Origin: Flavobacterium sp.
Lineage (GTDB): Bacteria; Bacteroidota; Bacteroidia; Flavobacteriales; Flavobacteriaceae
NCBI GenBank assembly: GCA_044347145.1
Contig: JBIIXU010000009.1
Span: forward strand, 3,331 to 67,330
Direction of reading: 5' to 3'
Length of the DNA stretch: 64,000 bases
Part shown: positions 1-64,000 of the stretch, piece by piece
How the letters are laid out: each line of letters starts with the position of its first letter
Position numbering within the stretch: the stretch's first letter is position 1
Notes under the pieces: generated by a model
What the model was told of the DNA's origin: nothing
What the model saw: only the letters and a program-made list of their open reading frames with translations
Databases searched by the model: none
Made by a program: the position numbers and the translations under genes

Positions 1-1820
1 GCATAATTATTAAATGGAACTGCAAGAGGGTCTGATCCTATTGGATATACTTTCCAATGCATCGTTGCGCCACATACATTGCCTAATAAAGTTTTAATGG
101 TTTTAATCTCTCCACCTGTAATTCTCAAAGTATTTGAGTAATGATTATAATTCCCTAAATTTGATCCATGAAAAAATAAAGCACCAGGTGAAGGGTTTAT
201 TTGATTTTCAATGGCTGTAAATCCAGGTTGACCCCCTAATGCTGGTGTTGCGTTGCAATGTGTATTATATATAGTTGAGTTGATTCTTACTGCTGATGCA
301 AAATCATAAAACTCGTTACCCGGCACTTGATTGACCATTAATTGTAATGGCAACGATGTGCAGCCGTTTTGAGAAACCGTTACATTGTAAACCCCTGGAT
401 TTAATCCAGAAAAAATACCAGTATCATTTGTTTGAGATGATGTTCCTGCTATGGTATAAGTTATGCCTATTGCTGGTAAAGGTAAAGTAATTGTGATAGT
501 TCCTGTTGCAGCAATGCATGATGGTTGTGAGGAAACACTTGCTGTTGGTATAGCTGGAATGTTATTTACTACAACATTTGCTGTTTTAGTAACATTACAT
601 CCATCTTTAATGGCTATCACTGTATAAGTGCCACTATTGGCTATTGTAGCTACTGGAATAGTTGGATTTTGCAAATTACTACTAAAACCATTTGGACCAG
701 TCCAACTCCAGCTAGTGCCATCATCACAAGTTATTGAAATGGAAGAACCTGCGCAAACAGGAGAATTACTACTCACTATAGGGTCAAATGTACAATTTGA
801 ACAATCTGGTGAAGCGCCTTCTATTTCTATATAAAAAGGAGAAATGGCTCCGCCAGTGCCATCAACCAAAAAATAATAGGTTTGCCCAATACTTAATCCA
901 GAAAGATTTAATTGATTATTTCTACTTGAACCATTGAGATATTGTGGTGATGCATAGGTGTCATTTAATGTACTTGCAGGGCAACCACCTGTCAGTACAA
1001 CATTATCTGCTGGAGTGCATGGATTATTGTCTGCCCCACCACTAAAAGCTAATATTTGAATGTTAGAGGTTATGCCTGAAATAGTAATCTTGATATTAGT
1101 ATTGTTAGCTATAAACTTAAACCATGCCGAATTGTTTTGTGCAGCATTCCAACTACAACCAGTTGTATTGCCATTGAACATATCACCAGCTTGGGGTGTA
1201 AAACCATTATTAGAAGCTACAATTATTTCATTAATTCCCAAACAATAAGGCGTACTACAATTGTCATAACTAGTGGTGGTTGTATAATCGCTAACTAGTG
1301 CTGGCGGACCAAAAACTAAATCTACTTTATTAAATCTGCCGCCTGTAGCTGTTGATGTTTCAGTTATGGTTACCGTCCAATCACCATTGGGGTCTATGCC
1401 GTTAAATGCTTGAAAATCGTCTTGCGACCGATAATAACCTATTTCAAAAGGTACTGTCGTGCCTCCATGTTCAAACAGTCTTTTTAAATAAGTATTATAC
1501 CTAAACTTAGAATTAAATTGTGTTATGGTTGAATTTGGAAGCCCACCCGTAGCAATCAAATCAATCGTAGTTGTACCTTTGGTTAATCTAACACGATAGG
1601 TGTTATAATTTCTTGTAGTGGCATCACCCATGTGAAGATTAACTTGAAACAATTCAAAAATGCCATTTTGTAGGGTTGTTGGCAAACCACTGACCGTTAC
1701 GGTTTTTGTTAAGGATGCATTCCAAGACCCAACTGCAGTTATTTCGGTGTTTGAAAATGTTTGACCCATAAGACAGCTTACACTTAATGTTAAAATTAAT
1801 ATTAAGAAAATTTTTTTCAT
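1..1820 (-). CDS. Secreted multidomain surface protein, 3'-partial (runs off the window start); signal peptide plus proprotein-convertase P-domain-like module
   Basis: Absent from the ORF track because it has no stop in the window. Hand translation from the ATG at 1820-1818 gives MKKIFLILILTLSVSCLMGQ..., then ...FNGIDPNGDWTVTITETSTATGGRFNKVDLVFG (P-domain-like). The same frame is still open at positions 59-2 (HWKVYPIGSDPLAVPFNNY). I checked the frame continuously only for 1021-1820. Confidence 0.6.
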   Translation of the reverse strand, partial: MKKIFLILILTLSVSCLMGQTFSNTEITAVGSWNASLTKTVTVSGLPTTLQNGIFELFQVNLHMGDATTRNYNTYRVRLTKGTTTIDLIATGGLPNSTITQFNSKFRYNTYLKRLFEHGGTTVPFEIGYYRSQDDFQAFNGIDPNGDWTVTITETSTATGGRFNKVDLVFGPPALVSDYTTTTSYDNCSTPYCLGINEIIVASNNGFTPQAGDMFNGNTTGCSWNAAQNNSAWFKFIANNTNIKITISGITSNIQILAFSGGADNNPCTPADNVVLTGGCPASTLNDTYASPQYLNGSSRNNQLNLSGLSIGQTYYFLVDGTGGAISPFYIEIEGASPDCSNCTFDPIVSSNSPVCAGSSISITCDDGTSWSWTGPNGFSSNLQNPTIPVATIANSGTYTVIAIKDGCNVTKTANVVVNNIPAIPTASVSSQPSCIAATGTITITLPLPAIGITYTIAGTSSQTNDTGIFSGLNPGVYNVTVSQNGCTSLPLQLMVNQVPGNEFYDFASAVRINSTIYNTHCNATPALGGQPGFTAIENQINPSPGALFFHGSNLGNYNHYSNTLRITGGEIKTIKTLLGNVCGATMHWKVYPIGSDPLAVPFNNY

Positions 1821-1851
1821 AATTTATAGTTTACTATTTTTTTATTATTAA

Positions 1852-2361
1852 TTATTTCCAATAAAACCAACCTGTGCCATCATAAATTGCCACGGCTGCT
1901 TTGGTTGTATCATAACACATCAAACCAGGATATGGACTTTTGATATCGGTATGGGCATTGGTTACTTTTGGCAACATTAAACCCTTGTCTGCTGATTCTA
2001 ATACCAAAACGCCCGAAGCACTAGAAGATGTGCTGCCTATTATTACGCCGTCTCCTGTTTCAGCAGATGAATTAACTGGAAAGGTGGTTGTATTTACATT
2101 TGAATTGCCTTTAGTTAAATCTCTCCATGCACCATTTTCAACAATTCTGATTTTACCATTATTTAAGTCTAAAACAAAAGTGCCATTATTGTTGGCATTA
2201 GCAGTAGGAAGCGTGCTAACCATAGGCAATATGATACCTTTGTTTTGACCCGCAGGAAAATCTAAAATGGCTTGTTCATGTGGTGTTATCATGTCTATGC
2301 CCAATTGCGCAAAACCAGTAAATCCGAAAATTAGCAAAATTATAAGCGTTAGATTTTTCAT
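1852..2361 (-). CDS. Small secreted protein with two copies of a KG-x-x-LP-x-V...G-x-W module
   Basis: 169-aa ORF with signal peptide MKNLTLIILLIFGFTGFAQ. It has two internal modules, KGIILPMVS...NGAW and KGLMLPKVT...GTGW. The same module ends the neighbouring 1209-aa protein. Confidence 0.55.
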   Translation of the reverse strand: MKNLTLIILLIFGFTGFAQLGIDMITPHEQAILDFPAGQNKGIILPMVSTLPTANANNNGTFVLDLNNGKIRIVENGAWRDLTKGNSNVNTTTFPVNSSAETGDGVIIGSTSSSASGVLVLESADKGLMLPKVTNAHTDIKSPYPGLMCYDTTKAAVAIYDGTGWFYWK

Positions 2362-2397
2362 TTGATAGGATAGTATTATAAAATTAAAATTTTTTTA

Positions 2398-5300
2398 TTA
2401 TTCACAAACAGGTTCAATGCATTTCCAAGCCCCAGAGCTAAACAATTGCATGCAATTACTATCTGTATTATAGATTAATAATCCCTCTGCCCCTGCTGGT
2501 CTGTTTGCATTTGATACTCTAGGAATTACAAAACCTTTAGATTTGGTATCGAAGGCAATAAAACCACCTGTTCTATTCTTTGGAAAATCTGTAGACATGG
2601 TGGCTTGTGTGCCAAAACCTATTTTTGTTTCATCGCCAGTTGCTGAATTGGTGTGGTTTACTGGCAAAACACCTGATGCCCAAGTAAACGTTCCAAAAGA
2701 AGTGGTTGGATTTGATGTTACGTAGCTGTTATTTGGCACAGCAGGCGTGATAGAGCCTCTGTTTCTCCAAACTGTGCCATCAAGGTTAACAATTTGCCCA
2801 CAGGTTTGTGTTGCGCAACGGTCATTGTTTAAATTTAATGACACATTTACAGCGCTTGAACCAGCACCTCTGTTTAAAAACCAATGCTCACAAGTTGATA
2901 AATCTCTTACACCTGTTTCTTTTGTTGTTCCTACAGTTGCGTTGGCATCGTTGTAACAAGTTGTAAAATGATCAGTAGAACCACTTGGAGCGGAAATATA
3001 TATTGGTGCATATTTACCATTAGTTCCTACAGGGAAAGTAAAAGCTGTGTTGCCAACTTTGCGAATAACCCCTTTAACATAACTTGCATTGCTGCCACCA
3101 GAAACACTTGATCCCGCAGCCATGGTTAGCAAAGGTATATTACTTGTTGTTGCACTACACACCCCTGTAATAAGCTCACCATCTGTTAAGGTTAAAACAT
3201 TATTAACCGTTCGGTTATCTCTTAATGTTACACCAGTTGACGATGTATTATTTATTATCAAGTTTTTTAACGCTGTACCACTTGTTGGCCAAGCGGCCCA
3301 ACCAGCACCGGGGGCTATACCAGTGCCATTAATGGTTTCTTGTGCAGACACGCCATTATAAACCTCATTAATTGGTTGGCTATTTGCAGTGCTTACATAA
3401 AAACGATTTCTTACACTGCCTGTAGTAAAAGGATGCGCAATATTTAAAGTTTGCTCTACATTTCTATTGAAATAAAAACCTGTTGTTCCTGGTAATGCTC
3501 CAGCAAAAGTAACATTTTCGCTAATTGTTACACTTGGACCTCTAGATACTAAAAATCCTACACCAGAACTAGTAGCTAAAGAAAAAGTACCACCAACTAA
3601 ATTTATATTACCATCTACATTAAGAGTTGTGTTTTCTGTACCTGTAACAATTGCAAAATCAGCATTAGGGTGTACTTCAAAATTACCACTTACTGTAACG
3701 GTTGGTCCAGTACTAGCTGCCAGTCGAACCTGTCTTCCTCTTGTATGTTTTACAATAAAATTACCATTAACAGTAGTTAAATTACCTGCAAAACTAAGAA
3801 CAGCACCTGGGTCCACACTTAAATCTATCGTTAAATTACCATAAGATGAATTGTTAGGTAAACTAGTATTTGTTTTATTTATTTCAACCGTACTCGAATT
3901 TCCAAAAACCTCTGTACCCTGAAAAATTGATGAACCCCAAGCATTTGCGTTATCATGCTTATATAGCCCACCATTATCTATCTGAAAAGTACCAGTTGCA
4001 GGTATTGTAACTGCAAAAGTTGAAACTAAAGTTCCGCCATTTTCTATTTGAAGCGTAGAGTTAGTTGACCATGCTGCACTGGTAGTCATGGTATGACCAT
4101 TTTGAATTACAAATCGTGCAGGTGATGTAAAATTTGCAGGTGAAGCACCAAGACCATCAGGTGTTCTAGACCAATTGCCTTCAGTGTTGGGCGCTAATGA
4201 GCCTTTAGAGTAATAAGTAATATAGCCTTTGGGCATGATTTCACCAGACGTTTTCATTACTGCACCTGGTTCATAGCCCTCAAATGTAATTTGGTCTAGT
4301 TGGGTTGCGGTTAAATGAGCATTTGAAGAACCTACAATTATTCTTCCAGCTGAAGCTGTTCCTCCAGTTCCAGGAGTTCCGCTCCAGTTAGTTATCGTTA
4401 ATGTTTTTCCAGAAGTCCATGATACTATGTTACTTGCTGCAAATGTTAAGGTATGTGAATTACCGCCATCACCTAACCTAATGATTGAGTTCTCTAATAA
4501 TTGTAAAGTACCTACAGTGTCGGAATTACCTGTAGCCGCCCCAGTACTGTAAGTACCACCATTCATGATGATATTTGAAGTATCTGCAATTCTATTTGGA
4601 TTATTGGTTTCCATAGTGCCACTAGTAATTCTAGTAGCTCCTGTGTAAGTCATGGCTATTGCCAAAACAACCTTTCCAGAGCCAGTAGAATTATAGTTTA
4701 CTCCACTAGTACCAGCTATAGCTCCAGCAATAGATAAATTTCCCGAATTTTCTGCACCAACGGTTAAAGGACCATTAATTGTAAAACCTGTATTGGAAGC
4801 AAAATTAGTAGTTGAAGCATTATAAATAGCACCACCACCAGCATTAACATTAAATTGAATGCTTGTAGCAACAGCACTTGTTCCTGTAAAACGCAATGTA
4901 CCACTAGTACTCGCAGTACCTAAAGTTATTGGTCTAATTCCCATCCTAACAGGAAAATTATCTGTCAATAATGTCCCGTTTTCTACCAACCATGTGCCAG
5001 TCATCCAACTGTTATTAGTTGCCAGTTGCATGGTTCCTGGGCCTATTTTAGTAATATCATCAGAACCATTAATTGCACCGGTAAAGGCAACCGTTCCACC
5101 TGCATTCACTACCTCAATAGTTAAAGGTCTTCCTGAGGCTGAACGCAATATACTACCCGAGAACGTACTGGTACCTGAGGTGTTTAATCCTCCTAAAAAA
5201 CGTGTATTGGCATTACCAGGGTTGACATTAATATTTCTTGAAAAAGTAGTGCCACCAGCAGCTCTTGAAAGGAAAATTTTGGTTGTGTTTCCTAATTGGC

Positions 5301-5991
5301 CACCATTGCCAAGCCAAATAGCAGAACCAGAAGCAATGGCATCTCCTGTGGTTTCAATCCAAAGTTCACCATTATCAAGTTCTGTGTTGCCAGAATAGGT
5401 ATTTAAGTCATTGAAAATAACTTTACTATTTTGACGAATTCTGAATGCACCAGCTCCAGATATAATATTGTTAAATCTAGCTGTAAAACCATTATTACCA
5501 TAAATATCAATCGGACTACCTTGATTTCCAATTGTGTTGTTGAATGTCAAATTTCCACTGACTGGATTTATCTCCAACGGATCACCTGCATCACCATCAC
5601 CCAAAATATTAAAACTAATAATATGACTTCCTGATGATTGGTTTTCTATTTTTGGATCAGCTCCGCTACTATCAAAAAAACGAATGATGTTAGCTCCAGC
5701 ATTTCCGATAGTTCTATTCGACGTATTTGACGAGCCAAAAATAATTTGATGAATATTATATGTTCCGGGAACATTATTAGTCATCGTAAGTTGATGATTA
5801 TTGTTGAATCTTAATATACCAAATCCTGGTTCATCAAAGCATCCACCGCCACATGATCCTCCAAACCATCTTGCCCCTGATGCACCTTGCCGCCAATTGC
5901 CATCTGGCGCAGTATTCATCCAATCAAAAGTTGTTTGTGAAAAAACAACACACCCGAGCAGAAAAAAAAATATTAAAATTATTTTTTTCAT
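2398..5991 (-). CDS. Large secreted beta-helix / autotransporter-repeat-like adhesin
   Basis: Long ORF. The likely start is MKKIILIFFFLLGCVVFSQ (ATG at 5991), not the upstream track start at 6027. It is rich in Gly/Asn/Thr repeats such as NTYSGNTELDNGELW and MTYTGATRITSGTMETN, resembling PATR-type beta-strand repeats. The C-terminus is KGFVIPRVSN...SGAWKCIEP. Confidence 0.7.
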   Translation of the reverse strand: MKKIILIFFFLLGCVVFSQTTFDWMNTAPDGNWRQGASGARWFGGSCGGGCFDEPGFGILRFNNNHQLTMTNNVPGTYNIHQIIFGSSNTSNRTIGNAGANIIRFFDSSGADPKIENQSSGSHIISFNILGDGDAGDPLEINPVSGNLTFNNTIGNQGSPIDIYGNNGFTARFNNIISGAGAFRIRQNSKVIFNDLNTYSGNTELDNGELWIETTGDAIASGSAIWLGNGGQLGNTTKIFLSRAAGGTTFSRNINVNPGNANTRFLGGLNTSGTSTFSGSILRSASGRPLTIEVVNAGGTVAFTGAINGSDDITKIGPGTMQLATNNSWMTGTWLVENGTLLTDNFPVRMGIRPITLGTASTSGTLRFTGTSAVATSIQFNVNAGGGAIYNASTTNFASNTGFTINGPLTVGAENSGNLSIAGAIAGTSGVNYNSTGSGKVVLAIAMTYTGATRITSGTMETNNPNRIADTSNIIMNGGTYSTGAATGNSDTVGTLQLLENSIIRLGDGGNSHTLTFAASNIVSWTSGKTLTITNWSGTPGTGGTASAGRIIVGSSNAHLTATQLDQITFEGYEPGAVMKTSGEIMPKGYITYYSKGSLAPNTEGNWSRTPDGLGASPANFTSPARFVIQNGHTMTTSAAWSTNSTLQIENGGTLVSTFAVTIPATGTFQIDNGGLYKHDNANAWGSSIFQGTEVFGNSSTVEINKTNTSLPNNSSYGNLTIDLSVDPGAVLSFAGNLTTVNGNFIVKHTRGRQVRLAASTGPTVTVSGNFEVHPNADFAIVTGTENTTLNVDGNINLVGGTFSLATSSGVGFLVSRGPSVTISENVTFAGALPGTTGFYFNRNVEQTLNIAHPFTTGSVRNRFYVSTANSQPINEVYNGVSAQETINGTGIAPGAGWAAWPTSGTALKNLIINNTSSTGVTLRDNRTVNNVLTLTDGELITGVCSATTSNIPLLTMAAGSSVSGGSNASYVKGVIRKVGNTAFTFPVGTNGKYAPIYISAPSGSTDHFTTCYNDANATVGTTKETGVRDLSTCEHWFLNRGAGSSAVNVSLNLNNDRCATQTCGQIVNLDGTVWRNRGSITPAVPNNSYVTSNPTTSFGTFTWASGVLPVNHTNSATGDETKIGFGTQATMSTDFPKNRTGGFIAFDTKSKGFVIPRVSNANRPAGAEGLLIYNTDSNCMQLFSSGAWKCIEPVCE

Positions 5992-6379
5992 TTTATTTAA
6001 AGTTAGAAAAGTTTGAGCAAAGGCCAAAGATATGTAAAAAAAAAAAAGAAAAAGAAAAAAACAACAGCTATGAAATGAAAAAATGATATCAGAAATAAAA
6101 TGAAATAAACAATTTATTGAATAACAAATAGTTGCACAAATGCTAATACTATTTACGTTTGTCCATGTAAAGGTCTTTTTTGCCTAAATATTGTTGCTTT
6201 TGCCGCTACTTTGAAAGTGCTTACTTTACACATTGGTTGAATAAACTAAACAGTGCTGCAAGATAATTACAGTATATCATCCTGTGTTCGCGAGATTTTT
6301 AAAGCATGACAAAATAGAGGTTATAATAGATGAGGGAAGGTCCTGAGACGCTTACAACTTGTCAAACTTGTTGAATAAA

Positions 6380-7687
6380 TTAATTTTGGAAATAATCTAG
6401 GTAGTAGAAAGGCTGTTCCTTTAAAAATTTTGCATAAAATTCTTTTTTCAATTTAATCTTTTTTGAATATTCAAATTCAATAAAATATTCTACATGACTA
6501 TGGAATAAATCTCTTAATGCAGGTGACTTTAAGAAACCTTCATCAATTTTATGTTCAATTTGATTAAACGTTAGGTTTAATTGAAAACTATTTCCGATTT
6601 GCATATAAAATAGGTCTGATCTGAGTTTAAATGAAATCGTTTTGTTCCATAAATCAACTAATCTAAATTTTTGTAGTGAAAATTCGCTATTCGGTAACCA
6701 CTTATCTTGCTTTTTGGCAGCCATAAACAAAAACAAATGGTGAATAATGCTGCTTGGTTTATTAACTGAAAGTTTTTCCGAAAAATGTTTGTTTTCGTCA
6801 GAAATAAAGTTTAATTCCCAGTAGATGGTGTTTTCACTTTTGTTATAGGTTAGTAATAATTTTTCAGTTCTATTTATATAAACATTATCTTCTTTTTGAT
6901 CGTCGGATAATTGTAATATTGTTTTTTTATCTACGGCCTGCCACTGAAAAAATTGAATATAAAAACTGATGTGTTGAATAAAAAAGGCCAAAACACCTAT
7001 AAAAATGGCCAAAAAATAATAATAAAAGGGTCGCAATTCTTCTGTATATAGTTTTAAAAGCGGAAAAAATATTTGAGTGGTAATCATTAAACCGCAGATT
7101 AGTTTAAAAAACCAGGGAAAAGTCATTTGGCTTTGAAAAGTTTTATAAGAACTTATTAGCACTTTGGCAAATATAAAAACAGTTGCTATTGAAATGAGTG
7201 CATCAGAATAAATAATTATAGATTTTGAAAGAAAGGTATAATCAGACATAAATCTGTCTGTGATGCTATAAATGACAATAACTATCATGAAAAACATGGT
7301 AACAGAAACCTTGTAATTGTTTTTCGTTCTAAAATATTTTTTAATCAAGCTATTGTTGTCTGGTAGATGAGCCAAACTCAACAGTAAAAACAGATTGCTT
7401 AAGGCAGAAAGAAAGCGATCGTTGGTAATAAATTTAAGTGATAATTCATCAATATCAAATAATTTATAAAAGGCGACCATTAGCCAAGACGAAACAGCTA
7501 AAGTAATAAAATCAATAGATTTAACTAGATTAATGTTTGTGATATTATTATCTTTTTTAATTTGAAACCTTACCATTAATAGATTAACAACACCAAGTGT
7601 GGTTACTGCTAATAGTGTTAAAAGATAAAAAGTTTTATTGGTTACCATTATTGATATTAAACTGCAAAAATAGTAAATCTTAGTCAA
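6380..7687 (-). CDS. Polytopic membrane protein with a soluble C-terminal domain, function unknown
   Basis: 435-aa ORF. The N-terminal ~250 aa form multiple hydrophobic segments and the C-terminal ~180 aa are hydrophilic. I recognised no family motif. The start codon is uncertain. Confidence 0.5.
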   Translation of the reverse strand: MTKIYYFCSLISIMVTNKTFYLLTLLAVTTLGVVNLLMVRFQIKKDNNITNINLVKSIDFITLAVSSWLMVAFYKLFDIDELSLKFITNDRFLSALSNLFLLLSLAHLPDNNSLIKKYFRTKNNYKVSVTMFFMIVIVIYSITDRFMSDYTFLSKSIIIYSDALISIATVFIFAKVLISSYKTFQSQMTFPWFFKLICGLMITTQIFFPLLKLYTEELRPFYYYFLAIFIGVLAFFIQHISFYIQFFQWQAVDKKTILQLSDDQKEDNVYINRTEKLLLTYNKSENTIYWELNFISDENKHFSEKLSVNKPSSIIHHLFLFMAAKKQDKWLPNSEFSLQKFRLVDLWNKTISFKLRSDLFYMQIGNSFQLNLTFNQIEHKIDEGFLKSPALRDLFHSHVEYFIEFEYSKKIKLKKEFYAKFLKEQPFYYLDYFQN

Positions 7688-7847
7688 ATAAATTTTTTCA
7701 AAATGTATATAGCAATTTTTTTAAAATTTAGATCTTACCATTCAATAATTAAACCTCAAAAAAGACTTTTTAAAAAATCAATTGAAAACCCATAAAGTTC
7801 ATGAAAACCTCAACATTTTTTTATATTTTTGCGCTTGATTAATACCC

Positions 7848-8873
7848 ATGAAAATGATTGAACAAATCAAAGCAGAAATAATTGTTGTTGAAAATTTTAC
7901 AACCACTAACAAAGAGGAGTTAGAACAATTTCGCTTAAAATACTTAGGCAAAAAAGGGCTTTTAAATGACTTCTTTGCCGCCTTTAAAGCTGTGCCAAAT
8001 GAGGATAAAAAAGAATTTGGTCAAGTGGTGAATCTATTAAAAAACGCTACTGAAGAAAAGGTTAAATCGCTTCAAGAGTCATTTGACAACCAGGCATCTA
8101 TGATACAGATTTTTGGTGATTTAACGCGTCCAGGTGAACCTTTTGATGTGGGTTCACGTCATCCGATTTCAATTGTGAAAAATCAGGTCATTGATATCTT
8201 TTCTTCCATAGGTTTTAACGTATCTGAAGGTCCAGAAATTGAAGACGATTGGCATAATTTTACCGCTTTAAACTTACCTGAGCACCATCCAGCAAGAGAT
8301 ATGCAGGATACCTTTTTCATACAAACTAATCCAGATATTTTGCTTCGTACACACACCTCATCTGTACAAGTTCGGTATATGGAAAACAACAAACCGCCCA
8401 TTAGAACCATTTCGCCAGGTAGAGTTTTTAGAAATGAAGCGATTTCTTCTCGCTCACATTGTATTTTTCATCAGATTGAAGGTTTATATATTGATAAAAA
8501 TGTGTCTTTTGCCGATTTAAAGCAAACCTTGCTTTATTTTACGAAAGAAATGTTTGGCAAATCAAAAATTCGCCTAAGACCTTCCTATTTTCCTTTTACA
8601 GAGCCAAGCGCCGAAGTAGACATCTATTGGGGTTTAAAAACAGAAACAGATTATCGCATCACCAAAGGTACAGGCTGGTTAGAAATTATGGGGTGCGGCA
8701 TGGTTGATCCAAATGTCTTAACCAGTTGTGGCATAAACCCTAGCGAATATACTGGTTATGCCTTTGGTATGGGTCTTGAGCGCATGGCCATGTTGATGTA
8801 TCAAGTGAGTGACATTCGTTTATTTTTTGAAAATGATGTGCGGTTTTTAGAACAATTTAAAAGTACCATTTAA
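7848..8873 (+). CDS. pheS: Phenylalanine--tRNA ligase alpha subunit
   Basis: 341-aa ORF with class II aaRS PheS motifs (HPARDMQDTFF, FRNEAIS.RSH, GMGLERMAML). Confidence 0.95.
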   Translation: MKMIEQIKAEIIVVENFTTTNKEELEQFRLKYLGKKGLLNDFFAAFKAVPNEDKKEFGQVVNLLKNATEEKVKSLQESFDNQASMIQIFGDLTRPGEPFDVGSRHPISIVKNQVIDIFSSIGFNVSEGPEIEDDWHNFTALNLPEHHPARDMQDTFFIQTNPDILLRTHTSSVQVRYMENNKPPIRTISPGRVFRNEAISSRSHCIFHQIEGLYIDKNVSFADLKQTLLYFTKEMFGKSKIRLRPSYFPFTEPSAEVDIYWGLKTETDYRITKGTGWLEIMGCGMVDPNVLTSCGINPSEYTGYAFGMGLERMAMLMYQVSDIRLFFENDVRFLEQFKSTI

Positions 8874-9946
8874 TGACTGTTGATCATTTTTTGTCTAAAT
8901 CCTACGACTGCTCACTAGATGAAGGCAAAATTATTTGCGAAGCGCCAAGCAACATTGCTTTGGTTAAATATTGGGGGAAATTTGCCAATCAAATGCCAGC
9001 TAATCCTTCAATTAGTTTCACCTTAAACAATTGCAAATCAATCACCTCATTAGCTTTTGAAAAAAAATCAAATCTTACAGATTTTAGCTTTGATTTTTAT
9101 TTTGAAGGTGAGAAAAAACCTGCCTTTGAAGGAAAAATTCAAACCTTTTTTAACAGAATTTCACCCTATTTACCATTTTTAAAAAATTATCATTTTACGA
9201 TAAAAAGCGAAAATACTTTTCCACACAGCTCTGGCATTGCCTCTTCTGCTTCTGCCATGTCTGCCCTATCGGGCTGTTTGATGCAATTGGAAAGACAACT
9301 AACTAATTTAAGCGAAACTGACTTTTTAAATAAAACTTCATTTCTTTCCCGTTTAGGTTCAGGTAGCGCTTGTAGAAGTGTAGTAGGCCCTGCAATGATA
9401 TGGGGTCAACATGCTAATACACCGCATAGCTCTGATCTATATGCCGTCACTTTTGACCATTTACATGATAATTTTCAGAATTTTCAGGATACTATTTTGT
9501 TAGTTGATAAAGGTGAAAAGCAAGTGTCAAGCACCGTTGGACATGAACTGATGAATAATCATCCATTTGCGCAAAATAGATTTAAACAAGCGCATCAAAA
9601 TTTAGATGAAATGAAGTTAGCTTTGTCATCTGGCGACTTAGAAAAATTCATTCATTTTACTGAAAGTGAAGCGCTTACCTTGCATGGAATGATGATGACC
9701 TCATCGCCCTACTTCATGTTAATGAAGCCCAACACCTTGTCAATCATTAACGAGATTTGGCACTATAGACAAACAGAAAATGTGCCACTTAGCTTTACCT
9801 TAGATGCCGGTGCCAACGTGCATTTATTATATCCAGATAAAGATAAAAATAAGGTTTTTGAATTTATTATCAACCGATTAAGTTTGTATTGTCAAAATAA
9901 TCAGTATATTTGCGACCATATAGGTCAGGGTTTAACCATCAAATAA
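8873..9946 (+). CDS. mvaD: Diphosphomevalonate decarboxylase
   Basis: 357-aa ORF with APSNIALVKYWGK and a GHMP-type GIASSASA motif. Its start overlaps the pheS stop. Confidence 0.88.
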   Translation: MTVDHFLSKSYDCSLDEGKIICEAPSNIALVKYWGKFANQMPANPSISFTLNNCKSITSLAFEKKSNLTDFSFDFYFEGEKKPAFEGKIQTFFNRISPYLPFLKNYHFTIKSENTFPHSSGIASSASAMSALSGCLMQLERQLTNLSETDFLNKTSFLSRLGSGSACRSVVGPAMIWGQHANTPHSSDLYAVTFDHLHDNFQNFQDTILLVDKGEKQVSSTVGHELMNNHPFAQNRFKQAHQNLDEMKLALSSGDLEKFIHFTESEALTLHGMMMTSSPYFMLMKPNTLSIINEIWHYRQTENVPLSFTLDAGANVHLLYPDKDKNKVFEFIINRLSLYCQNNQYICDHIGQGLTIK

Positions 9947-9955
9947 ATTAAGCAT

Positions 9956-10894
9956 ATGAAAAGTCCTTTATTTTATTCTAAGATTTTATTGTTTGGCGAG
10001 TATGGTATAATAGAAGATTCTAAAGGTTTATCCATCCCCTATAATTTTTATAATGGCACCTTAAAGACCGATGAAAAAGATTCAGACTTTGCAATAAAAT
10101 CAAATGGCCATTTACAAAAATTTACCAAACACTTAATCGAGTTAAATCAAAATGAGCCAAATTTGGTATCTTTTGATTTTGATAAATTAAATCAGGATTT
10201 AGCACAAGGCATGTATTTTGACTCAAGCATCCCGCAAGGATACGGTGTAGGCAGTAGTGGTGCATTGGTAGCTGCTATTTATGACAAATACGCTTTTGAT
10301 AAAATTACGGTATTAGAAAATCTAACTAGAGAAAAACTGCTTAAATTAAAGGAAATTTTTGGCAAAATGGAATCTTTTTTCCATGGCAAAAGTTCTGGCC
10401 TAGACCCACTAAACAGTTATTTAAGCTTACCTATTTTAATCAATTCCAAAACCAATATAGAGCCTACTGGCATACCCTCCCAAAAGTCAAATGGGCACGG
10501 TGCTGTCTTTTTAATTGATTCCGGCATTATTGGAGAGACTGCGCCTATGGTGAATATTTTTATGGAAAAGTTAAAAGATAAAGGCTTTAGAAAAGTTTTA
10601 AAGGAGGAATTTATTAAATATACAGACCTCTGTGTTGACAATTTTATAAATGGTGATTTACATAATCTTTTTGCAAACACCAAAAGTCTTTCAAAAGTAG
10701 CTTTAAATCATTTCAAACCGATGATTCCTGAATCCTTTCATCAATTGTGGCAAAAAGGTATCGACAGCAATGACTATTATTTAAAACTTTGCGGCTCTGG
10801 TGGTGGTGGCTATATTTTAGGTTTTGCACAGGATTTTGAAAAAGCTAAAACTGCTTTACAAGATCATAAATTAGAGCTAGTCTATAGGTTTTAA
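9956..10894 (+). CDS. GHMP-family kinase, mevalonate / phosphomevalonate kinase-like
   Basis: 312-aa ORF with KILLFGEYGII and GYGVGSSGALVAAIY (GHMP ATP-binding motif). It sits adjacent to mvaD. Confidence 0.72.
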   Translation: MKSPLFYSKILLFGEYGIIEDSKGLSIPYNFYNGTLKTDEKDSDFAIKSNGHLQKFTKHLIELNQNEPNLVSFDFDKLNQDLAQGMYFDSSIPQGYGVGSSGALVAAIYDKYAFDKITVLENLTREKLLKLKEIFGKMESFFHGKSSGLDPLNSYLSLPILINSKTNIEPTGIPSQKSNGHGAVFLIDSGIIGETAPMVNIFMEKLKDKGFRKVLKEEFIKYTDLCVDNFINGDLHNLFANTKSLSKVALNHFKPMIPESFHQLWQKGIDSNDYYLKLCGSGGGGYILGFAQDFEKAKTALQDHKLELVYRF

Positions 10895-10899
10895 TTGGT

Positions 10900-11820
10900 A
10901 TGTCTTGGCTAAGTAGAAGACAAAAATGGTTTATTTATAAACTAATCAGTTTATTTTCTGTCGTCAGAGGATACAACATATTAGTTATTATTATCGCCCA
11001 ATATTTTGCCTCAATTTTTATCTTCAGTGAAGATACTAGAGCGTTAGATGTTGTTTTAGATGCTACACTTTTCTTTATAATTTTTGCCTCCTCTTTAGTT
11101 ATAGCCTCTGGCTATATTATCAACAATTTTTACGATGCAGAAAAAGACTTAATCAACAAACCTTTTAAATCTAAACTTGACAGAATCGTTTCTCAAGAAA
11201 CCAAATTAAGGGTTTATTTTGTGCTAAATTTTTTGGTTTTCATTCTCGCTTTTTTGGTTTCATGGCGTGCCATTATTTTTTTTAGCAGCTATATTTTTTT
11301 GGTTTGGTTTTATTCGCATAAATTAAAAAAGATTGTTTTTCTAGGTAATATCATGGTCTCATTTTTAACAATCTTACCTTTCTTCGCTATTTTTCTTTAT
11401 TATAAAAATTTTCATCATGTGATATTTATGCATGCGGCCTATTTGTTTATACTGATCCTTATTAAGGAACTCATTAAAGATTTGGAAAGTATAAAAGGAG
11501 ACCTTAGCAATGGCTATAAAACATCACCTATTGTTTATGGCGAACGCATAACTAAAAATATAGTTTTAGGCTTAATCGTGTTTTCAGTAGTACCAGTCTA
11601 CTTTTTAGTCAATGACTATGACATAGGCTATATGGATTTGTACTTTTATTTAAGCCTTCTAGGATTGATCTTCTTTGGTATAAAAATTAACCAATCAACA
11701 ACTTTGCAACACTACAATCTGTTGCATAACGTGATAAAATGGATTATCTTAGTTGGTGTGTTTTGCATCGTTTTAATAGACCCAAAGGTTGTTTTACATA
11801 GTAAACATCTAATCTATTAA
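10900..11820 (+). CDS. UbiA-family aromatic/isoprenoid prenyltransferase (DGGGP-synthase-like)
   Basis: 306-aa polytopic membrane ORF with the UbiA motif NNFYDAEKDLINKP and a second Asp-rich region, KDLESIKGD. Confidence 0.82.
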   Translation: MSWLSRRQKWFIYKLISLFSVVRGYNILVIIIAQYFASIFIFSEDTRALDVVLDATLFFIIFASSLVIASGYIINNFYDAEKDLINKPFKSKLDRIVSQETKLRVYFVLNFLVFILAFLVSWRAIIFFSSYIFLVWFYSHKLKKIVFLGNIMVSFLTILPFFAIFLYYKNFHHVIFMHAAYLFILILIKELIKDLESIKGDLSNGYKTSPIVYGERITKNIVLGLIVFSVVPVYFLVNDYDIGYMDLYFYLSLLGLIFFGIKINQSTTLQHYNLLHNVIKWIILVGVFCIVLIDPKVVLHSKHLIY

Positions 11821-11982
11821 TGGCAAATAGCCTATTAAAATAATATAAAAATCAAAAACTAATTTATTAGAAAAATAAATGCCAAATTATGGCATAGCCA
11901 CCTTACTACGGGCTAATTTCGCTGAGAAAATTTAGCAAAAAACAAGGAGATTGGCTTATTCGATAGGCGTGTTTGCTATAAC

Positions 11983-12759
11983 TTAATCGATATAATAGAT
12001 ATAACCGAAGTTTAACCAAACCAACCAATCATTAGCTTTATTCTCATTATAAAATCTGGGGTCGGGTCTTAGACCGTCAACCCAATCAGAGAAATAGTAT
12101 TGCCATCTAAGATCTAATAGTAAGTCAGACATGGTCGTTAGTTTATAACGCGTCCCCAAACTGCCAACTACTGACCAAACATTACCTGCTTGATTAGTGA
12201 AAGCATTTTGATATTTTACCCAAGTTGTTTCAGGTAAACCAATTGGCCCTAAAAGCGAAGAGGCTTGAGGCGAATATCGTGTATATTGAAATCCTAAACT
12301 TGCAAATGGACCAAACCTTCCGATGGTTTCTTCAAATTCTCTAATACTTAAAGGATAAAATTCTAATTGCATACCCAAGTTTAAATTTGAAGCTGTACCT
12401 CTCATGGCTGCTAATTGACGACCTGCCACATTATCTTTTTCCGCCCAACGGCCAAAATGCTGCAGATTAGTTCGGTTATATGAAATTTCTGATCGAAGTT
12501 TAAAATGATCGTTAAAAAAAGTTTTTTCTCTATAACAATTACAGCCAGCATCATAGGAAAAATTGATATAATGAATAATCCCTGCACCAAATCCTGTATT
12601 GCCAAAGTTTGTTTCTATATCGCCCCTAATACCATAGTCTGACATAAACATAACTGGGCCTGCTATAACACCTATTTCATGACCAAATCCAAGTTGTGCA
12701 TTGGTTTTATTTACACTAAACAAAAAACAAATAATTGACAATAAAAACAATTTGTTCAT
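11983..12759 (-). CDS. Outer-membrane beta-barrel protein (porin-like), function unknown
   Basis: The ORF has signal peptide MNKLFLLSIICFLFSVNKTNAQ (ATG at 12759, downstream of the track start). It shows an alternating aromatic/Gly beta-strand pattern and ends ...WLNFGYIYYID. Confidence 0.6.
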   Translation of the reverse strand: MNKLFLLSIICFLFSVNKTNAQLGFGHEIGVIAGPVMFMSDYGIRGDIETNFGNTGFGAGIIHYINFSYDAGCNCYREKTFFNDHFKLRSEISYNRTNLQHFGRWAEKDNVAGRQLAAMRGTASNLNLGMQLEFYPLSIREFEETIGRFGPFASLGFQYTRYSPQASSLLGPIGLPETTWVKYQNAFTNQAGNVWSVVGSLGTRYKLTTMSDLLLDLRWQYYFSDWVDGLRPDPRFYNENKANDWLVWLNFGYIYYID

Positions 12760-12835
12760 AATAGGTTGTAGTTTATTATAATTTGACAAATATATAAAAG
12801 AAAACTTCAATACAAAATGAATTTAATTTAAATAA

Positions 12836-15442
12836 CTATTTTTTAATTAACATCCTTTTTATTTCGTTCAATTTCATAAGGGCCTCTATAGGCGTCAAGA
12901 CATTTATATCTAAACTCATGATTTCGTTTTTTATCTCTTCAAGCAGGGGGTCATCTAACTGAAAAAAACTCAATTGTAAGTCTTTGGTTTCATTTTTCGC
13001 CTGGTTAATTGCATCTTTAGTAGTAATACCCTTGCCGTTTTTTTCTAGCAAAGCCAACATTTTTTGTGCATTTTTTATAACTAATTGTGGCATCCCGGCC
13101 ATTTTTGCTACATGGATACCAAAACTATGCTCACTACCACCAGGCACTAGTTTTCTTAAAAACAAAACGTTATCTTTTAATTCTTTGACCGATACATTAA
13201 AATTTTTAATTCTTTCAAATGATTGATACATTTCATTCAATTCATGATAATGCGTCGCGAATAAAGTTTTAGGTTTGCTGGGATGATCATGAATATAACT
13301 GGCAATTGACCAAGCAATGGAGATGCCATCATAAGTGCTGGTGCCCCGACCTATTTCGTCAAGTATAATTAAACTTCTTTCTGTTAAATTATTTAATATG
13401 GACGCAGTTTCATTCATTTCAACCATAAAAGTTGATTCACCCATAGAAATATTATCACTTGCGCCTACTCTAGTGAAAATTTTATCTACAACACCAATTT
13501 TTGCATGCTTGGCCGGCACATAGCTACCCATTTGCGCCATTAATACAATCAAGGCAGTCTGTCTCAATAAGGCCGACTTACCAGACATGTTTGGTCCTGT
13601 AATCATGATCATTTGCTGACTGTCATTGTTTAAAAATAAGTCATTGGCAATAAAAGGCTTATCTTTTGGCAATTGCTTTTCAATCACAGGATGACGACCA
13701 TCTTGAATGTCTAAAACTTTATCATCAACCAATTCTGGCCGGCAATAATTGTTTTCTATAGCGATTTTAGCAAATGAAACCAAACAGTCTAATTGGGCAA
13801 CTAATTTTGCATTTACCTGAACTTGTGTGATATATGAAGCTATCCAGGTAATCAACTGCGCAAATATTTCAGCTTCTAGCTGCGCAATTTTTTCTTCTGC
13901 ACCAAGAATTTTTTCTTCATATATTTTTAGTTCTTCCGTAATATAGCGTTCGGCATTAACTAAGGTTTGCTTTCGAGTCCAATTCAAAGGCACTTTATCT
14001 TTATGCGTATTCCTCACTTCAATATAATATCCAAAAACATTATTGAAGGCTACTTTGAGCGAAGGTATGCCCGAAGCTTCACTTTCTCTGCGTTCGAGTG
14101 CTGCTAAATATTCTTTTCCTGAAAAGGATATATTTCGCAAATCGTCTAGTTCTGAATTAATCCCTGTAGCAATCGCATGACCTTTTTGAATAGCCACTGG
14201 TGCATCTTCATTAAGGGTGGTTTTAATTTTCTCGCGCAATAAATCGCAACTATGCAATTGATCACCAATGGCTTTTAAAGCATCATTACTACTTTTCAAA
14301 GCCGCTGCCTTTAAGGGAATGATAGCTTCCAAAGACTGCCATAAAAAAATAAGTTCCCGTGGTGAAATCTTATAAGCAGCCACTTTAGAAATCAATCTTT
14401 CTATATCTGAAATTTTCTTTATTTGCCGCTCAAAAAGGGATAAATCGTCTGTGTTATTTAGTAAATGATGCACCACATCCTGACGACTTTTGATTTGATG
14501 AATGTCTTTAAGTGGCAAAGCAAGCCAACGCTTCAATAAACGAGAACCCATGGGGGAAGACGTCTGATCCAACACGCTCAAAAGCGTTACGGCATGGTCT
14601 TCCGAGCCGCGATAAAGTTCTAGATTTCTAATCGTGAAGCGATCCATCCAAACATAGGCATCTTCCATGATGCGTTGAATGGTTGAAATATGCTGAATTT
14701 TGTTATGTTGTGTTTCTGACAAATAATAAAGAATAGCACCTGCCGCAATCACGCCATCGGTCAATTCTTCTATGCCAAATCCTTTCAAAGTCGTTGTTTG
14801 AAAGTGCGTGGTAAGTTTTTCAAAGGCAAAATCTTGTTTATAGACCCATTCTTCTATAAAAAATGCATGAAAATGGTTGCCAAAATGATCTGCAAAGTCT
14901 TTTTTAAATGGTCGTGGAATGAGAATTTCACTAGGTTGAAAATTTTGCAACAACTTATCTACATAGTCCATGGAGCCTTGAGACACTAAAAACTCACCAG
15001 TAGACACATCTAAAAACGAAACGCCAAGACTATTTTTGTTAAAATATAAGGAAGCTAAAAAATTATTTGACTTTTGTTGTAAAACTTCATCATTCATGGC
15101 CACGCCCGGCGTAACTAATTCGGTTACCCCGCGTTTGACGATTGTTTTGGTCATTTTTGGGTCTTCCAATTGATCACAAATAGCAACCCGTAAACCCGCT
15201 TTGACCAACTTTGGCAAATAGGTATTTATAGAATGATGTGGAAAGCCTGCCAAAGCTGTTTCAGTTTCGGAACCAGCACCTCTTTTGGTTAAGACAATGC
15301 CCAAAATTTTTGAGGCTCTGATAGCATCTTCGCCAAAAGTTTCATAGAAATCACCCACTCTAAAAAGCAAACAAGCGTCTGGATACTTGCTCTTGATGCT
15401 GTTGTATTGCTTCATTAAAGGGGTTTCCTTGGCTGTGGTCAC
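12836..15442 (-). CDS. mutS: DNA mismatch repair protein MutS
   Basis: 868-aa ORF. It has the N-terminal TPLMKQY...FYETFGEDA mismatch-binding motif, the Walker A motif GPNMSGKS, and DEIGRGTSTYDG. Confidence 0.97.
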   Translation of the reverse strand: MTTAKETPLMKQYNSIKSKYPDACLLFRVGDFYETFGEDAIRASKILGIVLTKRGAGSETETALAGFPHHSINTYLPKLVKAGLRVAICDQLEDPKMTKTIVKRGVTELVTPGVAMNDEVLQQKSNNFLASLYFNKNSLGVSFLDVSTGEFLVSQGSMDYVDKLLQNFQPSEILIPRPFKKDFADHFGNHFHAFFIEEWVYKQDFAFEKLTTHFQTTTLKGFGIEELTDGVIAAGAILYYLSETQHNKIQHISTIQRIMEDAYVWMDRFTIRNLELYRGSEDHAVTLLSVLDQTSSPMGSRLLKRWLALPLKDIHQIKSRQDVVHHLLNNTDDLSLFERQIKKISDIERLISKVAAYKISPRELIFLWQSLEAIIPLKAAALKSSNDALKAIGDQLHSCDLLREKIKTTLNEDAPVAIQKGHAIATGINSELDDLRNISFSGKEYLAALERRESEASGIPSLKVAFNNVFGYYIEVRNTHKDKVPLNWTRKQTLVNAERYITEELKIYEEKILGAEEKIAQLEAEIFAQLITWIASYITQVQVNAKLVAQLDCLVSFAKIAIENNYCRPELVDDKVLDIQDGRHPVIEKQLPKDKPFIANDLFLNNDSQQMIMITGPNMSGKSALLRQTALIVLMAQMGSYVPAKHAKIGVVDKIFTRVGASDNISMGESTFMVEMNETASILNNLTERSLIILDEIGRGTSTYDGISIAWSIASYIHDHPSKPKTLFATHYHELNEMYQSFERIKNFNVSVKELKDNVLFLRKLVPGGSEHSFGIHVAKMAGMPQLVIKNAQKMLALLEKNGKGITTKDAINQAKNETKDLQLSFFQLDDPLLEEIKNEIMSLDINVLTPIEALMKLNEIKRMLIKK

Positions 15443-15558
15443 GACTTAAAAACGATTAAAAATAAATGCCAAATATAGTTATTTTTTTGCGGGTGAACCT
15501 AGTTTAAAGATACACTTTTCTACATTTTATGCTTATAGAAACTGGGCCTGGCTTTTCG

Positions 15559-15576
15559 TCCCGAAAGCTTTCGGGA
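15559..15576. repeat. Perfect 18-bp palindrome TCCCGAAAGCTTTCGGGA inside a GC-rich intergenic element
   Basis: Read directly from the sequence. The context is gcctggcttttcgTCCCGAAAGCTTTCGGGAtccgc, between the mutS start and the stop of the J-domain gene. Near-identical 18-mers occur at 58418-58435 and 61736-61753. Confidence 0.7.
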
Positions 15577-15607
15577 TCCGCAAGAAAAAAAAGAAACTAC
15601 TGATTTT

Positions 15608-16060
15608 TTATTCCGCTGCTACTAATTTTGAGGCACTTCTGTATAAAAATTCATTGTAAACATGACGTCTCGCAAAACGACTTGGAGATTCTGAATTCAC
15701 CATTTTGATGTAGGTTACCTTTGGCACACTAAAATACTCAAAGTTGCTACCATCTAAAAAAGTGATATACAAAACACCATCTTCCATATAAAAATCATGA
15801 ATATTGACCGTTGTGGTGGTTTTTAGATAAACTTCTCTATTTTTATCTTGCGTTTCAGGGGCAATACTCACCAAAAAATGATAGGCTTCAATAATAGCTT
15901 TGCTCCTTTCTTCTGCTACTTGACGTTCTATAGGATCAGCAATAGTATCAGGATGATCTTCCTTCATGCTATTTCTATAAATAGTTTTCAGCTCTTTTAA
16001 GGTCGCGTTTTTAGTCACATTGAGCAACTTTCTGTACTCGGCTATTTTCTTTGGATTCAT
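15608..16060 (-). CDS. J-domain protein with a KTSC-like C-terminal domain
   Basis: 150-aa ORF. It has the J-domain HPD motif (MKEDHPD) and a C-terminal VLYITFLDGSNFEYFSVP region that resembles a KTSC domain. Confidence 0.72.
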   Translation of the reverse strand: MNPKKIAEYRKLLNVTKNATLKELKTIYRNSMKEDHPDTIADPIERQVAEERSKAIIEAYHFLVSIAPETQDKNREVYLKTTTTVNIHDFYMEDGVLYITFLDGSNFEYFSVPKVTYIKMVNSESPSRFARRHVYNEFLYRSASKLVAAE

Positions 16061-16404
16061 ATTTATGGTAAAAAAGTTGCAAAAGTAGTTGTTTTTATCT
16101 GATTTTCAATGGGCAATCCATTCTTTTTTTGCGTTGCAATCCCGCTTTGTGATGCCTTAGTGTTAAAAACTTTGTGTAACTCTGTGTAATAGCTATAACA
16201 CAAAGTTGCACAAAGAAAAACACAAAACACTCAAAGTCCTCCTAGTGAAAACGATTTCGTCAATTATTTATTGACAAATTGCTTAATAATGACCTAAAAA
16301 TATTTCGCGTTAACAATAGATTTATTAAATTTGCGTCTTGTATTGTCAAAATATGAAAATACGAGCAACAATTTATACAATAACATCTAAAAGATTCATC
16401 ATTT

Positions 16405-17403
16405 ATGAGGCCAATTACTAAGGAAGTTTATTTAAAGTGGTATGAAGACATGCTGTTTTGGCGAAAGTTTGAAGACAAATTAGCAGCCCTTTACATTCAA
16501 CAAAAAGTTAGAGGTTTTTTACATTTATATAACGGTCAGGAAGCGGTTTTGGCTGGTGCTTTGCATGCTATGGATTTGTCAAAAGACAAAATGATTACAG
16601 CCTACAGAAACCACGTACAACCCATTGGTATGGGTGTTGACCCCAAGCGTGTCATGGCTGAACTTTTAGGTAAAGCGACTGGAACATCTAAAGGTTTAGG
16701 TGGTTCTATGCACATCTTTTCTAAAGAACACGGTTTTTATGGTGGCCACGGTATAGTTGGTGCGCAAATTCCTGTTGGTGCTGGTATGGCCTTTGCCGAT
16801 AAATATTTAGAAACTGGTGGCGTATCATTAACCTATTTTGGTGATGGTGCAGCACGTCAAGGGTCTCTGCATGAAGCCTTTAATATGGCCATGCTGTGGA
16901 AATTGCCTGTTGTTTTTATTTGTGAAAACAATGGTTATGCCATGGGAACCTCAGTTGAAAGAACAGCCAACCACACAGATATTTGGAAACTAGGTTTAGG
17001 TTATGAAATGCCTTGCGGCCCTGTTGATGGTATGAATCCTGTAAAAGTAGCTGAAGCGATGCATGAAGCTATGGAACGTGCAAGAAGAGGTGACGGGCCA
17101 ACTTTCTTAGAAATGAAAACTTATCGCTACAGAGGTCATTCAATGTCTGATGCACAACATTATAGAACAAAAGAAGAAGTTGAAGAATATAGAAAAATTG
17201 ACCCTATTACACAAGTTTTAGACATCATTATTGAAAAAGGCTATGCCACAGAAGCTGAAATTGAAGTGATAGATCAACGTGTAAAAGATTTGGTAGATGA
17301 CTGTGAAAAATTTGCAGAAGAATCACCTTATCCAGACACGAATGTGATGTATGACGTGGTTTATTCACAAGAAAATTATCCATTTATCCCTCATAAATTA
17401 TAA
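16405..17403 (+). CDS. pdhA: Pyruvate dehydrogenase E1 component, alpha subunit
   Basis: 332-aa ORF with the ThDP-binding motif GDGAARQG...NNGYAMGT and YRYRGHSMSD. Confidence 0.93.
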   Translation: MRPITKEVYLKWYEDMLFWRKFEDKLAALYIQQKVRGFLHLYNGQEAVLAGALHAMDLSKDKMITAYRNHVQPIGMGVDPKRVMAELLGKATGTSKGLGGSMHIFSKEHGFYGGHGIVGAQIPVGAGMAFADKYLETGGVSLTYFGDGAARQGSLHEAFNMAMLWKLPVVFICENNGYAMGTSVERTANHTDIWKLGLGYEMPCGPVDGMNPVKVAEAMHEAMERARRGDGPTFLEMKTYRYRGHSMSDAQHYRTKEEVEEYRKIDPITQVLDIIIEKGYATEAEIEVIDQRVKDLVDDCEKFAEESPYPDTNVMYDVVYSQENYPFIPHKL

Positions 17404-17409
17404 AACATT

Positions 17410-19062
17410 ATGGCAAAATTAATAACAATGCCTCGTTTGAGTGACACCATGACCGAAGGTGCGGTAGCCAAGTGGTTAAAAAATGTGGGCGATCAAATTA
17501 ATGAAGGAGATATTATCGCCGAGATTGAAACTGATAAAGCGACGATGGAATTTGAAGCTTTTGAATCTGGTATTTTACTTTATCAAGGCATAAAAGAAGG
17601 TGAAACTGCGCCTATCGATTCGCCATTGGCTATTTTAGGGAAAGCAGGAGAAGATTTTTCTCATTTGCTTAGTAGCCCCCCAGCCCCAAGCCTCCCCAAC
17701 CCCTCCATAGAAGGGGCTTTACAAGAGGGAGTTGAAAAAACTACTGAAAAAGCAATTGCCGTAGAACATTCTACACCAGCCGCTATTCCAGCAGGAGTTA
17801 CCGTTGTAACCATGCCGCGTTTAAGTGATACAATGACTGACGGTACGGTAGCGACTTGGTTAAAAAAAGTAGGCGATCAAGTCAATGAAGGCGATATATT
17901 AGCTGAAATTGAAACAGACAAAGCCACCATGGAATTTGAATCTTTTAATAAAGGTACACTTTTATACATAGGCGTTCAAGAAGGTCAAACGGCGCCTGTG
18001 GACAGTATTTTAGCTGTTTTAGGTCCGGCTGGCACCAATGTTGATGCCGTCGTAGCAGGTTTTGGTGCTGCACCAGTGGCTGTTGCGTCAAACACAGAAG
18101 CGCCAGCAACTGCAGTGGCTCAGGAAGCAACCGTAATTGCGCAACCAGCGACTTCAAATGCAAGAATTTTTGCTTCGCCTTTAGCTAAAAAATTGGCTAG
18201 CGACAAGAATATTGACCTAGCAAGCATCAATGGGAGTGGCGAAAATGGCCGAATTACTAAAAAGGATGTTGAAAATTATCAACCTACTGCTACGCCAGTA
18301 ACCACAGCTAGTCCTGTTCATGCGGTCAGCGCACCAACAACTACTGCTGTTGCTGAACCAATTTTTATTGCACAAGGCGAAACACAAACTGAGCAAGTGG
18401 CCAATTCTCAAATGAGAAAGACCATTGCTAAACGTTTGGCGGAATCAAAATTCACGGCGCCACATTACTACTTAACGGTAGAATTAGATATGGATGAAGC
18501 CATCAAGGAGCGTGAAATTATCAACTCATTGCCCGATATGAAGGTATCTTTCAATGACATGGTGCTAAAAGCCTGTGCGATGGCATTGAAAAAACATCCA
18601 AAAGTAAACTCACAATGGACAGAACAAGCCACTTTGTTGCATCATCATGTGCATTTAGGTGTGGCCGTAGCTGTTGAAGATGGTTTAGTTGTGCCCGTGG
18701 TGAAACACGCCAATCAATTGACTTTATCTCAGATAGGTGCCCAAGTAAAAGATATGGCTGTAAGAGCTAAAGCGAAGAAAATTCAACCGCAAGAAATGGA
18801 AGGCAGTACGTTTACTGTTTCAAATTTAGGCATGTTTGGTATAAGTGAATTTACTTCTATCATTAATCAACCTAATTCTGCTATTCTTTCTGTTGGTGCT
18901 ATTGTGCAAAAACCTGTGGTAAAAAACAACCAAATTGTAGTTGGCAATACCATGACCATAACGCTAGCTTGTGACCACCGCACAGTTGATGGCGCAACAG
19001 GCGCACAGTTTTTACAAACTTTAAGACATTATATAGAAAAACCAGTGAGCATGATTGCTTAA
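17410..19062 (+). CDS. Dihydrolipoamide acetyltransferase (E2) with two lipoyl domains
   Basis: 550-aa ORF. It has two lipoyl domains (IETDKATMEFE twice), a peripheral subunit-binding domain (ASPLAKKLA) and a catalytic DHRTVDG motif. Confidence 0.93.
   Translation: MAKLITMPRLSDTMTEGAVAKWLKNVGDQINEGDIIAEIETDKATMEFEAFESGILLYQGIKEGETAPIDSPLAILGKAGEDFSHLLSSPPAPSLPNPSIEGALQEGVEKTTEKAIAVEHSTPAAIPAGVTVVTMPRLSDTMTDGTVATWLKKVGDQVNEGDILAEIETDKATMEFESFNKGTLLYIGVQEGQTAPVDSILAVLGPAGTNVDAVVAGFGAAPVAVASNTEAPATAVAQEATVIAQPATSNARIFASPLAKKLASDKNIDLASINGSGENGRITKKDVENYQPTATPVTTASPVHAVSAPTTTAVAEPIFIAQGETQTEQVANSQMRKTIAKRLAESKFTAPHYYLTVELDMDEAIKEREIINSLPDMKVSFNDMVLKACAMALKKHPKVNSQWTEQATLLHHHVHLGVAVAVEDGLVVPVVKHANQLTLSQIGAQVKDMAVRAKAKKIQPQEMEGSTFTVSNLGMFGISEFTSIINQPNSAILSVGAIVQKPVVKNNQIVVGNTMTITLACDHRTVDGATGAQFLQTLRHYIEKPVSMIA
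17674..17716 (+). repeat. Two tandem C-tract units in frame in the E2 inter-lipoyl linker
   Basis: The sequence is agccccccagccccaag followed by cctccccaacccctccatagaagggg, and it encodes SPPAPSLPNPSIEG. The unit architecture (C-tract, AA, C-tract, 3-nt loop, G-tract) matches that at 49505-49609. Confidence 0.5.
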
Positions 19063-19087
19063 GCGTTTTTTTGAATGAAAAATAAAG

Positions 19088-19110
19088 ACCACCTTTTGGG
19101 TGGTTTTTTT
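19088..19110 (+). terminator. Rho-independent terminator after the E2 gene
   Basis: Stem ACCACC/GGTGGT with a 5-nt loop, followed by a T run. Confidence 0.7.
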
Positions 19111-19154
19111 GTATTTATGCGTGAGGTCGGGAGACCATTGCAGAGCAGGAAATT

Positions 19155-19529
19155 TTACCTTTCTTTCAGGAAACTGCTAGACGAATTTCCATCTGGACTT
19201 AAATCTAAATACAATCCATTAATAAATATGATACCATTGCCAAATTCGTCGAAATTTTCACCATATTCATTAAAATTCTTCCATTCGCTTAATTCTATTT
19301 TACAATATCCATCTGTGCTTTTTTCCCATGTCCCTTGGCTTATAAGCACTATATTATTTTTTTTGTAGTAATGAAGAAACGTTCCGTCTTTTTTTATTTG
19401 TATAAAATTTGTAGAGTTTGGCATATTACTACAAATATATTTCCCTACTATATTAGCATTACAATTGCGTAAATCTAAACAGCTATTTAAGAACAATAAC
19501 AAAAATAAACCTAATATATATTTCATCAA
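19155..19529 (-). CDS. Hypothetical lipoprotein
   Basis: 124-aa ORF with a lipobox-like N-terminus (LLLFLNSC). No family recognised. Confidence 0.5.
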   Translation of the reverse strand: MMKYILGLFLLLFLNSCLDLRNCNANIVGKYICSNMPNSTNFIQIKKDGTFLHYYKKNNIVLISQGTWEKSTDGYCKIELSEWKNFNEYGENFDEFGNGIIFINGLYLDLSPDGNSSSSFLKER

Positions 19530-19615
19530 TTTTTTTAATAATTCGCTTAAAGGACTTATGTCTTTTTATGTTCCGAACTCTGACAAGCAAAGCAATAATA
19601 CTTAGTTGAGACAAA

Positions 19616-20149
19616 TCAATTAACGTAACTTAAATAATACAGAACTTCTTTCACTACATTACTATTGTCAAAAATAAACATCATTTGAATTACTGGGCCG
19701 TTTATATTGTCAACTAAATCAAATTCATAATTATTATCGTTAAATGCAAATTCTGCAAATAAGTAATTATCGACTGGTTTTGAAAAAATTAAAAAAAGTT
19801 TTGAATCTGTTCTTGGTATTATTTTTTCAAAAAATAGATCCTCTTCAAATTTAAAATAGTATTTTTTCCTGTAAGATTTAGCATCTAAAGCCTCGTCTTT
19901 TTTTAACTCATGTATTGGCATAAACTTTATATATTTTGAAATATTAAAATCTATTTTATGATCTTTTTTTATTTTCTTGTCTTTAAGCCAATGTCCATAT
20001 AAATGATTTATTCTGCTTATCACTTCACGATTTGTCTTTAAGTAAATGATGGCACTTAAATATTTGTTATCCAAAACATGATTGTTTGTTTGAGAATTGG
20101 TATGCGCAACAATTAAAAGTAAAACAACAAAAAATAATTTAGTTTTCAT
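19616..20149 (-). CDS. Hypothetical secreted protein
   Basis: 177-aa ORF with signal peptide MKTKLFFVVLLLIVAHTNSQ. No family recognised. Confidence 0.5.
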   Translation of the reverse strand: MKTKLFFVVLLLIVAHTNSQTNNHVLDNKYLSAIIYLKTNREVISRINHLYGHWLKDKKIKKDHKIDFNISKYIKFMPIHELKKDEALDAKSYRKKYYFKFEEDLFFEKIIPRTDSKLFLIFSKPVDNYLFAEFAFNDNNYEFDLVDNINGPVIQMMFIFDNSNVVKEVLYYLSYVN

Positions 20150-20286
20150 TTGCTAAAGTTTGAGTCTTCTAAACCTAATTAATTAAACCTATTTTTTTTC
20201 GACATTATAAGCTAATATTCAGATAGGTGGTTTTCCCAATAATAAACCCTACATTCCAAAAAATAATTCGGTTGATTAAATCGCCT

Positions 20287-21276
20287 TCACCCCAAAACCC
20301 GCACGATATCTTTTGCAAAATAACTCGCAATTAAATCGGCGCCGGCACGTTTAAACGCTACTGTTTGTTCCATCATGATGGCATCATGGTTAAGCCAGCC
20401 TTTTTCTGCCGCTGCTTTGATCATGGCATATTCACCAGACACTTGATAGACTGCGATAGGCGTATCAATTTGGTTGCGAAGTTCTCTTACGACATCCAAA
20501 TAAGAAATACCAGGTTTAACCATCACAATATCTGCACCTTCTGCTATATCAAGTTTAGTTTCTGTTATGGCCTCCCGCAAATTATAGTAATCCATTTGAT
20601 AGGTTTTTTTATCTTTTGGAATATTTAAACCATCAACAGGTGCGCTATCTAAAGCATCTCTAAAAGGACCATAGTGAGCCGAAGCATACTTGGCACTATA
20701 ACTTAAAATACCTGCATTTGGCAAGTTATTTTCTTCAAAAATTTCACGAATGGCTTTAATGCGACCATCCATCATATCACTAGGTGCCACAAAATCTGCA
20801 CCAGCTTTGATGTGCAATAAACTCATTTGTGCTAAAATATTTTTGGTTTGATCGTTAACGATATAACCATTTTCTAAAACCCCATCATGACCATATTGTG
20901 AATACGGGTCTAAAGCTACATCTGTCATTACGACCATGTCAGGCACCGCATTTTTAACAGTTTTAATGGCGCGTTGCATCAAACCATTGGGGTTTAGCGC
21001 TTCTTTACCCAAATTGTCTTTTAAGTGATCTGGCACTTTGACAAATAGCAACACACATTTTAAACCCATTTGCCAAAGTGTTTTAGCTTCTTGTGCAAGC
21101 AAATCTAAACTCAAACGAAAATAGTTGGGCATAGAGGCAATCTCTTCTTTTATTTGTTGACCCTCAACGACAAACAAAGGCACGATAAAATCATTTGGCG
21201 ACAGTGCATTTTCTCTGACCAAACTTCTTATGGCTTCGTTGGTGCGTAATCTTCTTGGTCGACTGTATGGAAACAT
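20287..21276 (-). CDS. hemB: Porphobilinogen synthase (delta-aminolevulinate dehydratase)
   Basis: 329-aa ORF with the RPRRLR N-terminal motif, a VMVKPG active-site lysine region and the typical ALAD length. Confidence 0.95.
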   Translation of the reverse strand: MFPYSRPRRLRTNEAIRSLVRENALSPNDFIVPLFVVEGQQIKEEIASMPNYFRLSLDLLAQEAKTLWQMGLKCVLLFVKVPDHLKDNLGKEALNPNGLMQRAIKTVKNAVPDMVVMTDVALDPYSQYGHDGVLENGYIVNDQTKNILAQMSLLHIKAGADFVAPSDMMDGRIKAIREIFEENNLPNAGILSYSAKYASAHYGPFRDALDSAPVDGLNIPKDKKTYQMDYYNLREAITETKLDIAEGADIVMVKPGISYLDVVRELRNQIDTPIAVYQVSGEYAMIKAAAEKGWLNHDAIMMEQTVAFKRAGADLIASYFAKDIVRVLG

Positions 21277-21357
21277 AATGGTTGAAATTTAAAAATATAA
21301 AAGCATAAAAAAACCTCTACAAAAATAGAGGTTTAAATTTGTTAATTAAAAATTTAT

Positions 21358-22104
21358 TTATTTTTTAATGAAAGTTTTTGAAGTACTGCCAATTTCTTCG
21401 TTAGAGATATGAATAACATAAGAGCCAGAACTTAAAGATTTCACATCAACTACAGTTAAAGCTTGTTCTAAAACGCCAGTTAGCATCAATTTACCAGATA
21501 TTTCATAAATAGAAAACTGGAATTTGCTGCTGATTTCAGGTAAAGACACGTTTAACTCATCAATGGCAGGAATAGGGAAAACTGATAAGTCATTGAATTG
21601 ATATAATTCACTACCTAACGCCATTGGAACTGTTGCAGAGCCTCTGTTTGCACCTCCATGCCATGCCAAATTGTTACTCGCTTGCTGATGTCTTGCCCAT
21701 ACGACTGGAATTGATGCTGTAGAATTAGTGAAAACAAAGTCAGTTGCATCCCCTGTGCTTAAGGCCCTTGTTGCAATAATCGTTCTAACCATACCAACCA
21801 TGTTATTTGAAGAAACCGTCCATTGGTTAGTATCAGTCGCTGGAACCTGGCCTCCGCCAATAAAATGTCTATCGCTTAAACCGGTTGAATCAAAAATAAT
21901 GCAATCGCCAGCTTCCATGTCTTGTGTACCGAAACCTACGCTAAACCATCGGTCTGAAGGGCCAGCTGCAGTGAGCGTTACTGTAGTTGCAGTTGTCTGC
22001 ACACGAATGGAAACGCCACCTCCCAAATTAATTACACCAGAATCATGCTGAGCAATAGCACCTAATGTGGTCAAGGTAAAAAGAGAAAATAATAGTTTTT
22101 TCAT
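21358..22104 (-). CDS. Secreted DOMON-like domain protein with a T9SS C-terminal sorting domain
   Basis: 248-aa ORF with a signal peptide. It has a DOMON-like core (RWFSVGFGTQDMEAGDCIIF). The C-terminal ~80 aa (LSVFPIPAIDELNV...GSYVIHISNEE...KTFIKK) look like a type A Por-secretion CTD. Confidence 0.6.
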   Translation of the reverse strand: MKKLLFSLFTLTTLGAIAQHDSGVINLGGGVSIRVQTTATTVTLTAAGPSDRWFSVGFGTQDMEAGDCIIFDSTGLSDRHFIGGGQVPATDTNQWTVSSNNMVGMVRTIIATRALSTGDATDFVFTNSTASIPVVWARHQQASNNLAWHGGANRGSATVPMALGSELYQFNDLSVFPIPAIDELNVSLPEISSKFQFSIYEISGKLMLTGVLEQALTVVDVKSLSSGSYVIHISNEEIGSTSKTFIKK

Positions 22105-22116
22105 GATTTAAAAAAT

Positions 22117-22635
22117 TTAATTAAACAATTGGATTAAGGATTTGTTATTCGTGTCTAAAGCTAGTTCAAAAGCCGTTTTATTGATATGATTTTTTAAAGA
22201 TTTATTGGCGCCTTTTTCAATCAACTTCTTTGTTAACTCAATATTCTGCAAGGTGACAGCCAGCATAAGCGCGGTGGTTTTATTTTCATCTGTTAAGTTT
22301 AAATCTATACCTTTCTTTATTAAAGCATCAAAAACTAAGACATTATTTTTATAAATCGCCGCCATCAAAGTAGAACCCATTTTTGAGGTATAATTAATTT
22401 GCTTGGTGTTTTCAACTAAAAAAATAGCAACCTCATTGTTTGAGCGATATGTGGCTAAAATTAAAGGCGTAAAACTATTATTGTCAATCACATCAATGCT
22501 TTTTTCATCTTGCGCAAAAATGCTTTTTATTTGATCAAGATTACCTGTTCTCGCCACTTGAAAAACATCAGCTGTTTGACCATAAGACAAAAGCGACGTT
22601 AAACTTAAGATGAAAAAAAACTTTAAAGTATTCAT
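22117..22635 (-). CDS. Ankyrin-repeat protein (secreted)
   Basis: 172-aa ORF with a signal peptide plus ankyrin repeats (FTPLILATYRSNNEVAIFLV, TTALMLAVTLQNIELTKKLIEKGAN). Confidence 0.8.
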   Translation of the reverse strand: MNTLKFFFILSLTSLLSYGQTADVFQVARTGNLDQIKSIFAQDEKSIDVIDNNSFTPLILATYRSNNEVAIFLVENTKQINYTSKMGSTLMAAIYKNNVLVFDALIKKGIDLNLTDENKTTALMLAVTLQNIELTKKLIEKGANKSLKNHINKTAFELALDTNNKSLIQLFN

Positions 22636-22638
22636 GAT

Positions 22639-23178
22639 TTAATTTAAACTATAATTAACAGCTACATCAACTTCTTTAGCGACTTTTTTTGACACTGCAG
22701 CAGGAATTTTTATATCAAAATCTGTGGTGTTAACTTTAAAATTAGCTGAAATTTCAATGCTGTCTTTGATTTTTTTAATTTTTACCGGAATTTTTACCAG
22801 AACAATATTTCCATGCATATCTAACTTACCATCTAGCGTGAAGATTTGAAAGTTCTCTGTAAGTTTTTTAACTTCAAAATTTAGAAGCTTGCCTTTTAAA
22901 GTGGCTTTTGGAAAATTATCACTTTCTAAATAATTTTCATTGAAATGCTCTTCCATTAAAGCTACTTTAAATCTAAAACTTTTTATTAAAATTAAAGAGG
23001 CAAACTCCCCATTAACTGTATTTATAATACATGAAGCTGTTTTTGTTGTTGCTTTGATCTCCTCAAATGATGGAACAGAAGCTTCAAAGGTAACCTGCCC
23101 ATTTTTAGTGCTCAACTTTTCTTGAGCAATTACTACAAAAGATAAAAACCATCCGATGATAAATATAATTTTTTTCAT
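22639..23178 (-). CDS. YceI-family periplasmic protein
   Basis: 179-aa ORF with a signal peptide and a YceI-like pattern (KNGQVTFEA...). Family assignment is by eye. Confidence 0.75.
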   Translation of the reverse strand: MKKIIFIIGWFLSFVVIAQEKLSTKNGQVTFEASVPSFEEIKATTKTASCIINTVNGEFASLILIKSFRFKVALMEEHFNENYLESDNFPKATLKGKLLNFEVKKLTENFQIFTLDGKLDMHGNIVLVKIPVKIKKIKDSIEISANFKVNTTDFDIKIPAAVSKKVAKEVDVAVNYSLN

Positions 23179-23189
23179 TTTGAATTTAT

Positions 23190-23534
23190 TTATTCTATTA
23201 AACCATCATCTCTCCATTTTTTAATAATAGAAATTGATCCTTCAGGCAATCTTGTTTGTCCTAAAGGCATCATACCAGTTGCACCTTGAGGTCTTTGAAT
23301 GCGGTCTATAATATTATTGATGTTGTTTTTTGTTTGATTATAATTGGTTAGTGATAAATTACCTAGCGGACTAGTATTGCCATGACAACCAATACAATTG
23401 GTTTCAATAATGGCCCTTACTTGGTTTGTATATGTGACCACATCTGCTGGTTGTGTCAAATCATCAATTGAATCGTTTGTACAAGAACAAACCACAAAAA
23501 CAGAAAAAACAGCAACAAAGTAATTTCGATTCAT
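23190..23534 (-). CDS. Small c-type cytochrome-domain lipoprotein
   Basis: 114-aa ORF with a lipobox (VFVVCSC), a single CxxCH haem-binding motif (CIGCH) and a distal MMPLG methionine-ligand candidate. Confidence 0.62.
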   Translation of the reverse strand: MNRNYFVAVFSVFVVCSCTNDSIDDLTQPADVVTYTNQVRAIIETNCIGCHGNTSPLGNLSLTNYNQTKNNINNIIDRIQRPQGATGMMPLGQTRLPEGSISIIKKWRDDGLIE

Positions 23535-23632
23535 TTTTTAAAAATGTTTCGCAAATATATAATTATTTTTTTTTTAATAATGTTAAGAATGTAAATAAAA
23601 CGTTATTTTTGTTTGCTTTAACTACTACTATT

Positions 23633-24019
23633 ATGAGAAAAAAACTAATTTTATTAGTATCCGCTATTTTATTGCTGGGCACTGTCGCTATTTTATACCT
23701 TTATAAACCCCATCGAAATATAGCTGATGAAGCCGCTACTTTCAAGGTTGATTCGAAAACATTTTTTGAAGAATTTACAACAACTGAACAATCCGCAAAT
23801 GCCAAATATTTAGACCAAGTGGTAGAAGTAACTGGTCAAGTTACTGCATTAAACTATCCCAACAAATCTTTAACCTTAGACAATCATATTAATGTCAATC
23901 TTTTAGAAAGCGCTAAAGTAAACATTAATGATCATGTCGTTTTTAAAGGCCGCTGTGTTGGCTATGACGAACTCATGGAAGAGGTAACGATTGATCAAGC
24001 CACCATTCTAAAACCATAA
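23633..24019 (+). CDS. OB-fold (tRNA_anti-like) membrane-anchored protein
   Basis: The likely start is MRKKLILLVSAILLLGTVAILY (ATG at 23633). The track start at 23453 adds a low-complexity extension that overlaps the upstream gene. The C-terminal KYLDQVVEVTGQV... has an OB-like pattern. Confidence 0.5.
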   Translation: MRKKLILLVSAILLLGTVAILYLYKPHRNIADEAATFKVDSKTFFEEFTTTEQSANAKYLDQVVEVTGQVTALNYPNKSLTLDNHINVNLLESAKVNINDHVVFKGRCVGYDELMEEVTIDQATILKP

Positions 24020-24027
24020 TTCTACAG

Positions 24028-24873
24028 ATGAAAAAATATTTAATTACTTTATTATTTGCCTCCACCGCACTTTTTGCACAAGAAGATTTACTAAACGAAA
24101 TTGACAACGACTCTGTTTCAAATGAAGTAACCTCCGCTTTTAAATCTGTAAAAATTGTCAATTTAGAATCAACAAAACTCGTTGGTAAAGGCGATTTCTA
24201 TTTGGTTGTATCACATCGTTTTGGTTATATTAATACTGGTATTGATGAGCTTTTTGGATTAGACAATGCCACAACGAATATCAAATTTATTTACGGCCTC
24301 AAGGACTATTTGAGCATACAACTGGCTAGAAGCACCTTTGACAAAGCGCTTGATTTCGGTGTAAAGTTTGAGCTATTGAAACAAAAAACAAATGGCTCGC
24401 CTGTTGCCATCGTTGGTTTTAATAGCATCACGGTCAACACAGCTTTACAAAAATCACTCTACCCCAAATTGACTTTTAAAAATAGATTAGCTTATGTGAA
24501 TCAGTTGTTGGTTTCCAGAAAATTTAATGACAGATTAACCTTACAATTAGCTCCAACTCATTTTCACGAAAATACCGTTTTATTTAGTGGTCAAGAAAAC
24601 AGCCAATTTGCTTTAGGATTGGGCGGCAGAATTAAAGTGGCCAAAAGGATTTCATTAAATCTAGATTATGTTGCGCATCTCAATCGACACAAAAACTCAA
24701 ACTTTACCGATCCCATTTCAATAGGATTAGACTGGGATACAGGTGGCCATGTTTTTCAACTACATTTTACTAATGCCCGTGCCATGCATGAAGCAGGCTT
24801 TTTAGGCCAATCATCGGGAAATTTTTTCAAAGGCGATATTGCATTCGGGTTTAATTTGGTTAGGGTTTTTTAG
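24028..24873 (+). CDS. Predicted outer-membrane beta-barrel protein, function unknown
   Basis: 281-aa ORF with a signal peptide. It shows an alternating-strand pattern and ends in an aromatic residue (...GFNLVRVF). Confidence 0.5.
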   Translation: MKKYLITLLFASTALFAQEDLLNEIDNDSVSNEVTSAFKSVKIVNLESTKLVGKGDFYLVVSHRFGYINTGIDELFGLDNATTNIKFIYGLKDYLSIQLARSTFDKALDFGVKFELLKQKTNGSPVAIVGFNSITVNTALQKSLYPKLTFKNRLAYVNQLLVSRKFNDRLTLQLAPTHFHENTVLFSGQENSQFALGLGGRIKVAKRISLNLDYVAHLNRHKNSNFTDPISIGLDWDTGGHVFQLHFTNARAMHEAGFLGQSSGNFFKGDIAFGFNLVRVF

Positions 24874-24927
24874 CCAATAAACTTCAAATATTAAATAAAA
24901 CCCTATTTTTGCAGCTCATTTTTATTC

Positions 24928-26172
24928 ATGAATAAAAAAGGGTCATTTTATATTGCTAAAAAAATTATCTTTAGTGGTGGTCACAAAACCAATGTGACCT
25001 CACCTGTCATAAATATTGTTATTTTTGCGATTGCCTTGGGCATTTTTATGATGATTGTAGCCTACGGGGCAGGTTTTGGTTTACAGAAAAAAATAAAAGA
25101 GAAATTAGGCGTTTTTAATGGTCATATTGTGGTTACAAATTTTGATAATAATTTATCAGATGTGAGTAAAACCCCTGTATCCAAAACAAAAATTATCAAA
25201 AGCATTGATAGCCTTAATATTAAAAATGAAATAAGTAGCTATCAATCAACAGCAGCAAAAGCAGGTATTATAAAAACAGACCAAACATTTGAAGGCGTTA
25301 TATTTAAAGGTGTAGACAAAGATTTTAATGCCAAACTTTTTAAAGATTTAATTACTATTGGTGAAAATTTAAAAATCACTGATTCTATGTCAAATGAAGT
25401 CATCATTTCTAGCCATTTGGCCAATAGACTACTTTTAAAAAAAGGAGATAAATTTACGACCTATTTTTTTAGAGAAGAATCAGAATTGCCTTTTAGACGA
25501 CAATTTAAGATTTTGGGTATTTATGAAACGCAAATTCAAGAGTTTGACAAAACCTTTGTTTTAGGTGACATCAAACATATACAGCAAATGAATAAATGGG
25601 CACCAGATCAAATAGGTACTTTAGAAGTTTTTCTTCATGATATAGAAAAAATGGATGCCGTCAATAAACTTTTATTTCAGCAATTACCGCCTGACCTAGA
25701 CACGAATCCACTTCATCATAAGTTTCAACATATTTTTGAATGGATTAAAATTTTTGATTTTAATGTCCTGTTAATAATCGTGATTATGACATTGGTTTCC
25801 ATCGTCAATCTGTCGGTCGCCACTTTGATTTTAATTTTAGAAAAAACGGCTTTTATTGGTATCATTCGAACCCTAGGCGCAACGATTCAATTTGCTAGGC
25901 AAGTGTTTTTTTATAAAGCGCTTTATATAACGATTTTAGGTTTGTTTTTTGGAAATTTAGCCGCGTTCATCTTAATTTTTATTCAGAATACTTGGGGCGT
26001 CATTAGCCTTAATCCTGAAAACTATTATGTGTCTAAAGTTGTGTTTTCAATCAACTTTCTTGATGTACTTTTAATAAACCTATTAGTTTTGTTGGCTATT
26101 TCATTGTCTGTTTTTCTGCCAACCTATATGATTAGTAAAATAAAGTTGGTTGATGCCATAAAATTTAATTAA
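24928..26172 (+). CDS. FtsX-like ABC transporter permease (LolC/E-like)
   Basis: 414-aa ORF with an N-terminal TM segment, a large periplasmic loop and three C-terminal TM segments, which is the FtsX architecture. Confidence 0.78.
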   Translation: MNKKGSFYIAKKIIFSGGHKTNVTSPVINIVIFAIALGIFMMIVAYGAGFGLQKKIKEKLGVFNGHIVVTNFDNNLSDVSKTPVSKTKIIKSIDSLNIKNEISSYQSTAAKAGIIKTDQTFEGVIFKGVDKDFNAKLFKDLITIGENLKITDSMSNEVIISSHLANRLLLKKGDKFTTYFFREESELPFRRQFKILGIYETQIQEFDKTFVLGDIKHIQQMNKWAPDQIGTLEVFLHDIEKMDAVNKLLFQQLPPDLDTNPLHHKFQHIFEWIKIFDFNVLLIIVIMTLVSIVNLSVATLILILEKTAFIGIIRTLGATIQFARQVFFYKALYITILGLFFGNLAAFILIFIQNTWGVISLNPENYYVSKVVFSINFLDVLLINLLVLLAISLSVFLPTYMISKIKLVDAIKFN

Positions 26173-26173
26173 A

Positions 26174-26905
26174 ATGATTTTAGCAATAGATAGCGGCAAT
26201 ACTTTTGTAAAAATAGGTGTTTATCAAAAGAATGATCGACTCGCTTTTTTTCAAACCACTTATGAAGAGTTGCCTCAAACTTTAAATTTAATTAGTGAAA
26301 ATTTTAAGATTGAAAATATTGTGACATCGGTGGTGGGCCATCTAGATTTAACTTTATTTAAATCTTTTTTTACAAGTGTTGACATTGTATCGATCAATCA
26401 TCAAGTCAAATTCCCTTTTTTAAATTTATACGAGACGCCGCAAACCTTAGGCATTGACCGCATGGTTTTATCGGCAGGGGCTGTTTTTAATTACCCACAA
26501 CAAAACCGCTTGGTTATTGATATGGGCAGTTGCATTACGTATGATTTTATCAATGAAAAAGACGAGTATTTAGGTGGCGCTATTTCTCCAGGTGTTGATA
26601 TGAGGTATGCAACGTTACATGAAAAAACGGCTAAATTACCTGCCCTCTTGCCAGAATCAAATTCAGCAATAATTGGTCAAAACACCAATCAAGCGATTCA
26701 TTCGGGTGTTATGAATGGTATTTTGTTTGAAATCAAGGGCTTTGTCAATCATTTTTTAAAAGGAAATGATAATTTTATAATAATTTTAACGGGAGGAAGT
26801 GCGATTTTTTTTGCCAAACCATTAAAAAGTCTCATATTTGCCGAGCCAAATTTTTTACTTAATAGTTTGGTTCAACTTTTTATTTATCAAAAGAACAATG
26901 ATTAG
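26174..26905 (+). CDS. coaX: Type III pantothenate kinase
   Basis: 243-aa ORF with ILAIDSGNTFVKIG and GIDR motifs typical of CoaX. Confidence 0.9.
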   Translation: MILAIDSGNTFVKIGVYQKNDRLAFFQTTYEELPQTLNLISENFKIENIVTSVVGHLDLTLFKSFFTSVDIVSINHQVKFPFLNLYETPQTLGIDRMVLSAGAVFNYPQQNRLVIDMGSCITYDFINEKDEYLGGAISPGVDMRYATLHEKTAKLPALLPESNSAIIGQNTNQAIHSGVMNGILFEIKGFVNHFLKGNDNFIIILTGGSAIFFAKPLKSLIFAEPNFLLNSLVQLFIYQKNND

Positions 26906-28187
26906 AAAAATTTTAGGCCTTTTTATCCTCTTCTCGAACGTTATTTTTGCACAAGAGGCTACTTCTTCGCCTTATTCATACTTCCATACAGGTCTACGAA
27001 AGTATCAGAATACAATCGAAAATAAATCAATGGGAGAATTAAATGTCTATGCGGATTCAATTCACTTAAATTTAGTCAATCCTGCATCATTGTCAAAGCT
27101 TGGACTGACAACCTATACGATTGGTGCAAGTCACTATTTTACTAATTTAAGCACGAATACCAACAGAGCAGAAACTCAGACGACCAACTTTGATTATATA
27201 GCCGTTGGATTGCCTATTGCAAAAAAACTTGGTGTTTCTTTTGGACTTTCTCCCTTTTCAGTTGTAGGGTATGATCTAAGAAATACCAGATTGACCACAG
27301 ATCCAAATAATAGTCAAACTATTACTAGAATTGAGTCAGCAAGTTGGTTTGGAGAAGGCAATTTAAATAAAGTTTTTGTTTCAGCTGGTCTAGAAGTTTA
27401 TAAAAATTTATCGGTAGGTGCTTCTTTTAATTATTTTTTTGGTAGACTAACCCATAATTATGCTTTTAACGATACCAATGTTTCCTTTCAAGCCAATGAA
27501 GAAAAAAATTCTGACCTCAATGGTCTAAATGCAACTTTAGGATTATATCATTTTGCAAAAGTTAATAAAAAATTAACTTTGCATAGCAGTTTAACTTATA
27601 CGCCAAAAACCACACTAACCGACGATTATACCAATGAGATATTTTTATCCATTAATAATACAACCACACCCATCGAGACCCTTCCCCCGCAACCTGCTAA
27701 ATCTCAAAAAATAGATCTACCAAGTGTTATAAATTTTGGAATGGCCATTGGCGAAGAAAAAAAGTGGTTACTTGGTGGTGAATTTACAAGTAAACAAGCA
27801 CCGATAAATAGTTTTAGATTTAATGCCTTAAACAACGTAACTTTTGAAACAGCCAACAAATTTAACGTTGGGGGCTATTTTATTCCAAAATACAATTCTT
27901 TCTCAAGCTACTGGAGTAGAGTGACTTATAGGGCAGGATTTAGATATGAAAACTTAGGCTTTAAAGTACAAAATCAATCCATCACAGATATTGGCATAAA
28001 TTTTGGTTTAGGTATACCGTTGAAAAGATCTTCTAGCGCTTTTGTTAACTTTTCTAATATAAATGTTAACTTTGAATATGGCCAGAGAGGCACCAGAAAT
28101 GCCAATTTAATAAAAGAAGATTATTTTAGCATGAGCTTAAGCATATCTTTCAACGACAAATGGTTTGAAAAACGAAAATATAATTAA
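26898..28187 (+). CDS. Predicted outer-membrane beta-barrel / porin-like protein
   Basis: The likely start is MIRKILGLFILFSNVIFAQ (ATG at 26898, overlapping the end of coaX). The sequence is beta-strand rich. Confidence 0.55.
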   Translation: MIRKILGLFILFSNVIFAQEATSSPYSYFHTGLRKYQNTIENKSMGELNVYADSIHLNLVNPASLSKLGLTTYTIGASHYFTNLSTNTNRAETQTTNFDYIAVGLPIAKKLGVSFGLSPFSVVGYDLRNTRLTTDPNNSQTITRIESASWFGEGNLNKVFVSAGLEVYKNLSVGASFNYFFGRLTHNYAFNDTNVSFQANEEKNSDLNGLNATLGLYHFAKVNKKLTLHSSLTYTPKTTLTDDYTNEIFLSINNTTTPIETLPPQPAKSQKIDLPSVINFGMAIGEEKKWLLGGEFTSKQAPINSFRFNALNNVTFETANKFNVGGYFIPKYNSFSSYWSRVTYRAGFRYENLGFKVQNQSITDIGINFGLGIPLKRSSSAFVNFSNINVNFEYGQRGTRNANLIKEDYFSMSLSISFNDKWFEKRKYN

Positions 28188-28194
28188 CAACTAA

Positions 28195-29565
28195 ATGACC
28201 AAAATTATGAAAACCAAAGCAATTTGCACCTTTTTATTAGCTGTTGGCTTGCAATTTTCTAATGCAAATACAACTTACGACTGTACGGCTAAAAATTCTA
28301 TTGTACATGAATCTGTAAAAGCAAAAAACTTTAAAGAAGCTATCCCAGTTTGGAGAGAACTTTTGGTGGAATGTCCAACTGTAAGCGCAGCGGTTTATAC
28401 CAATGGTGATAAAATCATGGATTATTTGATTGAAAATGCCAAAGACAATACTGAAAAAGAAAAGTTTGTGCGTGAAAAAGTAGCATTATATGAGAAGTAT
28501 TATAAAAGTTTTCCTGAAAGAGTAAAAGATTACAAATCAAGACAAGCCTTGACCTTATTCGAATCTGGTTTTGGAACCAAAGAAGAAATTGAAAGTTTGT
28601 TAAAAGACGCTTTTACTACTGATAAAGAAAACTTTACCAATGGCAAAGCCATGTATGTCATGTTTGAATATTTAGTGAATGATTTTAAAGCTAAAAAACC
28701 GGGTATCGTTTTAAGTGATGTCTTTTTAATGAATGATCAATTATCTGAATTATTGGAAAATGAAACTAATAAAATCTCTGAATCTTTAGACGTTATCGTT
28801 AAGAAAGAAGAAGCAAGCGAAGAACTTTCAAGCAAAGAAGCTAAAGATAAAGTGAGATTAACCAACAATTTAGATGCTTATCAAACCATTGCTGGTAGCA
28901 TGGAAGGGTTAATTCAAGAATTATCAAGCTGTGATTATTTGATTCCTATTCTTGAAAAGGACTTTGAAGAAAATAAAAACAATTTAGATTGGATTAAGCG
29001 CACAGCTGCACGTTTAAAAAACAAAGAATGTACAGAATCTCCTTTTTATGGCAAGTTAATTGATCAATTTGAAAAATTAACCCCACCAACTTTTGAAATC
29101 ATGTTTAATAAAGGTGCAAGTTTGGCGAAAAAAGATAAAGCTAAAGCTATTGAATATTTAAACAAAGCTTTAGAAATGGCACCAGATAACAATAAAAAAG
29201 CTGATGTCTTTTATTTTATTGCAACGCAAGTTTACGGTATGGGCAATAAATCGACTGCTAAGTCTTATTTGGATAAAGCTTTAAGTGTTAAACCATCTAT
29301 GGACAAAGCACACATGTATATCGCTTCATTATATTCACAAAGTTTAAATGATGTTGGTTTAACTGACGCTTTTGACAAAAGAGCCATCTATTGGTTGGCT
29401 GCACAAACTGCAAGAAGAGGTGGAACTGCTGCAGCAAGTTCACTAGCAGCAAGATTTGAAGCAGCAGCGCCAAACCGAGGTGAAATTTTCAACTCAGGTA
29501 AAGCTGGTCAACAAATATGCTTTAAGGGATGGGTTGGTAAATGTGTAACCGTACCAAATTTATAA
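28195..29565 (+). CDS. Secreted TPR-like repeat protein, function unknown
   Basis: 456-aa ORF with a signal peptide and helical-repeat segments (AIEYLNKALEMAPDN..., AKSYLDKALSVKPS). Confidence 0.5.
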   Translation: MTKIMKTKAICTFLLAVGLQFSNANTTYDCTAKNSIVHESVKAKNFKEAIPVWRELLVECPTVSAAVYTNGDKIMDYLIENAKDNTEKEKFVREKVALYEKYYKSFPERVKDYKSRQALTLFESGFGTKEEIESLLKDAFTTDKENFTNGKAMYVMFEYLVNDFKAKKPGIVLSDVFLMNDQLSELLENETNKISESLDVIVKKEEASEELSSKEAKDKVRLTNNLDAYQTIAGSMEGLIQELSSCDYLIPILEKDFEENKNNLDWIKRTAARLKNKECTESPFYGKLIDQFEKLTPPTFEIMFNKGASLAKKDKAKAIEYLNKALEMAPDNNKKADVFYFIATQVYGMGNKSTAKSYLDKALSVKPSMDKAHMYIASLYSQSLNDVGLTDAFDKRAIYWLAAQTARRGGTAAASSLAARFEAAAPNRGEIFNSGKAGQQICFKGWVGKCVTVPNL

Positions 29566-29566
29566 G

Positions 29567-30133
29567 ATGTATCCGAAAGGACTCCTGAAAATAATTCTAT
29601 CAATCAATGTCACAGTTTTTACTGTGGCATTGTTTTTTGGGTGTCAATCAAATTTTAAAGATATTCAAAAAATAAATTTTACAGAGTTTATGCCTAGTGG
29701 CGAAGCTGATTCTATCAACCTCAAACATACCGATTCAGGAAAAATTAAAGCTATTCTTGTTAGTCCAAAGCTATTAGATTATGCGACCGTTGATTACCCG
29801 TTTTCTGAATTTCCAAAAGGTATTCAACTCACTTTGTTTGATGAAAATAATCAACGTAATTATATAGTTGCGGATTATGCCATTAATTATAAAAAAACTA
29901 ATATTATAGATTTAAGGGGGCGGGTCAAGTTAACATCCTATGACGGTAAATTTTTAGAAACGGATCAACTCTATTATGATCAAAATATTGAATGGTTTTA
30001 TACCGACAAACCCTTTAAATTTACCGCACCTAATGAGGGTGAAACCACAGGGATTGGCATAGATTTTAGCAAAGATTTTAAACGCGTTACGTTTAAACAA
30101 GTTAAAGCATTGATTGAAGAAATACCAGAATAG
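29567..30133 (+). CDS. lptC: LptC-like LPS export periplasmic protein
   Basis: 188-aa ORF with an N-terminal anchor. Its size and beta-jellyroll-like pattern fit flavobacterial LptC. Assignment is by eye only. Confidence 0.6.
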   Translation: MYPKGLLKIILSINVTVFTVALFFGCQSNFKDIQKINFTEFMPSGEADSINLKHTDSGKIKAILVSPKLLDYATVDYPFSEFPKGIQLTLFDENNQRNYIVADYAINYKKTNIIDLRGRVKLTSYDGKFLETDQLYYDQNIEWFYTDKPFKFTAPNEGETTGIGIDFSKDFKRVTFKQVKALIEEIPE

Positions 30134-30183
30134 TCTTTTTTTTTGTATTAATTGCCTTATATTTGCTCTTTAATTTAATATAA

Positions 30184-30375
30184 ATGAGTAATTTTTCAAT
30201 GTATAGTAAGTACATTCCATTTTTTTATCTTTTTGCTTGCATCCTGTTTTTAGCCAGGGTAATCTACGAAATTGTAAACGGTGGTGATTATGGCGTTTTC
30301 TTGATTTTAACCATTGCTGCTTTTGTGATGTTTTATATCAAAAGGCGCATGTATTTAAAGCACTATAAAAAGTGA
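30184..30375 (+). CDS. Small two-TM membrane protein
   Basis: 63-aa ORF with two hydrophobic segments. Its stop overlaps the start of the next gene. Confidence 0.4.
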   Translation: MSNFSMYSKYIPFFYLFACILFLARVIYEIVNGGDYGVFLILTIAAFVMFYIKRRMYLKHYKK

Positions 30376-31637
30376 TTACATTTTCAATTATCTTTTTGAC
30401 GCTACTGTTTTCAGCTTTTTTCTCTGGGGTCGAAATTGCTTTTATAAGTGCCAATAAAGTCTTTTTAGAAATAGAGAAAAGTCAAGATACTTTATATGCT
30501 AGGTGCTTGCGCTATTTGAGCAATCACTCGTCACAATTTATTGCTGGACTATTGTTGGGTAACAACATTGCTTTAGTTATTTATGGTATTTATTCTGGCC
30601 AATTGATTGTGGAATGGTTACAGAGTTTTGGTTACCATTTTTCTGAATTTGGATTGATGATTTTACAAACCTTGATTTCTACTGCAATCATCATCATGAC
30701 TTCAGAGTTTTTACCAAAGGTATTTTTTCAAATTTATGCAGAGTCTTTAATAAAATTTTTGAGTCCAATTGCGCTCCTCATCTATTTCATTTTATATATT
30801 CCAACCCAATTAATCGTTTTTTTAACCAATGGCATAATCTGGATTTTTAATAGAAATGGAGTTAACCATGAAGAAGTTACTTTTGGAAAACTAGAATTGG
30901 GTGAGTTTATTTCACAACAAGTTGATTTAGCAGCTGATAAAAACAATTTAGATACAGAAATTGAGATCTTTCAAAATGCCTTAGAATTTTCTTCAACTAA
31001 GGCCAGGGACATCATGACGCCTCGCACAGAACTATGCGCGGTTGAAATTCATGATTCCATTGCTGATTTAGCTGACAACTTTATTTCTTCTGATTATTCT
31101 AAAGTTTTAGTTTACAACCAATCTTTAGATGATATTATTGGATATGCACATCATTTGGATCTTTTTGCAAAAAAAAGAACCATTAAATCTGTTTTGAAGA
31201 AAGTTGAATATGTGCCTGAATCTATGTTAATCAATGACATTTTAAATATTTTGACAAAAAAACATTTAAGTGTAGCAGTTGTAATCGATGAATATGGCGG
31301 CACTTCAGGTATCATTACGGTTGAAGACATTATTGAAGAACTTTTTGGTGAAATTCAAGATGAGCACGATGACAATGAAATCGCATTGGTAGCCGATAAA
31401 CTTGATGAAAATAGATTTATATTCTCCGCTAGACAAGAAGTTAGTTTTTTAAACAACGCTTTTGATTTAGAAATAGAGGAAAGTGATTCCTATTCTACCT
31501 TAGGTGGCTTTATTGTGCATCACCATAATAATATTCCAGATGTTGATGAGGTAATCATCATTAACCAATTTCATTTTACTATCAAAGAAGCTTCTAACAA
31601 TAAAATTGATTTGGTTGAGCTGATTGTTAATGTGTAA
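30372..31637 (+). CDS. CNNM/hemolysin-family protein (DUF21 + CBS pair + CorC_HlyC; GldE-like)
   Basis: 421-aa ORF with an N-terminal 4-TM DUF21-like region, a CBS-pair region (ARDIMTPR...) and a C-terminal CorC-like domain. Confidence 0.82.
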   Translation: MITFSIIFLTLLFSAFFSGVEIAFISANKVFLEIEKSQDTLYARCLRYLSNHSSQFIAGLLLGNNIALVIYGIYSGQLIVEWLQSFGYHFSEFGLMILQTLISTAIIIMTSEFLPKVFFQIYAESLIKFLSPIALLIYFILYIPTQLIVFLTNGIIWIFNRNGVNHEEVTFGKLELGEFISQQVDLAADKNNLDTEIEIFQNALEFSSTKARDIMTPRTELCAVEIHDSIADLADNFISSDYSKVLVYNQSLDDIIGYAHHLDLFAKKRTIKSVLKKVEYVPESMLINDILNILTKKHLSVAVVIDEYGGTSGIITVEDIIEELFGEIQDEHDDNEIALVADKLDENRFIFSARQEVSFLNNAFDLEIEESDSYSTLGGFIVHHHNNIPDVDEVIIINQFHFTIKEASNNKIDLVELIVNV

Positions 31638-31699
31638 TTTATTTTATCGCAGAAGAACCCCAAAAGGTTTTTAAACCTGTCAGGGTCGGTACTTTCCAA

Positions 31700-33892
31700 T
31701 TATTTATTCTTTAACTTATTGTTTTCTAAGTTAATTTTTGAAGATTGGCTACTGGCTAAACTTGGATATTTTAAGTCTTGTAAAACATTAATGGACTCAT
31801 CTATGTAGGCATCTTTTGCTATACTTTCAAACCAAGCATCTCTTTTAATTTTTAGCGCTTCATCTTTATCAATTTTTGCTTGATCTTCGGTTAAATTATA
31901 AATCGTTAAGTTATTCTTGTAGTCTTTTAGCAAATCAAAAGCTTTAGATTTGTCTAGCATAGCTTTGTTGTACTCTCTATATTTATTGTAATTTAAAGAA
32001 ATAATCGTTTCATCTCTTCTGGCTTTAGTCCATTTGGCACTTTCATCAGTCATTTTAAAGAAGTCATTCTTTTCAATGCGACTTCTGCTGTTTTCTACGA
32101 TGGTTTTTCTATCAAATAAATTATTCAATGGTTTGTAATTTGCAGGTGAAATTTCAGACCATTCCATGGCATTGTCCATGTCTCTTTCTCCTATATCAAT
32201 ATAGCTCAAGCGATTCGGCAAAACCACATCGCTAAAAACACCATTCAATTGCGTTGAACGGCCATCAATTCTAAAAAACTTTTGCCCAGTCAATTTAAGT
32301 GCGCCTAAATCCCCCAAAGTACTACTTCTTACAAATTGATTGAGATCTATAACGCTTTGAACCGTACCTTTTCCAAAAGTGCTTTTACTGCCAACTACCA
32401 CGCCTCTATTATAATCTTGCACAGCAGCGGCTAAAATTTCTGATGCAGATGCTGAAAATTGATTAACCAAAACCACTAATGGACCATTCCATTTTACTGT
32501 GCCTGTTTTATCTTCTAGAACTTCTTTTCTAGCACCAGCTGGTTTAACTTGAACAACAGGGCCTTTGTCTATAAATAAACCCATAATTTCTACCACTGTT
32601 TTCAATGAGCCTCCCCCATTATCCCTAACATCAAAAACAATACCTTCAACGCCATTATTTTTAAGTTTTTCAATTTCAATCTCAACATCTTTCGCAGCAT
32701 CACGCTCGTTAAAATCCACAAAATCTATATAGAATTTAGGCAAATATAATAAGCCATATTTTTTGCCATTTTTTTCAATGATAGTAGATCTAGCAAATGT
32801 TTCTTCTGTTTCAATGGTGTCTCTTATAAGGGAAACCACTTTAATGGTGCCATCAACTTTTTTGATGGTCAAACGCACTTCAGTTCCTTTTTTTCCTTTT
32901 ATTTTTTTAACCGCTTTATCAATGCGCATACCAACAATATCCTCTGGTTCTTTATCACCTTGAGCGACTTTCAAAATGATATCTCCTGGTTCTAATTCTT
33001 TACTTTTCCATGCAGGTCCACCAGTAATCAATTCAGTAATTTCTGTGTACTCCATTTTCTTCAGTAACCGTGCACCAATTCCTTCAAATTTACCACTTAT
33101 GCTTTCATCAAATTTCTCTTTATCGTTAGGCGCCATATAATTGGTATGTGGATCAAATTGTGAGGTTAATTCATTTACATAAATACCAAAATAATCCACT
33201 TTATCTATTTCATTTTTATAAAAAGATAGATTTTCATTAAAATTTTTGATGACACTTTCTCTTGCTTCTTTTTCAAGCACTGCAAAGGATTTTATAACAT
33301 ATGATGCGTCTTTTTCCTTTTTAGCTTCTTCTTCATCCATTTTAATGCTTAAATTATTCAGTACTGAGTACTTAATTATTTTGCGCCAAACCTCTTGCAT
33401 TTCTCTATTTGATGAAGCAAATTTAACTTTTTCAAAATCAGATTCAATGGATTCGTCTTCTTTGAAAGAAAATGCTTTATTTTCAAAAACCTTCATAAAT
33501 GACTCTGACTCTACTAATCTTTTCGTAAAAACATCGTAAACCAAATTGAAAAAGGTTAAATCTCTATTTTTAAACTGATCATCTATTTCCAATTCATAAC
33601 GTTTAAATTTTTCTATATCTGATTGCAAAAAATACCGCTTGGTTGGATCTAGGCTTTCGATAAAAGACTTGTAAACATTTTTAGAAAAATTATCATCAAT
33701 AGCTTTTGGGTCATAATGACCTCTTTCAACAATATGCTGTAAAATCTCTAAAATAACTTTTTCTTTATCGGAAGTATTTTGAGTAATTTCATTAGAATTA
33801 AAAGACTTAAAGGCAAATAATGAAACAGATATTATTAATAAGATGGCTATTACTTTGAAATGATTTTTCATAAATCTATAAATGGTTTTCAT
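31700..33892 (-). CDS. Carboxy-terminal processing (tail-specific, S41) protease
   Basis: 730-aa ORF with a PDZ region (GPAWKSKELEPGDIILKV) and the S41 catalytic region (VLVNQFSASASEILAAA). Confidence 0.9.
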   Translation of the reverse strand: MKTIYRFMKNHFKVIAILLIISVSLFAFKSFNSNEITQNTSDKEKVILEILQHIVERGHYDPKAIDDNFSKNVYKSFIESLDPTKRYFLQSDIEKFKRYELEIDDQFKNRDLTFFNLVYDVFTKRLVESESFMKVFENKAFSFKEDESIESDFEKVKFASSNREMQEVWRKIIKYSVLNNLSIKMDEEEAKKEKDASYVIKSFAVLEKEARESVIKNFNENLSFYKNEIDKVDYFGIYVNELTSQFDPHTNYMAPNDKEKFDESISGKFEGIGARLLKKMEYTEITELITGGPAWKSKELEPGDIILKVAQGDKEPEDIVGMRIDKAVKKIKGKKGTEVRLTIKKVDGTIKVVSLIRDTIETEETFARSTIIEKNGKKYGLLYLPKFYIDFVDFNERDAAKDVEIEIEKLKNNGVEGIVFDVRDNGGGSLKTVVEIMGLFIDKGPVVQVKPAGARKEVLEDKTGTVKWNGPLVVLVNQFSASASEILAAAVQDYNRGVVVGSKSTFGKGTVQSVIDLNQFVRSSTLGDLGALKLTGQKFFRIDGRSTQLNGVFSDVVLPNRLSYIDIGERDMDNAMEWSEISPANYKPLNNLFDRKTIVENSRSRIEKNDFFKMTDESAKWTKARRDETIISLNYNKYREYNKAMLDKSKAFDLLKDYKNNLTIYNLTEDQAKIDKDEALKIKRDAWFESIAKDAYIDESINVLQDLKYPSLASSQSSKINLENNKLKNK

Positions 33893-34002
33893 GTAAATAC
33901 TATAAAAATTGTGCCAATTTTACTTAACGAAACAAAAGTATGTAATTAGTTTCAAAACAAATCGAAAAAATTAGTTAATTTTAACCGCTCTAATTTAAGC
34001 CT

Positions 34003-34782
34003 ATGCAAACTAAAAAGCCATTGATATTAGTAACCAATGATGATGGGGTTTCTGCTCCAGGGATTAGGGCCTTGATTGATGTGATGAAAACGCTTGGTGA
34101 CGTGGTCGTGGTTGCGCCAGATAGTCCACAAAGCGCTATGGGTCATGCTATTACGATTCACAATGCCATTTTTGTCAATCGTGTTCATTTTGATAAAGAT
34201 TTAGTTGATGAATACAGCTGCTCTGGCACGCCTGTGGATTGCGTGAAGCTTGCCACACGGGAAATCATGAGCAGGAAGCCCGATTTGTGCGTTTCTGGTA
34301 TCAATCATGGATCAAATTCATCTATCAATGTGATTTATTCTGGTACCTTGAGCGCCGCAGTTGAAGCTGGCATTGAAGGCATCCCTGCAATAGGGTTTTC
34401 TCTACTTGATTATGACTGGAACGCCAATTTTGAAGTTTTAAAACCTTTTGTAAAAACCATTGCGACGGAGGTTTTAAAAAATGGATTACCTGAAGGCGTT
34501 GTGCTCAATGTTAATTTTCCCAAACTTGATGAAGGTGAAATTAAAGGCACTAAAATATGCCGTCAGGCAAAAGCCAAATGGGTTGAAAACTTTGACAAAA
34601 GACATACCCCTCAAGGAAAAGATTATTATTGGCTGACGGGTGAATTTGTAAACGAAGACTTAGGAGAAGACACTGATGAATGGGCTTTAGCGCATGGTTT
34701 CGTTTCTATCGTCCCTGTTCAATTTGACCTAACGGCTCATCATGCGATTATGAAACTAAACACTTATCAATTTAATGACTAA
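34003..34782 (+). CDS. surE: 5'/3'-nucleotidase SurE
   Basis: 259-aa ORF with ILVTNDDGVSAPGIRAL and GINHGSN motifs. Confidence 0.95.
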   Translation: MQTKKPLILVTNDDGVSAPGIRALIDVMKTLGDVVVVAPDSPQSAMGHAITIHNAIFVNRVHFDKDLVDEYSCSGTPVDCVKLATREIMSRKPDLCVSGINHGSNSSINVIYSGTLSAAVEAGIEGIPAIGFSLLDYDWNANFEVLKPFVKTIATEVLKNGLPEGVVLNVNFPKLDEGEIKGTKICRQAKAKWVENFDKRHTPQGKDYYWLTGEFVNEDLGEDTDEWALAHGFVSIVPVQFDLTAHHAIMKLNTYQFND

Positions 34783-34784
34783 AG

Positions 34785-35063
34785 ATGCATAACGATAAAA
34801 TTCAATTTTTTTTAGGATTTATTTTAGGTTTAATTGCTTGTAGCCTTGGCGTGATGGCGTTTTTACATTTTATTGCGGAAGTAGAAATCACTGAATCTAT
34901 TGTTTTTTTGAAGACACAAAATTCTTTCGGAAAAGTAATTTCCATTGGCTGTGTATTAAATTTAGCTTTGTTTTTTGCACTTTTGAAGCTTAAAAAAGAA
35001 TTTATGGCAAGAGGTGTTATCATGTCAGTTATTGCGCTGGCTATTATGAGTTTATTTTTATAA
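34785..35063 (+). CDS. Small three-TM membrane protein
   Basis: 92-aa hydrophobic ORF packed between surE and lpxB. Confidence 0.5.
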   Translation: MHNDKIQFFLGFILGLIACSLGVMAFLHFIAEVEITESIVFLKTQNSFGKVISIGCVLNLALFFALLKLKKEFMARGVIMSVIALAIMSLFL

Positions 35064-35065
35064 AA

Positions 35066-36172
35066 ATGAAATACTATATCATTGCAGGAGAGGCATCAGG
35101 CGATTTACATGGGTCAAACCTCATGAAAGAACTCTATAAAATTGACCCGCAAGCAGAAATTCGTTTTTGGGGCGGCGATTTAATGTCTGAAGTTGGTGGC
35201 ACATGCATTAAACATTATAAAGATTTAGCATTCATGGGTTTTGCAGAGGTTTTGTTAAACATCAGAACCATTTTAAACAATATTAGTTTTTGTAAAGCCG
35301 ATATTTTAAGCTTTAATCCAGATAAAATTATTTATATCGATTATCCGGGATTTAATTTAAGGATAGCCAAATGGGCAAAAAAACAGCATTTTCAAAACCA
35401 TTTTTACATTGCGCCACAAATATGGGCTTGGAAAGAAAATCGCATCAAGCAAATTAAAAAAAGTATCGATAAATTATATGTGATTTTACCATTTGAAAAA
35501 CCATATTTTGAAAATAAGCATCATTTTAGAGTAAGTTACGTTGGTCATCCTTTGTTGGATGCCATCAATAGGCGACCTAAAAAAAACAAAGCTGATTTTT
35601 TAGCTGAGCACCAATTGGCAGACAAGCCCATTATTGCTTTGCTGCCAGGTAGCAGAAAGCAAGAGGTGAATAAAATGCTAAATATTATGCTTAGTGTTTT
35701 AAATGATTTTCCTGATTATCAATTTATTATTGCAGGTGCGCCAGGTTTACCACAAACGTTTTATCAACCATTTCTAAAAGATAAACAAATCTGTTTGGTG
35801 CAAAATAAAACTTATGATTTATTAGACAATAGCCATGCCGCTTTAGTAACATCAGGGACAGCCACACTTGAAACAGCACTTTTTAAAGTACCTGAAATAG
35901 TTTGCTATAAAGGTAGCAATATCTCTTATGAGATAGCTAAAAGAGTTATTAAATTGAAATTTATCTCGTTGGTCAATTTAATCATGGATGAAGAGGTGGT
36001 AAAAGAACTTATTCAACATGAATTAAATCATAAAAATTTAAAAAAAGAATTACAAAAAATTCTTAAAAATGAAAACAGAGAAAAACTTTTATTCAAATAT
36101 AATCAGCTAATTAGCTTACTTGGTCAGGATGGTGCAAGTCAAAAAGTTGCTAATGAAATATTTGCGTATTAA
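35066..36172 (+). CDS. lpxB: Lipid-A-disaccharide synthase
   Basis: 368-aa ORF with the IIAGEASGDLHGSNL N-terminal motif and TSGTATLE. Confidence 0.93.
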   Translation: MKYYIIAGEASGDLHGSNLMKELYKIDPQAEIRFWGGDLMSEVGGTCIKHYKDLAFMGFAEVLLNIRTILNNISFCKADILSFNPDKIIYIDYPGFNLRIAKWAKKQHFQNHFYIAPQIWAWKENRIKQIKKSIDKLYVILPFEKPYFENKHHFRVSYVGHPLLDAINRRPKKNKADFLAEHQLADKPIIALLPGSRKQEVNKMLNIMLSVLNDFPDYQFIIAGAPGLPQTFYQPFLKDKQICLVQNKTYDLLDNSHAALVTSGTATLETALFKVPEIVCYKGSNISYEIAKRVIKLKFISLVNLIMDEEVVKELIQHELNHKNLKKELQKILKNENREKLLFKYNQLISLLGQDGASQKVANEIFAY

Positions 36173-36229
36173 AAAAATTGCTTGTATATTTGCAAAATCC
36201 GAATTTACTACCAGTAAATATTTTACACC

Positions 36230-36859
36230 ATGATAAGAATTGTTCTTTCATATGTCTTACTTTCTTTGCTATTTGTTTCCTGTGGTTCCACACATCAACC
36301 ATCTGGCATCATTAAAGTAGTTAAAGATGAAAAAACTGTTCTAAGTTCAAAAAAACCAAGCGAATTTACTCAAGCCATCGTAAAAAATTCACGTGACAAC
36401 TCCCCTTCAGTTAGTGAATTTGAAATTGAGAAAAAAGTTAATCAATACCAATTAGATTATACCTTTAATGAAGAAACCACGGATGCTATTAGCAATTTAT
36501 TACGTGTTGCCCATCGCTATAAAGGCACAAGATACCGTGTTGGAGGCATGTCTACCTCGGGCATAGATTGTTCTGGTTTGATAGTTTGCACTTTCAGAGA
36601 ACTTGATATTTCTTTACCTCGCACATCATCTGAGCAAGCGAGAGTGGGAAGAAGGCTCTCAAAAGGCGAAATTAATAAAGGTGATTTGGTGTTTTTTGTT
36701 ACGCGAGGCCGATCAATAAGTCACGTTGGTTTAGTAACCGAAGTGTCAAATGGCGACGTTAAATTTATTCACTCATCAACTTCTCAAGGAGTTATTGTTT
36801 CTTCACTTTCCGAAGATTATTGGGCAAAAAGATTCACTCACGCTTCTCGCGTTTTGTAA
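36230..36859 (+). CDS. NlpC/P60 (C40) peptidoglycan hydrolase lipoprotein
   Basis: 209-aa ORF with a lipobox (LFVSCGS), the catalytic-Cys motif GIDCSGL and a HVGLV His region. Confidence 0.85.
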   Translation: MIRIVLSYVLLSLLFVSCGSTHQPSGIIKVVKDEKTVLSSKKPSEFTQAIVKNSRDNSPSVSEFEIEKKVNQYQLDYTFNEETTDAISNLLRVAHRYKGTRYRVGGMSTSGIDCSGLIVCTFRELDISLPRTSSEQARVGRRLSKGEINKGDLVFFVTRGRSISHVGLVTEVSNGDVKFIHSSTSQGVIVSSLSEDYWAKRFTHASRVL

Positions 36860-36862
36860 AAC

Positions 36863-38821
36863 ATGCTCAAAAGGTTTGACATACCACCAACTTTGTCATT
36901 AACCTTTTTTTTATCATTAGGCATTACATTTGGCTTTTACTTTGAAAATAAGTTTGCGTTATATTTTATTTTACCGCTGATTATTGGGCAACTAGCCGTT
37001 TTTTATTTTAGAAAAAAAATAAAATATTTTAACTTCCTTTTTTTTGTTGTTTCATGCCTTGTTTTTGCAAATTTAGGTTTATTGCGTATACAAAATTATC
37101 ATGTAGAATTACCTAAAAAATTTTTAGATAAGCAAACTTTTATAGAAGCAAAAGTCATGCAAGTCCTGAAGCCAAATGCCTACCAAAATCGTTATGAGAT
37201 TAAAACAAAAACCATTAATAATCAAACCTTTGAATATCGTTTCATACTCAAAATTGATAAAAAAAAGTTTCAAAAGTTAGACAAATACGACGCCTTTACG
37301 TGTATTGGTCAAATTAGTAGCCTACCAAATAACCATTCTTTCGGAGGATTTGACTACGGCCTTTATCTCAATAAAAAAGGTATTAAATATCAATTATTCA
37401 TTAATCAAATGATATTTGCAAATCAGGGTAAAACGGATTTGCAAAAGTTTTTGAGCGTGAGAAATGGCTTAGCAGAATTTATTGACAAATCCACCTTAAG
37501 TATTGAAAGTAAAGATATTGTTAAAGCACTTACGCTTGGTGAAAAACTTGAATTGAACGAGACCATTTCTCAAAGCTTTTCAAACACAGGTATCATTCAC
37601 ATTTTAGCTATTTCAGGCCTTCATATCGGTATGATTTCTGCGATGTTATTATGGTTACTTAAACCTTTAAAGCGCGTTAAAAAATTTAAATATTTTCCCT
37701 ACTTATTAGCTATATTAGCCTTATGGGTTTATGCCTTTGCAGTTGGCTTTACGCCGTCGGTGGTTAGGGCTGTAACCATGTTTAGCTTTATAAATATTGG
37801 TTTAATGATGTCTAGAAAAAGTGCCATTATTAATACCATTGCGGCCTCCATGCTACTTCTATTATTATTCAATCCCTACTATCTTTTTGATGTTGGATTT
37901 CAACTGAGTTATGCAGCAGTGATTGCCATCGTTCTTTTTTATCCTATTTTAAAAAAATGGTATTATCCTCAATCAAAAATATTTAGCTACTTTTACGACA
38001 TATTACTTGTTTCATTTACCGCGCAATTAGGTGTTTTACCCATTAGTTTATATTACTTTCATCAACTCCCTGGATTGTTTTTAATTGCTAATTTATTAGC
38101 CATCCCCATGCTTTCATTGCTTTTAGTCTTTGGTTTTGCTTTTTTGTTTTTTGCCTTTTTTAAAATTGAAATCTCGTGGCTGTCAGATTTCCTTAACTTC
38201 ATCATCAAATATTTTATTAAAATTATTAATTATTTGTCAGGTTTTGACCAATTTATTCTTAAAGATATTTATTTATCAACCTTCAACCTATTCATATCAA
38301 TACTTCTATTACTAGTTTTTTATAGCTATTTATATAGTAAAAAAATTAAATTTCTCTCTCTGTCATTACTTTTAATATTAATCATGCAGGTTTCCCATTT
38401 AACAAATAAATATCTTCTAAATAACAAACCCCAATTTATACTGATCCAAAAGAAGGATGACTTAGCGGTTTTCCAAAATAACAACCGAGATTGGTTTTTC
38501 TATTCAACTAATCATCAAGCTTTTGACAAAGAAAAAAACCTCATCTTTAGCTATTATTACGCGACTAAAATAAAAGAAAAGCCTTTTAGAAATTTTTATG
38601 TTCATCGAGAGAACAAAGTATTTCTAGTTAATCAGTCAAATTTAAATTTAAACCTTTTTCCCTCCGATATTTTGATCTTCCCTCAAGGTGTTTACTATAA
38701 CAAAGATAGATTTTCAAAAGAAAGAAAACAGCATTTTTATTTTTACAAATACAAATCTCTCGCAAACCAGGATTTGAAAAGAAATGTGAGCCTTTTTGAA
38801 AAAACATTACTAATTGACTAA
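36863..38821 (+). CDS. comEC: ComEC/Rec2-family DNA internalisation channel protein
   Basis: 652-aa polytopic ORF with the GIIHILAISGLHIG competence-domain motif. Confidence 0.85.
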   Translation: MLKRFDIPPTLSLTFFLSLGITFGFYFENKFALYFILPLIIGQLAVFYFRKKIKYFNFLFFVVSCLVFANLGLLRIQNYHVELPKKFLDKQTFIEAKVMQVLKPNAYQNRYEIKTKTINNQTFEYRFILKIDKKKFQKLDKYDAFTCIGQISSLPNNHSFGGFDYGLYLNKKGIKYQLFINQMIFANQGKTDLQKFLSVRNGLAEFIDKSTLSIESKDIVKALTLGEKLELNETISQSFSNTGIIHILAISGLHIGMISAMLLWLLKPLKRVKKFKYFPYLLAILALWVYAFAVGFTPSVVRAVTMFSFINIGLMMSRKSAIINTIAASMLLLLLFNPYYLFDVGFQLSYAAVIAIVLFYPILKKWYYPQSKIFSYFYDILLVSFTAQLGVLPISLYYFHQLPGLFLIANLLAIPMLSLLLVFGFAFLFFAFFKIEISWLSDFLNFIIKYFIKIINYLSGFDQFILKDIYLSTFNLFISILLLLVFYSYLYSKKIKFLSLSLLLILIMQVSHLTNKYLLNNKPQFILIQKKDDLAVFQNNNRDWFFYSTNHQAFDKEKNLIFSYYYATKIKEKPFRNFYVHRENKVFLVNQSNLNLNLFPSDILIFPQGVYYNKDRFSKERKQHFYFYKYKSLANQDLKRNVSLFEKTLLID

Positions 38822-38895
38822 AACAAGTGTTAAAAAACTAAAAATTGTGGGTTTATTAAGTATTTTTTATACTTTTGTTTATCCAAATCTTAAAA

Positions 38896-41496
38896 ATGAA
38901 AAAACTCATTGTTTTTATATCGCTTGTGCCATTTATGGCAATTAGCCAAAATTTTGAAACCATCATTCAAAATTATTTGACCTTAAATAAAGATCAGTAC
39001 CAACTTTCTTCGGCAGATTTAAGTGAATTTGTTATCCACAACCAACACTATGCTAGGTCAACAAAAACTAACAATGTTTATGTGACACAAAAGGTTTCAA
39101 ATATAGAAATTCATCAAGGGGTTTCGGTATTTAGCATTGATAATGCGCTAAAAGTTCGCACAGCAAAGGTGGGTTTTATAAGACAAGCCGCTCAAAAAAT
39201 TAATACCACCACACCTGCTATAACGCCCCAACAAGCTATTTCAAAGGCCGCAGATTATTTAAAAATAGATAATCGAGGTAACTTGCAAGTGATTAATCAA
39301 ATGAATGAACAACAATTTTTGTTTAATGCAGCAAACATTTCGCAAGAATCGATACCCGTGAAACTGATGTATCAATCAAATGATGACCAAACCCAACTAA
39401 GATTGGTTTGGGATTTGAGTATTTACCTTTTAGATTCAAGTCATTGGTATAGCATAAGGATTGATGCAGTAAACGGCAACCTTTTAAGCATACTAGATTG
39501 GGTTTCAAATTGTAAATTTGATGATAGCCATTCTGATAATCACTATGATTCAAAGGTTAAAACTTTTGGCAAGCAAATAACAATCAATAAATCTTCCTAT
39601 TTTGCCTTTGGACCAAATGATGGTTCACAGTATAATGTTTTACCCATGCCGAATGAAAGTCCAAATCATGGCAGCACGGCTTTACTTTCACAACCTGCAA
39701 ACCCTATTGCCTCCCCGTTTGGTTGGCACGACACTAATGGCGTTGTTGGTCCAGAATTTACCTCTACAAGAGGAAACAATGTTAGAGCGAGAGCAGATTT
39801 AGCGGGAAATAATACAGGTGATGAAACACAAGGTGGTTCAACATTAAATTTTAATTTTCCTTTTAGCTTAAACAATCACCCTAATACGTATATACCAGCT
39901 TCAACCACCAATTTATTTTATTGGAATAATATCATTCATGATGTCTTTCATTTTTATGGTTTTGATGAAGCTAGTGGAAATTTTCAACAAACCAACTATA
40001 GTGGCCAAGGTTTAGGCAACGATTTTGTCAATGCAGACAATCAAGATGGCAGTGGCACTAACAATGCCAATTTTGCAACGCCTCCAGATGGCAGTAGCCC
40101 AAGAATGCAAATGTTTAATTGGACTACTGGTGCAGGTGGTGCTTTACTATCAGTTCCTGCTGGCGCCTTACAAGGTACATACAGCGTGGCGCCCTCAACT
40201 TTTGGTGCTAGTTTGTCTACACCAGTAACTGGCGATTTTGCCTTAGTTGTTGATGATAATAGTGGCACAACTACAGACCCAAATGATGGTTGTGACAATA
40301 TAATTAATAGCAGCAGTTTGGCCGGAAAAATAGTTGTAATGAGAAGAGGAAACTGTCAATTCGGCACAAAAGTTTTAGCCGCTCAAAACCAAGGCGCTAC
40401 TGCAGTAATCGTTGTAAATAACACAGGTGCAAATCCAATATCAATGACACCTGGTAATGACGGTGGCAGCGTAACCATACCTTCTGTGATGATTTCACAA
40501 GCACTTGGCCAACAAATCATAGATGCCCTCAACGGAAATCAGTCTATTAGTGGTACATTGTCGCTAACTAATGACCCTGTTTTAACTAGCTCAATGGATA
40601 GTGGCGTAATTACACATGAATATGGTCATGGTATCTCCAACCGTTTAACTGGTGGCGCCAACAATAGTAATTGCTTGGGCAATGCTGAACAAATGGGCGA
40701 AGGTTGGAGTGATTATTTTGCTTTAATTTTAACTATGAAACCAACAGACACTGCGAATCAAATTAGAGGTATGGGCTCTTATTTAAGAAACCAACCTATC
40801 ACGGGAAATGGTATCAGACCTGCACCATATAGCAGAAGTTTTACGGTGAATAATTTTACGTTTGGGGCAACAAATAATCAAAGTATATCGCAACCTCATG
40901 GTATTGGTTTTGTTTGGGCTTCTATGCTTTGGGATATGACTTGGGATATGATTGATGTTTATGGTTTTAACCCTAATTTTTTTACTGGTAATGGTGGAAA
41001 TAATAAGGCGCTACAGCTAGTTGTAGATGGTTTAAAATTACAACCATGTAATCCAGGTTTTGTTGATGGCCGAAATGCTATTTTAGAGGCAGATTTACTG
41101 GCAAACAATAGTGATAACAAATGTCTTATTTGGCGCGCTTTTGCCCGAAGAGGTCTTGGTGTTAGTGCTAGTCAAGGCAGTTCAACTAATAGATTTGACC
41201 AAATTGAGGCCTTTGATATCCCACAAGAATGTACGCTTTCAACCACTGGGTTTAACAGCAATGATTTCTTCTTTTATCCTAATCCAACAGATGGTCAATT
41301 ACAAATCGTAGCCAAAAATGCCGTTGGAACTAGTCTTATTTCTGTTTATGATGTGAATGGTAGATTAGTGAAAGAAGCGCAAATAGATTTACTAAACTAT
41401 ACTACTTTCGATATTAGTAATCTGAACGCTGGCGTTTATATTATAAAAATTTCTAATGATACCATTGATTTTCAAACGAAGATCATTAAGAAATAA
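38896..41496 (+). CDS. Secreted M36 (fungalysin-like) metalloprotease with a PA domain and a T9SS C-terminal sorting domain
   Basis: The likely start is MKKLIVFISLVPFMAISQ (ATG at 38896). It has the zinc motif HEYGHGISNRLTGG, a PA-like insert (GKIVVMRRGNCQFGTK) and a CTD (FFFYPNPTDGQL...GVYIIKISN). Confidence 0.85.
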   Translation: MKKLIVFISLVPFMAISQNFETIIQNYLTLNKDQYQLSSADLSEFVIHNQHYARSTKTNNVYVTQKVSNIEIHQGVSVFSIDNALKVRTAKVGFIRQAAQKINTTTPAITPQQAISKAADYLKIDNRGNLQVINQMNEQQFLFNAANISQESIPVKLMYQSNDDQTQLRLVWDLSIYLLDSSHWYSIRIDAVNGNLLSILDWVSNCKFDDSHSDNHYDSKVKTFGKQITINKSSYFAFGPNDGSQYNVLPMPNESPNHGSTALLSQPANPIASPFGWHDTNGVVGPEFTSTRGNNVRARADLAGNNTGDETQGGSTLNFNFPFSLNNHPNTYIPASTTNLFYWNNIIHDVFHFYGFDEASGNFQQTNYSGQGLGNDFVNADNQDGSGTNNANFATPPDGSSPRMQMFNWTTGAGGALLSVPAGALQGTYSVAPSTFGASLSTPVTGDFALVVDDNSGTTTDPNDGCDNIINSSSLAGKIVVMRRGNCQFGTKVLAAQNQGATAVIVVNNTGANPISMTPGNDGGSVTIPSVMISQALGQQIIDALNGNQSISGTLSLTNDPVLTSSMDSGVITHEYGHGISNRLTGGANNSNCLGNAEQMGEGWSDYFALILTMKPTDTANQIRGMGSYLRNQPITGNGIRPAPYSRSFTVNNFTFGATNNQSISQPHGIGFVWASMLWDMTWDMIDVYGFNPNFFTGNGGNNKALQLVVDGLKLQPCNPGFVDGRNAILEADLLANNSDNKCLIWRAFARRGLGVSASQGSSTNRFDQIEAFDIPQECTLSTTGFNSNDFFFYPNPTDGQLQIVAKNAVGTSLISVYDVNGRLVKEAQIDLLNYTTFDISNLNAGVYIIKISNDTIDFQTKIIKK

Positions 41497-41517
41497 TTAA
41501 AATAAAATCCGTTTGCA

Positions 41518-41544
41518 AAGCCGCTCTTTTGGGCGGCTTTTTTG
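41518..41544 (+). terminator. Rho-independent terminator after the protease gene
   Basis: Stem AAGCCGC/GCGGCTT with an 8-nt loop, followed by a T run. Confidence 0.7.
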
Positions 41545-41590
41545 TTAGAAATAAAACAAATTTTTGTACTTTTGTGAAAATTTTACCAAC

Positions 41591-43138
41591 ATGACAGTAA
41601 ACATAGACCACATTTTTAATCAATTAAATTTATCCCCAATTAACAAAGGCACTTCAACAGGTGACAGCTGGATCAGCACATCAAATGCGTACCTTGAAAG
41701 TTTTTCGCCAGTAAATGGTCAATTGATTGGAAAAGTAGAAGTTACAACAGCAGCAGATTACCAACAAGTTAAGCAAAAAGCAAAGGAAGCCTATCAAGTT
41801 TTTCGTTTGATGCCTGCACCAAAAAGAGGCGAAATTGTTAGGCAATTTGGTGATAAATTAAGAGAATTAAAACAACCTTTGGGTGAACTCGTTTCATTAG
41901 AAATGGGCAAATCGCTTCAAGAAGGTTTGGGCGAGGTTCAGGAAATGATTGACATTTGCGATTTTGCAGTTGGTTTGTCTCGTCAATTATATGGTTTAAC
42001 CATGCATTCTGAAAGACCTGGTCACCGGATGTATGAACAATATCATCCATTAGGCATTGTAGGTATTATATCTGCCTTTAATTTTCCAGTGGCCGTTTGG
42101 GCTTGGAATACGGCATTGGCTTGGGTTTGTGGCGATGTTTGCATTTGGAAACCATCAGAAAAAGCACCTTTGTGTGGTGTGGCCTGTCAACATATTATTG
42201 CAGAAGTTTTGAAAGCCAATGATATGCCAGAGGGTATTTCTTGCTTGATTAATGGCGATTATCAGGTGGGTGAATTTTTAACCATAGATGAAGAAGTGCC
42301 ACTTATTTCAGCAACTGGCTCAACACGGATGGGTAAAATTGTTGCACAAACTGTTGGCGAAAGATTAGGTCGTTCTCTTTTAGAGTTAGGTGGTAATAAT
42401 GCCATCATCGTTACACCAAATGCCGATTTAAAAATGACCATTATAGGTGCAGTTTTTGGAGCAGTTGGAACAGCCGGTCAACGTTGTACATCAACCAGAA
42501 GGTTAATCATTCATGAATCATTGTATGACAAAGTTAAACAATCTTTATTGACTGCTTACCAACAAATCAAAATTGGCAATCCATTAGACCAAAGCAATCA
42601 TGTGGGACCTCTTATTGATAAAGATGCTGTTGATATGTATTTAAAAGCCATTGCGGCAGGTCAAGCAGAAGGTGCTAAAATAATAACTGGTGGCCAAGTT
42701 CTAACTGGCGAAGGTTATGAAAGTGGTTGCTACGTGACGCCTGTTATTGCAGAAGTTGAAAACCATTTCAAAATTGTACAGCATGAAACTTTTGCACCGA
42801 TATTATACCTCATTAAGTATAGTGGAGATGTTCAAGAAGCCATTGCCATTCAAAATGATGTGCGTCAAGGGTTGTCTTCAGCTATCATGACCACCAATAT
42901 GCGTGAAGCAGAACTGTTTTTATCTCATGCAGGTTCAGACTGTGGAATTGCCAATGTGAATATTGGTACTTCAGGCGCAGAAATTGGCGGTGCTTTTGGC
43001 GGTGAAAAAGAAACAGGTGGCGGTAGAGAATCTGGGTCAGATGCTTGGAAAGTTTATATGCGTCGTCAAACCAATACCATTAATTATACAACAAGCTTGC
43101 CCTTGGCTCAAGGCATCAAATTTGAATTTGATTTTTAA
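41591..43138 (+). CDS. Aldehyde dehydrogenase, ALDH7 (aminoadipate-semialdehyde dehydrogenase)-like
   Basis: The likely start is MTVNIDH (ATG at 41591). It has ELGGNNAIIV and GTAGQRCTSTRRL catalytic motifs. Confidence 0.88.
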   Translation: MTVNIDHIFNQLNLSPINKGTSTGDSWISTSNAYLESFSPVNGQLIGKVEVTTAADYQQVKQKAKEAYQVFRLMPAPKRGEIVRQFGDKLRELKQPLGELVSLEMGKSLQEGLGEVQEMIDICDFAVGLSRQLYGLTMHSERPGHRMYEQYHPLGIVGIISAFNFPVAVWAWNTALAWVCGDVCIWKPSEKAPLCGVACQHIIAEVLKANDMPEGISCLINGDYQVGEFLTIDEEVPLISATGSTRMGKIVAQTVGERLGRSLLELGGNNAIIVTPNADLKMTIIGAVFGAVGTAGQRCTSTRRLIIHESLYDKVKQSLLTAYQQIKIGNPLDQSNHVGPLIDKDAVDMYLKAIAAGQAEGAKIITGGQVLTGEGYESGCYVTPVIAEVENHFKIVQHETFAPILYLIKYSGDVQEAIAIQNDVRQGLSSAIMTTNMREAELFLSHAGSDCGIANVNIGTSGAEIGGAFGGEKETGGGRESGSDAWKVYMRRQTNTINYTTSLPLAQGIKFEFDF

Positions 43139-43191
43139 ATTATTCTAGAAAGAAAAAAGCTTGTAAAAATAATTACGATTGATAACTTAAG

Positions 43192-43214
43192 GTCCAAAGT
43201 GAGAAGCTTTGGAC
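43192..43214. terminator. Hairpin between convergent genes (bidirectional terminator candidate)
   Basis: Stem GTCCAAAG/CTTTGGAC with a 7-nt loop, between the ALDH gene (+) and tsaB (-). Confidence 0.55.
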
Positions 43215-43217
43215 TTT

Positions 43218-43880
43218 CTATTTGCTACCAACCATAAATTCTTTCAAATAATATGGCTCAAAATAGGCGACATCCTCAAAATCCATTGTCATAAATTTTT
43301 GATACGCCAAGCTGACCATGTCTTTAGCGGAAGGATATAAAATACTTGGGTCAAAATGGAAGTTTTTTGCCTTTAAAATTTCCTGACATTTTGGTGCACC
43401 ATCACCAATAAAATATAAGTCTTGATTGAGGTTTGAAAAATGATCTTCAGCAACGATTAAAGCTTTTGTCTCAGAAATATTTTGCCATTTATGGTCAAAA
43501 ATTGTTGTATAAACTTCCATGCGTCTGGCATCAATCATTGGGATAATGTAACCGCTTTCTGTTTTTATCTGTTTGGCCAAAACAGCCAAAGTATCAACAG
43601 CAATGAGGGGAATATTTAAAGCATAACATAAACCTTTAGCGGCAGAAACACCAATACGTAAACCTGTATATGACCCCGGTCCTTTACTCACAGCTATAGC
43701 GTGCAAGTCTATCATCTGCACGTTGGCTTCATGCATAACCTGTTGAATAAAAACATGGAGGTTCTCAGCATGTGTATAATTGCCTTCAGCTAATTCTTTA
43801 GCAACTAATAGCTGTCCATTTTCAGATAAGCTCACTGAGCAATTTTTGGTTGCTGTTTCTAAACATAGGATTTTTGACAT
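43218..43880 (-). CDS. tsaB: tRNA t6A37 threonylcarbamoyl-transfer complex dimerisation subunit TsaB
   Basis: 220-aa ORF with ILCLETATKNCSV and GPGSYTGLRIG motifs. Confidence 0.9.
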   Translation of the reverse strand: MSKILCLETATKNCSVSLSENGQLLVAKELAEGNYTHAENLHVFIQQVMHEANVQMIDLHAIAVSKGPGSYTGLRIGVSAAKGLCYALNIPLIAVDTLAVLAKQIKTESGYIIPMIDARRMEVYTTIFDHKWQNISETKALIVAEDHFSNLNQDLYFIGDGAPKCQEILKAKNFHFDPSILYPSAKDMVSLAYQKFMTMDFEDVAYFEPYYLKEFMVGSK

Positions 43881-43939
43881 GGTCTGAATTTATTTGACAA
43901 AAATAATGCTTTTTTTTGGAGGTATCAATGCATAAGCTT

Positions 43940-44683
43940 CTACCCGTTAAAAACGCCCAACAGTGCATCTTTATAAGTCGCTGCCACATCAATCTCTTTT
44001 TTATTGATTAATGTAACCACGCCACCACTACCTTTTTGATAACTCACCATGAATTCTGTATTGATGATATGCGACCGATGAATGCGAATAAAAGGCGCAG
44101 CAAGCAAATCTTCAAAATGTTTTAAAAAACGACAAACCATTTTTTTACCGCCATCTTTTAAATGTATCTGCGTAAAATTGCCGTCTGCTTCTAGATGAAC
44201 AATTTGGTCTAATTTAACTACCTCAAATCCTTGCAAGGTGGGAATAATCAATTGTTGTTGGATGTGATTTTGTTTGATGTTTTGCAACAAAATTTCATTT
44301 CTATTAAAATTTTCATTTTTTTCTATTTGTTCTTGCACTTTTGCAACTGCTTTGATTAGCTCTTGAATATCTATAGGTTTTAAGATGTAATATGAAGCAC
44401 TCATATTCAAAGCTTGCAAAGAGTACTCAGAAAAAGCGGTAATAAAAATGGTTTCATAAGTACAATCTGCCGTGGCTTCTAACACATCAAAGGCATTGCC
44501 AAAAGGCATTTCTACATCCAAAAAAACCAATTGCGGCTGGGTAGATCTGATTAAAGGCTCAGCTTCCTTGATATTCTGCGCTTCACCTAAAACCTCAACT
44601 TGTGGACAATGCTTGGTTAAATAACTGCGTAATACCTCTCTGGCTATTTGTTCGTCGTCAACGATGACTGCTTTTATTTTCAT
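43940..44683 (-). CDS. LytTR-family two-component response regulator
   Basis: 247-aa ORF. It has a receiver domain (phospho-acceptor context LVFLDVEMP) and a C-terminal LytTR domain (FIRIHRSHIIN). Confidence 0.9.
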   Translation of the reverse strand: MKIKAVIVDDEQIAREVLRSYLTKHCPQVEVLGEAQNIKEAEPLIRSTQPQLVFLDVEMPFGNAFDVLEATADCTYETIFITAFSEYSLQALNMSASYYILKPIDIQELIKAVAKVQEQIEKNENFNRNEILLQNIKQNHIQQQLIIPTLQGFEVVKLDQIVHLEADGNFTQIHLKDGGKKMVCRFLKHFEDLLAAPFIRIHRSHIINTEFMVSYQKGSGGVVTLINKKEIDVAATYKDALLGVFNG

Positions 44684-44711
44684 GGAAAAATTTATGAATT
44701 GTAGTTCTTAA

Positions 44712-45004
44712 TCAAAAACTTAAACGTTTAGGATTTTGATAATTATTCCAAAATATTAACAAGGTGATTTTGTTATCTTTTAACTCATAATATAATGTTA
44801 TTTGCATAACAACCACTATTTGATAAACGTACTTCTTCCTTGTTGATTGAAAAATAACATCGCCTCTTGCAATTGATTAAGCACCTCGTTAACTTTATTG
44901 AAAAAACTTTCAACTTCTCTCTCTGACCACTCACTTTCTAAATAGTCAATATTTTGCCAATAATCAAATCTAGCATTTTCAGACCAAGTTATTGGTAACA
45001 TCAT
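44712..45004 (-). pseudogene. ParE/RelE-family toxin interrupted by a 1-nt frameshift
   Basis: The track ORF 44816-45004 gives the N-terminal part (MMLPITWSENARFDYWQNIDYLESEW...AMLFF) and then stops. The -1 frame continues as QSTRKKYVYQIVVVMQITLYYELKDNKITLLIFWNNYQNPKRLSF, ending at the TGA at 44714-44712. The junction is an A5 run at 44850-44854 on the + strand, and one extra base there restores a ~97-aa toxin. Confidence 0.65.
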
Positions 45005-45217
45005 TTATTCTTTAAAATATTTAGGATACTTTAATCTGGTCATTCGCATAACTTCTTCATGCGTATGCACTCTGCCATTTGCCACATCATCTAAAGCTTC
45101 GTCTATGGCTTTGATTTGTTCTGGAGTCAAGTCTATGGCGTCTTCTGTAAATAAAAAATCTTCTTTAGAACCATTTTGCCCATTTAATTCATAGGCAATA
45201 TCAAAAGCTTTAAACAT
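45005..45217 (-). CDS. Putative antitoxin partner of the ParE/RelE-like toxin
   Basis: 70-aa acidic ORF whose stop codon directly abuts the toxin start codon (45004/45005). No family motif recognised with certainty. Confidence 0.5.
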   Translation of the reverse strand: MFKAFDIAYELNGQNGSKEDFLFTEDAIDLTPEQIKAIDEALDDVANGRVHTHEEVMRMTRLKYPKYFKE

Positions 45218-45323
45218 TTCTATTAAGGCTTTTGTTTTAGTGGGTTAGGTTTTAATGATAAGTGTGTCCATAAGTAAGATAAATTATACAAAGATAAAAA
45301 ATATTAGAATACATTATACAAAT

Positions 45324-45710
45324 TTAACCAATACCCCTCAACCGTTCATTCTCCAGTTCAAGTTGATTGTTTTTAGCTTTCAAAATCTCGTTCTCCTCCT
45401 CTAATTTGGCAATATATTTGCGCTGGCTGTCTAATAAATATTCTGGTACGCTGTAAATATTGTTTGTGCCTTGATAATTACCCGTTGCTTGGTCTTTGCA
45501 AATAAACACCATGCTTTCTTCACTTTCATAAATATCTTCCACTGGCACGTCTAAAGACTTGGCTATTCTGTCCCATTCTTCTTGATGAATTTTACTGTGC
45601 CCGTTTTCTTTTCTGCTATAGGTTGAGGTGGTCATGCCCATAAGTTGAGCCATTTTGGCTTGAGAAAAACCTTTGGTTAAACGTGCAGAAGTGAGTTTTG
45701 TTTTTTCCAT
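45324..45710 (-). CDS. XRE-family HTH transcriptional regulator with a C-terminal coiled coil
   Basis: It has the HTH segment LTSARLTKGFSQAKMAQLMGMTTSTYSRKENG and a C-terminal heptad-like region, KLEEENEILKAKNNQLELENERL. The likely start is MEKTKL (ATG at 45710). It is divergent from the peptide genes. Confidence 0.8.
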   Translation of the reverse strand: MEKTKLTSARLTKGFSQAKMAQLMGMTTSTYSRKENGHSKIHQEEWDRIAKSLDVPVEDIYESEESMVFICKDQATGNYQGTNNIYSVPEYLLDSQRKYIAKLEEENEILKAKNNQLELENERLRGIG

Positions 45711-45731
45711 AATCTTTGATGTTGCGTAAAA

Positions 45732-45748
45732 TTGCAATTAAATTGCAA
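45732..45748. promoter_or_regulatory. 17-bp palindrome TTGCAATT-A-AATTGCAA (operator candidate)
   Basis: Read directly, 22-38 nt upstream of the XRE ATG in the divergent intergenic region. AAATTG(C/T) also recurs at 45729, 45740 and 45771. Confidence 0.35.
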
Positions 45749-45796
45749 CAAAAATAATAATATTTTTGAAAAATTGTTGTTTTATTTGTAACAGTT

Positions 45797-45826
45797 TTGC
45801 TCACTACAAATTTTTTATTACATTTG
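45797..45826 (+). promoter_or_regulatory. Bacteroidota sigma-A-type promoter candidate for the precursor peptide genes
   Basis: TTG (45797-45799), a 19-nt spacer, then TAcaTTTG (45819-45826). This matches the TTG-N19-TAnnTTTG consensus and lies 74 nt upstream of the ATG at 45900. Confidence 0.4.
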
Positions 45827-45899
45827 AGTGCACGCAGATGGAAAAAGAAGAATGAGTGAGAAACAAAAAAATTATTATTAATTATTAAATTTTAACATT

Positions 45900-46103
45900 A
45901 TGGAAAGTTTAAAAAAATTTCAAAACAAACAAATTAAAGGTAATTTTATTTTTGGTGGTGGTTGGGTAAATACAAGTTCTACAAAGACCAACGAACAAGG
46001 ATGCACTGTAACTACTGAAGACAGGTTTAATGACACAAATGGTGATGGTATTTGGAATTCTGGTGAGACTGGTTCAATGTGCGTAGGTATTGAATGTAAA
46101 TAA
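45900..46103 (+). CDS. RiPP precursor peptide A1 (double-glycine-type leader)
   Basis: 67-aa ORF: MESLKKFQNKQIKGNFIFGG/GWVNTSSTKTNEQGCTVTTEDRFNDTNGDGIWNSGETGSMCVGIECK. It has a leader-like N-terminus ending in GG, and a core rich in Ser/Thr, Asp/Glu and Cys. It is first in the operon with the ATP-grasp, SPASM and C39 exporter genes. Confidence 0.7.
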   Translation: MESLKKFQNKQIKGNFIFGGGWVNTSSTKTNEQGCTVTTEDRFNDTNGDGIWNSGETGSMCVGIECK

Positions 46104-46112
46104 TTAATTATT

Positions 46113-46310
46113 ATGAAAAGTTTACAAAAATTTCAAATAAAAAAGATTTCTAATTTAAATAGAAATATAGGCAGCGGATGGGTGCATACTAGTGGATGCT
46201 GTACTCTTGTGAATGGCGAACAAGTGACTAGAGATATTTTTTATGACACCAATGGAGATGGGTCATGTAATACTTTTAGTGAATTTCAATCAATGTCTTA
46301 TGTTAAATAA
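46113..46310 (+). CDS. RiPP precursor peptide A2 (paralog of A1)
   Basis: 65-aa ORF: MKSLQKFQIKKISNLNRNIGSG/WVHTSGCCTLVNGEQVTRDIFYDTNGDGSCNTFSEFQSMSYVK. It shares M-x-SL-x-KFQ, GWV-x-TS and F-x-DTNGDG with A1. Confidence 0.7.
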   Translation: MKSLQKFQIKKISNLNRNIGSGWVHTSGCCTLVNGEQVTRDIFYDTNGDGSCNTFSEFQSMSYVK

Positions 46311-46355
46311 AATAGTTAGTTCTATATGATAACATGCATTAGAAAAATTAAATAT

Positions 46356-46970
46356 ATGGGTAAAATTTTACCCATATATTTTTTTGCAACTATAATCTTT
46401 TTATCATGTAGCAAAAAAGTTTTTTTTGCTAAAAACGCATATTGTAAAGAATTAGACAAAATAGTACATGATGACCAGTTTCAAAGAAATCAACAAAGTG
46501 TAATTGACAATAAGTATGGTTTAAGAACAAATGCTACCGTTATTGATAGTTTAAACAAGATAAAGAGCGATGATGGTTCTGCTTTTAAAAATATAAAACC
46601 AATTTCAAAACAATTAGAAAAACTTAATGACTCTGATAAGGCAAATTATCATAGAGAAAACGATTCCTTATGGAAGGTTATAAGAGCTACTGATAGTATT
46701 AATCTTGTTAAAATTATTAAAATTGTAAAAACACATGGCTTTCCAACATTTTCTAAAAGTAAAGCTAATAATTGTAGTCAAGGCTATGGTGTGATATTTA
46801 GGCATTTTGATTACAATAGTGAAAATGGAAAAAAACTCATCAAATTAATCAAAGCAGAACATAAAAAAGAACCATTAACTGATGATGAATTGAGAGGTTT
46901 AATTTGGCATGCAAATGGGAGAAAAGAAATTGAGTGGGAAATTGATGTAAAAAAATGGATGGCACAATAA
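46356..46970 (+). CDS. Lipoprotein of unknown function within the RiPP operon (immunity/accessory candidate)
   Basis: The likely start is MGKILPIYFFATIIFLSCSKK (ATG at 46356), with lipobox FLSC. No catalytic motif recognised. It overlaps the ATP-grasp gene start by 16 nt. Confidence 0.55.
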   Translation: MGKILPIYFFATIIFLSCSKKVFFAKNAYCKELDKIVHDDQFQRNQQSVIDNKYGLRTNATVIDSLNKIKSDDGSAFKNIKPISKQLEKLNDSDKANYHRENDSLWKVIRATDSINLVKIIKIVKTHGFPTFSKSKANNCSQGYGVIFRHFDYNSENGKKLIKLIKAEHKKEPLTDDELRGLIWHANGRKEIEWEIDVKKWMAQ

Positions 46971-47863
46971 TCGTATCTGAACCAAGTGATATTTCTGCGA
47001 TAAGGGTTATAGATTGGTTGTTTCACTATAACTGTAATGTTATAAAGGTTAACACAGATGAAAAATTTGAATTAAACTTTAAAATTGACAACACAAAAAC
47101 ATCATCAAATATTGATAAATTTAAGATCTGGTATAGACGTGGCTACTTTTCATTTTTTGATTTAAAAAATAACTTTAATAAATATTTAAGTGAAGAAAGT
47201 AAAAATGTTAATTTCTTTATTGAAAAAAGTAATTTTCAAACTTTTGGATCATATTTTAAAGAATTTAGTAACAATAAAATTGAGAATTTATACTTTGCGA
47301 AACTTTCCGGACTTAAAATTCCAAAAACAATTTTGACATATTCCAAGAAGGAAGTTGTTGATTACTTTGGCGAAAACAAGTTGTTGATTACTAAATCAAT
47401 ATATAAACCATATAAAGATAGCAAAAATGGTAATTGGAGTTTTATTAAAAGCCCAATCGTATTTAACTCTTCAGATTTTATTGAAAATTTTGGTTTATCA
47501 CAAGTACAGGAATATATTAAAAAAAAATTTGAAATAAGAACATTCTTTTTCAAGGACTACCATTTTAGTATGGCTATTTTCTCTCAAAACAATAGTAATA
47601 CAAAGTTTGATTATAGAAATTATGATGAAATCTTTCCAAACAGACTAGTTCCTTATGAATTGCCTAAAAAGATTGTAGGAAAACTAAAAAAATTTATGAA
47701 ATTAACTAATCATGATACTGGTTCAATTGATATTATCTATAGCACCAATAATGAATATGTTTTTTTAGAAGTAAATCCGCAGGGTCAATATGACTGGTTA
47801 TCTGGCAATTGTAATTATTATATTGATAAGTATATTGCTGAAAGCCTTTTAAATAAAAACTAA
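46955..47863 (+). CDS. ATP-grasp peptide maturase (graspetide-type ligase)
   Basis: 302-aa ORF with an ATP-grasp C-terminal pattern: VQEYIKKKFEIRTFFF, DYRNY and GSIDIIYSTNNEYVFLEVNPQGQY (the E-x-N Mg/ATP site). Its size and context match RiPP ATP-grasp ligases. Confidence 0.75.
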   Translation: MDGTIIVSEPSDISAIRVIDWLFHYNCNVIKVNTDEKFELNFKIDNTKTSSNIDKFKIWYRRGYFSFFDLKNNFNKYLSEESKNVNFFIEKSNFQTFGSYFKEFSNNKIENLYFAKLSGLKIPKTILTYSKKEVVDYFGENKLLITKSIYKPYKDSKNGNWSFIKSPIVFNSSDFIENFGLSQVQEYIKKKFEIRTFFFKDYHFSMAIFSQNNSNTKFDYRNYDEIFPNRLVPYELPKKIVGKLKKFMKLTNHDTGSIDIIYSTNNEYVFLEVNPQGQYDWLSGNCNYYIDKYIAESLLNKN

Positions 47864-47864
47864 A

Positions 47865-48029
47865 ATGAAAGATTTAAGCAAATTACCAATTGAATTTAAA
47901 AATTTACGAAATATTGAAGAGCCAAAAGCGAATAATATTGCAAAAAACTATATTATGAAAGATTATAATTCAAAATTTAATAGTTATATAAAATTTTACA
48001 AAAATATTTCTAAAAGAATTAGTTTATAA
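47865..48029 (+). CDS. Unlisted 54-aa ORF between the ATP-grasp and SPASM genes
   Basis: Hand translation gives MKDLSKLPIEFKNLRNIEEPKANNIAKNYIMKDYNSKFNSYIKFYKNISKRISL. The ATG lies 1 nt after the ATP-grasp stop, and its TAA is immediately followed by the SPASM gene ATG. At 54 aa it is shorter than every ORF in the supplied track, which may explain its absence. Confidence 0.4.
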   Translation: MKDLSKLPIEFKNLRNIEEPKANNIAKNYIMKDYNSKFNSYIKFYKNISKRISL

Positions 48030-49124
48030 ATGGATAACTTGGAGTATTTCGTATTTTTTAGCACAGTAAAAATAACTAAAGGGCATAATCAGTCTATTAT
48101 AATTGATTTTCAAAGAAATTTTAGTATGACTATACCTAATGATTTGGCTGTTTTTGTTGAATCAATCAATAAAAAGAGTAAATCAATCATTGAAAAAAAG
48201 TATTTAAAATTAAAGGAGTCAAAAGATGAGTATATTAACTTTTTGATAGAAAATGAATTTGGATTTTTTACAAACAATCCTAAAAACTTCCCAGAATTAA
48301 ATAATATTTTTCAATTACCTGAAGTAGTTTCAAATGCAATTATAGAGTATAATAATCAAAATTACTCTATTAATGATGCACTTTATAAATTAAGCAACAT
48401 AAAATGCAAAAATATTGAACTATTTCTTAAAAATAACGTGAAATTAAATAACCTTTTTAATGTGTTAGATTATATTAATAAACAAGAGCTTAATTTTTGG
48501 AATATATCCATTTTTATTAATCACGAAGAAAATAAAGAAGAAGTTGATTATAGAAAACTTTTAGACAACAAACGTATAAGTTTTATGGTAGTTTATAATT
48601 TTAAATATGATAAGAAAATTTTGAATTCAGAATCAATATTATGTTTTACAACCCAAAACTTAAATAACAGAAATACATGTGGTATATTTAATGAAGATAT
48701 TTTTAGTATTAATATTCAGCATTACACCGAATCCCTCAACCACAACTCCTGCCTCCACAAAAAAATCTCCATAGACGTTGATGGCAACATCCGCAATTGC
48801 CCTTCCATGCCACAAAGTTTTGGCAACATCAAAGACACCACACTTGAAGAAGCGCTCAACCATCTAGATTTCAAAAAATACTGGAACGTAACCAAAGACA
48901 TGATTGCCGTTTGTAAAGATTGTGAGTTTAGACATATTTGCACCGATTGCCGTGCTTATACCGAACGCACCCATTTTGGGGAAGACATCGATTTATCCAA
49001 ACCCTTAAAGTGTGGTTATAACCCCTATACCAATGAATGGGTGGAGTGGAGCACCAATCCATTAAAAGAAAAAGCCATTGAATATTACGGCATGCAAGAT
49101 TTGGTGAAAAAAGATGGTCTATAA
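48030..49124 (+). CDS. SPASM-domain Fe-S peptide maturase lacking a canonical radical-SAM motif
   Basis: 364-aa ORF. Its C-terminus carries a complete seven-Cys SPASM pattern: C241-x10-G-x4-C258, then C296-x2-C299-x5-C305-x2-C308, then C328 (VCKDCEFRHICTDC). The N-terminal 240 aa contain only three scattered Cys and no CxxxCxxC. Confidence 0.8.
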   Translation: MDNLEYFVFFSTVKITKGHNQSIIIDFQRNFSMTIPNDLAVFVESINKKSKSIIEKKYLKLKESKDEYINFLIENEFGFFTNNPKNFPELNNIFQLPEVVSNAIIEYNNQNYSINDALYKLSNIKCKNIELFLKNNVKLNNLFNVLDYINKQELNFWNISIFINHEENKEEVDYRKLLDNKRISFMVVYNFKYDKKILNSESILCFTTQNLNNRNTCGIFNEDIFSINIQHYTESLNHNSCLHKKISIDVDGNIRNCPSMPQSFGNIKDTTLEEALNHLDFKKYWNVTKDMIAVCKDCEFRHICTDCRAYTERTHFGEDIDLSKPLKCGYNPYTNEWVEWSTNPLKEKAIEYYGMQDLVKKDGL

Positions 49125-49219
49125 ACCCATCTTGCAATAATGCTCTAAAACTTCTAAAATGGTTCTAAAAGAGATAAACCTAAACTATTATTTTTTCTAA
49201 AAAAATGATTACAAAATAG

Positions 49220-51496
49220 ATGGCGTTTAAACCCTTCCCCCACTTCAAGCAACCCGATGCCAAAGACTGTGGCCCCACTTGTTTGCGCATCATTGCCAAA
49301 CATTATGGCAAGTCGTTGTCATTGCAGCAAATCCGCAACTTGAGCGAAACCACCCGAGAAGGCAGTAGCCTCATGGGACTAAGCGAAGCCGCCGAGAGCA
49401 TGGGCTTCAAAACCTTGGGCGTAAAAATCAATTTGCAAATGCTGGTTGAAGATGCCCCATTGCCTTGCATCTTGCATTGGAATAAAAATCATTTTGTGGT
49501 TCTGGCCTCCCTCAATCCCTCCAAAGGAGGGAAGTTTAAGTTTTTCAAAAGATTTTTTAGCAGTAAAAATAACGTAGCCCAAAGCTCCCCCTTTGGGGGT
49601 TGGGGGGCTGTAGTTTCCGACCCCGCCTACGGCTTAATTGAATACACCCAACAAGAATTTCTACAAGCTTGGATTGGTGCCAATGCCACCGCAGAAACAG
49701 AAGAAGGTGTTGCCTTGCTACTCGAGCCCACACCAGCCTTTTACGAACAAGAAGATGACAAATCCGACCGCAAAAGTTTTCGGTTTTTGTTAAAATATGT
49801 TATGCCATACAAACGCCTCATGGGGCAATTGGCATTGGGTTTGCTCACCGCCAGTATGCTCTCATTGGTGTTTCCGTTCCTTACCCAGAGTTTGGTTGAT
49901 GTAGGCATACGCAATCAAAACCTCAATTTTATCTATTTGGTGTTGATAGCGCAGTTGTTTTTGTTTATGGGTCGCACCGCCATTGAGGTCATTCGCTCTT
50001 GGATATTGTTGCATTTGAGCACACGCATTAACATTTCATTGGTCAGCAATTTTTTCATAAAACTCATGAACTTGCCCATTGGTTTTTTTGATACCCGGAT
50101 GACAGGCGATATTTTGCAACGCATCAATGACCATAAACGCATTGAGGTTTTGTTGACGAATACATCTTTGAGCACCTTGTTCTCCATGGTTAACCTCATT
50201 ATTTTTAGTGGGGTTTTGGCATTTTATAATTTGACTTTATTTGTAGTTTTCATCGTTTTAAGTGCGGTTTATGTGGCATGGATTTTATTTTTCCTTAAAA
50301 AACGCAAAGAATTAGACTACAAGCGGTTTTCTCAAATGTCGCAAGAAAACAGCAAAGTCATTGAACTGATTAATGGCATGCAAGAAATAAAAATGCACAA
50401 TGCCGAAAAACAAAAACGTAGGGATTGGGAGTTTGTGCAGGTGAAGTTATTTAAAATCAGTATGCAAGGCTTATCTTTAGACCAATGGCAAAGCACAGGT
50501 TCAAATTTTGTCAATGAATTGAAAAACATTCTTATCACGTTTTTATCTGCCAGTTTGGTACTCAAAGGCGACATCTCTTTGGGCATGATGTTGTCTGTGC
50601 AATACATTATTGGTCAGTTAAATAGTCCACTCATGCAATTGGTTGGTTTTATTCAGCAAGTGCAAGATGCCAAAATAAGTTTGGAGCGTTTGGGTGAAAT
50701 TCATGACAAAGTAGAAGAAGAATATCCTGAACAACAATTGCTCAAAACCGTTGAACCACAAGATTTAATGGTTGATAATCTGTTCTTTAGATACACAGGC
50801 ATGATTGATGATTATGTGCTTGAAAACCTAAGTTTAACCATTCCTCAAAATAAAACAACAGCTATTGTTGGTTCAAGTGGCAGCGGTAAAACGACTTTAT
50901 TAAAACTTTTGCTTAAGTTTTATGACCCTAATCAAGGACAAATTACGCTTGGTAAAACCCCTTTGAGCAATATCAGTCCTAAAGTATGGCGGAGTCATTG
51001 TGGTGTGGTGATGCAAGATGGTTATATTTTTAATGATACCATTGCGCAAAACATTGCCGTTGGTGATGACAGCATTGACAAAGCAAAACTTCTTCAAGCC
51101 GTTGAGGTTGCCAACATCAAAGATTTTATTGAAGGTTTGCCATTGCGTTATAATACCAAAATAGGTAATGAAGGCATGGGTATAAGTGGTGGTCAAAAAC
51201 AGCGTTTACTCATTGCCCGTGCGGTTTATAAAAACCCAGATTATATCTTTTTTGATGAAGCCACCTCTTCTTTAGATGCTAATAATGAAAAGATAATCAT
51301 GGAAAATTTAGAAAATTTTTTCAAAAATAGAACAGCCATTGTGGTAGCCCATCGTTTGAGTACGGTGAAAAATGCAGATAAAATCATTGTTTTAGAAAAA
51401 GGTAAAATCATAGAAGAAGGCACGCATAAAGATTTGGTGAAACTTAAAGGGGCTTATTATACGTTGGTAAAAAATCAATTGGAGTTGGGGGAATAG
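49220..51496 (+). CDS. Peptidase C39 domain-containing ABC transporter (bacteriocin/RiPP leader-cleaving exporter)
   Basis: 758-aa ORF. It has an N-terminal C39 domain (QPDAKDCGPTCL catalytic Cys, NHFVV His, SDPAYG Asp), six TM segments, Walker A (GSSGSGKTT), the ABC signature (ISGGQKQR) and Walker B (IFFDEATS). Confidence 0.93.
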   Translation: MAFKPFPHFKQPDAKDCGPTCLRIIAKHYGKSLSLQQIRNLSETTREGSSLMGLSEAAESMGFKTLGVKINLQMLVEDAPLPCILHWNKNHFVVLASLNPSKGGKFKFFKRFFSSKNNVAQSSPFGGWGAVVSDPAYGLIEYTQQEFLQAWIGANATAETEEGVALLLEPTPAFYEQEDDKSDRKSFRFLLKYVMPYKRLMGQLALGLLTASMLSLVFPFLTQSLVDVGIRNQNLNFIYLVLIAQLFLFMGRTAIEVIRSWILLHLSTRINISLVSNFFIKLMNLPIGFFDTRMTGDILQRINDHKRIEVLLTNTSLSTLFSMVNLIIFSGVLAFYNLTLFVVFIVLSAVYVAWILFFLKKRKELDYKRFSQMSQENSKVIELINGMQEIKMHNAEKQKRRDWEFVQVKLFKISMQGLSLDQWQSTGSNFVNELKNILITFLSASLVLKGDISLGMMLSVQYIIGQLNSPLMQLVGFIQQVQDAKISLERLGEIHDKVEEEYPEQQLLKTVEPQDLMVDNLFFRYTGMIDDYVLENLSLTIPQNKTTAIVGSSGSGKTTLLKLLLKFYDPNQGQITLGKTPLSNISPKVWRSHCGVVMQDGYIFNDTIAQNIAVGDDSIDKAKLLQAVEVANIKDFIEGLPLRYNTKIGNEGMGISGGQKQRLLIARAVYKNPDYIFFDEATSSLDANNEKIIMENLENFFKNRTAIVVAHRLSTVKNADKIIVLEKGKIIEEGTHKDLVKLKGAYYTLVKNQLELGE
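49505..49609. repeat. 105-bp in-frame element with inverted GC-rich hairpin ends inside the C39 domain
   Basis: The left end is gcctccctcaatCCCTCCaaaGGAGGGa (49505-49532). The right end is tCCCCCtttGGGGGttggggggct (49586-49609), whose reverse complement aligns with the left end. The element spans exactly 35 codons (ASLNPSKGGKFKFFKRFFSSKNNVAQSSPFGGWGA), between the catalytic His and Asp. Confidence 0.55.
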
Positions 51497-51675
51497 TAGA
51501 ATAGTATATTGTATAATGTAAAATTGTATAGATGCATGGTGTAAAAATATAAATAAGATGAAATTTAGAAATTAATTACCTTTGTGTCGAATATTAAGAG
51601 ATGTGAACAAATAATATTTAAAAAAGTTATCATAAATTGTAACTTTATTCTTATATTTGTACCAAACTGTTTAGG

Positions 51676-51969
51676 GTGAAAATATTTTCAAGAGGTACAT
51701 TAAGAGATTTTTGGGAAAAACACGCTGATGCTAAAGAATCATTAATGTCTTGGTACAGAGAAATAAATAAATCGAACTGGCATTCAATTAATGAATTAAA
51801 ATTAATCTATCCAAATGCAAGTATTTTAAGAGATAATAGAATAGTTTTTAACATAAAAGGTAATCACTATCGATTAGTTGCCAAGATTAATTTTGATTAT
51901 CAACTTTGTTTGATAAGATTTGTGGGGACTCACAGTGAATATGATAAAATTAATGCAAACGATATTTAA
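51676..51969 (+). CDS. higB: Type II toxin HigB (mRNA interferase)
   Basis: 97-aa ORF with a GTG start. The sequence MKIFSRGTLRDFWEKHADAKESL...IRFVGTHSEYDKI fits the HigB-toxin family pattern, and the toxin-first gene order is typical of higBA. Confidence 0.82.
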   Translation: MKIFSRGTLRDFWEKHADAKESLMSWYREINKSNWHSINELKLIYPNASILRDNRIVFNIKGNHYRLVAKINFDYQLCLIRFVGTHSEYDKINANDI

Positions 51970-51972
51970 ACA

Positions 51973-52329
51973 ATGAAACTAAAACCTATTAACACAGAAA
52001 AAGATTATCAAAAAGCTATGGTGCGATTAGCTATTTTGTTTGATGCAAAAAAAGGTACAGCAGAAGGCGAAGAACTTGAAATATTAGCCATATTGATTGA
52101 TAAATACGAAACAGAAAAGTTTCCTATTAATCTCCCAGATCCTATTTCAGCTATTTCATTTAGAATGGAACAAATGGGCTTAAAACAAAAGGATTTAGAG
52201 CCAATGATTGGTTTTAAAAGTAGAGTAAGTGAAATCATGAATAAAAAACGAAAACTAACGCTAAGCATGATTAGAAATTTAAGCACAAATCTAAAAATAC
52301 CTGCAGAAGTTTTGGTACAGGATTATTAA
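51973..52329 (+). CDS. higA: Antitoxin HigA (XRE-type HTH)
   Basis: 118-aa ORF starting 3 nt after higB. It has a C-terminal HTH segment (LKQKDLEPMIGFKSRVSEIMNKKRKLTLSMIRNL). Confidence 0.82.
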   Translation: MKLKPINTEKDYQKAMVRLAILFDAKKGTAEGEELEILAILIDKYETEKFPINLPDPISAISFRMEQMGLKQKDLEPMIGFKSRVSEIMNKKRKLTLSMIRNLSTNLKIPAEVLVQDY

Positions 52330-52354
52330 TTTTACACTTCAAAAACACAAAACA

Positions 52355-52573
52355 ATGGAACTAACCATCACATTAGAAGAAAACAACGAACAAGCAAAAG
52401 CCTTGGTTAAATATTTAAAAAATTTATCTTTTGTTAAGATAAAAAAAGAAAAGAAAACCAACTACAACCCCGATTTTGTAAAAAAAATATTGGAAAGAGC
52501 AGATAATGCAGCAAAGGGAAATGTTACAACAATTGATCCAAATGACTTATGGGGAAGTTTGAACTTAAAATAG
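52355..52573 (+). CDS. Antitoxin of YoeB-like module, copy 1
   Basis: 72-aa ORF that overlaps the downstream toxin start by 25 nt. Its first ~143 nt are nearly identical to 52858-53000. Confidence 0.6.
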   Translation: MELTITLEENNEQAKALVKYLKNLSFVKIKKEKKTNYNPDFVKKILERADNAAKGNVTTIDPNDLWGSLNLK

Positions 52574-52824
52574 ATGATCAAGCTAAAGAAGATTTTGCAA
52601 AGATTAGAAAATCTGGCGACCAAGCAACGATTAAAAAACTTGAGAAAATTATTCTTGAATTGTCTGAACATCCCAAAACTGGCATTGGCAATCCCGAACC
52701 ATTAAAACACCATTTAACAGGGTTTTGGAGCAGAAGATTAAATAAAAAAGACCGTTTGATTTATCAAATATTTGAAGAAAAAGTAGTAGTAATAGTCATT
52801 TCAGCTTTAGGACATTATGAGTAA
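52549..52824 (+). CDS. yoeB: YoeB/Txe-family toxin, copy 1
   Basis: 91-aa ORF with GIGNPEPLKHHLTGFWSRRLNKKDRLIY, matching the YoeB signature (GKPEPLKHNLSGFWSRRI..HRLVY in E. coli YoeB as I recall it). Confidence 0.85.
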   Translation: MGKFELKIDDQAKEDFAKIRKSGDQATIKKLEKIILELSEHPKTGIGNPEPLKHHLTGFWSRRLNKKDRLIYQIFEEKVVVIVISALGHYE

Positions 52825-52857
52825 AAACAAATCAATTTCCAATTAAAAATTAAACCC

Positions 52858-53073
52858 ATGGAACTAACCATCACATTAGAAGAAAACAACGAACAGGCGA
52901 AAGCCTTGGTTAAATATTTAAAAAATTTATCTTTTGTTAAGATAAAAAAAGAAAAGAAAACCAACTACAACCCCGATTTTGTAAAAAAAATATTGGAAAG
53001 GTCTGAGAATGCTGCAAAAGGCAATTATATTGTTGTTGATGAAGCCTATAAAAAAGAACTTTTTGGTAAATGA
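52858..53073 (+). CDS. Antitoxin of YoeB-like module, copy 2
   Basis: 71-aa ORF. The N-terminal 47 aa are identical to copy 1 and the C-terminal third is divergent. It has an ATGA overlap with the toxin. Confidence 0.6.
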   Translation: MELTITLEENNEQAKALVKYLKNLSFVKIKKEKKTNYNPDFVKKILERSENAAKGNYIVVDEAYKKELFGK

Positions 53074-53342
53074 ATTACAAAGTTATAGTAGAACCAAAGG
53101 CAGATGAAGATTTTAAAAAAATTGTAAAGTCTGGTGATAAAGCAACAATAAAAAAGCTTGAAAATATTTTGGATGAGTTAGTCCTCAGCCCCAAAACTGG
53201 CATTGGCAATCCCGAACCATTAAAACACCATTTAACAGGGTTTTGGAGCAGAAGATTAAATAAAAAAGACCGTTTGATTTATCAAATATTTGAAGAAAAA
53301 GTAGTAGTAATAGTCATTTCAGCTTTAGGACATTATGAGTAA
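53070..53342 (+). CDS. yoeB: YoeB/Txe-family toxin, copy 2
   Basis: 90-aa ORF. The last 153 nt are 100% identical to 52672-52824. The N-terminal ~40 aa have diverged from copy 1. Confidence 0.85.
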   Translation: MNYKVIVEPKADEDFKKIVKSGDKATIKKLENILDELVLSPKTGIGNPEPLKHHLTGFWSRRLNKKDRLIYQIFEEKVVVIVISALGHYE

Positions 53343-53370
53343 ATGAATTTTTTAGACTAAAAAAAACACC

Positions 53371-54681
53371 ATGCCAAACAATAATCAACACCTCAACGAA
53401 TTAGAATTAAGAAGTGAAGCCGTTCAAGACATCATGAACAAACCGCCTGTGTGGTTAATCCGCTCAGGAAATAATGTGATTTTTTTAATAGTTATTGGGC
53501 TATTTGCATTGGCTTTTTTTATTAAATATCCCGATGTGGTTGTTACTGATGTAAAGATTACCACTACTATGCCACCACAAAAAGTTATAGCAAGATCTAC
53601 TGGCACGATACAACATTTATTCGTTGAAAATCAAACCTTAGTTATGCCAAACCAACCTTTAGCTATTTTAACAAATACGGCTGATTATAAAGAAGTATTT
53701 GCTTTAAAAAAAGAAATTGATAGTATCGAAAAAAATGGTTGGGATAATTTTAAAGGTTTTATGTTAAATCACGGTTTAACTAAACTGGGTGATATTCAAC
53801 CTGTTTATTTGGCTTTTCAAAAAGATGTTTTAGCCTATTCGCAACATCTAAATTTTCAACCTTTTTCTAACGAAAAAACTGCCAATCAAAAAGAAACAAA
53901 CTATCAAAATCAACGCTATCAAATTACGCAAAACCAACTTAATACGTCAATAGAAGAATTAAAATTAAAACAAACTGATTTAAATCGTTCAGAAATCTTG
54001 TTTAACAAAGGGGTAATTGCCAAAGTTGAATTAGAACAAAAGCAATTAGAATTTTTGTCTATGCAAAAGCAAGTTCAAAATATGAAACAAGCCCTTTCGC
54101 AATTACAATCTTCGAGCAATGATTTAAATAAGCAAGACACCAATTTGCGTTTACAAGAAAGAAAAGAAGAAACACAATTGTATAATAATATGCTTTTTGC
54201 CTTACAACAACTCAAAAAAGCCATAGCCGATTGGGAATTACAATATTTATTAAAGAGCGATATAACTGGCACTATAAATTTTATGCAAATTTGGTCATCA
54301 CATCAAGCGGTGGAAAGTGGCGATATAATTTTTAGCATAATACCTGTTATAAAAAATCACGTTTTAGGTTTAGCCAAAGCCACACCTCAAAACGTTGGTA
54401 AAATTAAAACAGGTCAAAAAGTTTGGGTAAAAATTGACAATTATCCCGAGCAAGAATTTGGTATGCTTCAAGCGTCTGTTAATAACATATCAAAAACACC
54501 AGATCACGAAGGCAATTGGCATTTGCAGCTCAATTTTCCAAAAGGATTAAATACAACTTATAACAAAAACATACAACTTCAACAAGAAATGTCTGGTAAA
54601 GCAGAGGTCATTACAGAAGATTTGCGATTGATAGATAGATTTTTTTATCCGTTTAAAAAAGTGGTTTCTCAAAGTTTGTAA
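53371..54681 (+). CDS. HlyD-family membrane fusion / secretion adaptor protein
   Basis: 436-aa ORF. It has an N-terminal TM segment (IFLIVIGLFALAFFI), a long coiled-coil middle and a C-terminal beta-barrel-like region, the typical partner architecture for C39 ABC exporters. Confidence 0.85.
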   Translation: MPNNNQHLNELELRSEAVQDIMNKPPVWLIRSGNNVIFLIVIGLFALAFFIKYPDVVVTDVKITTTMPPQKVIARSTGTIQHLFVENQTLVMPNQPLAILTNTADYKEVFALKKEIDSIEKNGWDNFKGFMLNHGLTKLGDIQPVYLAFQKDVLAYSQHLNFQPFSNEKTANQKETNYQNQRYQITQNQLNTSIEELKLKQTDLNRSEILFNKGVIAKVELEQKQLEFLSMQKQVQNMKQALSQLQSSSNDLNKQDTNLRLQERKEETQLYNNMLFALQQLKKAIADWELQYLLKSDITGTINFMQIWSSHQAVESGDIIFSIIPVIKNHVLGLAKATPQNVGKIKTGQKVWVKIDNYPEQEFGMLQASVNNISKTPDHEGNWHLQLNFPKGLNTTYNKNIQLQQEMSGKAEVITEDLRLIDRFFYPFKKVVSQSL

Positions 54682-54731
54682 CCAAAGTTGGTTTTGAAAA
54701 CCAAGCGCCTAGCCCAGATTGTAGTGACAGC

Positions 54732-54825
54732 CTTGTGTAGCAAAAAGTGAGTTTTTGACGACCAAACATAGCGACGGTAGGAGCTCATGGAGGGGCGAAT
54801 CAAAAACCACTATTTGCTACACAAG
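54732..54825. repeat. Long imperfect hairpin (26-27-nt arms, 41-nt loop) at the right edge of the RiPP island
   Basis: The left arm is cttgtgtagcaaaaagtgagtttttga (54732-54758). The right arm is tcaaaaaccactatttgctacacaag (54800-54825), complementary to the left arm apart from one mismatch and one 1-nt indel. It lies between the convergent hlyD-like and kinase genes. Confidence 0.6.
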
Positions 54826-54859
54826 CTAGAACGAAAAGCTGGATATAGCTTCAAAATAA

Positions 54860-56197
54860 TTATATTCTAATCTTCAAAATAACCATAACACCAGCCTCGC
54901 TGTCCTTTATTTCATAATTTATCCAATGACTATAAAGTTCATTAAGTAATTTGATTCGCTCCAAAGTATTGGTCATTCCTCTGCCCTTGTGCTGATTTTG
55001 GTGTTTGGTTTTCAGGGTTTTACTTTTTTCTATACCAATGCCATTATCAATAATTGTTGTTTTGATATGGTTGCCCTCATTTTGAAAACTGACATTTATA
55101 AAACCTTTTTCCTCTTTATAACGCAGGCCATGCCATATGGCATTTTCTATAAATGGCTGAATCAGCATGCTTGGCACTTGGCTGCTGTCCAAATCTATTT
55201 TTTCATCTATGATCAATTCAAAATCGAATTTATCATGAAAACGACTTTTTTCTAAAGATAAATAATTCTTAATCAAATCTATTTCAACTGCTACCGGTAT
55301 CAAATCATTGGTGGAATTTTCCATGATGCCACGCATTAATTTAGAAAATTTACTCAGATATTGATTAGCTTCTAGCTCATTGTTTTGCGCAATAAAATGA
55401 TTGACACTGTTTAAACTATTGAAAATAAAATGCGGATTCATTTCTCTTCTCAAGGATTGTAAAGCGATTTTTTTGTTTTTGATTTGCAATTTTTTATAGG
55501 CATATAAAATACCTAAAACAGCTAAAATCAATAGAACAGTGAAAATACCCAGACCAATATTGAAGCGTTTTTGTTGCTTCATCAAATCATTTTGCAATTG
55601 ACGTTCTTTTAGTAATTGCGCAATTTTTCCTTCGGTTTCTGCAATCACACGATCATCTATTAAGGACTGGTCTTTTTGCAAAACGGTCTGCAAATCTTTT
55701 AAAAATTTGCGATAAAAAGGCAATGATTTTTCAGGTTGCTTATTGGCTTTGTGCAGACTATCAATCTTTAAAATAACCTGTCTAGCTTCTAAAGTATGAC
55801 CTTTATCCAATGCGACTTGATAGGCGCTTTCTAAAGTTTCCAAAGCTTGAATGGGTTCGTTATTTTGAACATAAAGTGAAGCCAAGTCTTGCATAGCCGC
55901 TACTTTAGTTTTTGTATTGGCTTTGACAAAATCCTCTGCAATTAATTTATTTTGTGTTATAATGGCTTGATCTAATTGGTTTTTTTCTTTTTGAATCGCT
56001 ACAATTTTATTGCTAATTTCAATTGCTTTTTGAGGCTCATGGTCTTTGAATTGATCAAATGCCTTTTGAAAATTTTGTGTGGCCAAAACCGTTTGACCTT
56101 TCTCGGCTTGTGCGTTGGCTAAATTGACATAATTAGACCCAATCTCTTCTGATTTGTTTTGCCGTTTTGACTCATACAAATTGATTTTAGCTAACAA
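54860..56197 (-). CDS. Sensor histidine kinase (PF06580-type, LytTR-partner class), apparently 5'-truncated
   Basis: The ORF has TPR-like helices, one TM segment (GLGIFTVLLILAVLGILYAY), the NPHFIFNSLNSVNHFI His-kinase motif and a HATPase region (DNGIGI). The track start is a TTG preceded four codons upstream by an in-frame stop. There is no signal peptide or N-terminal anchor, and the first ATG is ~100 codons in. Confidence 0.78.
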   Translation of the reverse strand: MLAKINLYESKRQNKSEEIGSNYVNLANAQAEKGQTVLATQNFQKAFDQFKDHEPQKAIEISNKIVAIQKEKNQLDQAIITQNKLIAEDFVKANTKTKVAAMQDLASLYVQNNEPIQALETLESAYQVALDKGHTLEARQVILKIDSLHKANKQPEKSLPFYRKFLKDLQTVLQKDQSLIDDRVIAETEGKIAQLLKERQLQNDLMKQQKRFNIGLGIFTVLLILAVLGILYAYKKLQIKNKKIALQSLRREMNPHFIFNSLNSVNHFIAQNNELEANQYLSKFSKLMRGIMENSTNDLIPVAVEIDLIKNYLSLEKSRFHDKFDFELIIDEKIDLDSSQVPSMLIQPFIENAIWHGLRYKEEKGFINVSFQNEGNHIKTTIIDNGIGIEKSKTLKTKHQNQHKGRGMTNTLERIKLLNELYSHWINYEIKDSEAGVMVILKIRI

Positions 56198-56205
56198 ACT
56201 CAGAA

Positions 56206-57192
56206 GTGTTTAGAATCGTTCATGATTATTTTGGACACGGAATATTAGGTAATCAGTTCGGAGCAATAGGAGAAGAAAATGCAACCTTACAACATCTTGA
56301 CTTATATAGCGATGAAGCCGCACCTGCGGTTATTTTTCAAACAAGAGGACAAAACTCTTGGGTAAATTTTAGCGGTGCAAACAAAGAGGCTAATGATTTA
56401 AGAAAACAAGCGAGAGAGCTCAGAAAACAAGGAGAAACAAAAAAAGCTGACGAATTAGTTGAACAAGCAAATAAATTGTTTAAATTTGTAGAACCTAAGA
56501 TAGCTATATTCCCAACAAAATTTAATTTTAAAAGGTATGAAACAGCAAGAAGAATCAACGAACAAGAAACAATTGACTCAAGACCAAATAGAGGAGCTAA
56601 TGTCTTATCCGGATTATTGGAGAAATACTCTAAGAGAAGCAGCGGAACGAGGGGAGTCAATAAAAGAAGTGTACGAGGAACTAAAAGACTTGGACTCTAT
56701 GACTTAAACGTAGTAGCTGAATATACTTTAGATAACGCAATAAACGAAGGTATATTAAAAGCATTCCCTAACTTCAAAGGTGTCCAAAAGATATATGAGA
56801 TAACCGATGGGAATGCTTATAGAGAAATGATGGCAGAGGCTCTTAAAGACAATGCTTTTGCTGCATCTGTTACTGTTCATCCCGGAGAAAAATTCAACGA
56901 GATGAGAATGTTTGTAACCGAAGATGGCTCAACAGGAATTACACTTACAAAAGAAGGATTTTTAGGAGGAGCATTTTCTAATCCAAATGCAAATAGACCT
57001 CAAAACTTATCACAATTAATGGTAATAGGAATAAAAGAAGGGGCTACCACAGCGGAAGCCTTTGATACTATATTGCCTGATTACTAGGCAAAATTTGGAT
57101 TTAAAGCTGTATCAAGAACTGCGTTTAATGACGAGTTTAAACCAATGATTGTTAATGGTAATGCAGTCAAAAATTTATCGACGAAGAAATGA
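56206..57192 (+). pseudogene. Decayed fragment of a foreign (phage/ICE-like) gene
   Basis: The ORF opens just after a stop at 56188-56190 with only a GTG start. There is an in-frame TAG at 57085-57087 (...AFDTILPDY*AKFGFKAVSRTAFNDEFKP...). Reading continues to 57192, and a further frame switch at an A5 run would extend it. No family identified. Confidence 0.4.
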
Positions 57193-57302
57193 AAAAACGC
57201 GGCGACAATAAAGATGATTTAGGTTAAGCAATGGAAAAATCTATTATTGAAATTGGTAAGAAAAAAGGTTATAAAATATAGCTATTTAAAGTAAATCATT
57301 AT

Positions 57303-57331
57303 AAAACCTGCTTGTTTAAGCAGGTTTTTTT
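57303..57331 (+). terminator. Rho-independent terminator
   Basis: Stem AACCTGC/GCAGGTT with an 8-nt loop, followed by a T run. Confidence 0.65.
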
Positions 57332-57363
57332 AATGCATAGAACTATTGCACATAAATAAAATC

Positions 57364-57383
57364 AATTCGTATATTTGCGAATA
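57364..57383 (+). promoter_or_regulatory. ars box 1 (TTCGTATATTTGCGAA) upstream of arsR
   Basis: The sequence aaTTCGTATATTTGCGAAta has TTCG/CGAA inverted ends flanking a TAtaTTTG -7-type box, ending 10 nt upstream of the arsR ATG. The same box occurs twice at 57709-57746. Confidence 0.45.
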
Positions 57384-57393
57384 AATAAAAACC

Positions 57394-57693
57394 ATGACAC
57401 ACGACCAATTATCAGACATTGCCCATGCGCTCGCAAACCCCATTCGACTAATGATTCTAGAAAAACTGGCTGACCAAAGTTGTTGCTTTCATGGTGATCT
57501 TTCGGAAGAATTACCAATAGCCAATAGCACATTATCTCAACATTTAAAGGTTTTAAAAAATGCGGGGCTCATTCAAGGGGAAATAACACCCCCTAAAACG
57601 AAGTATTGCATCCATGCTGAAAACTGGGAAAAAGCCAAGCAAGCTTTAAGCGATTTTTTTAACTACAATCAAAAAATTTTGTGTTGTGAATAA
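57394..57693 (+). CDS. arsR: ArsR/SmtB-family metalloregulator
   Basis: 99-aa ORF with a winged HTH (ANPIRLMILEKLA...LSQHLKVLKNAGLI) and a Cys pair (QSCCFHGDL) at the usual metalloid-binding position. Confidence 0.85.
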   Translation: MTHDQLSDIAHALANPIRLMILEKLADQSCCFHGDLSEELPIANSTLSQHLKVLKNAGLIQGEITPPKTKYCIHAENWEKAKQALSDFFNYNQKILCCE

Positions 57694-57708
57694 TTTTTTT
57701 TAATTATT

Positions 57709-57746
57709 GTTCGTATATTTGCGAATAGTTCGTATATTTGCGAAAT
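57709..57746 (+). promoter_or_regulatory. ars boxes 2 and 3 (tandem 19-bp direct repeat)
   Basis: gTTCGTATATTTGCGAAta is followed directly by gTTCGTATATTTGCGAAat, ending 17 nt upstream of the ATG at 57764. Confidence 0.45.
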
Positions 57747-57763
57747 ATAATTAAAACCAAAGT

Positions 57764-58387
57764 ATGATTAATTCTATTCTTTTAGAAAACATCCAAAGTT
57801 TAAAGGAAACCGAAATTTCTCGCGAACGTCAGGCGGTGTTAAGGCTCTTAGTTGATTATATTCAAAGTAAGGTTAATCAAAAACTACCAATACAATTAAA
57901 TTTTATTTGCACCCACAATTCGCGCCGCAGTCACTTGTCACAAATTTGGGCGCAAACCATGGCGCATTATTATCAAGTTCAACAAGTGAGTTGTTACTCT
58001 GGCGGTACCGAAGCCACAGCCATGTTTCATCAAGTGGTCACGACGCTAAAAAAACAAGGTTTTGCCATTCAACCCATCAGTGAGGAAATAAAAAACACGG
58101 TTTTTGCTGTAAAATATGATACAAATGAACCTGCTTTAATCTGTTTTTCAAAAGCTTTTGATGATGCTTTTAATCCTGAAAATGGTTTCTGTGCCGTGAT
58201 GACTTGCTCCTCTGCCGATGAAGGTTGCCCTTTTATAGCTGGTGCCGCCTTGCGATTGCCTATACGTTACAACGATCCTAAGGCTTTTGACAACACGCCG
58301 CAAATGGCAGAAAAATATGAAGAACGCAGCTTACAAATTGCAGCCGAAATGAAATTTGTTTTTTCAAAAATCAAGTCAAATGTTTGA
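57764..58387 (+). CDS. Low-molecular-weight phosphatase-family protein (ArsC-like arsenate reductase candidate)
   Basis: 207-aa ORF with the LMW-PTP P-loop CTHNSRRS. It lies in ars operon context, between arsR and acr3. Confidence 0.7.
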   Translation: MINSILLENIQSLKETEISRERQAVLRLLVDYIQSKVNQKLPIQLNFICTHNSRRSHLSQIWAQTMAHYYQVQQVSCYSGGTEATAMFHQVVTTLKKQGFAIQPISEEIKNTVFAVKYDTNEPALICFSKAFDDAFNPENGFCAVMTCSSADEGCPFIAGAALRLPIRYNDPKAFDNTPQMAEKYEERSLQIAAEMKFVFSKIKSNV

Positions 58388-58417
58388 AGTCATTTCAACA
58401 GAATCACCATTTAATAT

Positions 58418-58435
58418 TCCCGAAATCTTTCGGGA
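58418..58435. repeat. 18-bp palindrome TCCCGAAATCTTTCGGGA
   Basis: Read directly. It differs at one central base from the palindrome at 15559-15576, and lies in the 66-nt gap between two ars genes. Confidence 0.65.
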
Positions 58436-58453
58436 CTTTAATCTCAATACTTT

Positions 58454-58924
58454 ATGAATTTATCCACTTTAAAAAACATTTTGCCAACATTGGAAAACAT
58501 CTCTTTTCAATTAGAAGACGGCACTTTAGTCCCCTCACATTTTCATGTGACAGAAATAGGTTTAATCACTAAAAAATTTATAGATTGTGGCGGCATCATG
58601 CGTGATGAACAAAAAATTAATTTTCAGTTATGGGTTGCAGACGATTTTGATCACCGTTTGGCTTCATCCAAACTTTTAAACATTATTCATTTGGCTGAAA
58701 AACAATTGGATTTATCCGATTTATCTATTGAAGTAGAATATCAGGGACAAACGATTGAAACTTACGCTTTAGATTTTGACAATAATCGCTTTATTTTAAG
58801 AAAGAAAATGACTGACTGCTTGGCAAAAGACAATTGCGGGATACCCGAAAAAAGTCAAAAACCACGCATCAAAATGAGTCAATTGCAAAGTAGTTGTTGC
58901 ACGCCAGAATCTGGTTGTTGCTAA
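58454..58924 (+). CDS. ars-operon protein of unknown function with a Cys-rich C-terminal tail
   Basis: 156-aa ORF ending ...SQLQSSCCTPESGCC (two vicinal Cys pairs). It sits between the reductase-like gene and acr3. Confidence 0.55.
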   Translation: MNLSTLKNILPTLENISFQLEDGTLVPSHFHVTEIGLITKKFIDCGGIMRDEQKINFQLWVADDFDHRLASSKLLNIIHLAEKQLDLSDLSIEVEYQGQTIETYALDFDNNRFILRKKMTDCLAKDNCGIPEKSQKPRIKMSQLQSSCCTPESGCC

Positions 58925-58942
58925 ACTAACTATTTTATATTT

Positions 58943-59983
58943 ATGGGAACGTTCGAAAAATATTTAACCCTTTGGGTAGCCATCTGTATTGTCGTTGGCA
59001 TTGTGATTGGTCACTTTTTTGGTGATCAAATGTTATTTATCAGTCAAATGGAATATGCACAGGTTAATTTACCTGTGGCTGTTTTGGTTTGGTTAATGAT
59101 TTATCCCATGATGGTACAAATAGATTTTAGCTCAATCAAAGATGTGAGCAAAAACAAGAGTGGTCTTTGGCTTACAGTTGTTGTCAATTGGTTGATTAAG
59201 CCATTTACGATGGCCTTTTTTGGCTGGTTGTTCTTTTACCATATTTATCAAGCATGGCTTTTGCCAGAAGATGCTGGCCAGTATTTAGCTGGAGCGATTT
59301 TATTGGGTGCTGCGCCATGCACCGCTATGGTCTTTGTCTGGTCTTATTTGGTAAAAGGTAATGCTAATTATACCTTAGTACAAGTATCGGTTAATGATTT
59401 GATTTTATTGATTGCGTTTATTCCTATTGTTGGACTATTGTTTACTTTTTTCGGCTTAGACAGTATGTTTTCACAAACAGGCAACATAGGTATTCCTTAT
59501 GATACGCTTATCACAAGTGTAATTGTATTTGTGGTTATTCCGCTTTTAGCCGGTTATTTTAGTCATAAATATTTGATGAAAACCAAAGGTGAAATCTGGT
59601 TTAAAGACGTGTTTTTAGCCAAACTTAAACCAATTTCAATCAGTGCTTTGCTCTTGACATTGGTCTTACTTTTTGCTTTTCAAGGGCAAAAAATCATTGA
59701 TAATCCTTTTCATATTTTATTGATTGCTATTCCTTTAACGCTCCAAACTTACTTCATCTTTTTTGTGTCGTGGTTTATCGGCAAATATCTCAAATTGTCT
59801 CATCAAATTTGTGCACCAGCTGCCATGATTGGTGCGAGTAACTTTTTCGAATTAGCCGTTGCTGTTGCTATTGCATTATTTGGCTTAAATTCAGGCGCAT
59901 CATTAGCCACCGTAGTAGGCGTTTTGATTGAAGTACCTGTGATGTTGTCTTTGGTCGCGTTGGCGAATAAATGGCGGTATTAG
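58943..59983 (+). CDS. acr3: ACR3-family arsenite efflux transporter
   Basis: 346-aa polytopic ORF with FEKYLTLWV at the N-terminus and a GAAPCTAMV motif containing the conserved Cys. Confidence 0.92.
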   Translation: MGTFEKYLTLWVAICIVVGIVIGHFFGDQMLFISQMEYAQVNLPVAVLVWLMIYPMMVQIDFSSIKDVSKNKSGLWLTVVVNWLIKPFTMAFFGWLFFYHIYQAWLLPEDAGQYLAGAILLGAAPCTAMVFVWSYLVKGNANYTLVQVSVNDLILLIAFIPIVGLLFTFFGLDSMFSQTGNIGIPYDTLITSVIVFVVIPLLAGYFSHKYLMKTKGEIWFKDVFLAKLKPISISALLLTLVLLFAFQGQKIIDNPFHILLIAIPLTLQTYFIFFVSWFIGKYLKLSHQICAPAAMIGASNFFELAVAVAIALFGLNSGASLATVVGVLIEVPVMLSLVALANKWRY

Positions 59984-60084
59984 GGTCGTTTTTAAAGGCA
60001 AAAAGGTTAATTTAATCCCTATTTTCAAGAAAACCATTTCGTTTTTTCTTATCTTTGTGTCTCTAAATTTAAACGCTTAGTCCC

Positions 60085-61695
60085 ATGAGTCAATTTTTCT
60101 ATCAAGAGCCTTTTCCTATACTAAAAGACGATACTGTTTATAAAAAATTAACCTCAGATTATGTGCGTGTTGAACAACAGGGTAACCGAGAAGTGTTAGT
60201 TGTTGACCCAAAAGGTTTGGAATTATTAGCAGAAGAAGCCATGGTTGATTTGGCTTTTATGTTGCGGTCTTCCCATTTAGAAAAATTAAACAAAATTTTA
60301 GACGACCCAGAAGCTACAGATAATGATCGCTTTGTGGCTTATACTTTATTAGAAAATGCTGTTATTGCTGTTAAGGGGCAATTGCCTTCATGCCAAGATA
60401 CAGGCACAGCCATTGTGATGGCTAAAAAAGGTGAAGATGTTTATACTGGTGCGGAAGACGCTGAATTTTTGAGTAAAGGGATTTACAATACCTACCAAAA
60501 AAGAAATTTACGCTATTCGCAAATCATTCCTTTGAGCATGTTTGAAGAAAAAAACTCAGGGTCAAACTTGCCTGCGCAAATAGATATTTATAGCAAAAAA
60601 GGTCATAGTTATGAGTTTTTATTTTTAGCTAAAGGTGGTGGCTCTGCCAACAAGACCTTCCTATATCAACAATCCAAGTCATTGTTAAATGAAAAATCAA
60701 TGACTGCTTTTGTGCAAGCTAAAATCATGGATTTAGGCACATCCGCCTGTCCGCCTTATCACTTGGCATTGGTCATTGGTGGCACATCTGCGGAAGCTAA
60801 TTTAGCCGCTGTAAAAAAAGCGAGTGCGGGTTATTATGATCATTTACCAACAGCAGGCAATGACCAAGGTCAAGCGTTTAGAGATTTGGCTTGGGAAGAA
60901 AAAGTGCAAATCATTTGTCAAGAATCATCTATTGGCGCGCAATTTGGTGGCAAATATCTCACCCATGATGTGCGTGTGATTCGCCTGCCTCGTCATGCGG
61001 CAAGTTGTCCAGTTGGCATAGGTGTTTCGTGTTCTGCTGATAGAAATATCAAAGGAAAAATTACCAAGGATGGTATTTTCTTAGAACAATTAGAAACACA
61101 ACCTGAAAAATATTTACCAGCCACGCCACCGCATTTGGAAGCAGCAATAAATATTGATCTCAATCAGCCGATGGCAAATATTTTGGCAGAACTATCTAAA
61201 TATCCGATTAAAACCCGATTAAAACTCAATGGTACTTTGATTGTAGCCAGAGATATTGCCCATGCGAAAATCAAAGAGATTTTGGATGCTGGTCAACCGA
61301 TGCCTGATTATTTTAAAAATCACCCGATTTATTATGCCGGGCCAGCAAAAACACCAGATGGCATGCCGTCGGGTAGTTTTGGCCCAACAACTGCTGGTAG
61401 AATGGACGTTTACGTTGAAGAATTTCAAGCGGCTGGTGGTAGCATGATTATGTTGGCAAAAGGCAACCGCTCTAAGCAAGTCATGGAGGCTTGCAACAAA
61501 TATGGTGGCTTTTATTTAGGCTCTATTGGTGGTCCCGCAGCTATTTTAGCTAAAGAAAACATCTTGTCTGTTGAGGTGGTTGATTTTCCAGATTTAGGCA
61601 TGGAAGCCATCAGAAAGATAGAAGTTAAGGATTTTCCAGCTTTTATAATTACGGATGACAAAGGCAATGATTTCTTTGCGAGTTTGAGTAAGTAG
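60085..61695 (+). CDS. Class I (Fe-S) fumarate hydratase
   Basis: 536-aa ORF with [12 protein letters not shown], and GGGSANK in the N-terminal domain. The C-terminal domain has GPTTAGRMD. Confidence 0.93.
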
Positions 61696-61714
61696 TATTA
61701 ACTATTTTATTATT

Positions 61715-61815
61715 TGGGCAGCTTGGCCGCCTTCCTTCCGATAGCTATCGGAACCGCTTTTTGTTGGGTTTTTGAAAAACCCAACAAAAGAGCTCCACTC
61801 AAGTCGGGCTGCAGT
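61715..61815. repeat. Composite GC-rich intergenic element with two palindromes
   Basis: It contains TTCCGATAGCTATCGGAA (61736-61753) and ttgttgggttttt-g-aaaaacccaacaa (61761-61787). The flanks are ggcagcttggccgcc and ctccactcaagtcgggctgcag. The architecture resembles the elements at 15541-15590 and 54700-54850. Confidence 0.5.
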
Positions 61816-61872
61816 TTATACAAAAAACAATATCTTCCTACTAATCAAAAGACCATTGGTTTATGAGGCAAA

Positions 61873-62301
61873 CTATTTTTTCTTGCCATTCTTAAAGACA
61901 ACCTTTTCAACAATAATTGGCTTTTTATTGGTTTTAAAAACCTTTTTCTCGCCTGTCTTATTTTCAAAAGGCTTTTTTTCATAGGTCCTCTTCTCAAAAG
62001 GCTTCTTCTCAAAAAGCTTTTCAGCATTGGCATTTGCCATAGCCTTATTTGAAGCGATAACTGCTCTTGGATCTTTTGGACTTTCTTTAGTCCCGCGTAG
62101 ATAAATGACTAAACCATTTAAAAAATTGCGTAAAACTTGATCGCCACATTCTACAAATTTTGGATGATCGGCACTTCTAAAAAAATTACCGATTTCGGCT
62201 TTAGACATTCTAAAATCGACGAGCTTCAAAATCTCTTCTATTTGATCATCTCTTAGCATTAAAGCCACACGAAGTTTTTTGAAAACATCATTATTGTTCA
62301 T
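61873..62301 (-). CDS. DUF1456-like protein with a Lys/Glu-rich repetitive C-terminal tail
   Basis: 142-aa ORF. Its N-terminus has tandem DUF1456-like repeats (VFKKLRVALMLRDDQIEEIL.., GDQVLRNFLNGLVIYLRG). The tail is EKKPFEKRTYEKKPFENKTGEKK. Confidence 0.55.
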   Translation of the reverse strand: MNNNDVFKKLRVALMLRDDQIEEILKLVDFRMSKAEIGNFFRSADHPKFVECGDQVLRNFLNGLVIYLRGTKESPKDPRAVIASNKAMANANAEKLFEKKPFEKRTYEKKPFENKTGEKKVFKTNKKPIIVEKVVFKNGKKK

Positions 62302-62379
62302 GATATATATTTTTACAAAGGTAACAAAAAACCACCCTTGAAATTAAAGGGTGGTCTTGAAATTATTGTTTATATTAAA

Positions 62380-64000
62380 TTAATAGCCAAAATAATCTTC
62401 AGCTTTCACTTTAGTTACTTTACCGTACTTTTTTTCTAGTTCTGCAAAGTTTAATAACTCTTCATTTCCTAAAATCACATACGTTTTAGCTTTTCCTTTT
62501 ACGTGTTTTTCACTAAATACTGCAGCGTCATTAAGTGTTTTTGAAGGTAAGATTTTATACATTTTTTCATTCAAATCATAATCTCTGCCCATTTTTCTGT
62601 TTTCAAGATAATTCCAAATAACGTTCATCTTTGCAGTCCTTTGCGTACGCATATTGCTCATCATGGACTCTTTGGTTAAGTTGAAGGCTGTTTCAGACTT
62701 TGGCATATTATCAAATAAGTCATTAAAAGCGTCTAAAGCCTCAACAACTTTATCATTTTGCGTTTGAATGAAACTAAGGTTTCTAAAGTTTTCTTTAGGG
62801 TCAGTTGGTGCAGCATATCTCGCCCAAGCAGAATAAGCCAAACCTCTTTTTTCTCTCAATTCTTGAAAAACAATCGCATTCATGCCACCGCCAAAATAAT
62901 CATTATAAACCGATGCTTCTGTTAACATGTCATTATTAAAAGGTACACCATTAATAATACTTTGCACTTGAGATTGTGGCCCCTTATAATGCGCGAAAAT
63001 CACTTGGTTTTCATTGGTGTCTTGTACTTTAAATACTTTAGCCTGCGGAATTGCATTGAATTTAGCTGGTGTGTTATGCAGTTTATTAATCATAGCTGAC
63101 ACGTCAGCCATTTTTGTTGGACCATAATAAAGTACCTCGTGCGGAAATTTGTTTAAGTTCTTAAGAATATCAACTAAAACTTGCGGGTTTAGTGTATTTA
63201 ATTCAGCCTCACTCAACTGGTGTTTTTGAGGTGAATCTGATCCATAAAGGGCATAATTAGTCAAGGCTGACCAATTTGCTCTTTGATTGCCTTTGTTGTC
63301 CTTACGTGTTTTTAAAATATCTTTCACTAAGTTGGCATAGGCCTTCTCATTTACTTGCGCATCTGCTAATAAAGCTTCTAAAATACTTACTGCCTTTTCT
63401 TGATTTTCAGCTAAGCCAGATAACGAAATATAAGTTTCATCTCTACCCGCTGTTACACTATACGAGCAAGCAATTTTATAAAATTCTTGATCAACTTGCT
63501 CAGAAGTCATTTTTGAGGTACCTAAATATCTCAAATAATTAGCCGCTAAATTTACATTTTTGTCATTGTCAGAACCCATTGGGAAGTAATAAGCTAATTG
63601 GAAAAGACCATTGTCTGTATTTTGTTTGTATAAAATATCAACATTGTTTTTTAGTTTACCAACTGACATGTCTTTTTTGAAATCCACAAATTTTGGAGAA
63701 ATCGGCGAAACTGTTGCTTTTTCAACATCAACTAAAAAAGCTGATTTGCTGTCTCTGTTAATGAAGTTAGGCGTAATGGCTGGTTTGTCCACAATTGGAA
63801 TGTCTGTTGCTGCACCTTTTCGCTTATAAATAACAATATGTTTGTCTAAAGTGTTGGCATAATTAACGATTTGCTGTTTCGTAATTTTAGATAAAGTACT
63901 TACATTACTTAAAACTTCATCCCATGAACGTCTATTCATAAAGGCAAAAACTAATGACCTAGCTCTACCACCATTTGAATCAAACCCTCTGATTTCATTT
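62380..64000 (-). CDS. M16 (insulinase/pitrilysin) family peptidase, 5'-partial (start lies beyond the window end)
   Basis: The reading frame stays open upstream of the track Met through position 64000 (hand check gives ...NEIRGFDSNGGRARSLVFAFMNRRSW). The C-terminal inactive-type M16 domains are recognised by eye (FQELREKRGLAYSAWA). Confidence 0.75.
   Translation of the reverse strand, partial: NEIRGFDSNGGRARSLVFAFMNRRSWDEVLSNVSTLSKITKQQIVNYANTLDKHIVIYKRKGAATDIPIVDKPAITPNFINRDSKSAFLVDVEKATVSPISPKFVDFKKDMSVGKLKNNVDILYKQNTDNGLFQLAYYFPMGSDNDKNVNLAANYLRYLGTSKMTSEQVDQEFYKIACSYSVTAGRDETYISLSGLAENQEKAVSILEALLADAQVNEKAYANLVKDILKTRKDNKGNQRANWSALTNYALYGSDSPQKHQLSEAELNTLNPQVLVDILKNLNKFPHEVLYYGPTKMADVSAMINKLHNTPAKFNAIPQAKVFKVQDTNENQVIFAHYKGPQSQVQSIINGVPFNNDMLTEASVYNDYFGGGMNAIVFQELREKRGLAYSAWARYAAPTDPKENFRNLSFIQTQNDKVVEALDAFNDLFDNMPKSETAFNLTKESMMSNMRTQRTAKMNVIWNYLENRKMGRDYDLNEKMYKILPSKTLNDAAVFSEKHVKGKAKTYVILGNEELLNFAELEKKYGKVTKVKAEDYFGY

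Follow-up and report, generated by a model that had tools for sequence, protein, structure and literature searches.

The genes inserted between a sensor histidine kinase and a LytTR response regulator in this Flavobacterium DNA raise the question of what kind of peptide they make and by which chemistry. The whole stretch analysed, 64,000 nucleotides, is referred to as the window, and its relevant features are collected in Table 1. A first-pass annotation had described a co-directional, tightly packed set on the + strand, and all ORFs it named were recovered at or near their positions, with gaps of 0-9 nt (9 nt between pep1 and pep2, 1 nt between the ATP-grasp gene and the 54-aa ORF, 0 nt between this ORF and the SPASM gene) and a 16-nt overlap of the lipoprotein and ATP-grasp genes. 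We read the island, with the mechanism proposed below taken as a whole, as a horizontally acquired gws graspetide cluster of a Bacteroidota bacterium, at a probability of about 0.72.

Table 1. Positions in the window of the island, its genes and signals, and the flanking genes.
Feature	Position	Strand	Remarks
LytTR response regulator (left flank, host backbone)	43940..44683	-	BtsR/LytR-type matches; Response_reg and LytTR Pfam domains
Inserted island, ~10.2 kb	44684..54859		Histidine-kinase gene stop to LytTR partner start
Pair of small ORFs in overlapping frames (62 and 70 aa)	44816..45217	-	Called as genes on metagenome contigs
Divergent XRE-family HTH regulator	45324..45710	-	HTH_3 E=3e-10; 128 aa from ATG at 45710
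Perfect palindrome TTGCAAT-TAA-ATTGCAA	45732..45748		In divergent promoter region
Precursor peptide 1 (pep1), 67 aa	45900..46103	+	Leader MESLKKFQNKQIKGNFIFGGG; core WVNTSS...GCTVTTEDRFNDTNGDGIWNSGETGSMCVGIECK
Precursor peptide 2 (pep2), 65 aa	46113..46310	+	G-S-G at leader end
14-bp perfect hairpin, then U-run	46350..46381	+	Just past precursor genes; covers ATG of next gene (46356)
Predicted lipoprotein, distant DUF6624-like	46356..46970	+	LSC lipobox
GwsG-type ATP-grasp peptide macrocyclase	46955..47863	+	TIGR04192 E=9e-57; MvdC/MvdD next
54-aa 'LPL-family' small protein	47865..48029	+	N-terminal KLPIEF and C-terminal FYKNISKRI motifs
GwsS (SPASM protein)	48030..49124	+	TIGR04193 E=9e-93, 311.5 bits (cutoff 175); also PF13186 SPASM
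C39-peptidase/ABC exporter, 758 aa	49220..51496	+	Pfam Peptidase_C39, ABC_membrane, ABC_tran
Three toxin-antitoxin pairs, exporter-adaptor interval	51676..53342	+	HigB/HigA, then two tandem DUF2683-YoeB pairs; Pfam/NCBIfam
HlyD-family membrane-fusion adaptor	53371..54681	+	TIGR01843 E=5e-27, HlyD_3
Sensor histidine kinase (right flank, host backbone)	54860..56197	-	Weak histidine-kinase ATPase-domain matches; orthologs adjoin LytTR genes

The locus is a member of 'grasp-with-spasm' (gwsG/gwsS), a graspetide family of Bacteroidota and Branch 5 in Makarova et al. 2022 (PMC8939145), which has the same parts as the island. It is probably also graspetide group 14 of RODEO, a group that always co-occurs with a SPASM protein (PMC13097080). 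The first-pass annotation had given the database name, and the HMM search agreed with it: GwsS matched TIGR04193 and PF13186, and the best match of GwsG was TIGR04192 'grasp-with-spasm ATP-grasp maturase', at 192.7 bits and thus below the curated trusted cutoff of 230. Island and family share the set and order of GG-leader precursor(s), DUF6624-like lipoprotein, ATP-grasp, LPL, SPASM, C39-ABC and HlyD, often with a divergent XRE gene, and a Bacteroidota host. The island differs in its sub-cutoff ATP-grasp, in the three toxin-antitoxin pairs between ABC and HlyD, in its position inside a kinase/LytTR pair, and in precursors that form a sub-family with an EF-hand-like loop. No product of the family is reported in the searchable literature, as had been stated before. 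Three features go beyond the gws papers examined, namely the EF-hand-like precursor family, the FYKPISKI motif of the LPL protein and the terminator-like hairpin after the precursor genes.

Gene order was surveyed in 79 genome loci found via the SPASM protein. An ATP-grasp homolog is present in 76 of them; in about 70 it lies directly upstream, with a small ORF in between. Homologs of the ABC exporter and of HlyD occur in 52 and 43. This arrangement is far beyond chance.

The closest solved relatives of GwsG in the PDB are AMdnB and MdnC (E=1.7e-18) and CdnC (E=4e-16), all of them RiPP macrocyclases, which bears out the graspetide-type ATP-grasp assigned earlier; its E-x-N motif is present. 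A primary-metabolism enzyme was considered and rejected on the same structural relatives, and the ATP-grasp gene has small GG-leader ORFs upstream in 60 of 63 related loci. By homology to MdnC and CdnC, GwsG would phosphorylate Asp/Glu side chains in the precursor cores and close at least one ester or amide macrocycle with Thr, Ser or Lys. The microviridin/chryseoviridin pathways (MdnC/MdnB, AMdnB, CdnC) have a homologous ligase (E=1e-16 to 1e-18) and cores likewise rich in Thr/Ser/Lys and Asp/Glu, and some of them also export via a C39-type ABC transporter. In contrast to these pathways, the leaders here are without the Pro-containing ligase-binding motif, the cores are without the microviridin-type TxKxPSDx(E/D) motif, and SPASM and LPL proteins are obligate neighbours.

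GwsS consists of an RRE-like N-terminus (residues ~1-85), a shortened alpha/beta barrel (~100-206) and a SPASM domain (217-328), as judged from the alignment and an AF2 model that is poor in the SPASM part (pLDDT 30-45, residues 286-364). The SPASM motif is complete, with 8 Cys invariant in the homolog alignment. Foldseek matches of the model, with low TM-scores, were SuiB, BtrN, SkfB, CteB and the RRE protein TbiB1. Among homologs the N-domain is 30% and the C-domain 76% identical on average, and since synonymous sites are saturated the conservation of the C-domain is due to selection.

The first-pass annotation had the SPASM protein add Cys-dependent chemistry and predicted a 'doubly tailored' product. 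The same reading is proposed in PMC8939145: GwsS would install Cys-derived cross-links (thioether or sactionine-like) before or after ATP-grasp cyclisation. Cys does occur in 58 of the 68 candidate cores, in the pep1-type family three Cys are conserved (at -10, +16 and +21, where 0 is the first Asp of the EF-hand-like loop), and the fold of GwsS resembles CteB, SkfB and SuiB. However, the radical-SAM CxxxCxxC motif was found in 0 of 78 GwsS homologs, the barrel is predicted to be shortened, the island holds no other radical-SAM gene, and pep2 is without the Cys triad. In addition, 8 of the 58 related loci with candidate precursors have no Cys in any candidate core, although all loci contain GwsS. 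Given the missing motif and the eight loci whose precursors are free of Cys, there is no support for a generic Cys-dependent SPASM chemistry, nor for a confident claim of double tailoring; we regard this reading as quite improbable. GwsS alone is incapable of sactisynthase-type hydrogen-abstraction chemistry.

We do not class GwsS as a radical-SAM enzyme but as a derived maturase of the rSAM/SPASM type, which kept an RRE and two [4Fe-4S]-binding sites and lost the SAM cluster. With SuiB, CteB and SkfB (RRE-rSAM-SPASM) it shares the N-terminal RRE-like fold, a remnant of the alpha/beta barrel and the complete SPASM Cys motif, whereas it differs in lacking the CxxxCxxC cluster, in a predicted barrel of about half length and in its unusually invariant C-terminal domain. 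GwsS and the 54-aa LPL protein may form a partner complex that recognises the leader and presents the peptide to GwsG, and a redox step without radicals may be a further task of GwsS. Partner-protein-dependent graspetide synthesis exists (PMC13097080): in the rosaritide MirC systems, as in gws, a strictly co-occurring extra protein may be required for the activity or stability of the ligase. In the island, an Fe-S SPASM protein with a 54-aa peptide would take this role; both are unrelated to MirC, and the dependence on them is putative.

The 54-aa ORF had been listed without an explanation. It is a member of the conserved 'LPL' small-protein family described in PMC8939145. An ORF occupies this position between the ATP-grasp and SPASM genes in about 70 related loci. 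The C-terminal motif F-Y-K-P-I-S-K-I (K and I each 53/60) is better conserved than the 'LPL' motif itself. It is possible, though unlikely, that the LPL protein is itself the GwsS substrate or an obligate peptide ligand, its variable N-terminal part binding the variable RRE and the invariant FYKPISKI sitting in the invariant SPASM domain. PqqA and MftA are small precursors encoded directly upstream of their rSAM/SPASM maturases, a similar arrangement to that of LPL and GwsS, and with an RRE-like fold in GwsS a separate PqqD-like chaperone seems redundant. The variable and invariant LPL parts do pair with the variable and invariant GwsS domains, but this pairing is correlative only. Moreover, the LPL protein carries neither a GG site nor any other signal for export, its C-terminal motif offers no acidic residue to the ATP-grasp, and GwsS is without a catalytic radical centre to modify it.

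Two double-glycine-leader peptides had been annotated. Both ORFs are present, but pep2 has G-S-G in place of G-G, i.e. Ser at -2 of the predicted cleavage site; among its homologs (P0122, P0135, P0154) the near-identical 65-aa P0122 has G-G-G there. The two peptides are 51% identical, their leaders contain no Pro at all, nor the motif bound by other graspetide ligases, and the cores are long (~45 aa). The pep1 core has an EF-hand-like loop and three Cys; pep2 has the same D-x-F-x-DTNGDG loop without the three-Cys pattern. Each of the 68 candidate cores from related loci contains two or more Asp/Glu and four or more Ser/Thr/Lys. Both peptides belong to a 49-member family in which D0 is invariant, followed by N/D at +2 (48/49), D/N at +4 (47/49), G at +5 (46/49) and E/D at +11 (45/49). 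Among the carboxylates, D-4, D0 and E+11 are conserved best; among the hydroxyls, it is Thr/Ser 4-5 residues into the core and Thr/Ser at -5. Ring positions, as well as the roles of GwsS and the LPL protein, we infer from sequence.

The most conserved core positions coincide with the ligand positions of an EF-hand calcium loop. Searched against the PDB, the family profile matched little else than EF-hand proteins and a dockerin, the loop being aligned in register, and a profile from pep1 and pep2 alone also picked up a seven-EF-hand protein; the resemblance concerns a 12-residue motif at marginal E-values (0.005-0.09). The D-x-N/D-x-D/N-G-x-h-D/N-x-x-E pattern of EF-hand and dockerin DxDxDG loops is conserved at the same ligand positions, with Asp/Asn alternating at +2, +4 and +8 in both. 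Differences are that the putative Ca2+ loop lies in a short ribosomal core with flanking helices not in evidence, and that W, Y or Q often takes the place of I, L or V at position 8. Calcium-dependent lipopeptide antibiotics carry a DXDG motif comparable with this loop. Once mature, the peptides would probably display a Ca2+-binding loop of this EF-hand-like form. None of the calcium-related terms looked for occurs in PMC8939145.

The hairpin after pep2 has an MFE of -21.3 kcal/mol (z=-4.4), none of 200 shuffles being equally stable, and in about 13 of 16 related loci a hairpin of comparable strength is found behind the last precursor gene. With its U-run it is likely an attenuator or terminator that would limit read-through into the enzyme genes, because of which the precursor genes would be transcribed in excess. 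The lipoprotein ORF has 204 or 214 aa (alternative starts at 46356 and 46326, end at 46970). The protein is a predicted lipoprotein, and the LSC lipobox is invariant in its three database homologs. Homologs were found by jackhmmer in 50 of the 79 loci, most ending at the ATP-grasp start; the island protein itself matched no Pfam family, and one homolog (L071) passes DUF6624 (5e-14). Judged by position and description, its family is probably 'cluster 23' in Makarova 2022. The lipoprotein would have an extracytoplasmic role in immunity or processing.

The label 'accessory island' holds: LytTR starts at most 400 nt downstream of an orthologous kinase in 57 of 73 metagenome contigs (kinase ~50%, LytTR ~70% identical), the others have 0.6-4.2 kb of unrelated co-directional genes between the two, and the grasp/SPASM/ABC/HlyD cluster is in none of the 73. 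The island is likewise present in all 24 contigs examined whose LytTR protein is identical to that of the window.

The C39 exporter and HlyD adaptor annotated earlier are both present, though not adjacent: they are 1.9 kb apart, with three overlooked toxin-antitoxin pairs in between, while ABC and HlyD genes directly adjoin in most related loci. The insert contains direct repeats of 181 nt (92%) and 154 nt (100%) and could have a polar effect on the expression of HlyD or uncouple it. The peptidase domain has the DCGPTCL motif and a 27-aa loop insertion. By homology, the exporter would cut after Gly-Gly and export the peptides with HlyD; no outer-membrane (TolC-like) partner was seen adjoining the cluster. 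The split exporter, the GSG of pep2 against the GGG of P0122 and the sub-cutoff TIGR04192 score would all suit a decaying remnant that has lost its function. Against this, every ORF is intact and full length, and the 8 Cys, the ATP-grasp motif and the C39 Cys are all present. Identical sequences recur for the SPASM protein (40 contigs), LytTR (87 index blocks) and pep1 (57 contigs), and gene order is the same in the contigs examined that carry the identical LytTR protein. Decay is thus very improbable.

The 62- and 70-aa ORFs matched no Pfam family and are toxin-antitoxin-like by size and arrangement only. The divergent XRE regulator was confirmed; its ORF spans 45324-45737(-), the ATG at 45710 being the more likely start, and 19 of the 79 loci have a homolog upstream on the opposite strand. 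It may control the divergent promoter. The palindrome there, the sole copy in the window and statistically unexceptional, is a candidate operator from its sequence.

The co-directional + strand gene set described in the first-pass annotation was recovered in full from the ORF list and the HMM scans (see the table below). The biosynthetic genes are spaced from a 16-nt overlap up to a 9-nt gap, with 1 nt between the genes for the ATP-grasp ligase and the 54-aa LPL protein, and 0 nt between the latter and the SPASM gene. The dedicated C39/HlyD exporter had been only partly right: both genes are there, but they are not adjacent, as three toxin-antitoxin (TA) pairs (51676-53342) between them had been missed. 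The two tandem DUF2683-YoeB pairs have repeat segments in common, 92-100% identical. In most related loci the ABC exporter and HlyD genes are directly adjacent, unlike in the window. A rival explanation is that the cluster is decaying; the window cluster is compact and intact, and it recurs in metagenomes.

Coordinates of the cluster genes, the island borders and the smaller elements in the window
Feature	Position	Strand	Evidence or remark
M36 metallopeptidase	38875-41496		PA domain, Por sorting tail
LytTR response regulator	43940-44683		left neighbour of the island
Imperfect direct repeat (two copies)	44808-44828, 54802-54822		21 nt, 18/21
62-aa and 70-aa ORFs	44816-45217	-	no Pfam family
128/137-aa regulator ORF	45324-45710/45737	divergent from + set	HTH_3
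Palindrome	45732-45748		TTGCAAT-TAA-ATTGCAA
pep1	45900-46103	+	ORF list
pep2	46113-46310	+	ORF list
204/214-aa protein (lipoprotein)	46326/46356-46970	+	ORF list
Hairpin and U-run	46350-46381		directly after pep2
302-aa ATP-grasp	46955-47863	+	TIGR04192 best match
54-aa ORF (LPL protein)	47865-48029	+	KLPIEF and FYKNISKRI
364-aa SPASM protein (GwsS)	48030-49124	+	TIGR04193 and PF13186
GC-rich segment	48720-50720		
758-aa exporter	49220-51496	+	Peptidase_C39, ABC_membrane, ABC_tran
C39 loop insertion	49505-49615		27 aa
HigB/HigA pair	51676-52329		between exporter and HlyD; Pfam/NCBIfam scans
Two tandem DUF2683-YoeB pairs	52355-53342		between exporter and HlyD; Pfam/NCBIfam scans
436-aa HlyD adaptor	53371-54681	+	HMM scans
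Inverted repeat (two arms)	54732-54755 / 54802-54825		24 nt
Histidine kinase	54860-56197		right neighbour of the island

The HMM searches that had been proposed as a check were run. The SPASM protein passes the TIGR04193 equivalog cutoff (311.5 bits vs 175, E=9e-93) and also lies above the PF13186 and TIGR04085 cutoffs. The ATP-grasp stays under the TIGR04192 equivalog cutoff (192.7 bits vs 230, E=9e-57), and this model is still its best match, about 90 bits ahead of MvdC/MvdD. Relatives of GwsS were found in 3,744 protein clusters (E<=1e-5), and a genome scan through GwsS gave at least 570 loci, 79 of which were kept for counts. An ATP-grasp homolog is present in 76/79 of these loci; in about 70 it directly precedes the SPASM gene, with a small ORF in the gap between the two genes. 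The layout in the window is the same. The ABC exporter has a homolog in 52/79 loci, HlyD in 43/79, and 19/79 loci have a homologous XRE gene upstream, on the other strand. ORFs with a GG leader precede the ligase in 60 of the 63 loci with enough flank. The window has the layout of a grasp-with-spasm (gws) cluster, with double-glycine-leader precursors upstream and C39-ABC and HlyD downstream, HlyD being displaced by the TA insert.

Clusters of this kind abound in Bacteroidota. Makarova et al. 2022 (PMC8939145) described a Branch 5 of 190 loci specific to Bacteroidetes. These loci combine an ATP-grasp with a TIGR04193 SPASM protein that has an 'LPL' small protein directly upstream, and they also contain a 'cluster 23' lipoprotein, hypervariable GG precursors, C39-ABC and HlyD. 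The window locus and its relatives match this branch. According to Carter et al. 2026 (PMC13097080), RODEO group 14 is never found without a SPASM protein, and in a 2026 preprint copies on Porphyromonas gingivalis conjugative elements (ICEs) go by the names gwsG/gwsS. In the searchable literature we found no grasp-with-spasm product, ring pattern, target or SPASM-protein role. The system is therefore of a kind already catalogued yet uncharacterised, and the window cluster is one more member. What the present analysis adds is a SPASM protein without a radical-SAM site, a calcium-loop motif in the precursors, a second motif in the LPL protein and a defined insertion site.

A gws graspetide pathway is the best-supported model. 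By homology, the ATP-grasp is predicted to macrocyclise the precursors and the C39 domain to cut the leader, followed by HlyD-assisted export. GwsS and the LPL protein would have a non-radical partner function, and the predicted lipoprotein would act extracytoplasmically. The only solved relatives of the ATP-grasp are the graspetide ligases AMdnB and MdnC (both 1.7e-18), CdnC (4e-16) and MdnB (E range 1.7e-18 to 7e-11), and the FLEVNPQGQ segment (E-x-N motif) aligns with the Mg/ATP motif of those ligases. The graspetide-type assignment made from the sequence is thereby supported; the primary-metabolism role checked against it is ruled out by the TIGR04192 best match together with the graspetide-ligase relatives. 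A ligase-binding leader motif (Phhx(1,2)h / PFFARFL type) is absent, and there is no Pro in the leader of pep1 or pep2. The same absence holds for the Branch 5 leaders (PMC8939145).

The two precursor peptides share 51% identity, and the cleavage-site residues are GGG in pep1 and GSG in pep2. The window holds no further pep-like genes. Pfam, NCBIfam and relaxed-threshold scans assigned neither the two precursors nor the LPL protein nor the lipoprotein to a family, and a word-indexed protein search with pep1, a query too short or divergent for such a search, returned only itself. A pep1+pep2 profile searched against 1.84 billion representatives gave 34 matches at E<=0.001, about 24 of them peptides of 61-78 aa. 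The remaining matches are larger proteins, and in the five that were scanned with Pfam the matched stretches fall on EF-hand-type loops, one protein having seven EF-hands.

Peptides from the profile search and from the genome loci were combined into a family of 49 non-redundant members, numbered from the first loop Asp. Position 0 is D in 49/49, +2 is N/D in 48/49, +4 is D/N in 47/49, +5 is G in 46/49, +8 is D/N in 38/49 and +11 is E/D in 45/49. These correspond to positions 1, 3, 5, 6, 9 and 12 of the EF-hand loop. Upstream of the loop, -4 is D/E in 47/49 and -2 is F/Y in 43/49. The pep1 segment DTNGDGIWNSGE fits the 12-residue loop, with O-ligands at 1, 3, 5, 9 and 12 and Gly at 6; in the pep2 loop the Glu comes one residue late. 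A loose EF-hand loop pattern covers 43/49 members and the PROSITE PS00018 core 11/49. With the curated EF-hand and dockerin models, 1/25 members matched EF-hand_1 (E=0.005) and 1/25 matched Dockerin_1, neither being a window peptide. In the PDB, nearly all matches of the family profile are calmodulins or other EF-hand proteins, joined by an S-layer protein, an engineered Z-Ca chain and a dockerin, with the loop in register and at marginal E (0.005-0.09). Asn freely substitutes for Asp at +2, +4 and +8, and since Asn is no acyl donor for an ATP-grasp, we take the alignment to favour metal ligation rather than cross-linking at these positions. D-4, D0 and E+11 are candidate ring-closure carboxylates. 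The terms calcium, Ca2+, EF-hand and DxDxDG do not occur in PMC8939145.

An alignment of 35 homologs shows eight invariant Cys in GwsS (217, 241, 257, 295, 298, 304, 307 and 328) and none before residue 217; by number, the eight would be enough for two [4Fe-4S] clusters. The SPASM motif CX9-15GX4C-gap-CX2CX5CX2-3C-gap-C is found in 78/78 GwsS genes (residues 241-328 in the window). The CxxxCxxC motif of the radical-SAM [4Fe-4S] cluster is found in 0/78, the window gene included. In the AF2 model, residues 1-215 have high confidence (pLDDT mostly 75-94), and the part after residue 286 is poor. Four short strands and then three helices make up residues 6-74 (pLDDT 75-94), with about four beta/alpha units after them. 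In a Foldseek search with this model the only significant matches were SuiB, BtrN, SkfB and CteB, and the N-terminal part resembles TbiB1 and lasso B1, both of which bind leaders (TM 0.61-0.67, probability 0.97-0.99). This N-terminus is therefore modelled as a putative RiPP recognition element (RRE), and from the fold matches GwsS looks like an RRE-rSAM-SPASM maturase that lost the SAM cluster and part of the barrel. Here the fold search alone was informative, as a GwsS profile searched against PDB sequences gave noise only.

Cys cross-links made by GwsS are a rival explanation, in line with the Cys-dependent chemistry that the first-pass annotation had given to the SPASM protein. The pep1-type members have Cys at -10, +16 and +21. 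The first-pass assignment is not supported, given the missing CxxxCxxC motif and the 8/58 loci with candidate precursors in which Cys is absent from every candidate core. Judged by these cores, GwsS cannot have Cys chemistry as its general role. Across homologs the mean identity is 30% in the N-domain and 76% in the C-domain, with third codon positions equally saturated (0.42 and 0.38), which points to very strong purifying selection on the C-domain. Recent recombination as the source of the invariant SPASM domain is ruled out by the saturated synonymous sites.

The window LPL protein has KLPIEF, the 'LPL' motif of PMC8939145, and a C-terminal FYKNISKRI. The consensus of this C-terminal motif over 60 anchored homologs is F-Y-K-P-I-S-K-I (K 53/60, I 53/60), while an LPL-type motif is found in only 47 of 71 gap-ORF sequences (from 70 loci and the window). 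By these counts, the second motif is better conserved than the LPL motif. The published suggestion of a PqqD-like chaperone seems less likely because GwsS already comes with an RRE-like fold. A better fit would be an adaptor that uses its invariant tail to dock onto the invariant SPASM domain, or a ligand or substrate of GwsS; the LPL protein being the substrate of GwsS is a rival to the partner function in the best-supported model. Eight loci (L004, L014, L015, L018, L023, L043, L047, L065) form a distinct cassette type, in which the small ORF starts with KKPINIFNGLK and has no LPL motif, and the FVKPISKII tail and the SPASM C-domain are unchanged. Most of them have precursors of the 'MKLESLK...YDYGYD...TYHNRTN' type and a DUF6624-like protein of about 340-580 aa.

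A joint reading combines these observations: macrocyclised calcium-binding ribosomal peptides, with GwsS and the LPL protein as a new kind of Fe-S partner. We consider it rather unlikely as a whole, at roughly one chance in four. If it is true, rings made by the ATP-grasp, possibly with a disulfide, would pre-organise an EF-hand-like loop, and activity would be Ca2+-dependent; the peptides would then be the RiPP counterpart to calcium-dependent lipopeptide antibiotics with the DXDG motif. GwsS would then be a radical-SAM maturase without the SAM cluster, with the FYKPISKI tail of the LPL protein as its conserved ligand, and the two proteins would stand in for the missing ligase-binding leader motif. 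The window cluster itself leads to the predictions that the SPASM protein should not cleave SAM and that the ligase may require the SPASM protein and the 54-aa protein as partners. Confirmation of any of these (no SAM cleavage, required partners, calcium-loop cores) would change the annotation of a 'radical SAM' tailoring step in this family, and could also open a class of calcium-dependent ribosomal peptides.

By jackhmmer the lipoprotein has related ORFs in 50/79 loci, and nearly all of these end where the ligase gene starts. One of these ORFs (L071) passes Pfam DUF6624, and the window lipoprotein itself matches no Pfam model. DUF6624 may be an undiscovered enzyme class (PMC13097080). By position and description the window lipoprotein may belong to cluster 23 of PMC8939145. 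A word-indexed search with it gave only 3 matches, the query being too short or divergent for such a search. Its AF2 model is poor (4-sequence alignment, pLDDT 64), and Foldseek found nothing meaningful (best E=0.86).

A perfect 14-bp hairpin with a U-run lies over the lipoprotein ATG (MFE -21.3 kcal/mol, z=-4.4), and in about 13/16 related loci a hairpin of comparable strength comes after the last precursor gene. Attenuation for precursor over-expression occurs in other peptide operons, and the predicted structure fits an attenuator with this function. A perfect palindrome, unique in the window, lies in the divergent promoter region, 22 nt upstream from the XRE ATG, and is a possible operator. 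A sigma-70 promoter scan, a poor fit for Bacteroidota promoters, was at chance level (57 found vs 56 expected).

The island splits the LytTR response regulator gene from that of its partner histidine kinase, and among contigs with the identical LytTR protein, all that were read are arranged in this way. For comparison with more distant relatives we used 80 metagenome contigs with an orthologous kinase (about 50% identity; LytTR about 70%), 73 of which had enough flank. The LytTR gene starts at most 400 nt downstream of the kinase in 57/73; the remaining contigs have 0.6-4.2 kb of unrelated co-directional genes in between. None of the compared contigs has a grasp, SPASM, ABC or HlyD homolog. 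In the window 10.2 kb separate the kinase and LytTR genes, and the cluster runs on the opposite strand. The description as an accessory island is therefore supported, and this comparison places the insertion at a clearly defined site.

No integrase is present in the island. The imperfect direct repeat at its edges does not extend further and was rejected as an att site, being too weak; by our own estimate chance alone would give about 6 seed matches of this kind in 14 kb, and the repeats may be of chance origin. The right copy is an arm of the inverted repeat between the convergent HlyD and kinase genes. Two short ORFs at the left edge are toxin-antitoxin-like by layout.

A sharp break in GC3 was observed inside the SPASM gene (stretch 48030-51496), from 0.19 in the N-domain to 0.48 in the C-domain. 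The values are 0.13-0.22 for the LPL and ATP-grasp genes, 0.53 for the C39 domain, 0.47 for the ABC membrane domain and 0.30 for the ATPase domain. The trend is weaker across 77 related loci (means 0.22, 0.32 and 0.38), and no donor of the GC-rich segment was found (best match 82% over 380 nt). The C39 domain has a loop insertion, NPSKGGKFKFFKRFFSSKNNVAQSSPFGGWGA, which holds two GC-rich hairpin-like repeats; most homologs are without it, and one related locus (L035) has a similar one. Outside the island, an M36 metallopeptidase that has a PA domain and, at its C-terminus, a Por (type IX secretion) sorting tail, with ComEC, NlpC/P60, LpxB and SurE genes among its neighbours, marks the host as a member of the Bacteroidota.

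Follow-up and report, generated by a model that had tools for sequence, protein, structure and literature searches.

The open reading frame at 48030..49124 of the window, by which is meant the whole 64-kb stretch of Flavobacterium DNA analysed here (34% G+C), encodes a protein that, judged by its profile matches, belongs as an ordinary member to TIGR04193, the family of grasp-with-spasm SPASM maturases. As a whole, this protein, GwsS, is probably best explained as a SAM-independent, precursor-docking Fe-S partner of the adjoining ATP-grasp ligase, and as the decayed form of an RRE-radical-SAM-SPASM maturase. The family was reportedly curated and named by Haft and Basu in 2011, and its description is presumably that of a protein with a SPASM domain and no radical-SAM domain. 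The occurrence of a SPASM domain without a radical-SAM site is real but already known as a trait of the whole named family; a family named in 2011 is defined by it, so that it does not count as a discovery in this gene, and the novelty implied by the first-pass annotation was overstated. What is added here is a check of the cysteine pattern across the family, a reading of the protein as three successive domains, and a challenge to the thioether label that the family has been given.

In an NCBIfam profile search the reading frame scored 311.5 bits against TIGR04193 (cutoff 175), with model positions 1-341 of 342 aligned to residues 6-346 of the protein. Each testable mark of membership was found, namely the score, an adjoining ATP-grasp gene, and a SPASM domain unaccompanied by a radical-SAM domain. 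The symbol gwsS is that of the curated family (bioRxiv 10.64898/2026.08.04.741601). With the family the query shares the operon, the eight invariant cysteines and the lack of CxxxCxxC. Named relatives occur in Chryseobacterium, Flavobacterium and Bizionia and are at most 55% identical to the query, whose own features are valine rather than the common cysteine at position 13, an ATP-grasp protein that scores below the TIGR04192 cutoff, and toxin-antitoxin pairs before hlyD. One relative in metagenomes is 89% identical, and the identical protein, with the same gene calls (three small ORFs among them), is found on at least 23 contigs from independent JGI and ENA metagenome assemblies. A word-indexed search returned 3744 homologues, and an exhaustive profile search 4061 cluster representatives. 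With 1930 of these representatives at E<=1e-30 the family is a large one, and it is the hallmark of an entire class of graspetide clusters in Bacteroidota.

Features of the gwsS locus and predicted domains of GwsS (window coordinates)
Feature	Coordinates	Strand	Description
Precursor peptide 1	45900..46103	+	67 aa; leader MESLKKFQ...FGG; core with 3 Cys and loop FNDTNGDGIWNSGE
Precursor peptide 2	46113..46310	+	65 aa; paralogue of precursor 1; 3 Cys, DTNGDG motif
Predicted lipoprotein	46326..46970	+	214 aa; signal peptide ending ...IIFLSC
ATP-grasp graspetide ligase, GwsG-like	46955..47863	+	302 aa; TIGR04192 192.7 bits, below the 230 cutoff
Small LPL-family ORF	47865..48029	+	54 aa; N-terminal KLPIEF, C-terminal FYKNISKRI
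gwsS, grasp-with-spasm system SPASM domain peptide maturase	48030..49124	+	364 aa; TIGR04193 full length
GwsS 1-81, RRE-like module (model)	48030..48272	+	strands 6-9, 13-17, 21-26, 31-36; helices 37-46, 51-57, 59-74; pLDDT 87-98
GwsS 102-207, abridged alpha/beta half-barrel (model)	48333..48650	+	(beta-alpha)x3, fourth strand, hairpin; AlphaFold model
GwsS 217-330, C217-G218 and SPASM	48678..49019	+	Cys 241, 257, 295, 298, 304, 307, 328; predicted two [4Fe-4S]
C39 peptidase-domain ABC exporter	49220..51496	+	758 aa; PF03412, PF00664, PF00005
HlyD-family membrane-fusion protein	53371..54681	+	436 aa; TIGR01843, PF13437

The genes surrounding gwsS form a closely packed operon that is recognizable as a graspetide locus. 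GG-leader precursors, an ATP-grasp ligase, an LPL protein, a SPASM protein, a C39-ABC exporter and HlyD, the components of a branch 5 graspetide BGC, all lie within 45900..54681 of the window. Branch 5 is a Bacteroidota graspetide locus in which GwsS corresponds to 'cluster 20', the small LPL protein always lies directly 5′ of the SPASM gene, and the precursors are devoid of the usual ATP-grasp-binding leader motif of other graspetides (Makarova et al. 2022, PMC8939145). The same association of SPASM and ATP-grasp genes constitutes the uncharacterised group 14 graspetides of Carter et al. 2026 (PMC13097080). In the window the ATP-grasp gene ends 166 nt 5′ of gwsS with the LPL ORF in between; the junction of the ATP-grasp and LPL genes is 1 nt and that of LPL and gwsS 0 nt, the LPL stop codon abutting the gwsS start codon. 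The ATP-grasp protein matches the MvdC/MvdD models at E 1e-28, and its PDB relatives are MdnB (7m4s), MdnC (5ig9) and CdnC (7mgv) at E 1e-16 to 1e-18. The chryseoviridin (CdnC) clusters were considered as a characterised example and set aside, because they belong to a different, microviridin-like branch. Gene calls for precursor 1 exist in two independent metagenome assemblies as well, and ORFs of similar leader, GG and core organization lie 5′ of the ATP-grasp gene in related loci. The predicted lipoprotein has no Pfam or NCBIfam match; in position it corresponds to 'cluster 23' in Makarova 2022 (PMC8939145). The C39-ABC exporter is predicted to cut the leader at the GG site and to export the peptide, and three toxin-antitoxin pairs are inserted before hlyD.

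The arrangement of these genes was compared across 79 related loci from Flavobacteriales, Saprospiraceae, Chitinophagales and Pedobacter. The ATP-grasp gene lies directly 5′ of the SPASM gene and on the same strand at 71 of the 76 loci that have one; at the three loci that do not, the SPASM gene is near a contig end. At 55/71 loci the gap of about 165 nt between the two genes contains an ORF of 30 aa or more. These gap ORFs often end in the motif K[PNS][IVL]x[KR], as in "FYKPISKI" (42/55), and 26/55 have an N-terminal LP[LIVF]; the LPL ORF of the window has both. Relatives of the exporter are present at 50/79 loci, of HlyD at 44/79, and of the lipoprotein (by BLAST) at 7/79. Predicted precursor cores contain 3.9% Cys, compared with 1.06% in the large ORFs of the same loci (3.7-fold), and 64 of the 73 cores have at least one Cys, often an odd number. 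Loci with Cys-free precursors only amount to 7/59, so that a Cys-directed role of GwsS cannot be universal, and an exclusive role in Cys crosslinking was set aside on this ground.

The cysteines of GwsS (364 aa) are at positions 126, 205, 217, 241, 257, 295, 298, 304, 307 and 328. The last seven of these form the SPASM signature C241-x10-G252-x4-C257 ... C295-x2-C298-x5-C304-x2-C307 ... C328, in which the final spacing is x2 as against the usual x3 (motif CX9-15GX4C ... CX2CX5CX3C ... C). The first-pass annotation had claimed a full seven-Cys signature, and this is borne out by matches to PF13186 (28.7 bits, cutoff 21.5; the sole Pfam domain on the protein), TIGR04085 (32.4 bits, cutoff 27) and TIGR04193; as all three lie above cutoff, the signature is beyond chance. 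The numbering given with that claim was correct for C205, C217, C241 and C328 and off by one for the residues listed as C125, C258, C296, C299, C305 and C308. Among 150 representatives with 33-48% identity to the query, exactly eight cysteines are invariant, namely the seven of the SPASM domain and C217, the latter always followed by glycine (C217-G218). Eight cysteines fully ligate both auxiliary [4Fe-4S] clusters of anSME (PMC5491770), and by analogy the eight of GwsS would be enough for two fully ligated clusters; the SPASM domain of GwsS probably binds two [4Fe-4S] clusters. Conservation along the protein is uneven. The SPASM domain (241-330) has a mean entropy of 1.09 bits with 38 of its 90 columns conserved at >=90%, compared with 2.58 bits and 2/81 columns for the RRE-like module and 2.93 bits, the highest of any region, for the alpha/beta domain, where 1 of 106 columns is so conserved. 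To judge from this distribution, the functional centre of GwsS is the SPASM domain together with the C-terminal extension.

No radical-SAM site accompanies the SPASM domain. The motif C...C..C was not found in GwsS itself, in the other frames of 46900-49200 or, across the window, in open frames of 100 codons or more, and CxxxCxxC occurs in 0/269 retrieved family sequences, which upholds and extends the earlier statement that the motif is missing from 48030-49124. The Radical_SAM Pfam domain is absent from the precomputed domains of the 120 top homologues listed, which carry PF13186 only, and PF04055 gave no match to the full GwsS protein or, at E<=10, to N-terminal fragments of ten members. 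Conserved SAM-binding residues (GGE and related motifs) were not found in the alpha/beta domain of GwsS, whose sole column conserved at >=90% is N102; with one conserved column, this domain leaves no room for a conserved SAM site. Three marks of the radical-SAM superfamily are therefore missing from the protein, namely the cysteine motif, a profile match and conserved SAM-binding residues, and only an apparent remnant of the fold is visible in the model. The expectation that GwsS by itself cannot make the 5′-deoxyadenosyl radical in the canonical way accordingly holds across the family.

Structure prediction, which had been proposed for the N-terminal part, was carried out on the whole protein. 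The AlphaFold model used took 140 diverse sequences as input and has a mean pLDDT of 93.4 and a pTM of 0.89; it replaced an earlier run with 54 close homologues, in which residues 293-364 were below pLDDT 50. In the model residues 6-74 are RRE-like: four strands precede three helices, an arrangement resembling the winged helix of a RiPP recognition element, which has a three-stranded sheet before its three helices. Residues 102-207 form a half-barrel of approximately (beta/alpha)3-4, far shorter than the (beta/alpha)6 core of radical-SAM enzymes (Foldseek TM to these 0.25-0.54), and are read as a relic of a radical-SAM core without the cluster loop. C217 and a helix then run into the SPASM hairpin (245-255) and the remaining domain. 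Only nine PDB structures were matched by Foldseek at E<=1e-3, all of them SuiB, CteB or BtrN, with probabilities of 0.97-1.0, and the same top matches were obtained from the earlier model, whose C-terminal SPASM half was not confidently modelled. With SuiB and CteB the alignments cover 430-470 columns, indicating that the match runs end to end and is colinear with the order RRE, radical-SAM, SPASM. The match to BtrN has a TM of 0.54 normalised to BtrN length, and the cores of viperin and ThiH gave matches of about 100 columns. The peptide-recognition module that the first-pass annotation had suggested for the N-terminus is supported at the level of the fold, for residues 1-81, and not at that of sequence: searching the N-terminal 222 aa of ten members against Pfam at E<=10 gave nothing relevant and no PqqD match, and a PDB profile search of the N-terminal part at E<=10 gave only a marginal match to sigma-28 (E 0.045). 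Because the full-chain TM values are low (0.25-0.42, as global scores without a residue-level alignment) and the N-terminal part lacks sequence-level similarity, the reading of GwsS as a decayed RRE-radical-SAM-SPASM maturase is a well-supported inference from the model rather than a demonstration.

With regard to known systems, GwsS resembles several enzymes in part. SuiB (streptide; 5v1q/5v1s/5v1t) and CteB (ranthipeptide/sactipeptide-type; 5wgg/5why), the best structural matches, act in RiPP maturation, as GwsS would, and have the domain order RRE, alpha/beta core, SPASM that is apparent in the GwsS model. Compared with them GwsS has about 75 residues fewer, the whole difference falling in the barrel, and is without the CX3CX2C loop, a Radical_SAM Pfam match or conserved SAM-binding residues; it has eight invariant cysteines, as opposed to seven in the auxiliary region of SuiB and CteB. 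The enzyme anSME also has eight, which there fully ligate two auxiliary [4Fe-4S] clusters (PMC5491770); however, anSME is a working radical-SAM enzyme, and its extra cysteine precedes the motif by 6 residues, as against 24 for C217 in GwsS. BtrN (4m7s/4m7t), a radical-SAM dehydrogenase with an abridged barrel and a twitch domain and the smallest known radical-SAM barrel, resembles the GwsS model in that a beta-hairpin for an auxiliary cluster comes after a small, partial barrel, but it possesses the SAM cluster, has no RRE, carries a single auxiliary cluster and has a sugar as its substrate. Stand-alone RRE chaperones of the PqqD type and MirC (Carter 2026) are comparable in that they, like GwsS, are proposed to present the precursor to the modifying enzyme. 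In GwsS, unlike these proteins, the recognition module would be fused to an Fe-S domain, and the MirC-type partners are unrelated to it in sequence.

Taken together, the fold and the gene order suggest a mechanism for GwsS; it is one that we infer, and the coupling of the gene to those of the ATP-grasp and LPL proteins was seen in nearly every locus examined. By its fold, GwsS would descend from a peptide maturase of the SuiB/CteB type, of which it may have retained the N-terminal module for leader recognition together with the SPASM domain, and the radical-SAM barrel would have shrunk to a poorly conserved half-barrel with neither cluster loop nor conserved SAM-binding residues. GwsS would then act without 5′-deoxyadenosyl radical chemistry. 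Its RRE-like module may dock the precursor or the LPL peptide for the ATP-grasp enzyme, probably within a complex of GwsG, LPL and GwsS produced from translationally coupled genes, and the two-cluster SPASM domain may serve in SAM-independent electron transfer or thiolate handling on cores that are usually rich in Cys. The modified peptide would subsequently be cleaved and exported. Graspetide synthetases that depend on a partner protein provide a precedent (PMC13097080). No biochemical or functional study of any GwsS family member was found in the literature that could be searched.

Several other explanations for a SPASM protein without a radical-SAM motif have to be weighed against this one. 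That a frameshift, a wrong start or an assembly error removed the motif, as the first-pass annotation allowed for a frameshift or sequencing error, is refuted, and nothing was found in its favour. The full-length match to TIGR04193 means that no N-terminal piece is missing and excludes a motif-hiding frameshift, all frames at the locus are empty of the motif, and the identical protein and gene calls on independent contigs exclude an artefact of assembly; moreover, the homologues listed are mostly about 340-380 aa long. Binding of a SAM cluster by three cysteines at a non-canonical site within the N-terminal 240 aa, also raised earlier, is very improbable, and the sequences bring it close to refuted. 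It might be argued for on the grounds that most family members have Cys at positions 13, 126 and 217 and that the alpha/beta fold of the middle domain resembles, in the model, that of radical-SAM enzymes. Outside the SPASM domain, however, only C217 is invariant; Cys occupies position 13 in 74% of the 150 representatives and position 126 in 72%, with Val or Ile in the others, an alternation typical of buried core positions, and the query itself has Val13. No cryptic site of three cysteines can therefore be made of C13, C126 and C217, and Cys is jointly present at positions 13, 25 and 126 in only 46/150 representatives, none of this being accompanied by conserved SAM-binding residues.

The earlier suggestion that GwsS recruits a partner was not supported where that partner is taken to be a radical-SAM protein. 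GwsS as one half of a split enzyme, lending its auxiliary clusters in trans to a separate radical-SAM protein in the way that the name of the SPASM-only protein of the GeoRSP system brings to mind, is improbable, even though it has a weak match to TIGR04304 ('GeoRSP system SPASM domain protein'). A radical-SAM gene (PF04055) lies within 8 kb at only three of the 79 loci (L033, L077 and L079), at the first of these just 5′ of the SPASM gene and on the same strand; 76/79 loci have no such gene within that distance and the window has none, its open frames of at least 100 codons being without CxxxCxxC, and a conserved radical-SAM neighbour was accordingly rejected. An hhalign comparison with the radical-SAM/SPASM-like protein of L033 aligned the SPASM region alone, with 15% probability. 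Also against a split enzyme, in known SPASM enzymes auxiliary cluster I has to be close enough to the active site for electron transfer, both being part of a single fold. The main rival, which keeps a real if lesser chance of being correct, is that GwsS is a pure scaffold or pseudoenzyme that recruits the precursor through its RRE and stabilises or activates the ATP-grasp enzyme, with clusters of structural value only and no second modification. Retention of GwsS at the loci with Cys-free precursors and a relic barrel without conserved residues are in keeping with a scaffold, and partners that merely stabilise a graspetide synthetase are known (PMC13097080). A scaffold accounts less well for a SPASM domain and C-terminal extension conserved far beyond the need of cluster ligation, and for cores that are enriched in Cys, often in odd numbers. 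At the opposite end, GwsS may be a working SAM-independent Fe-S enzyme, its SPASM clusters catalysing or templating a new Cys-linked (or other) modification of peptides already cyclised by the ATP-grasp enzyme, and LPL acting as a trans-leader that bridges the ATP-grasp enzyme and the RRE of GwsS. This is doubtful; if true, it would be the first catalytic role of a SPASM domain outside radical-SAM enzymology.

The preferred reading, a SAM-independent docking partner with Fe-S clusters, bears on how the family is described. A published survey labelled it "SPASM radical SAM enzymes" and predicted thioether crosslinks (PMC8939145). For the GwsS family this label is chemically unsupported, and since the site that generates the radical is missing from the family as a whole, the thioether products predicted in that survey have to be revised. 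The family also offers a natural test case for what the auxiliary clusters of a SPASM domain can do when acting alone, and the interest in GwsS would be higher only if its SAM-independent Fe-S chemistry is real. One sequence, P0225, resembles a fusion of ATP-grasp and GwsS; it looks like an artefact of truncated genes rather than a real fusion.

The cores of both precursors of the window's graspetide operon, that is, the parts that follow the GG leader, carry an EF-hand-like loop of the form D-x-[DN]-x-[DN]-G-x-h-x-x-x-[ED], with the sequence FNDTNGDGIWNSGE. The same loop is present in 22 of the 73 precursor-like ORFs of related gwsS loci (for example, L001, L003, L016, L027, L036, L047, L072 and L078), and a loose version of the motif occurs at a density of 6.3 per 1000 aa in cores versus 0.07 per 1000 aa in large ORFs. 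The loop could be a Ca2+-binding loop, or it could be no more than the Asp/Thr crosslink pattern; calcium is not mentioned in the 2022 survey of these clusters (Makarova 2022, PMC8939145).

The precursor candidates of seven gwsS loci (L040, L042, L043, L048, L049, L055 and L071) are all free of Cys, and in four of these (L040, L043, L048 and L049) the gap between the ATP-grasp and SPASM genes is longer, at 271-460 nt. Loci that possess Cys-free precursors only may form a distinct subgroup.

In the window, the ATP-grasp protein scores 192.7 bits against TIGR04192, below the 230-bit equivalog cutoff, and its partner GwsS scores far above the cutoff of its own family; by these profile scores the ligase is the more divergent member of the pair. 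The small LPL ORF between the two genes, whose stop codon directly adjoins the start of gwsS, has a short conserved motif at each end, LPL at the N-terminus and FYKPISKI at the C-terminus, with a variable, Lys-rich linker between them. Such a layout would fit a role as tether, or as trans-acting leader, between the ATP-grasp protein and GwsS. The first 147 residues of P0225, a metagenomic GwsS homologue of 504 aa, are similar to ATP-grasp residues 59-194 and are followed by a full GwsS; this arrangement probably reflects an artefact, either of a deletion or of gene calling, and not a natural fusion.

Three gwsS loci have a radical-SAM gene within 8 kb. At one of these, L033, the gene lies on the same strand as the ATP-grasp gene and ~950 nt upstream of it, and this one cluster may therefore combine both chemistries.

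Coordinates of features in the window and at locus L033
Feature	Location	Strand	Remarks
LytTR response regulator	43940..44683	-	flanks cluster
XRE-family HTH protein	45324..45737	-	flanks cluster
Precursor	45900..46103
Precursor	46113..46310
ATP-grasp	46955..47863
LPL ORF	47865..48029		equivalent gap in 55 related loci
HigB/HigA-like toxin-antitoxin pair	51676..52329
DUF2683 + YoeB/ParE-like pair	52355..52824		first of two near-duplicates
DUF2683 + YoeB/ParE-like pair	52858..53342		second of two near-duplicates
TPR-containing LytS-type histidine kinase	54860..56197	-	flanks cluster
Radical-SAM gene	L033 4765..5955		Crocinitomicaceae MAG; PF04055, CNLNCTYC at residue 14

The LytTR regulator, the XRE-family HTH protein and the LytS-type kinase are possible regulators of peptide production. 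Within the window cluster, hlyD is separated from the ABC exporter gene by three toxin-antitoxin pairs (51676..53342).
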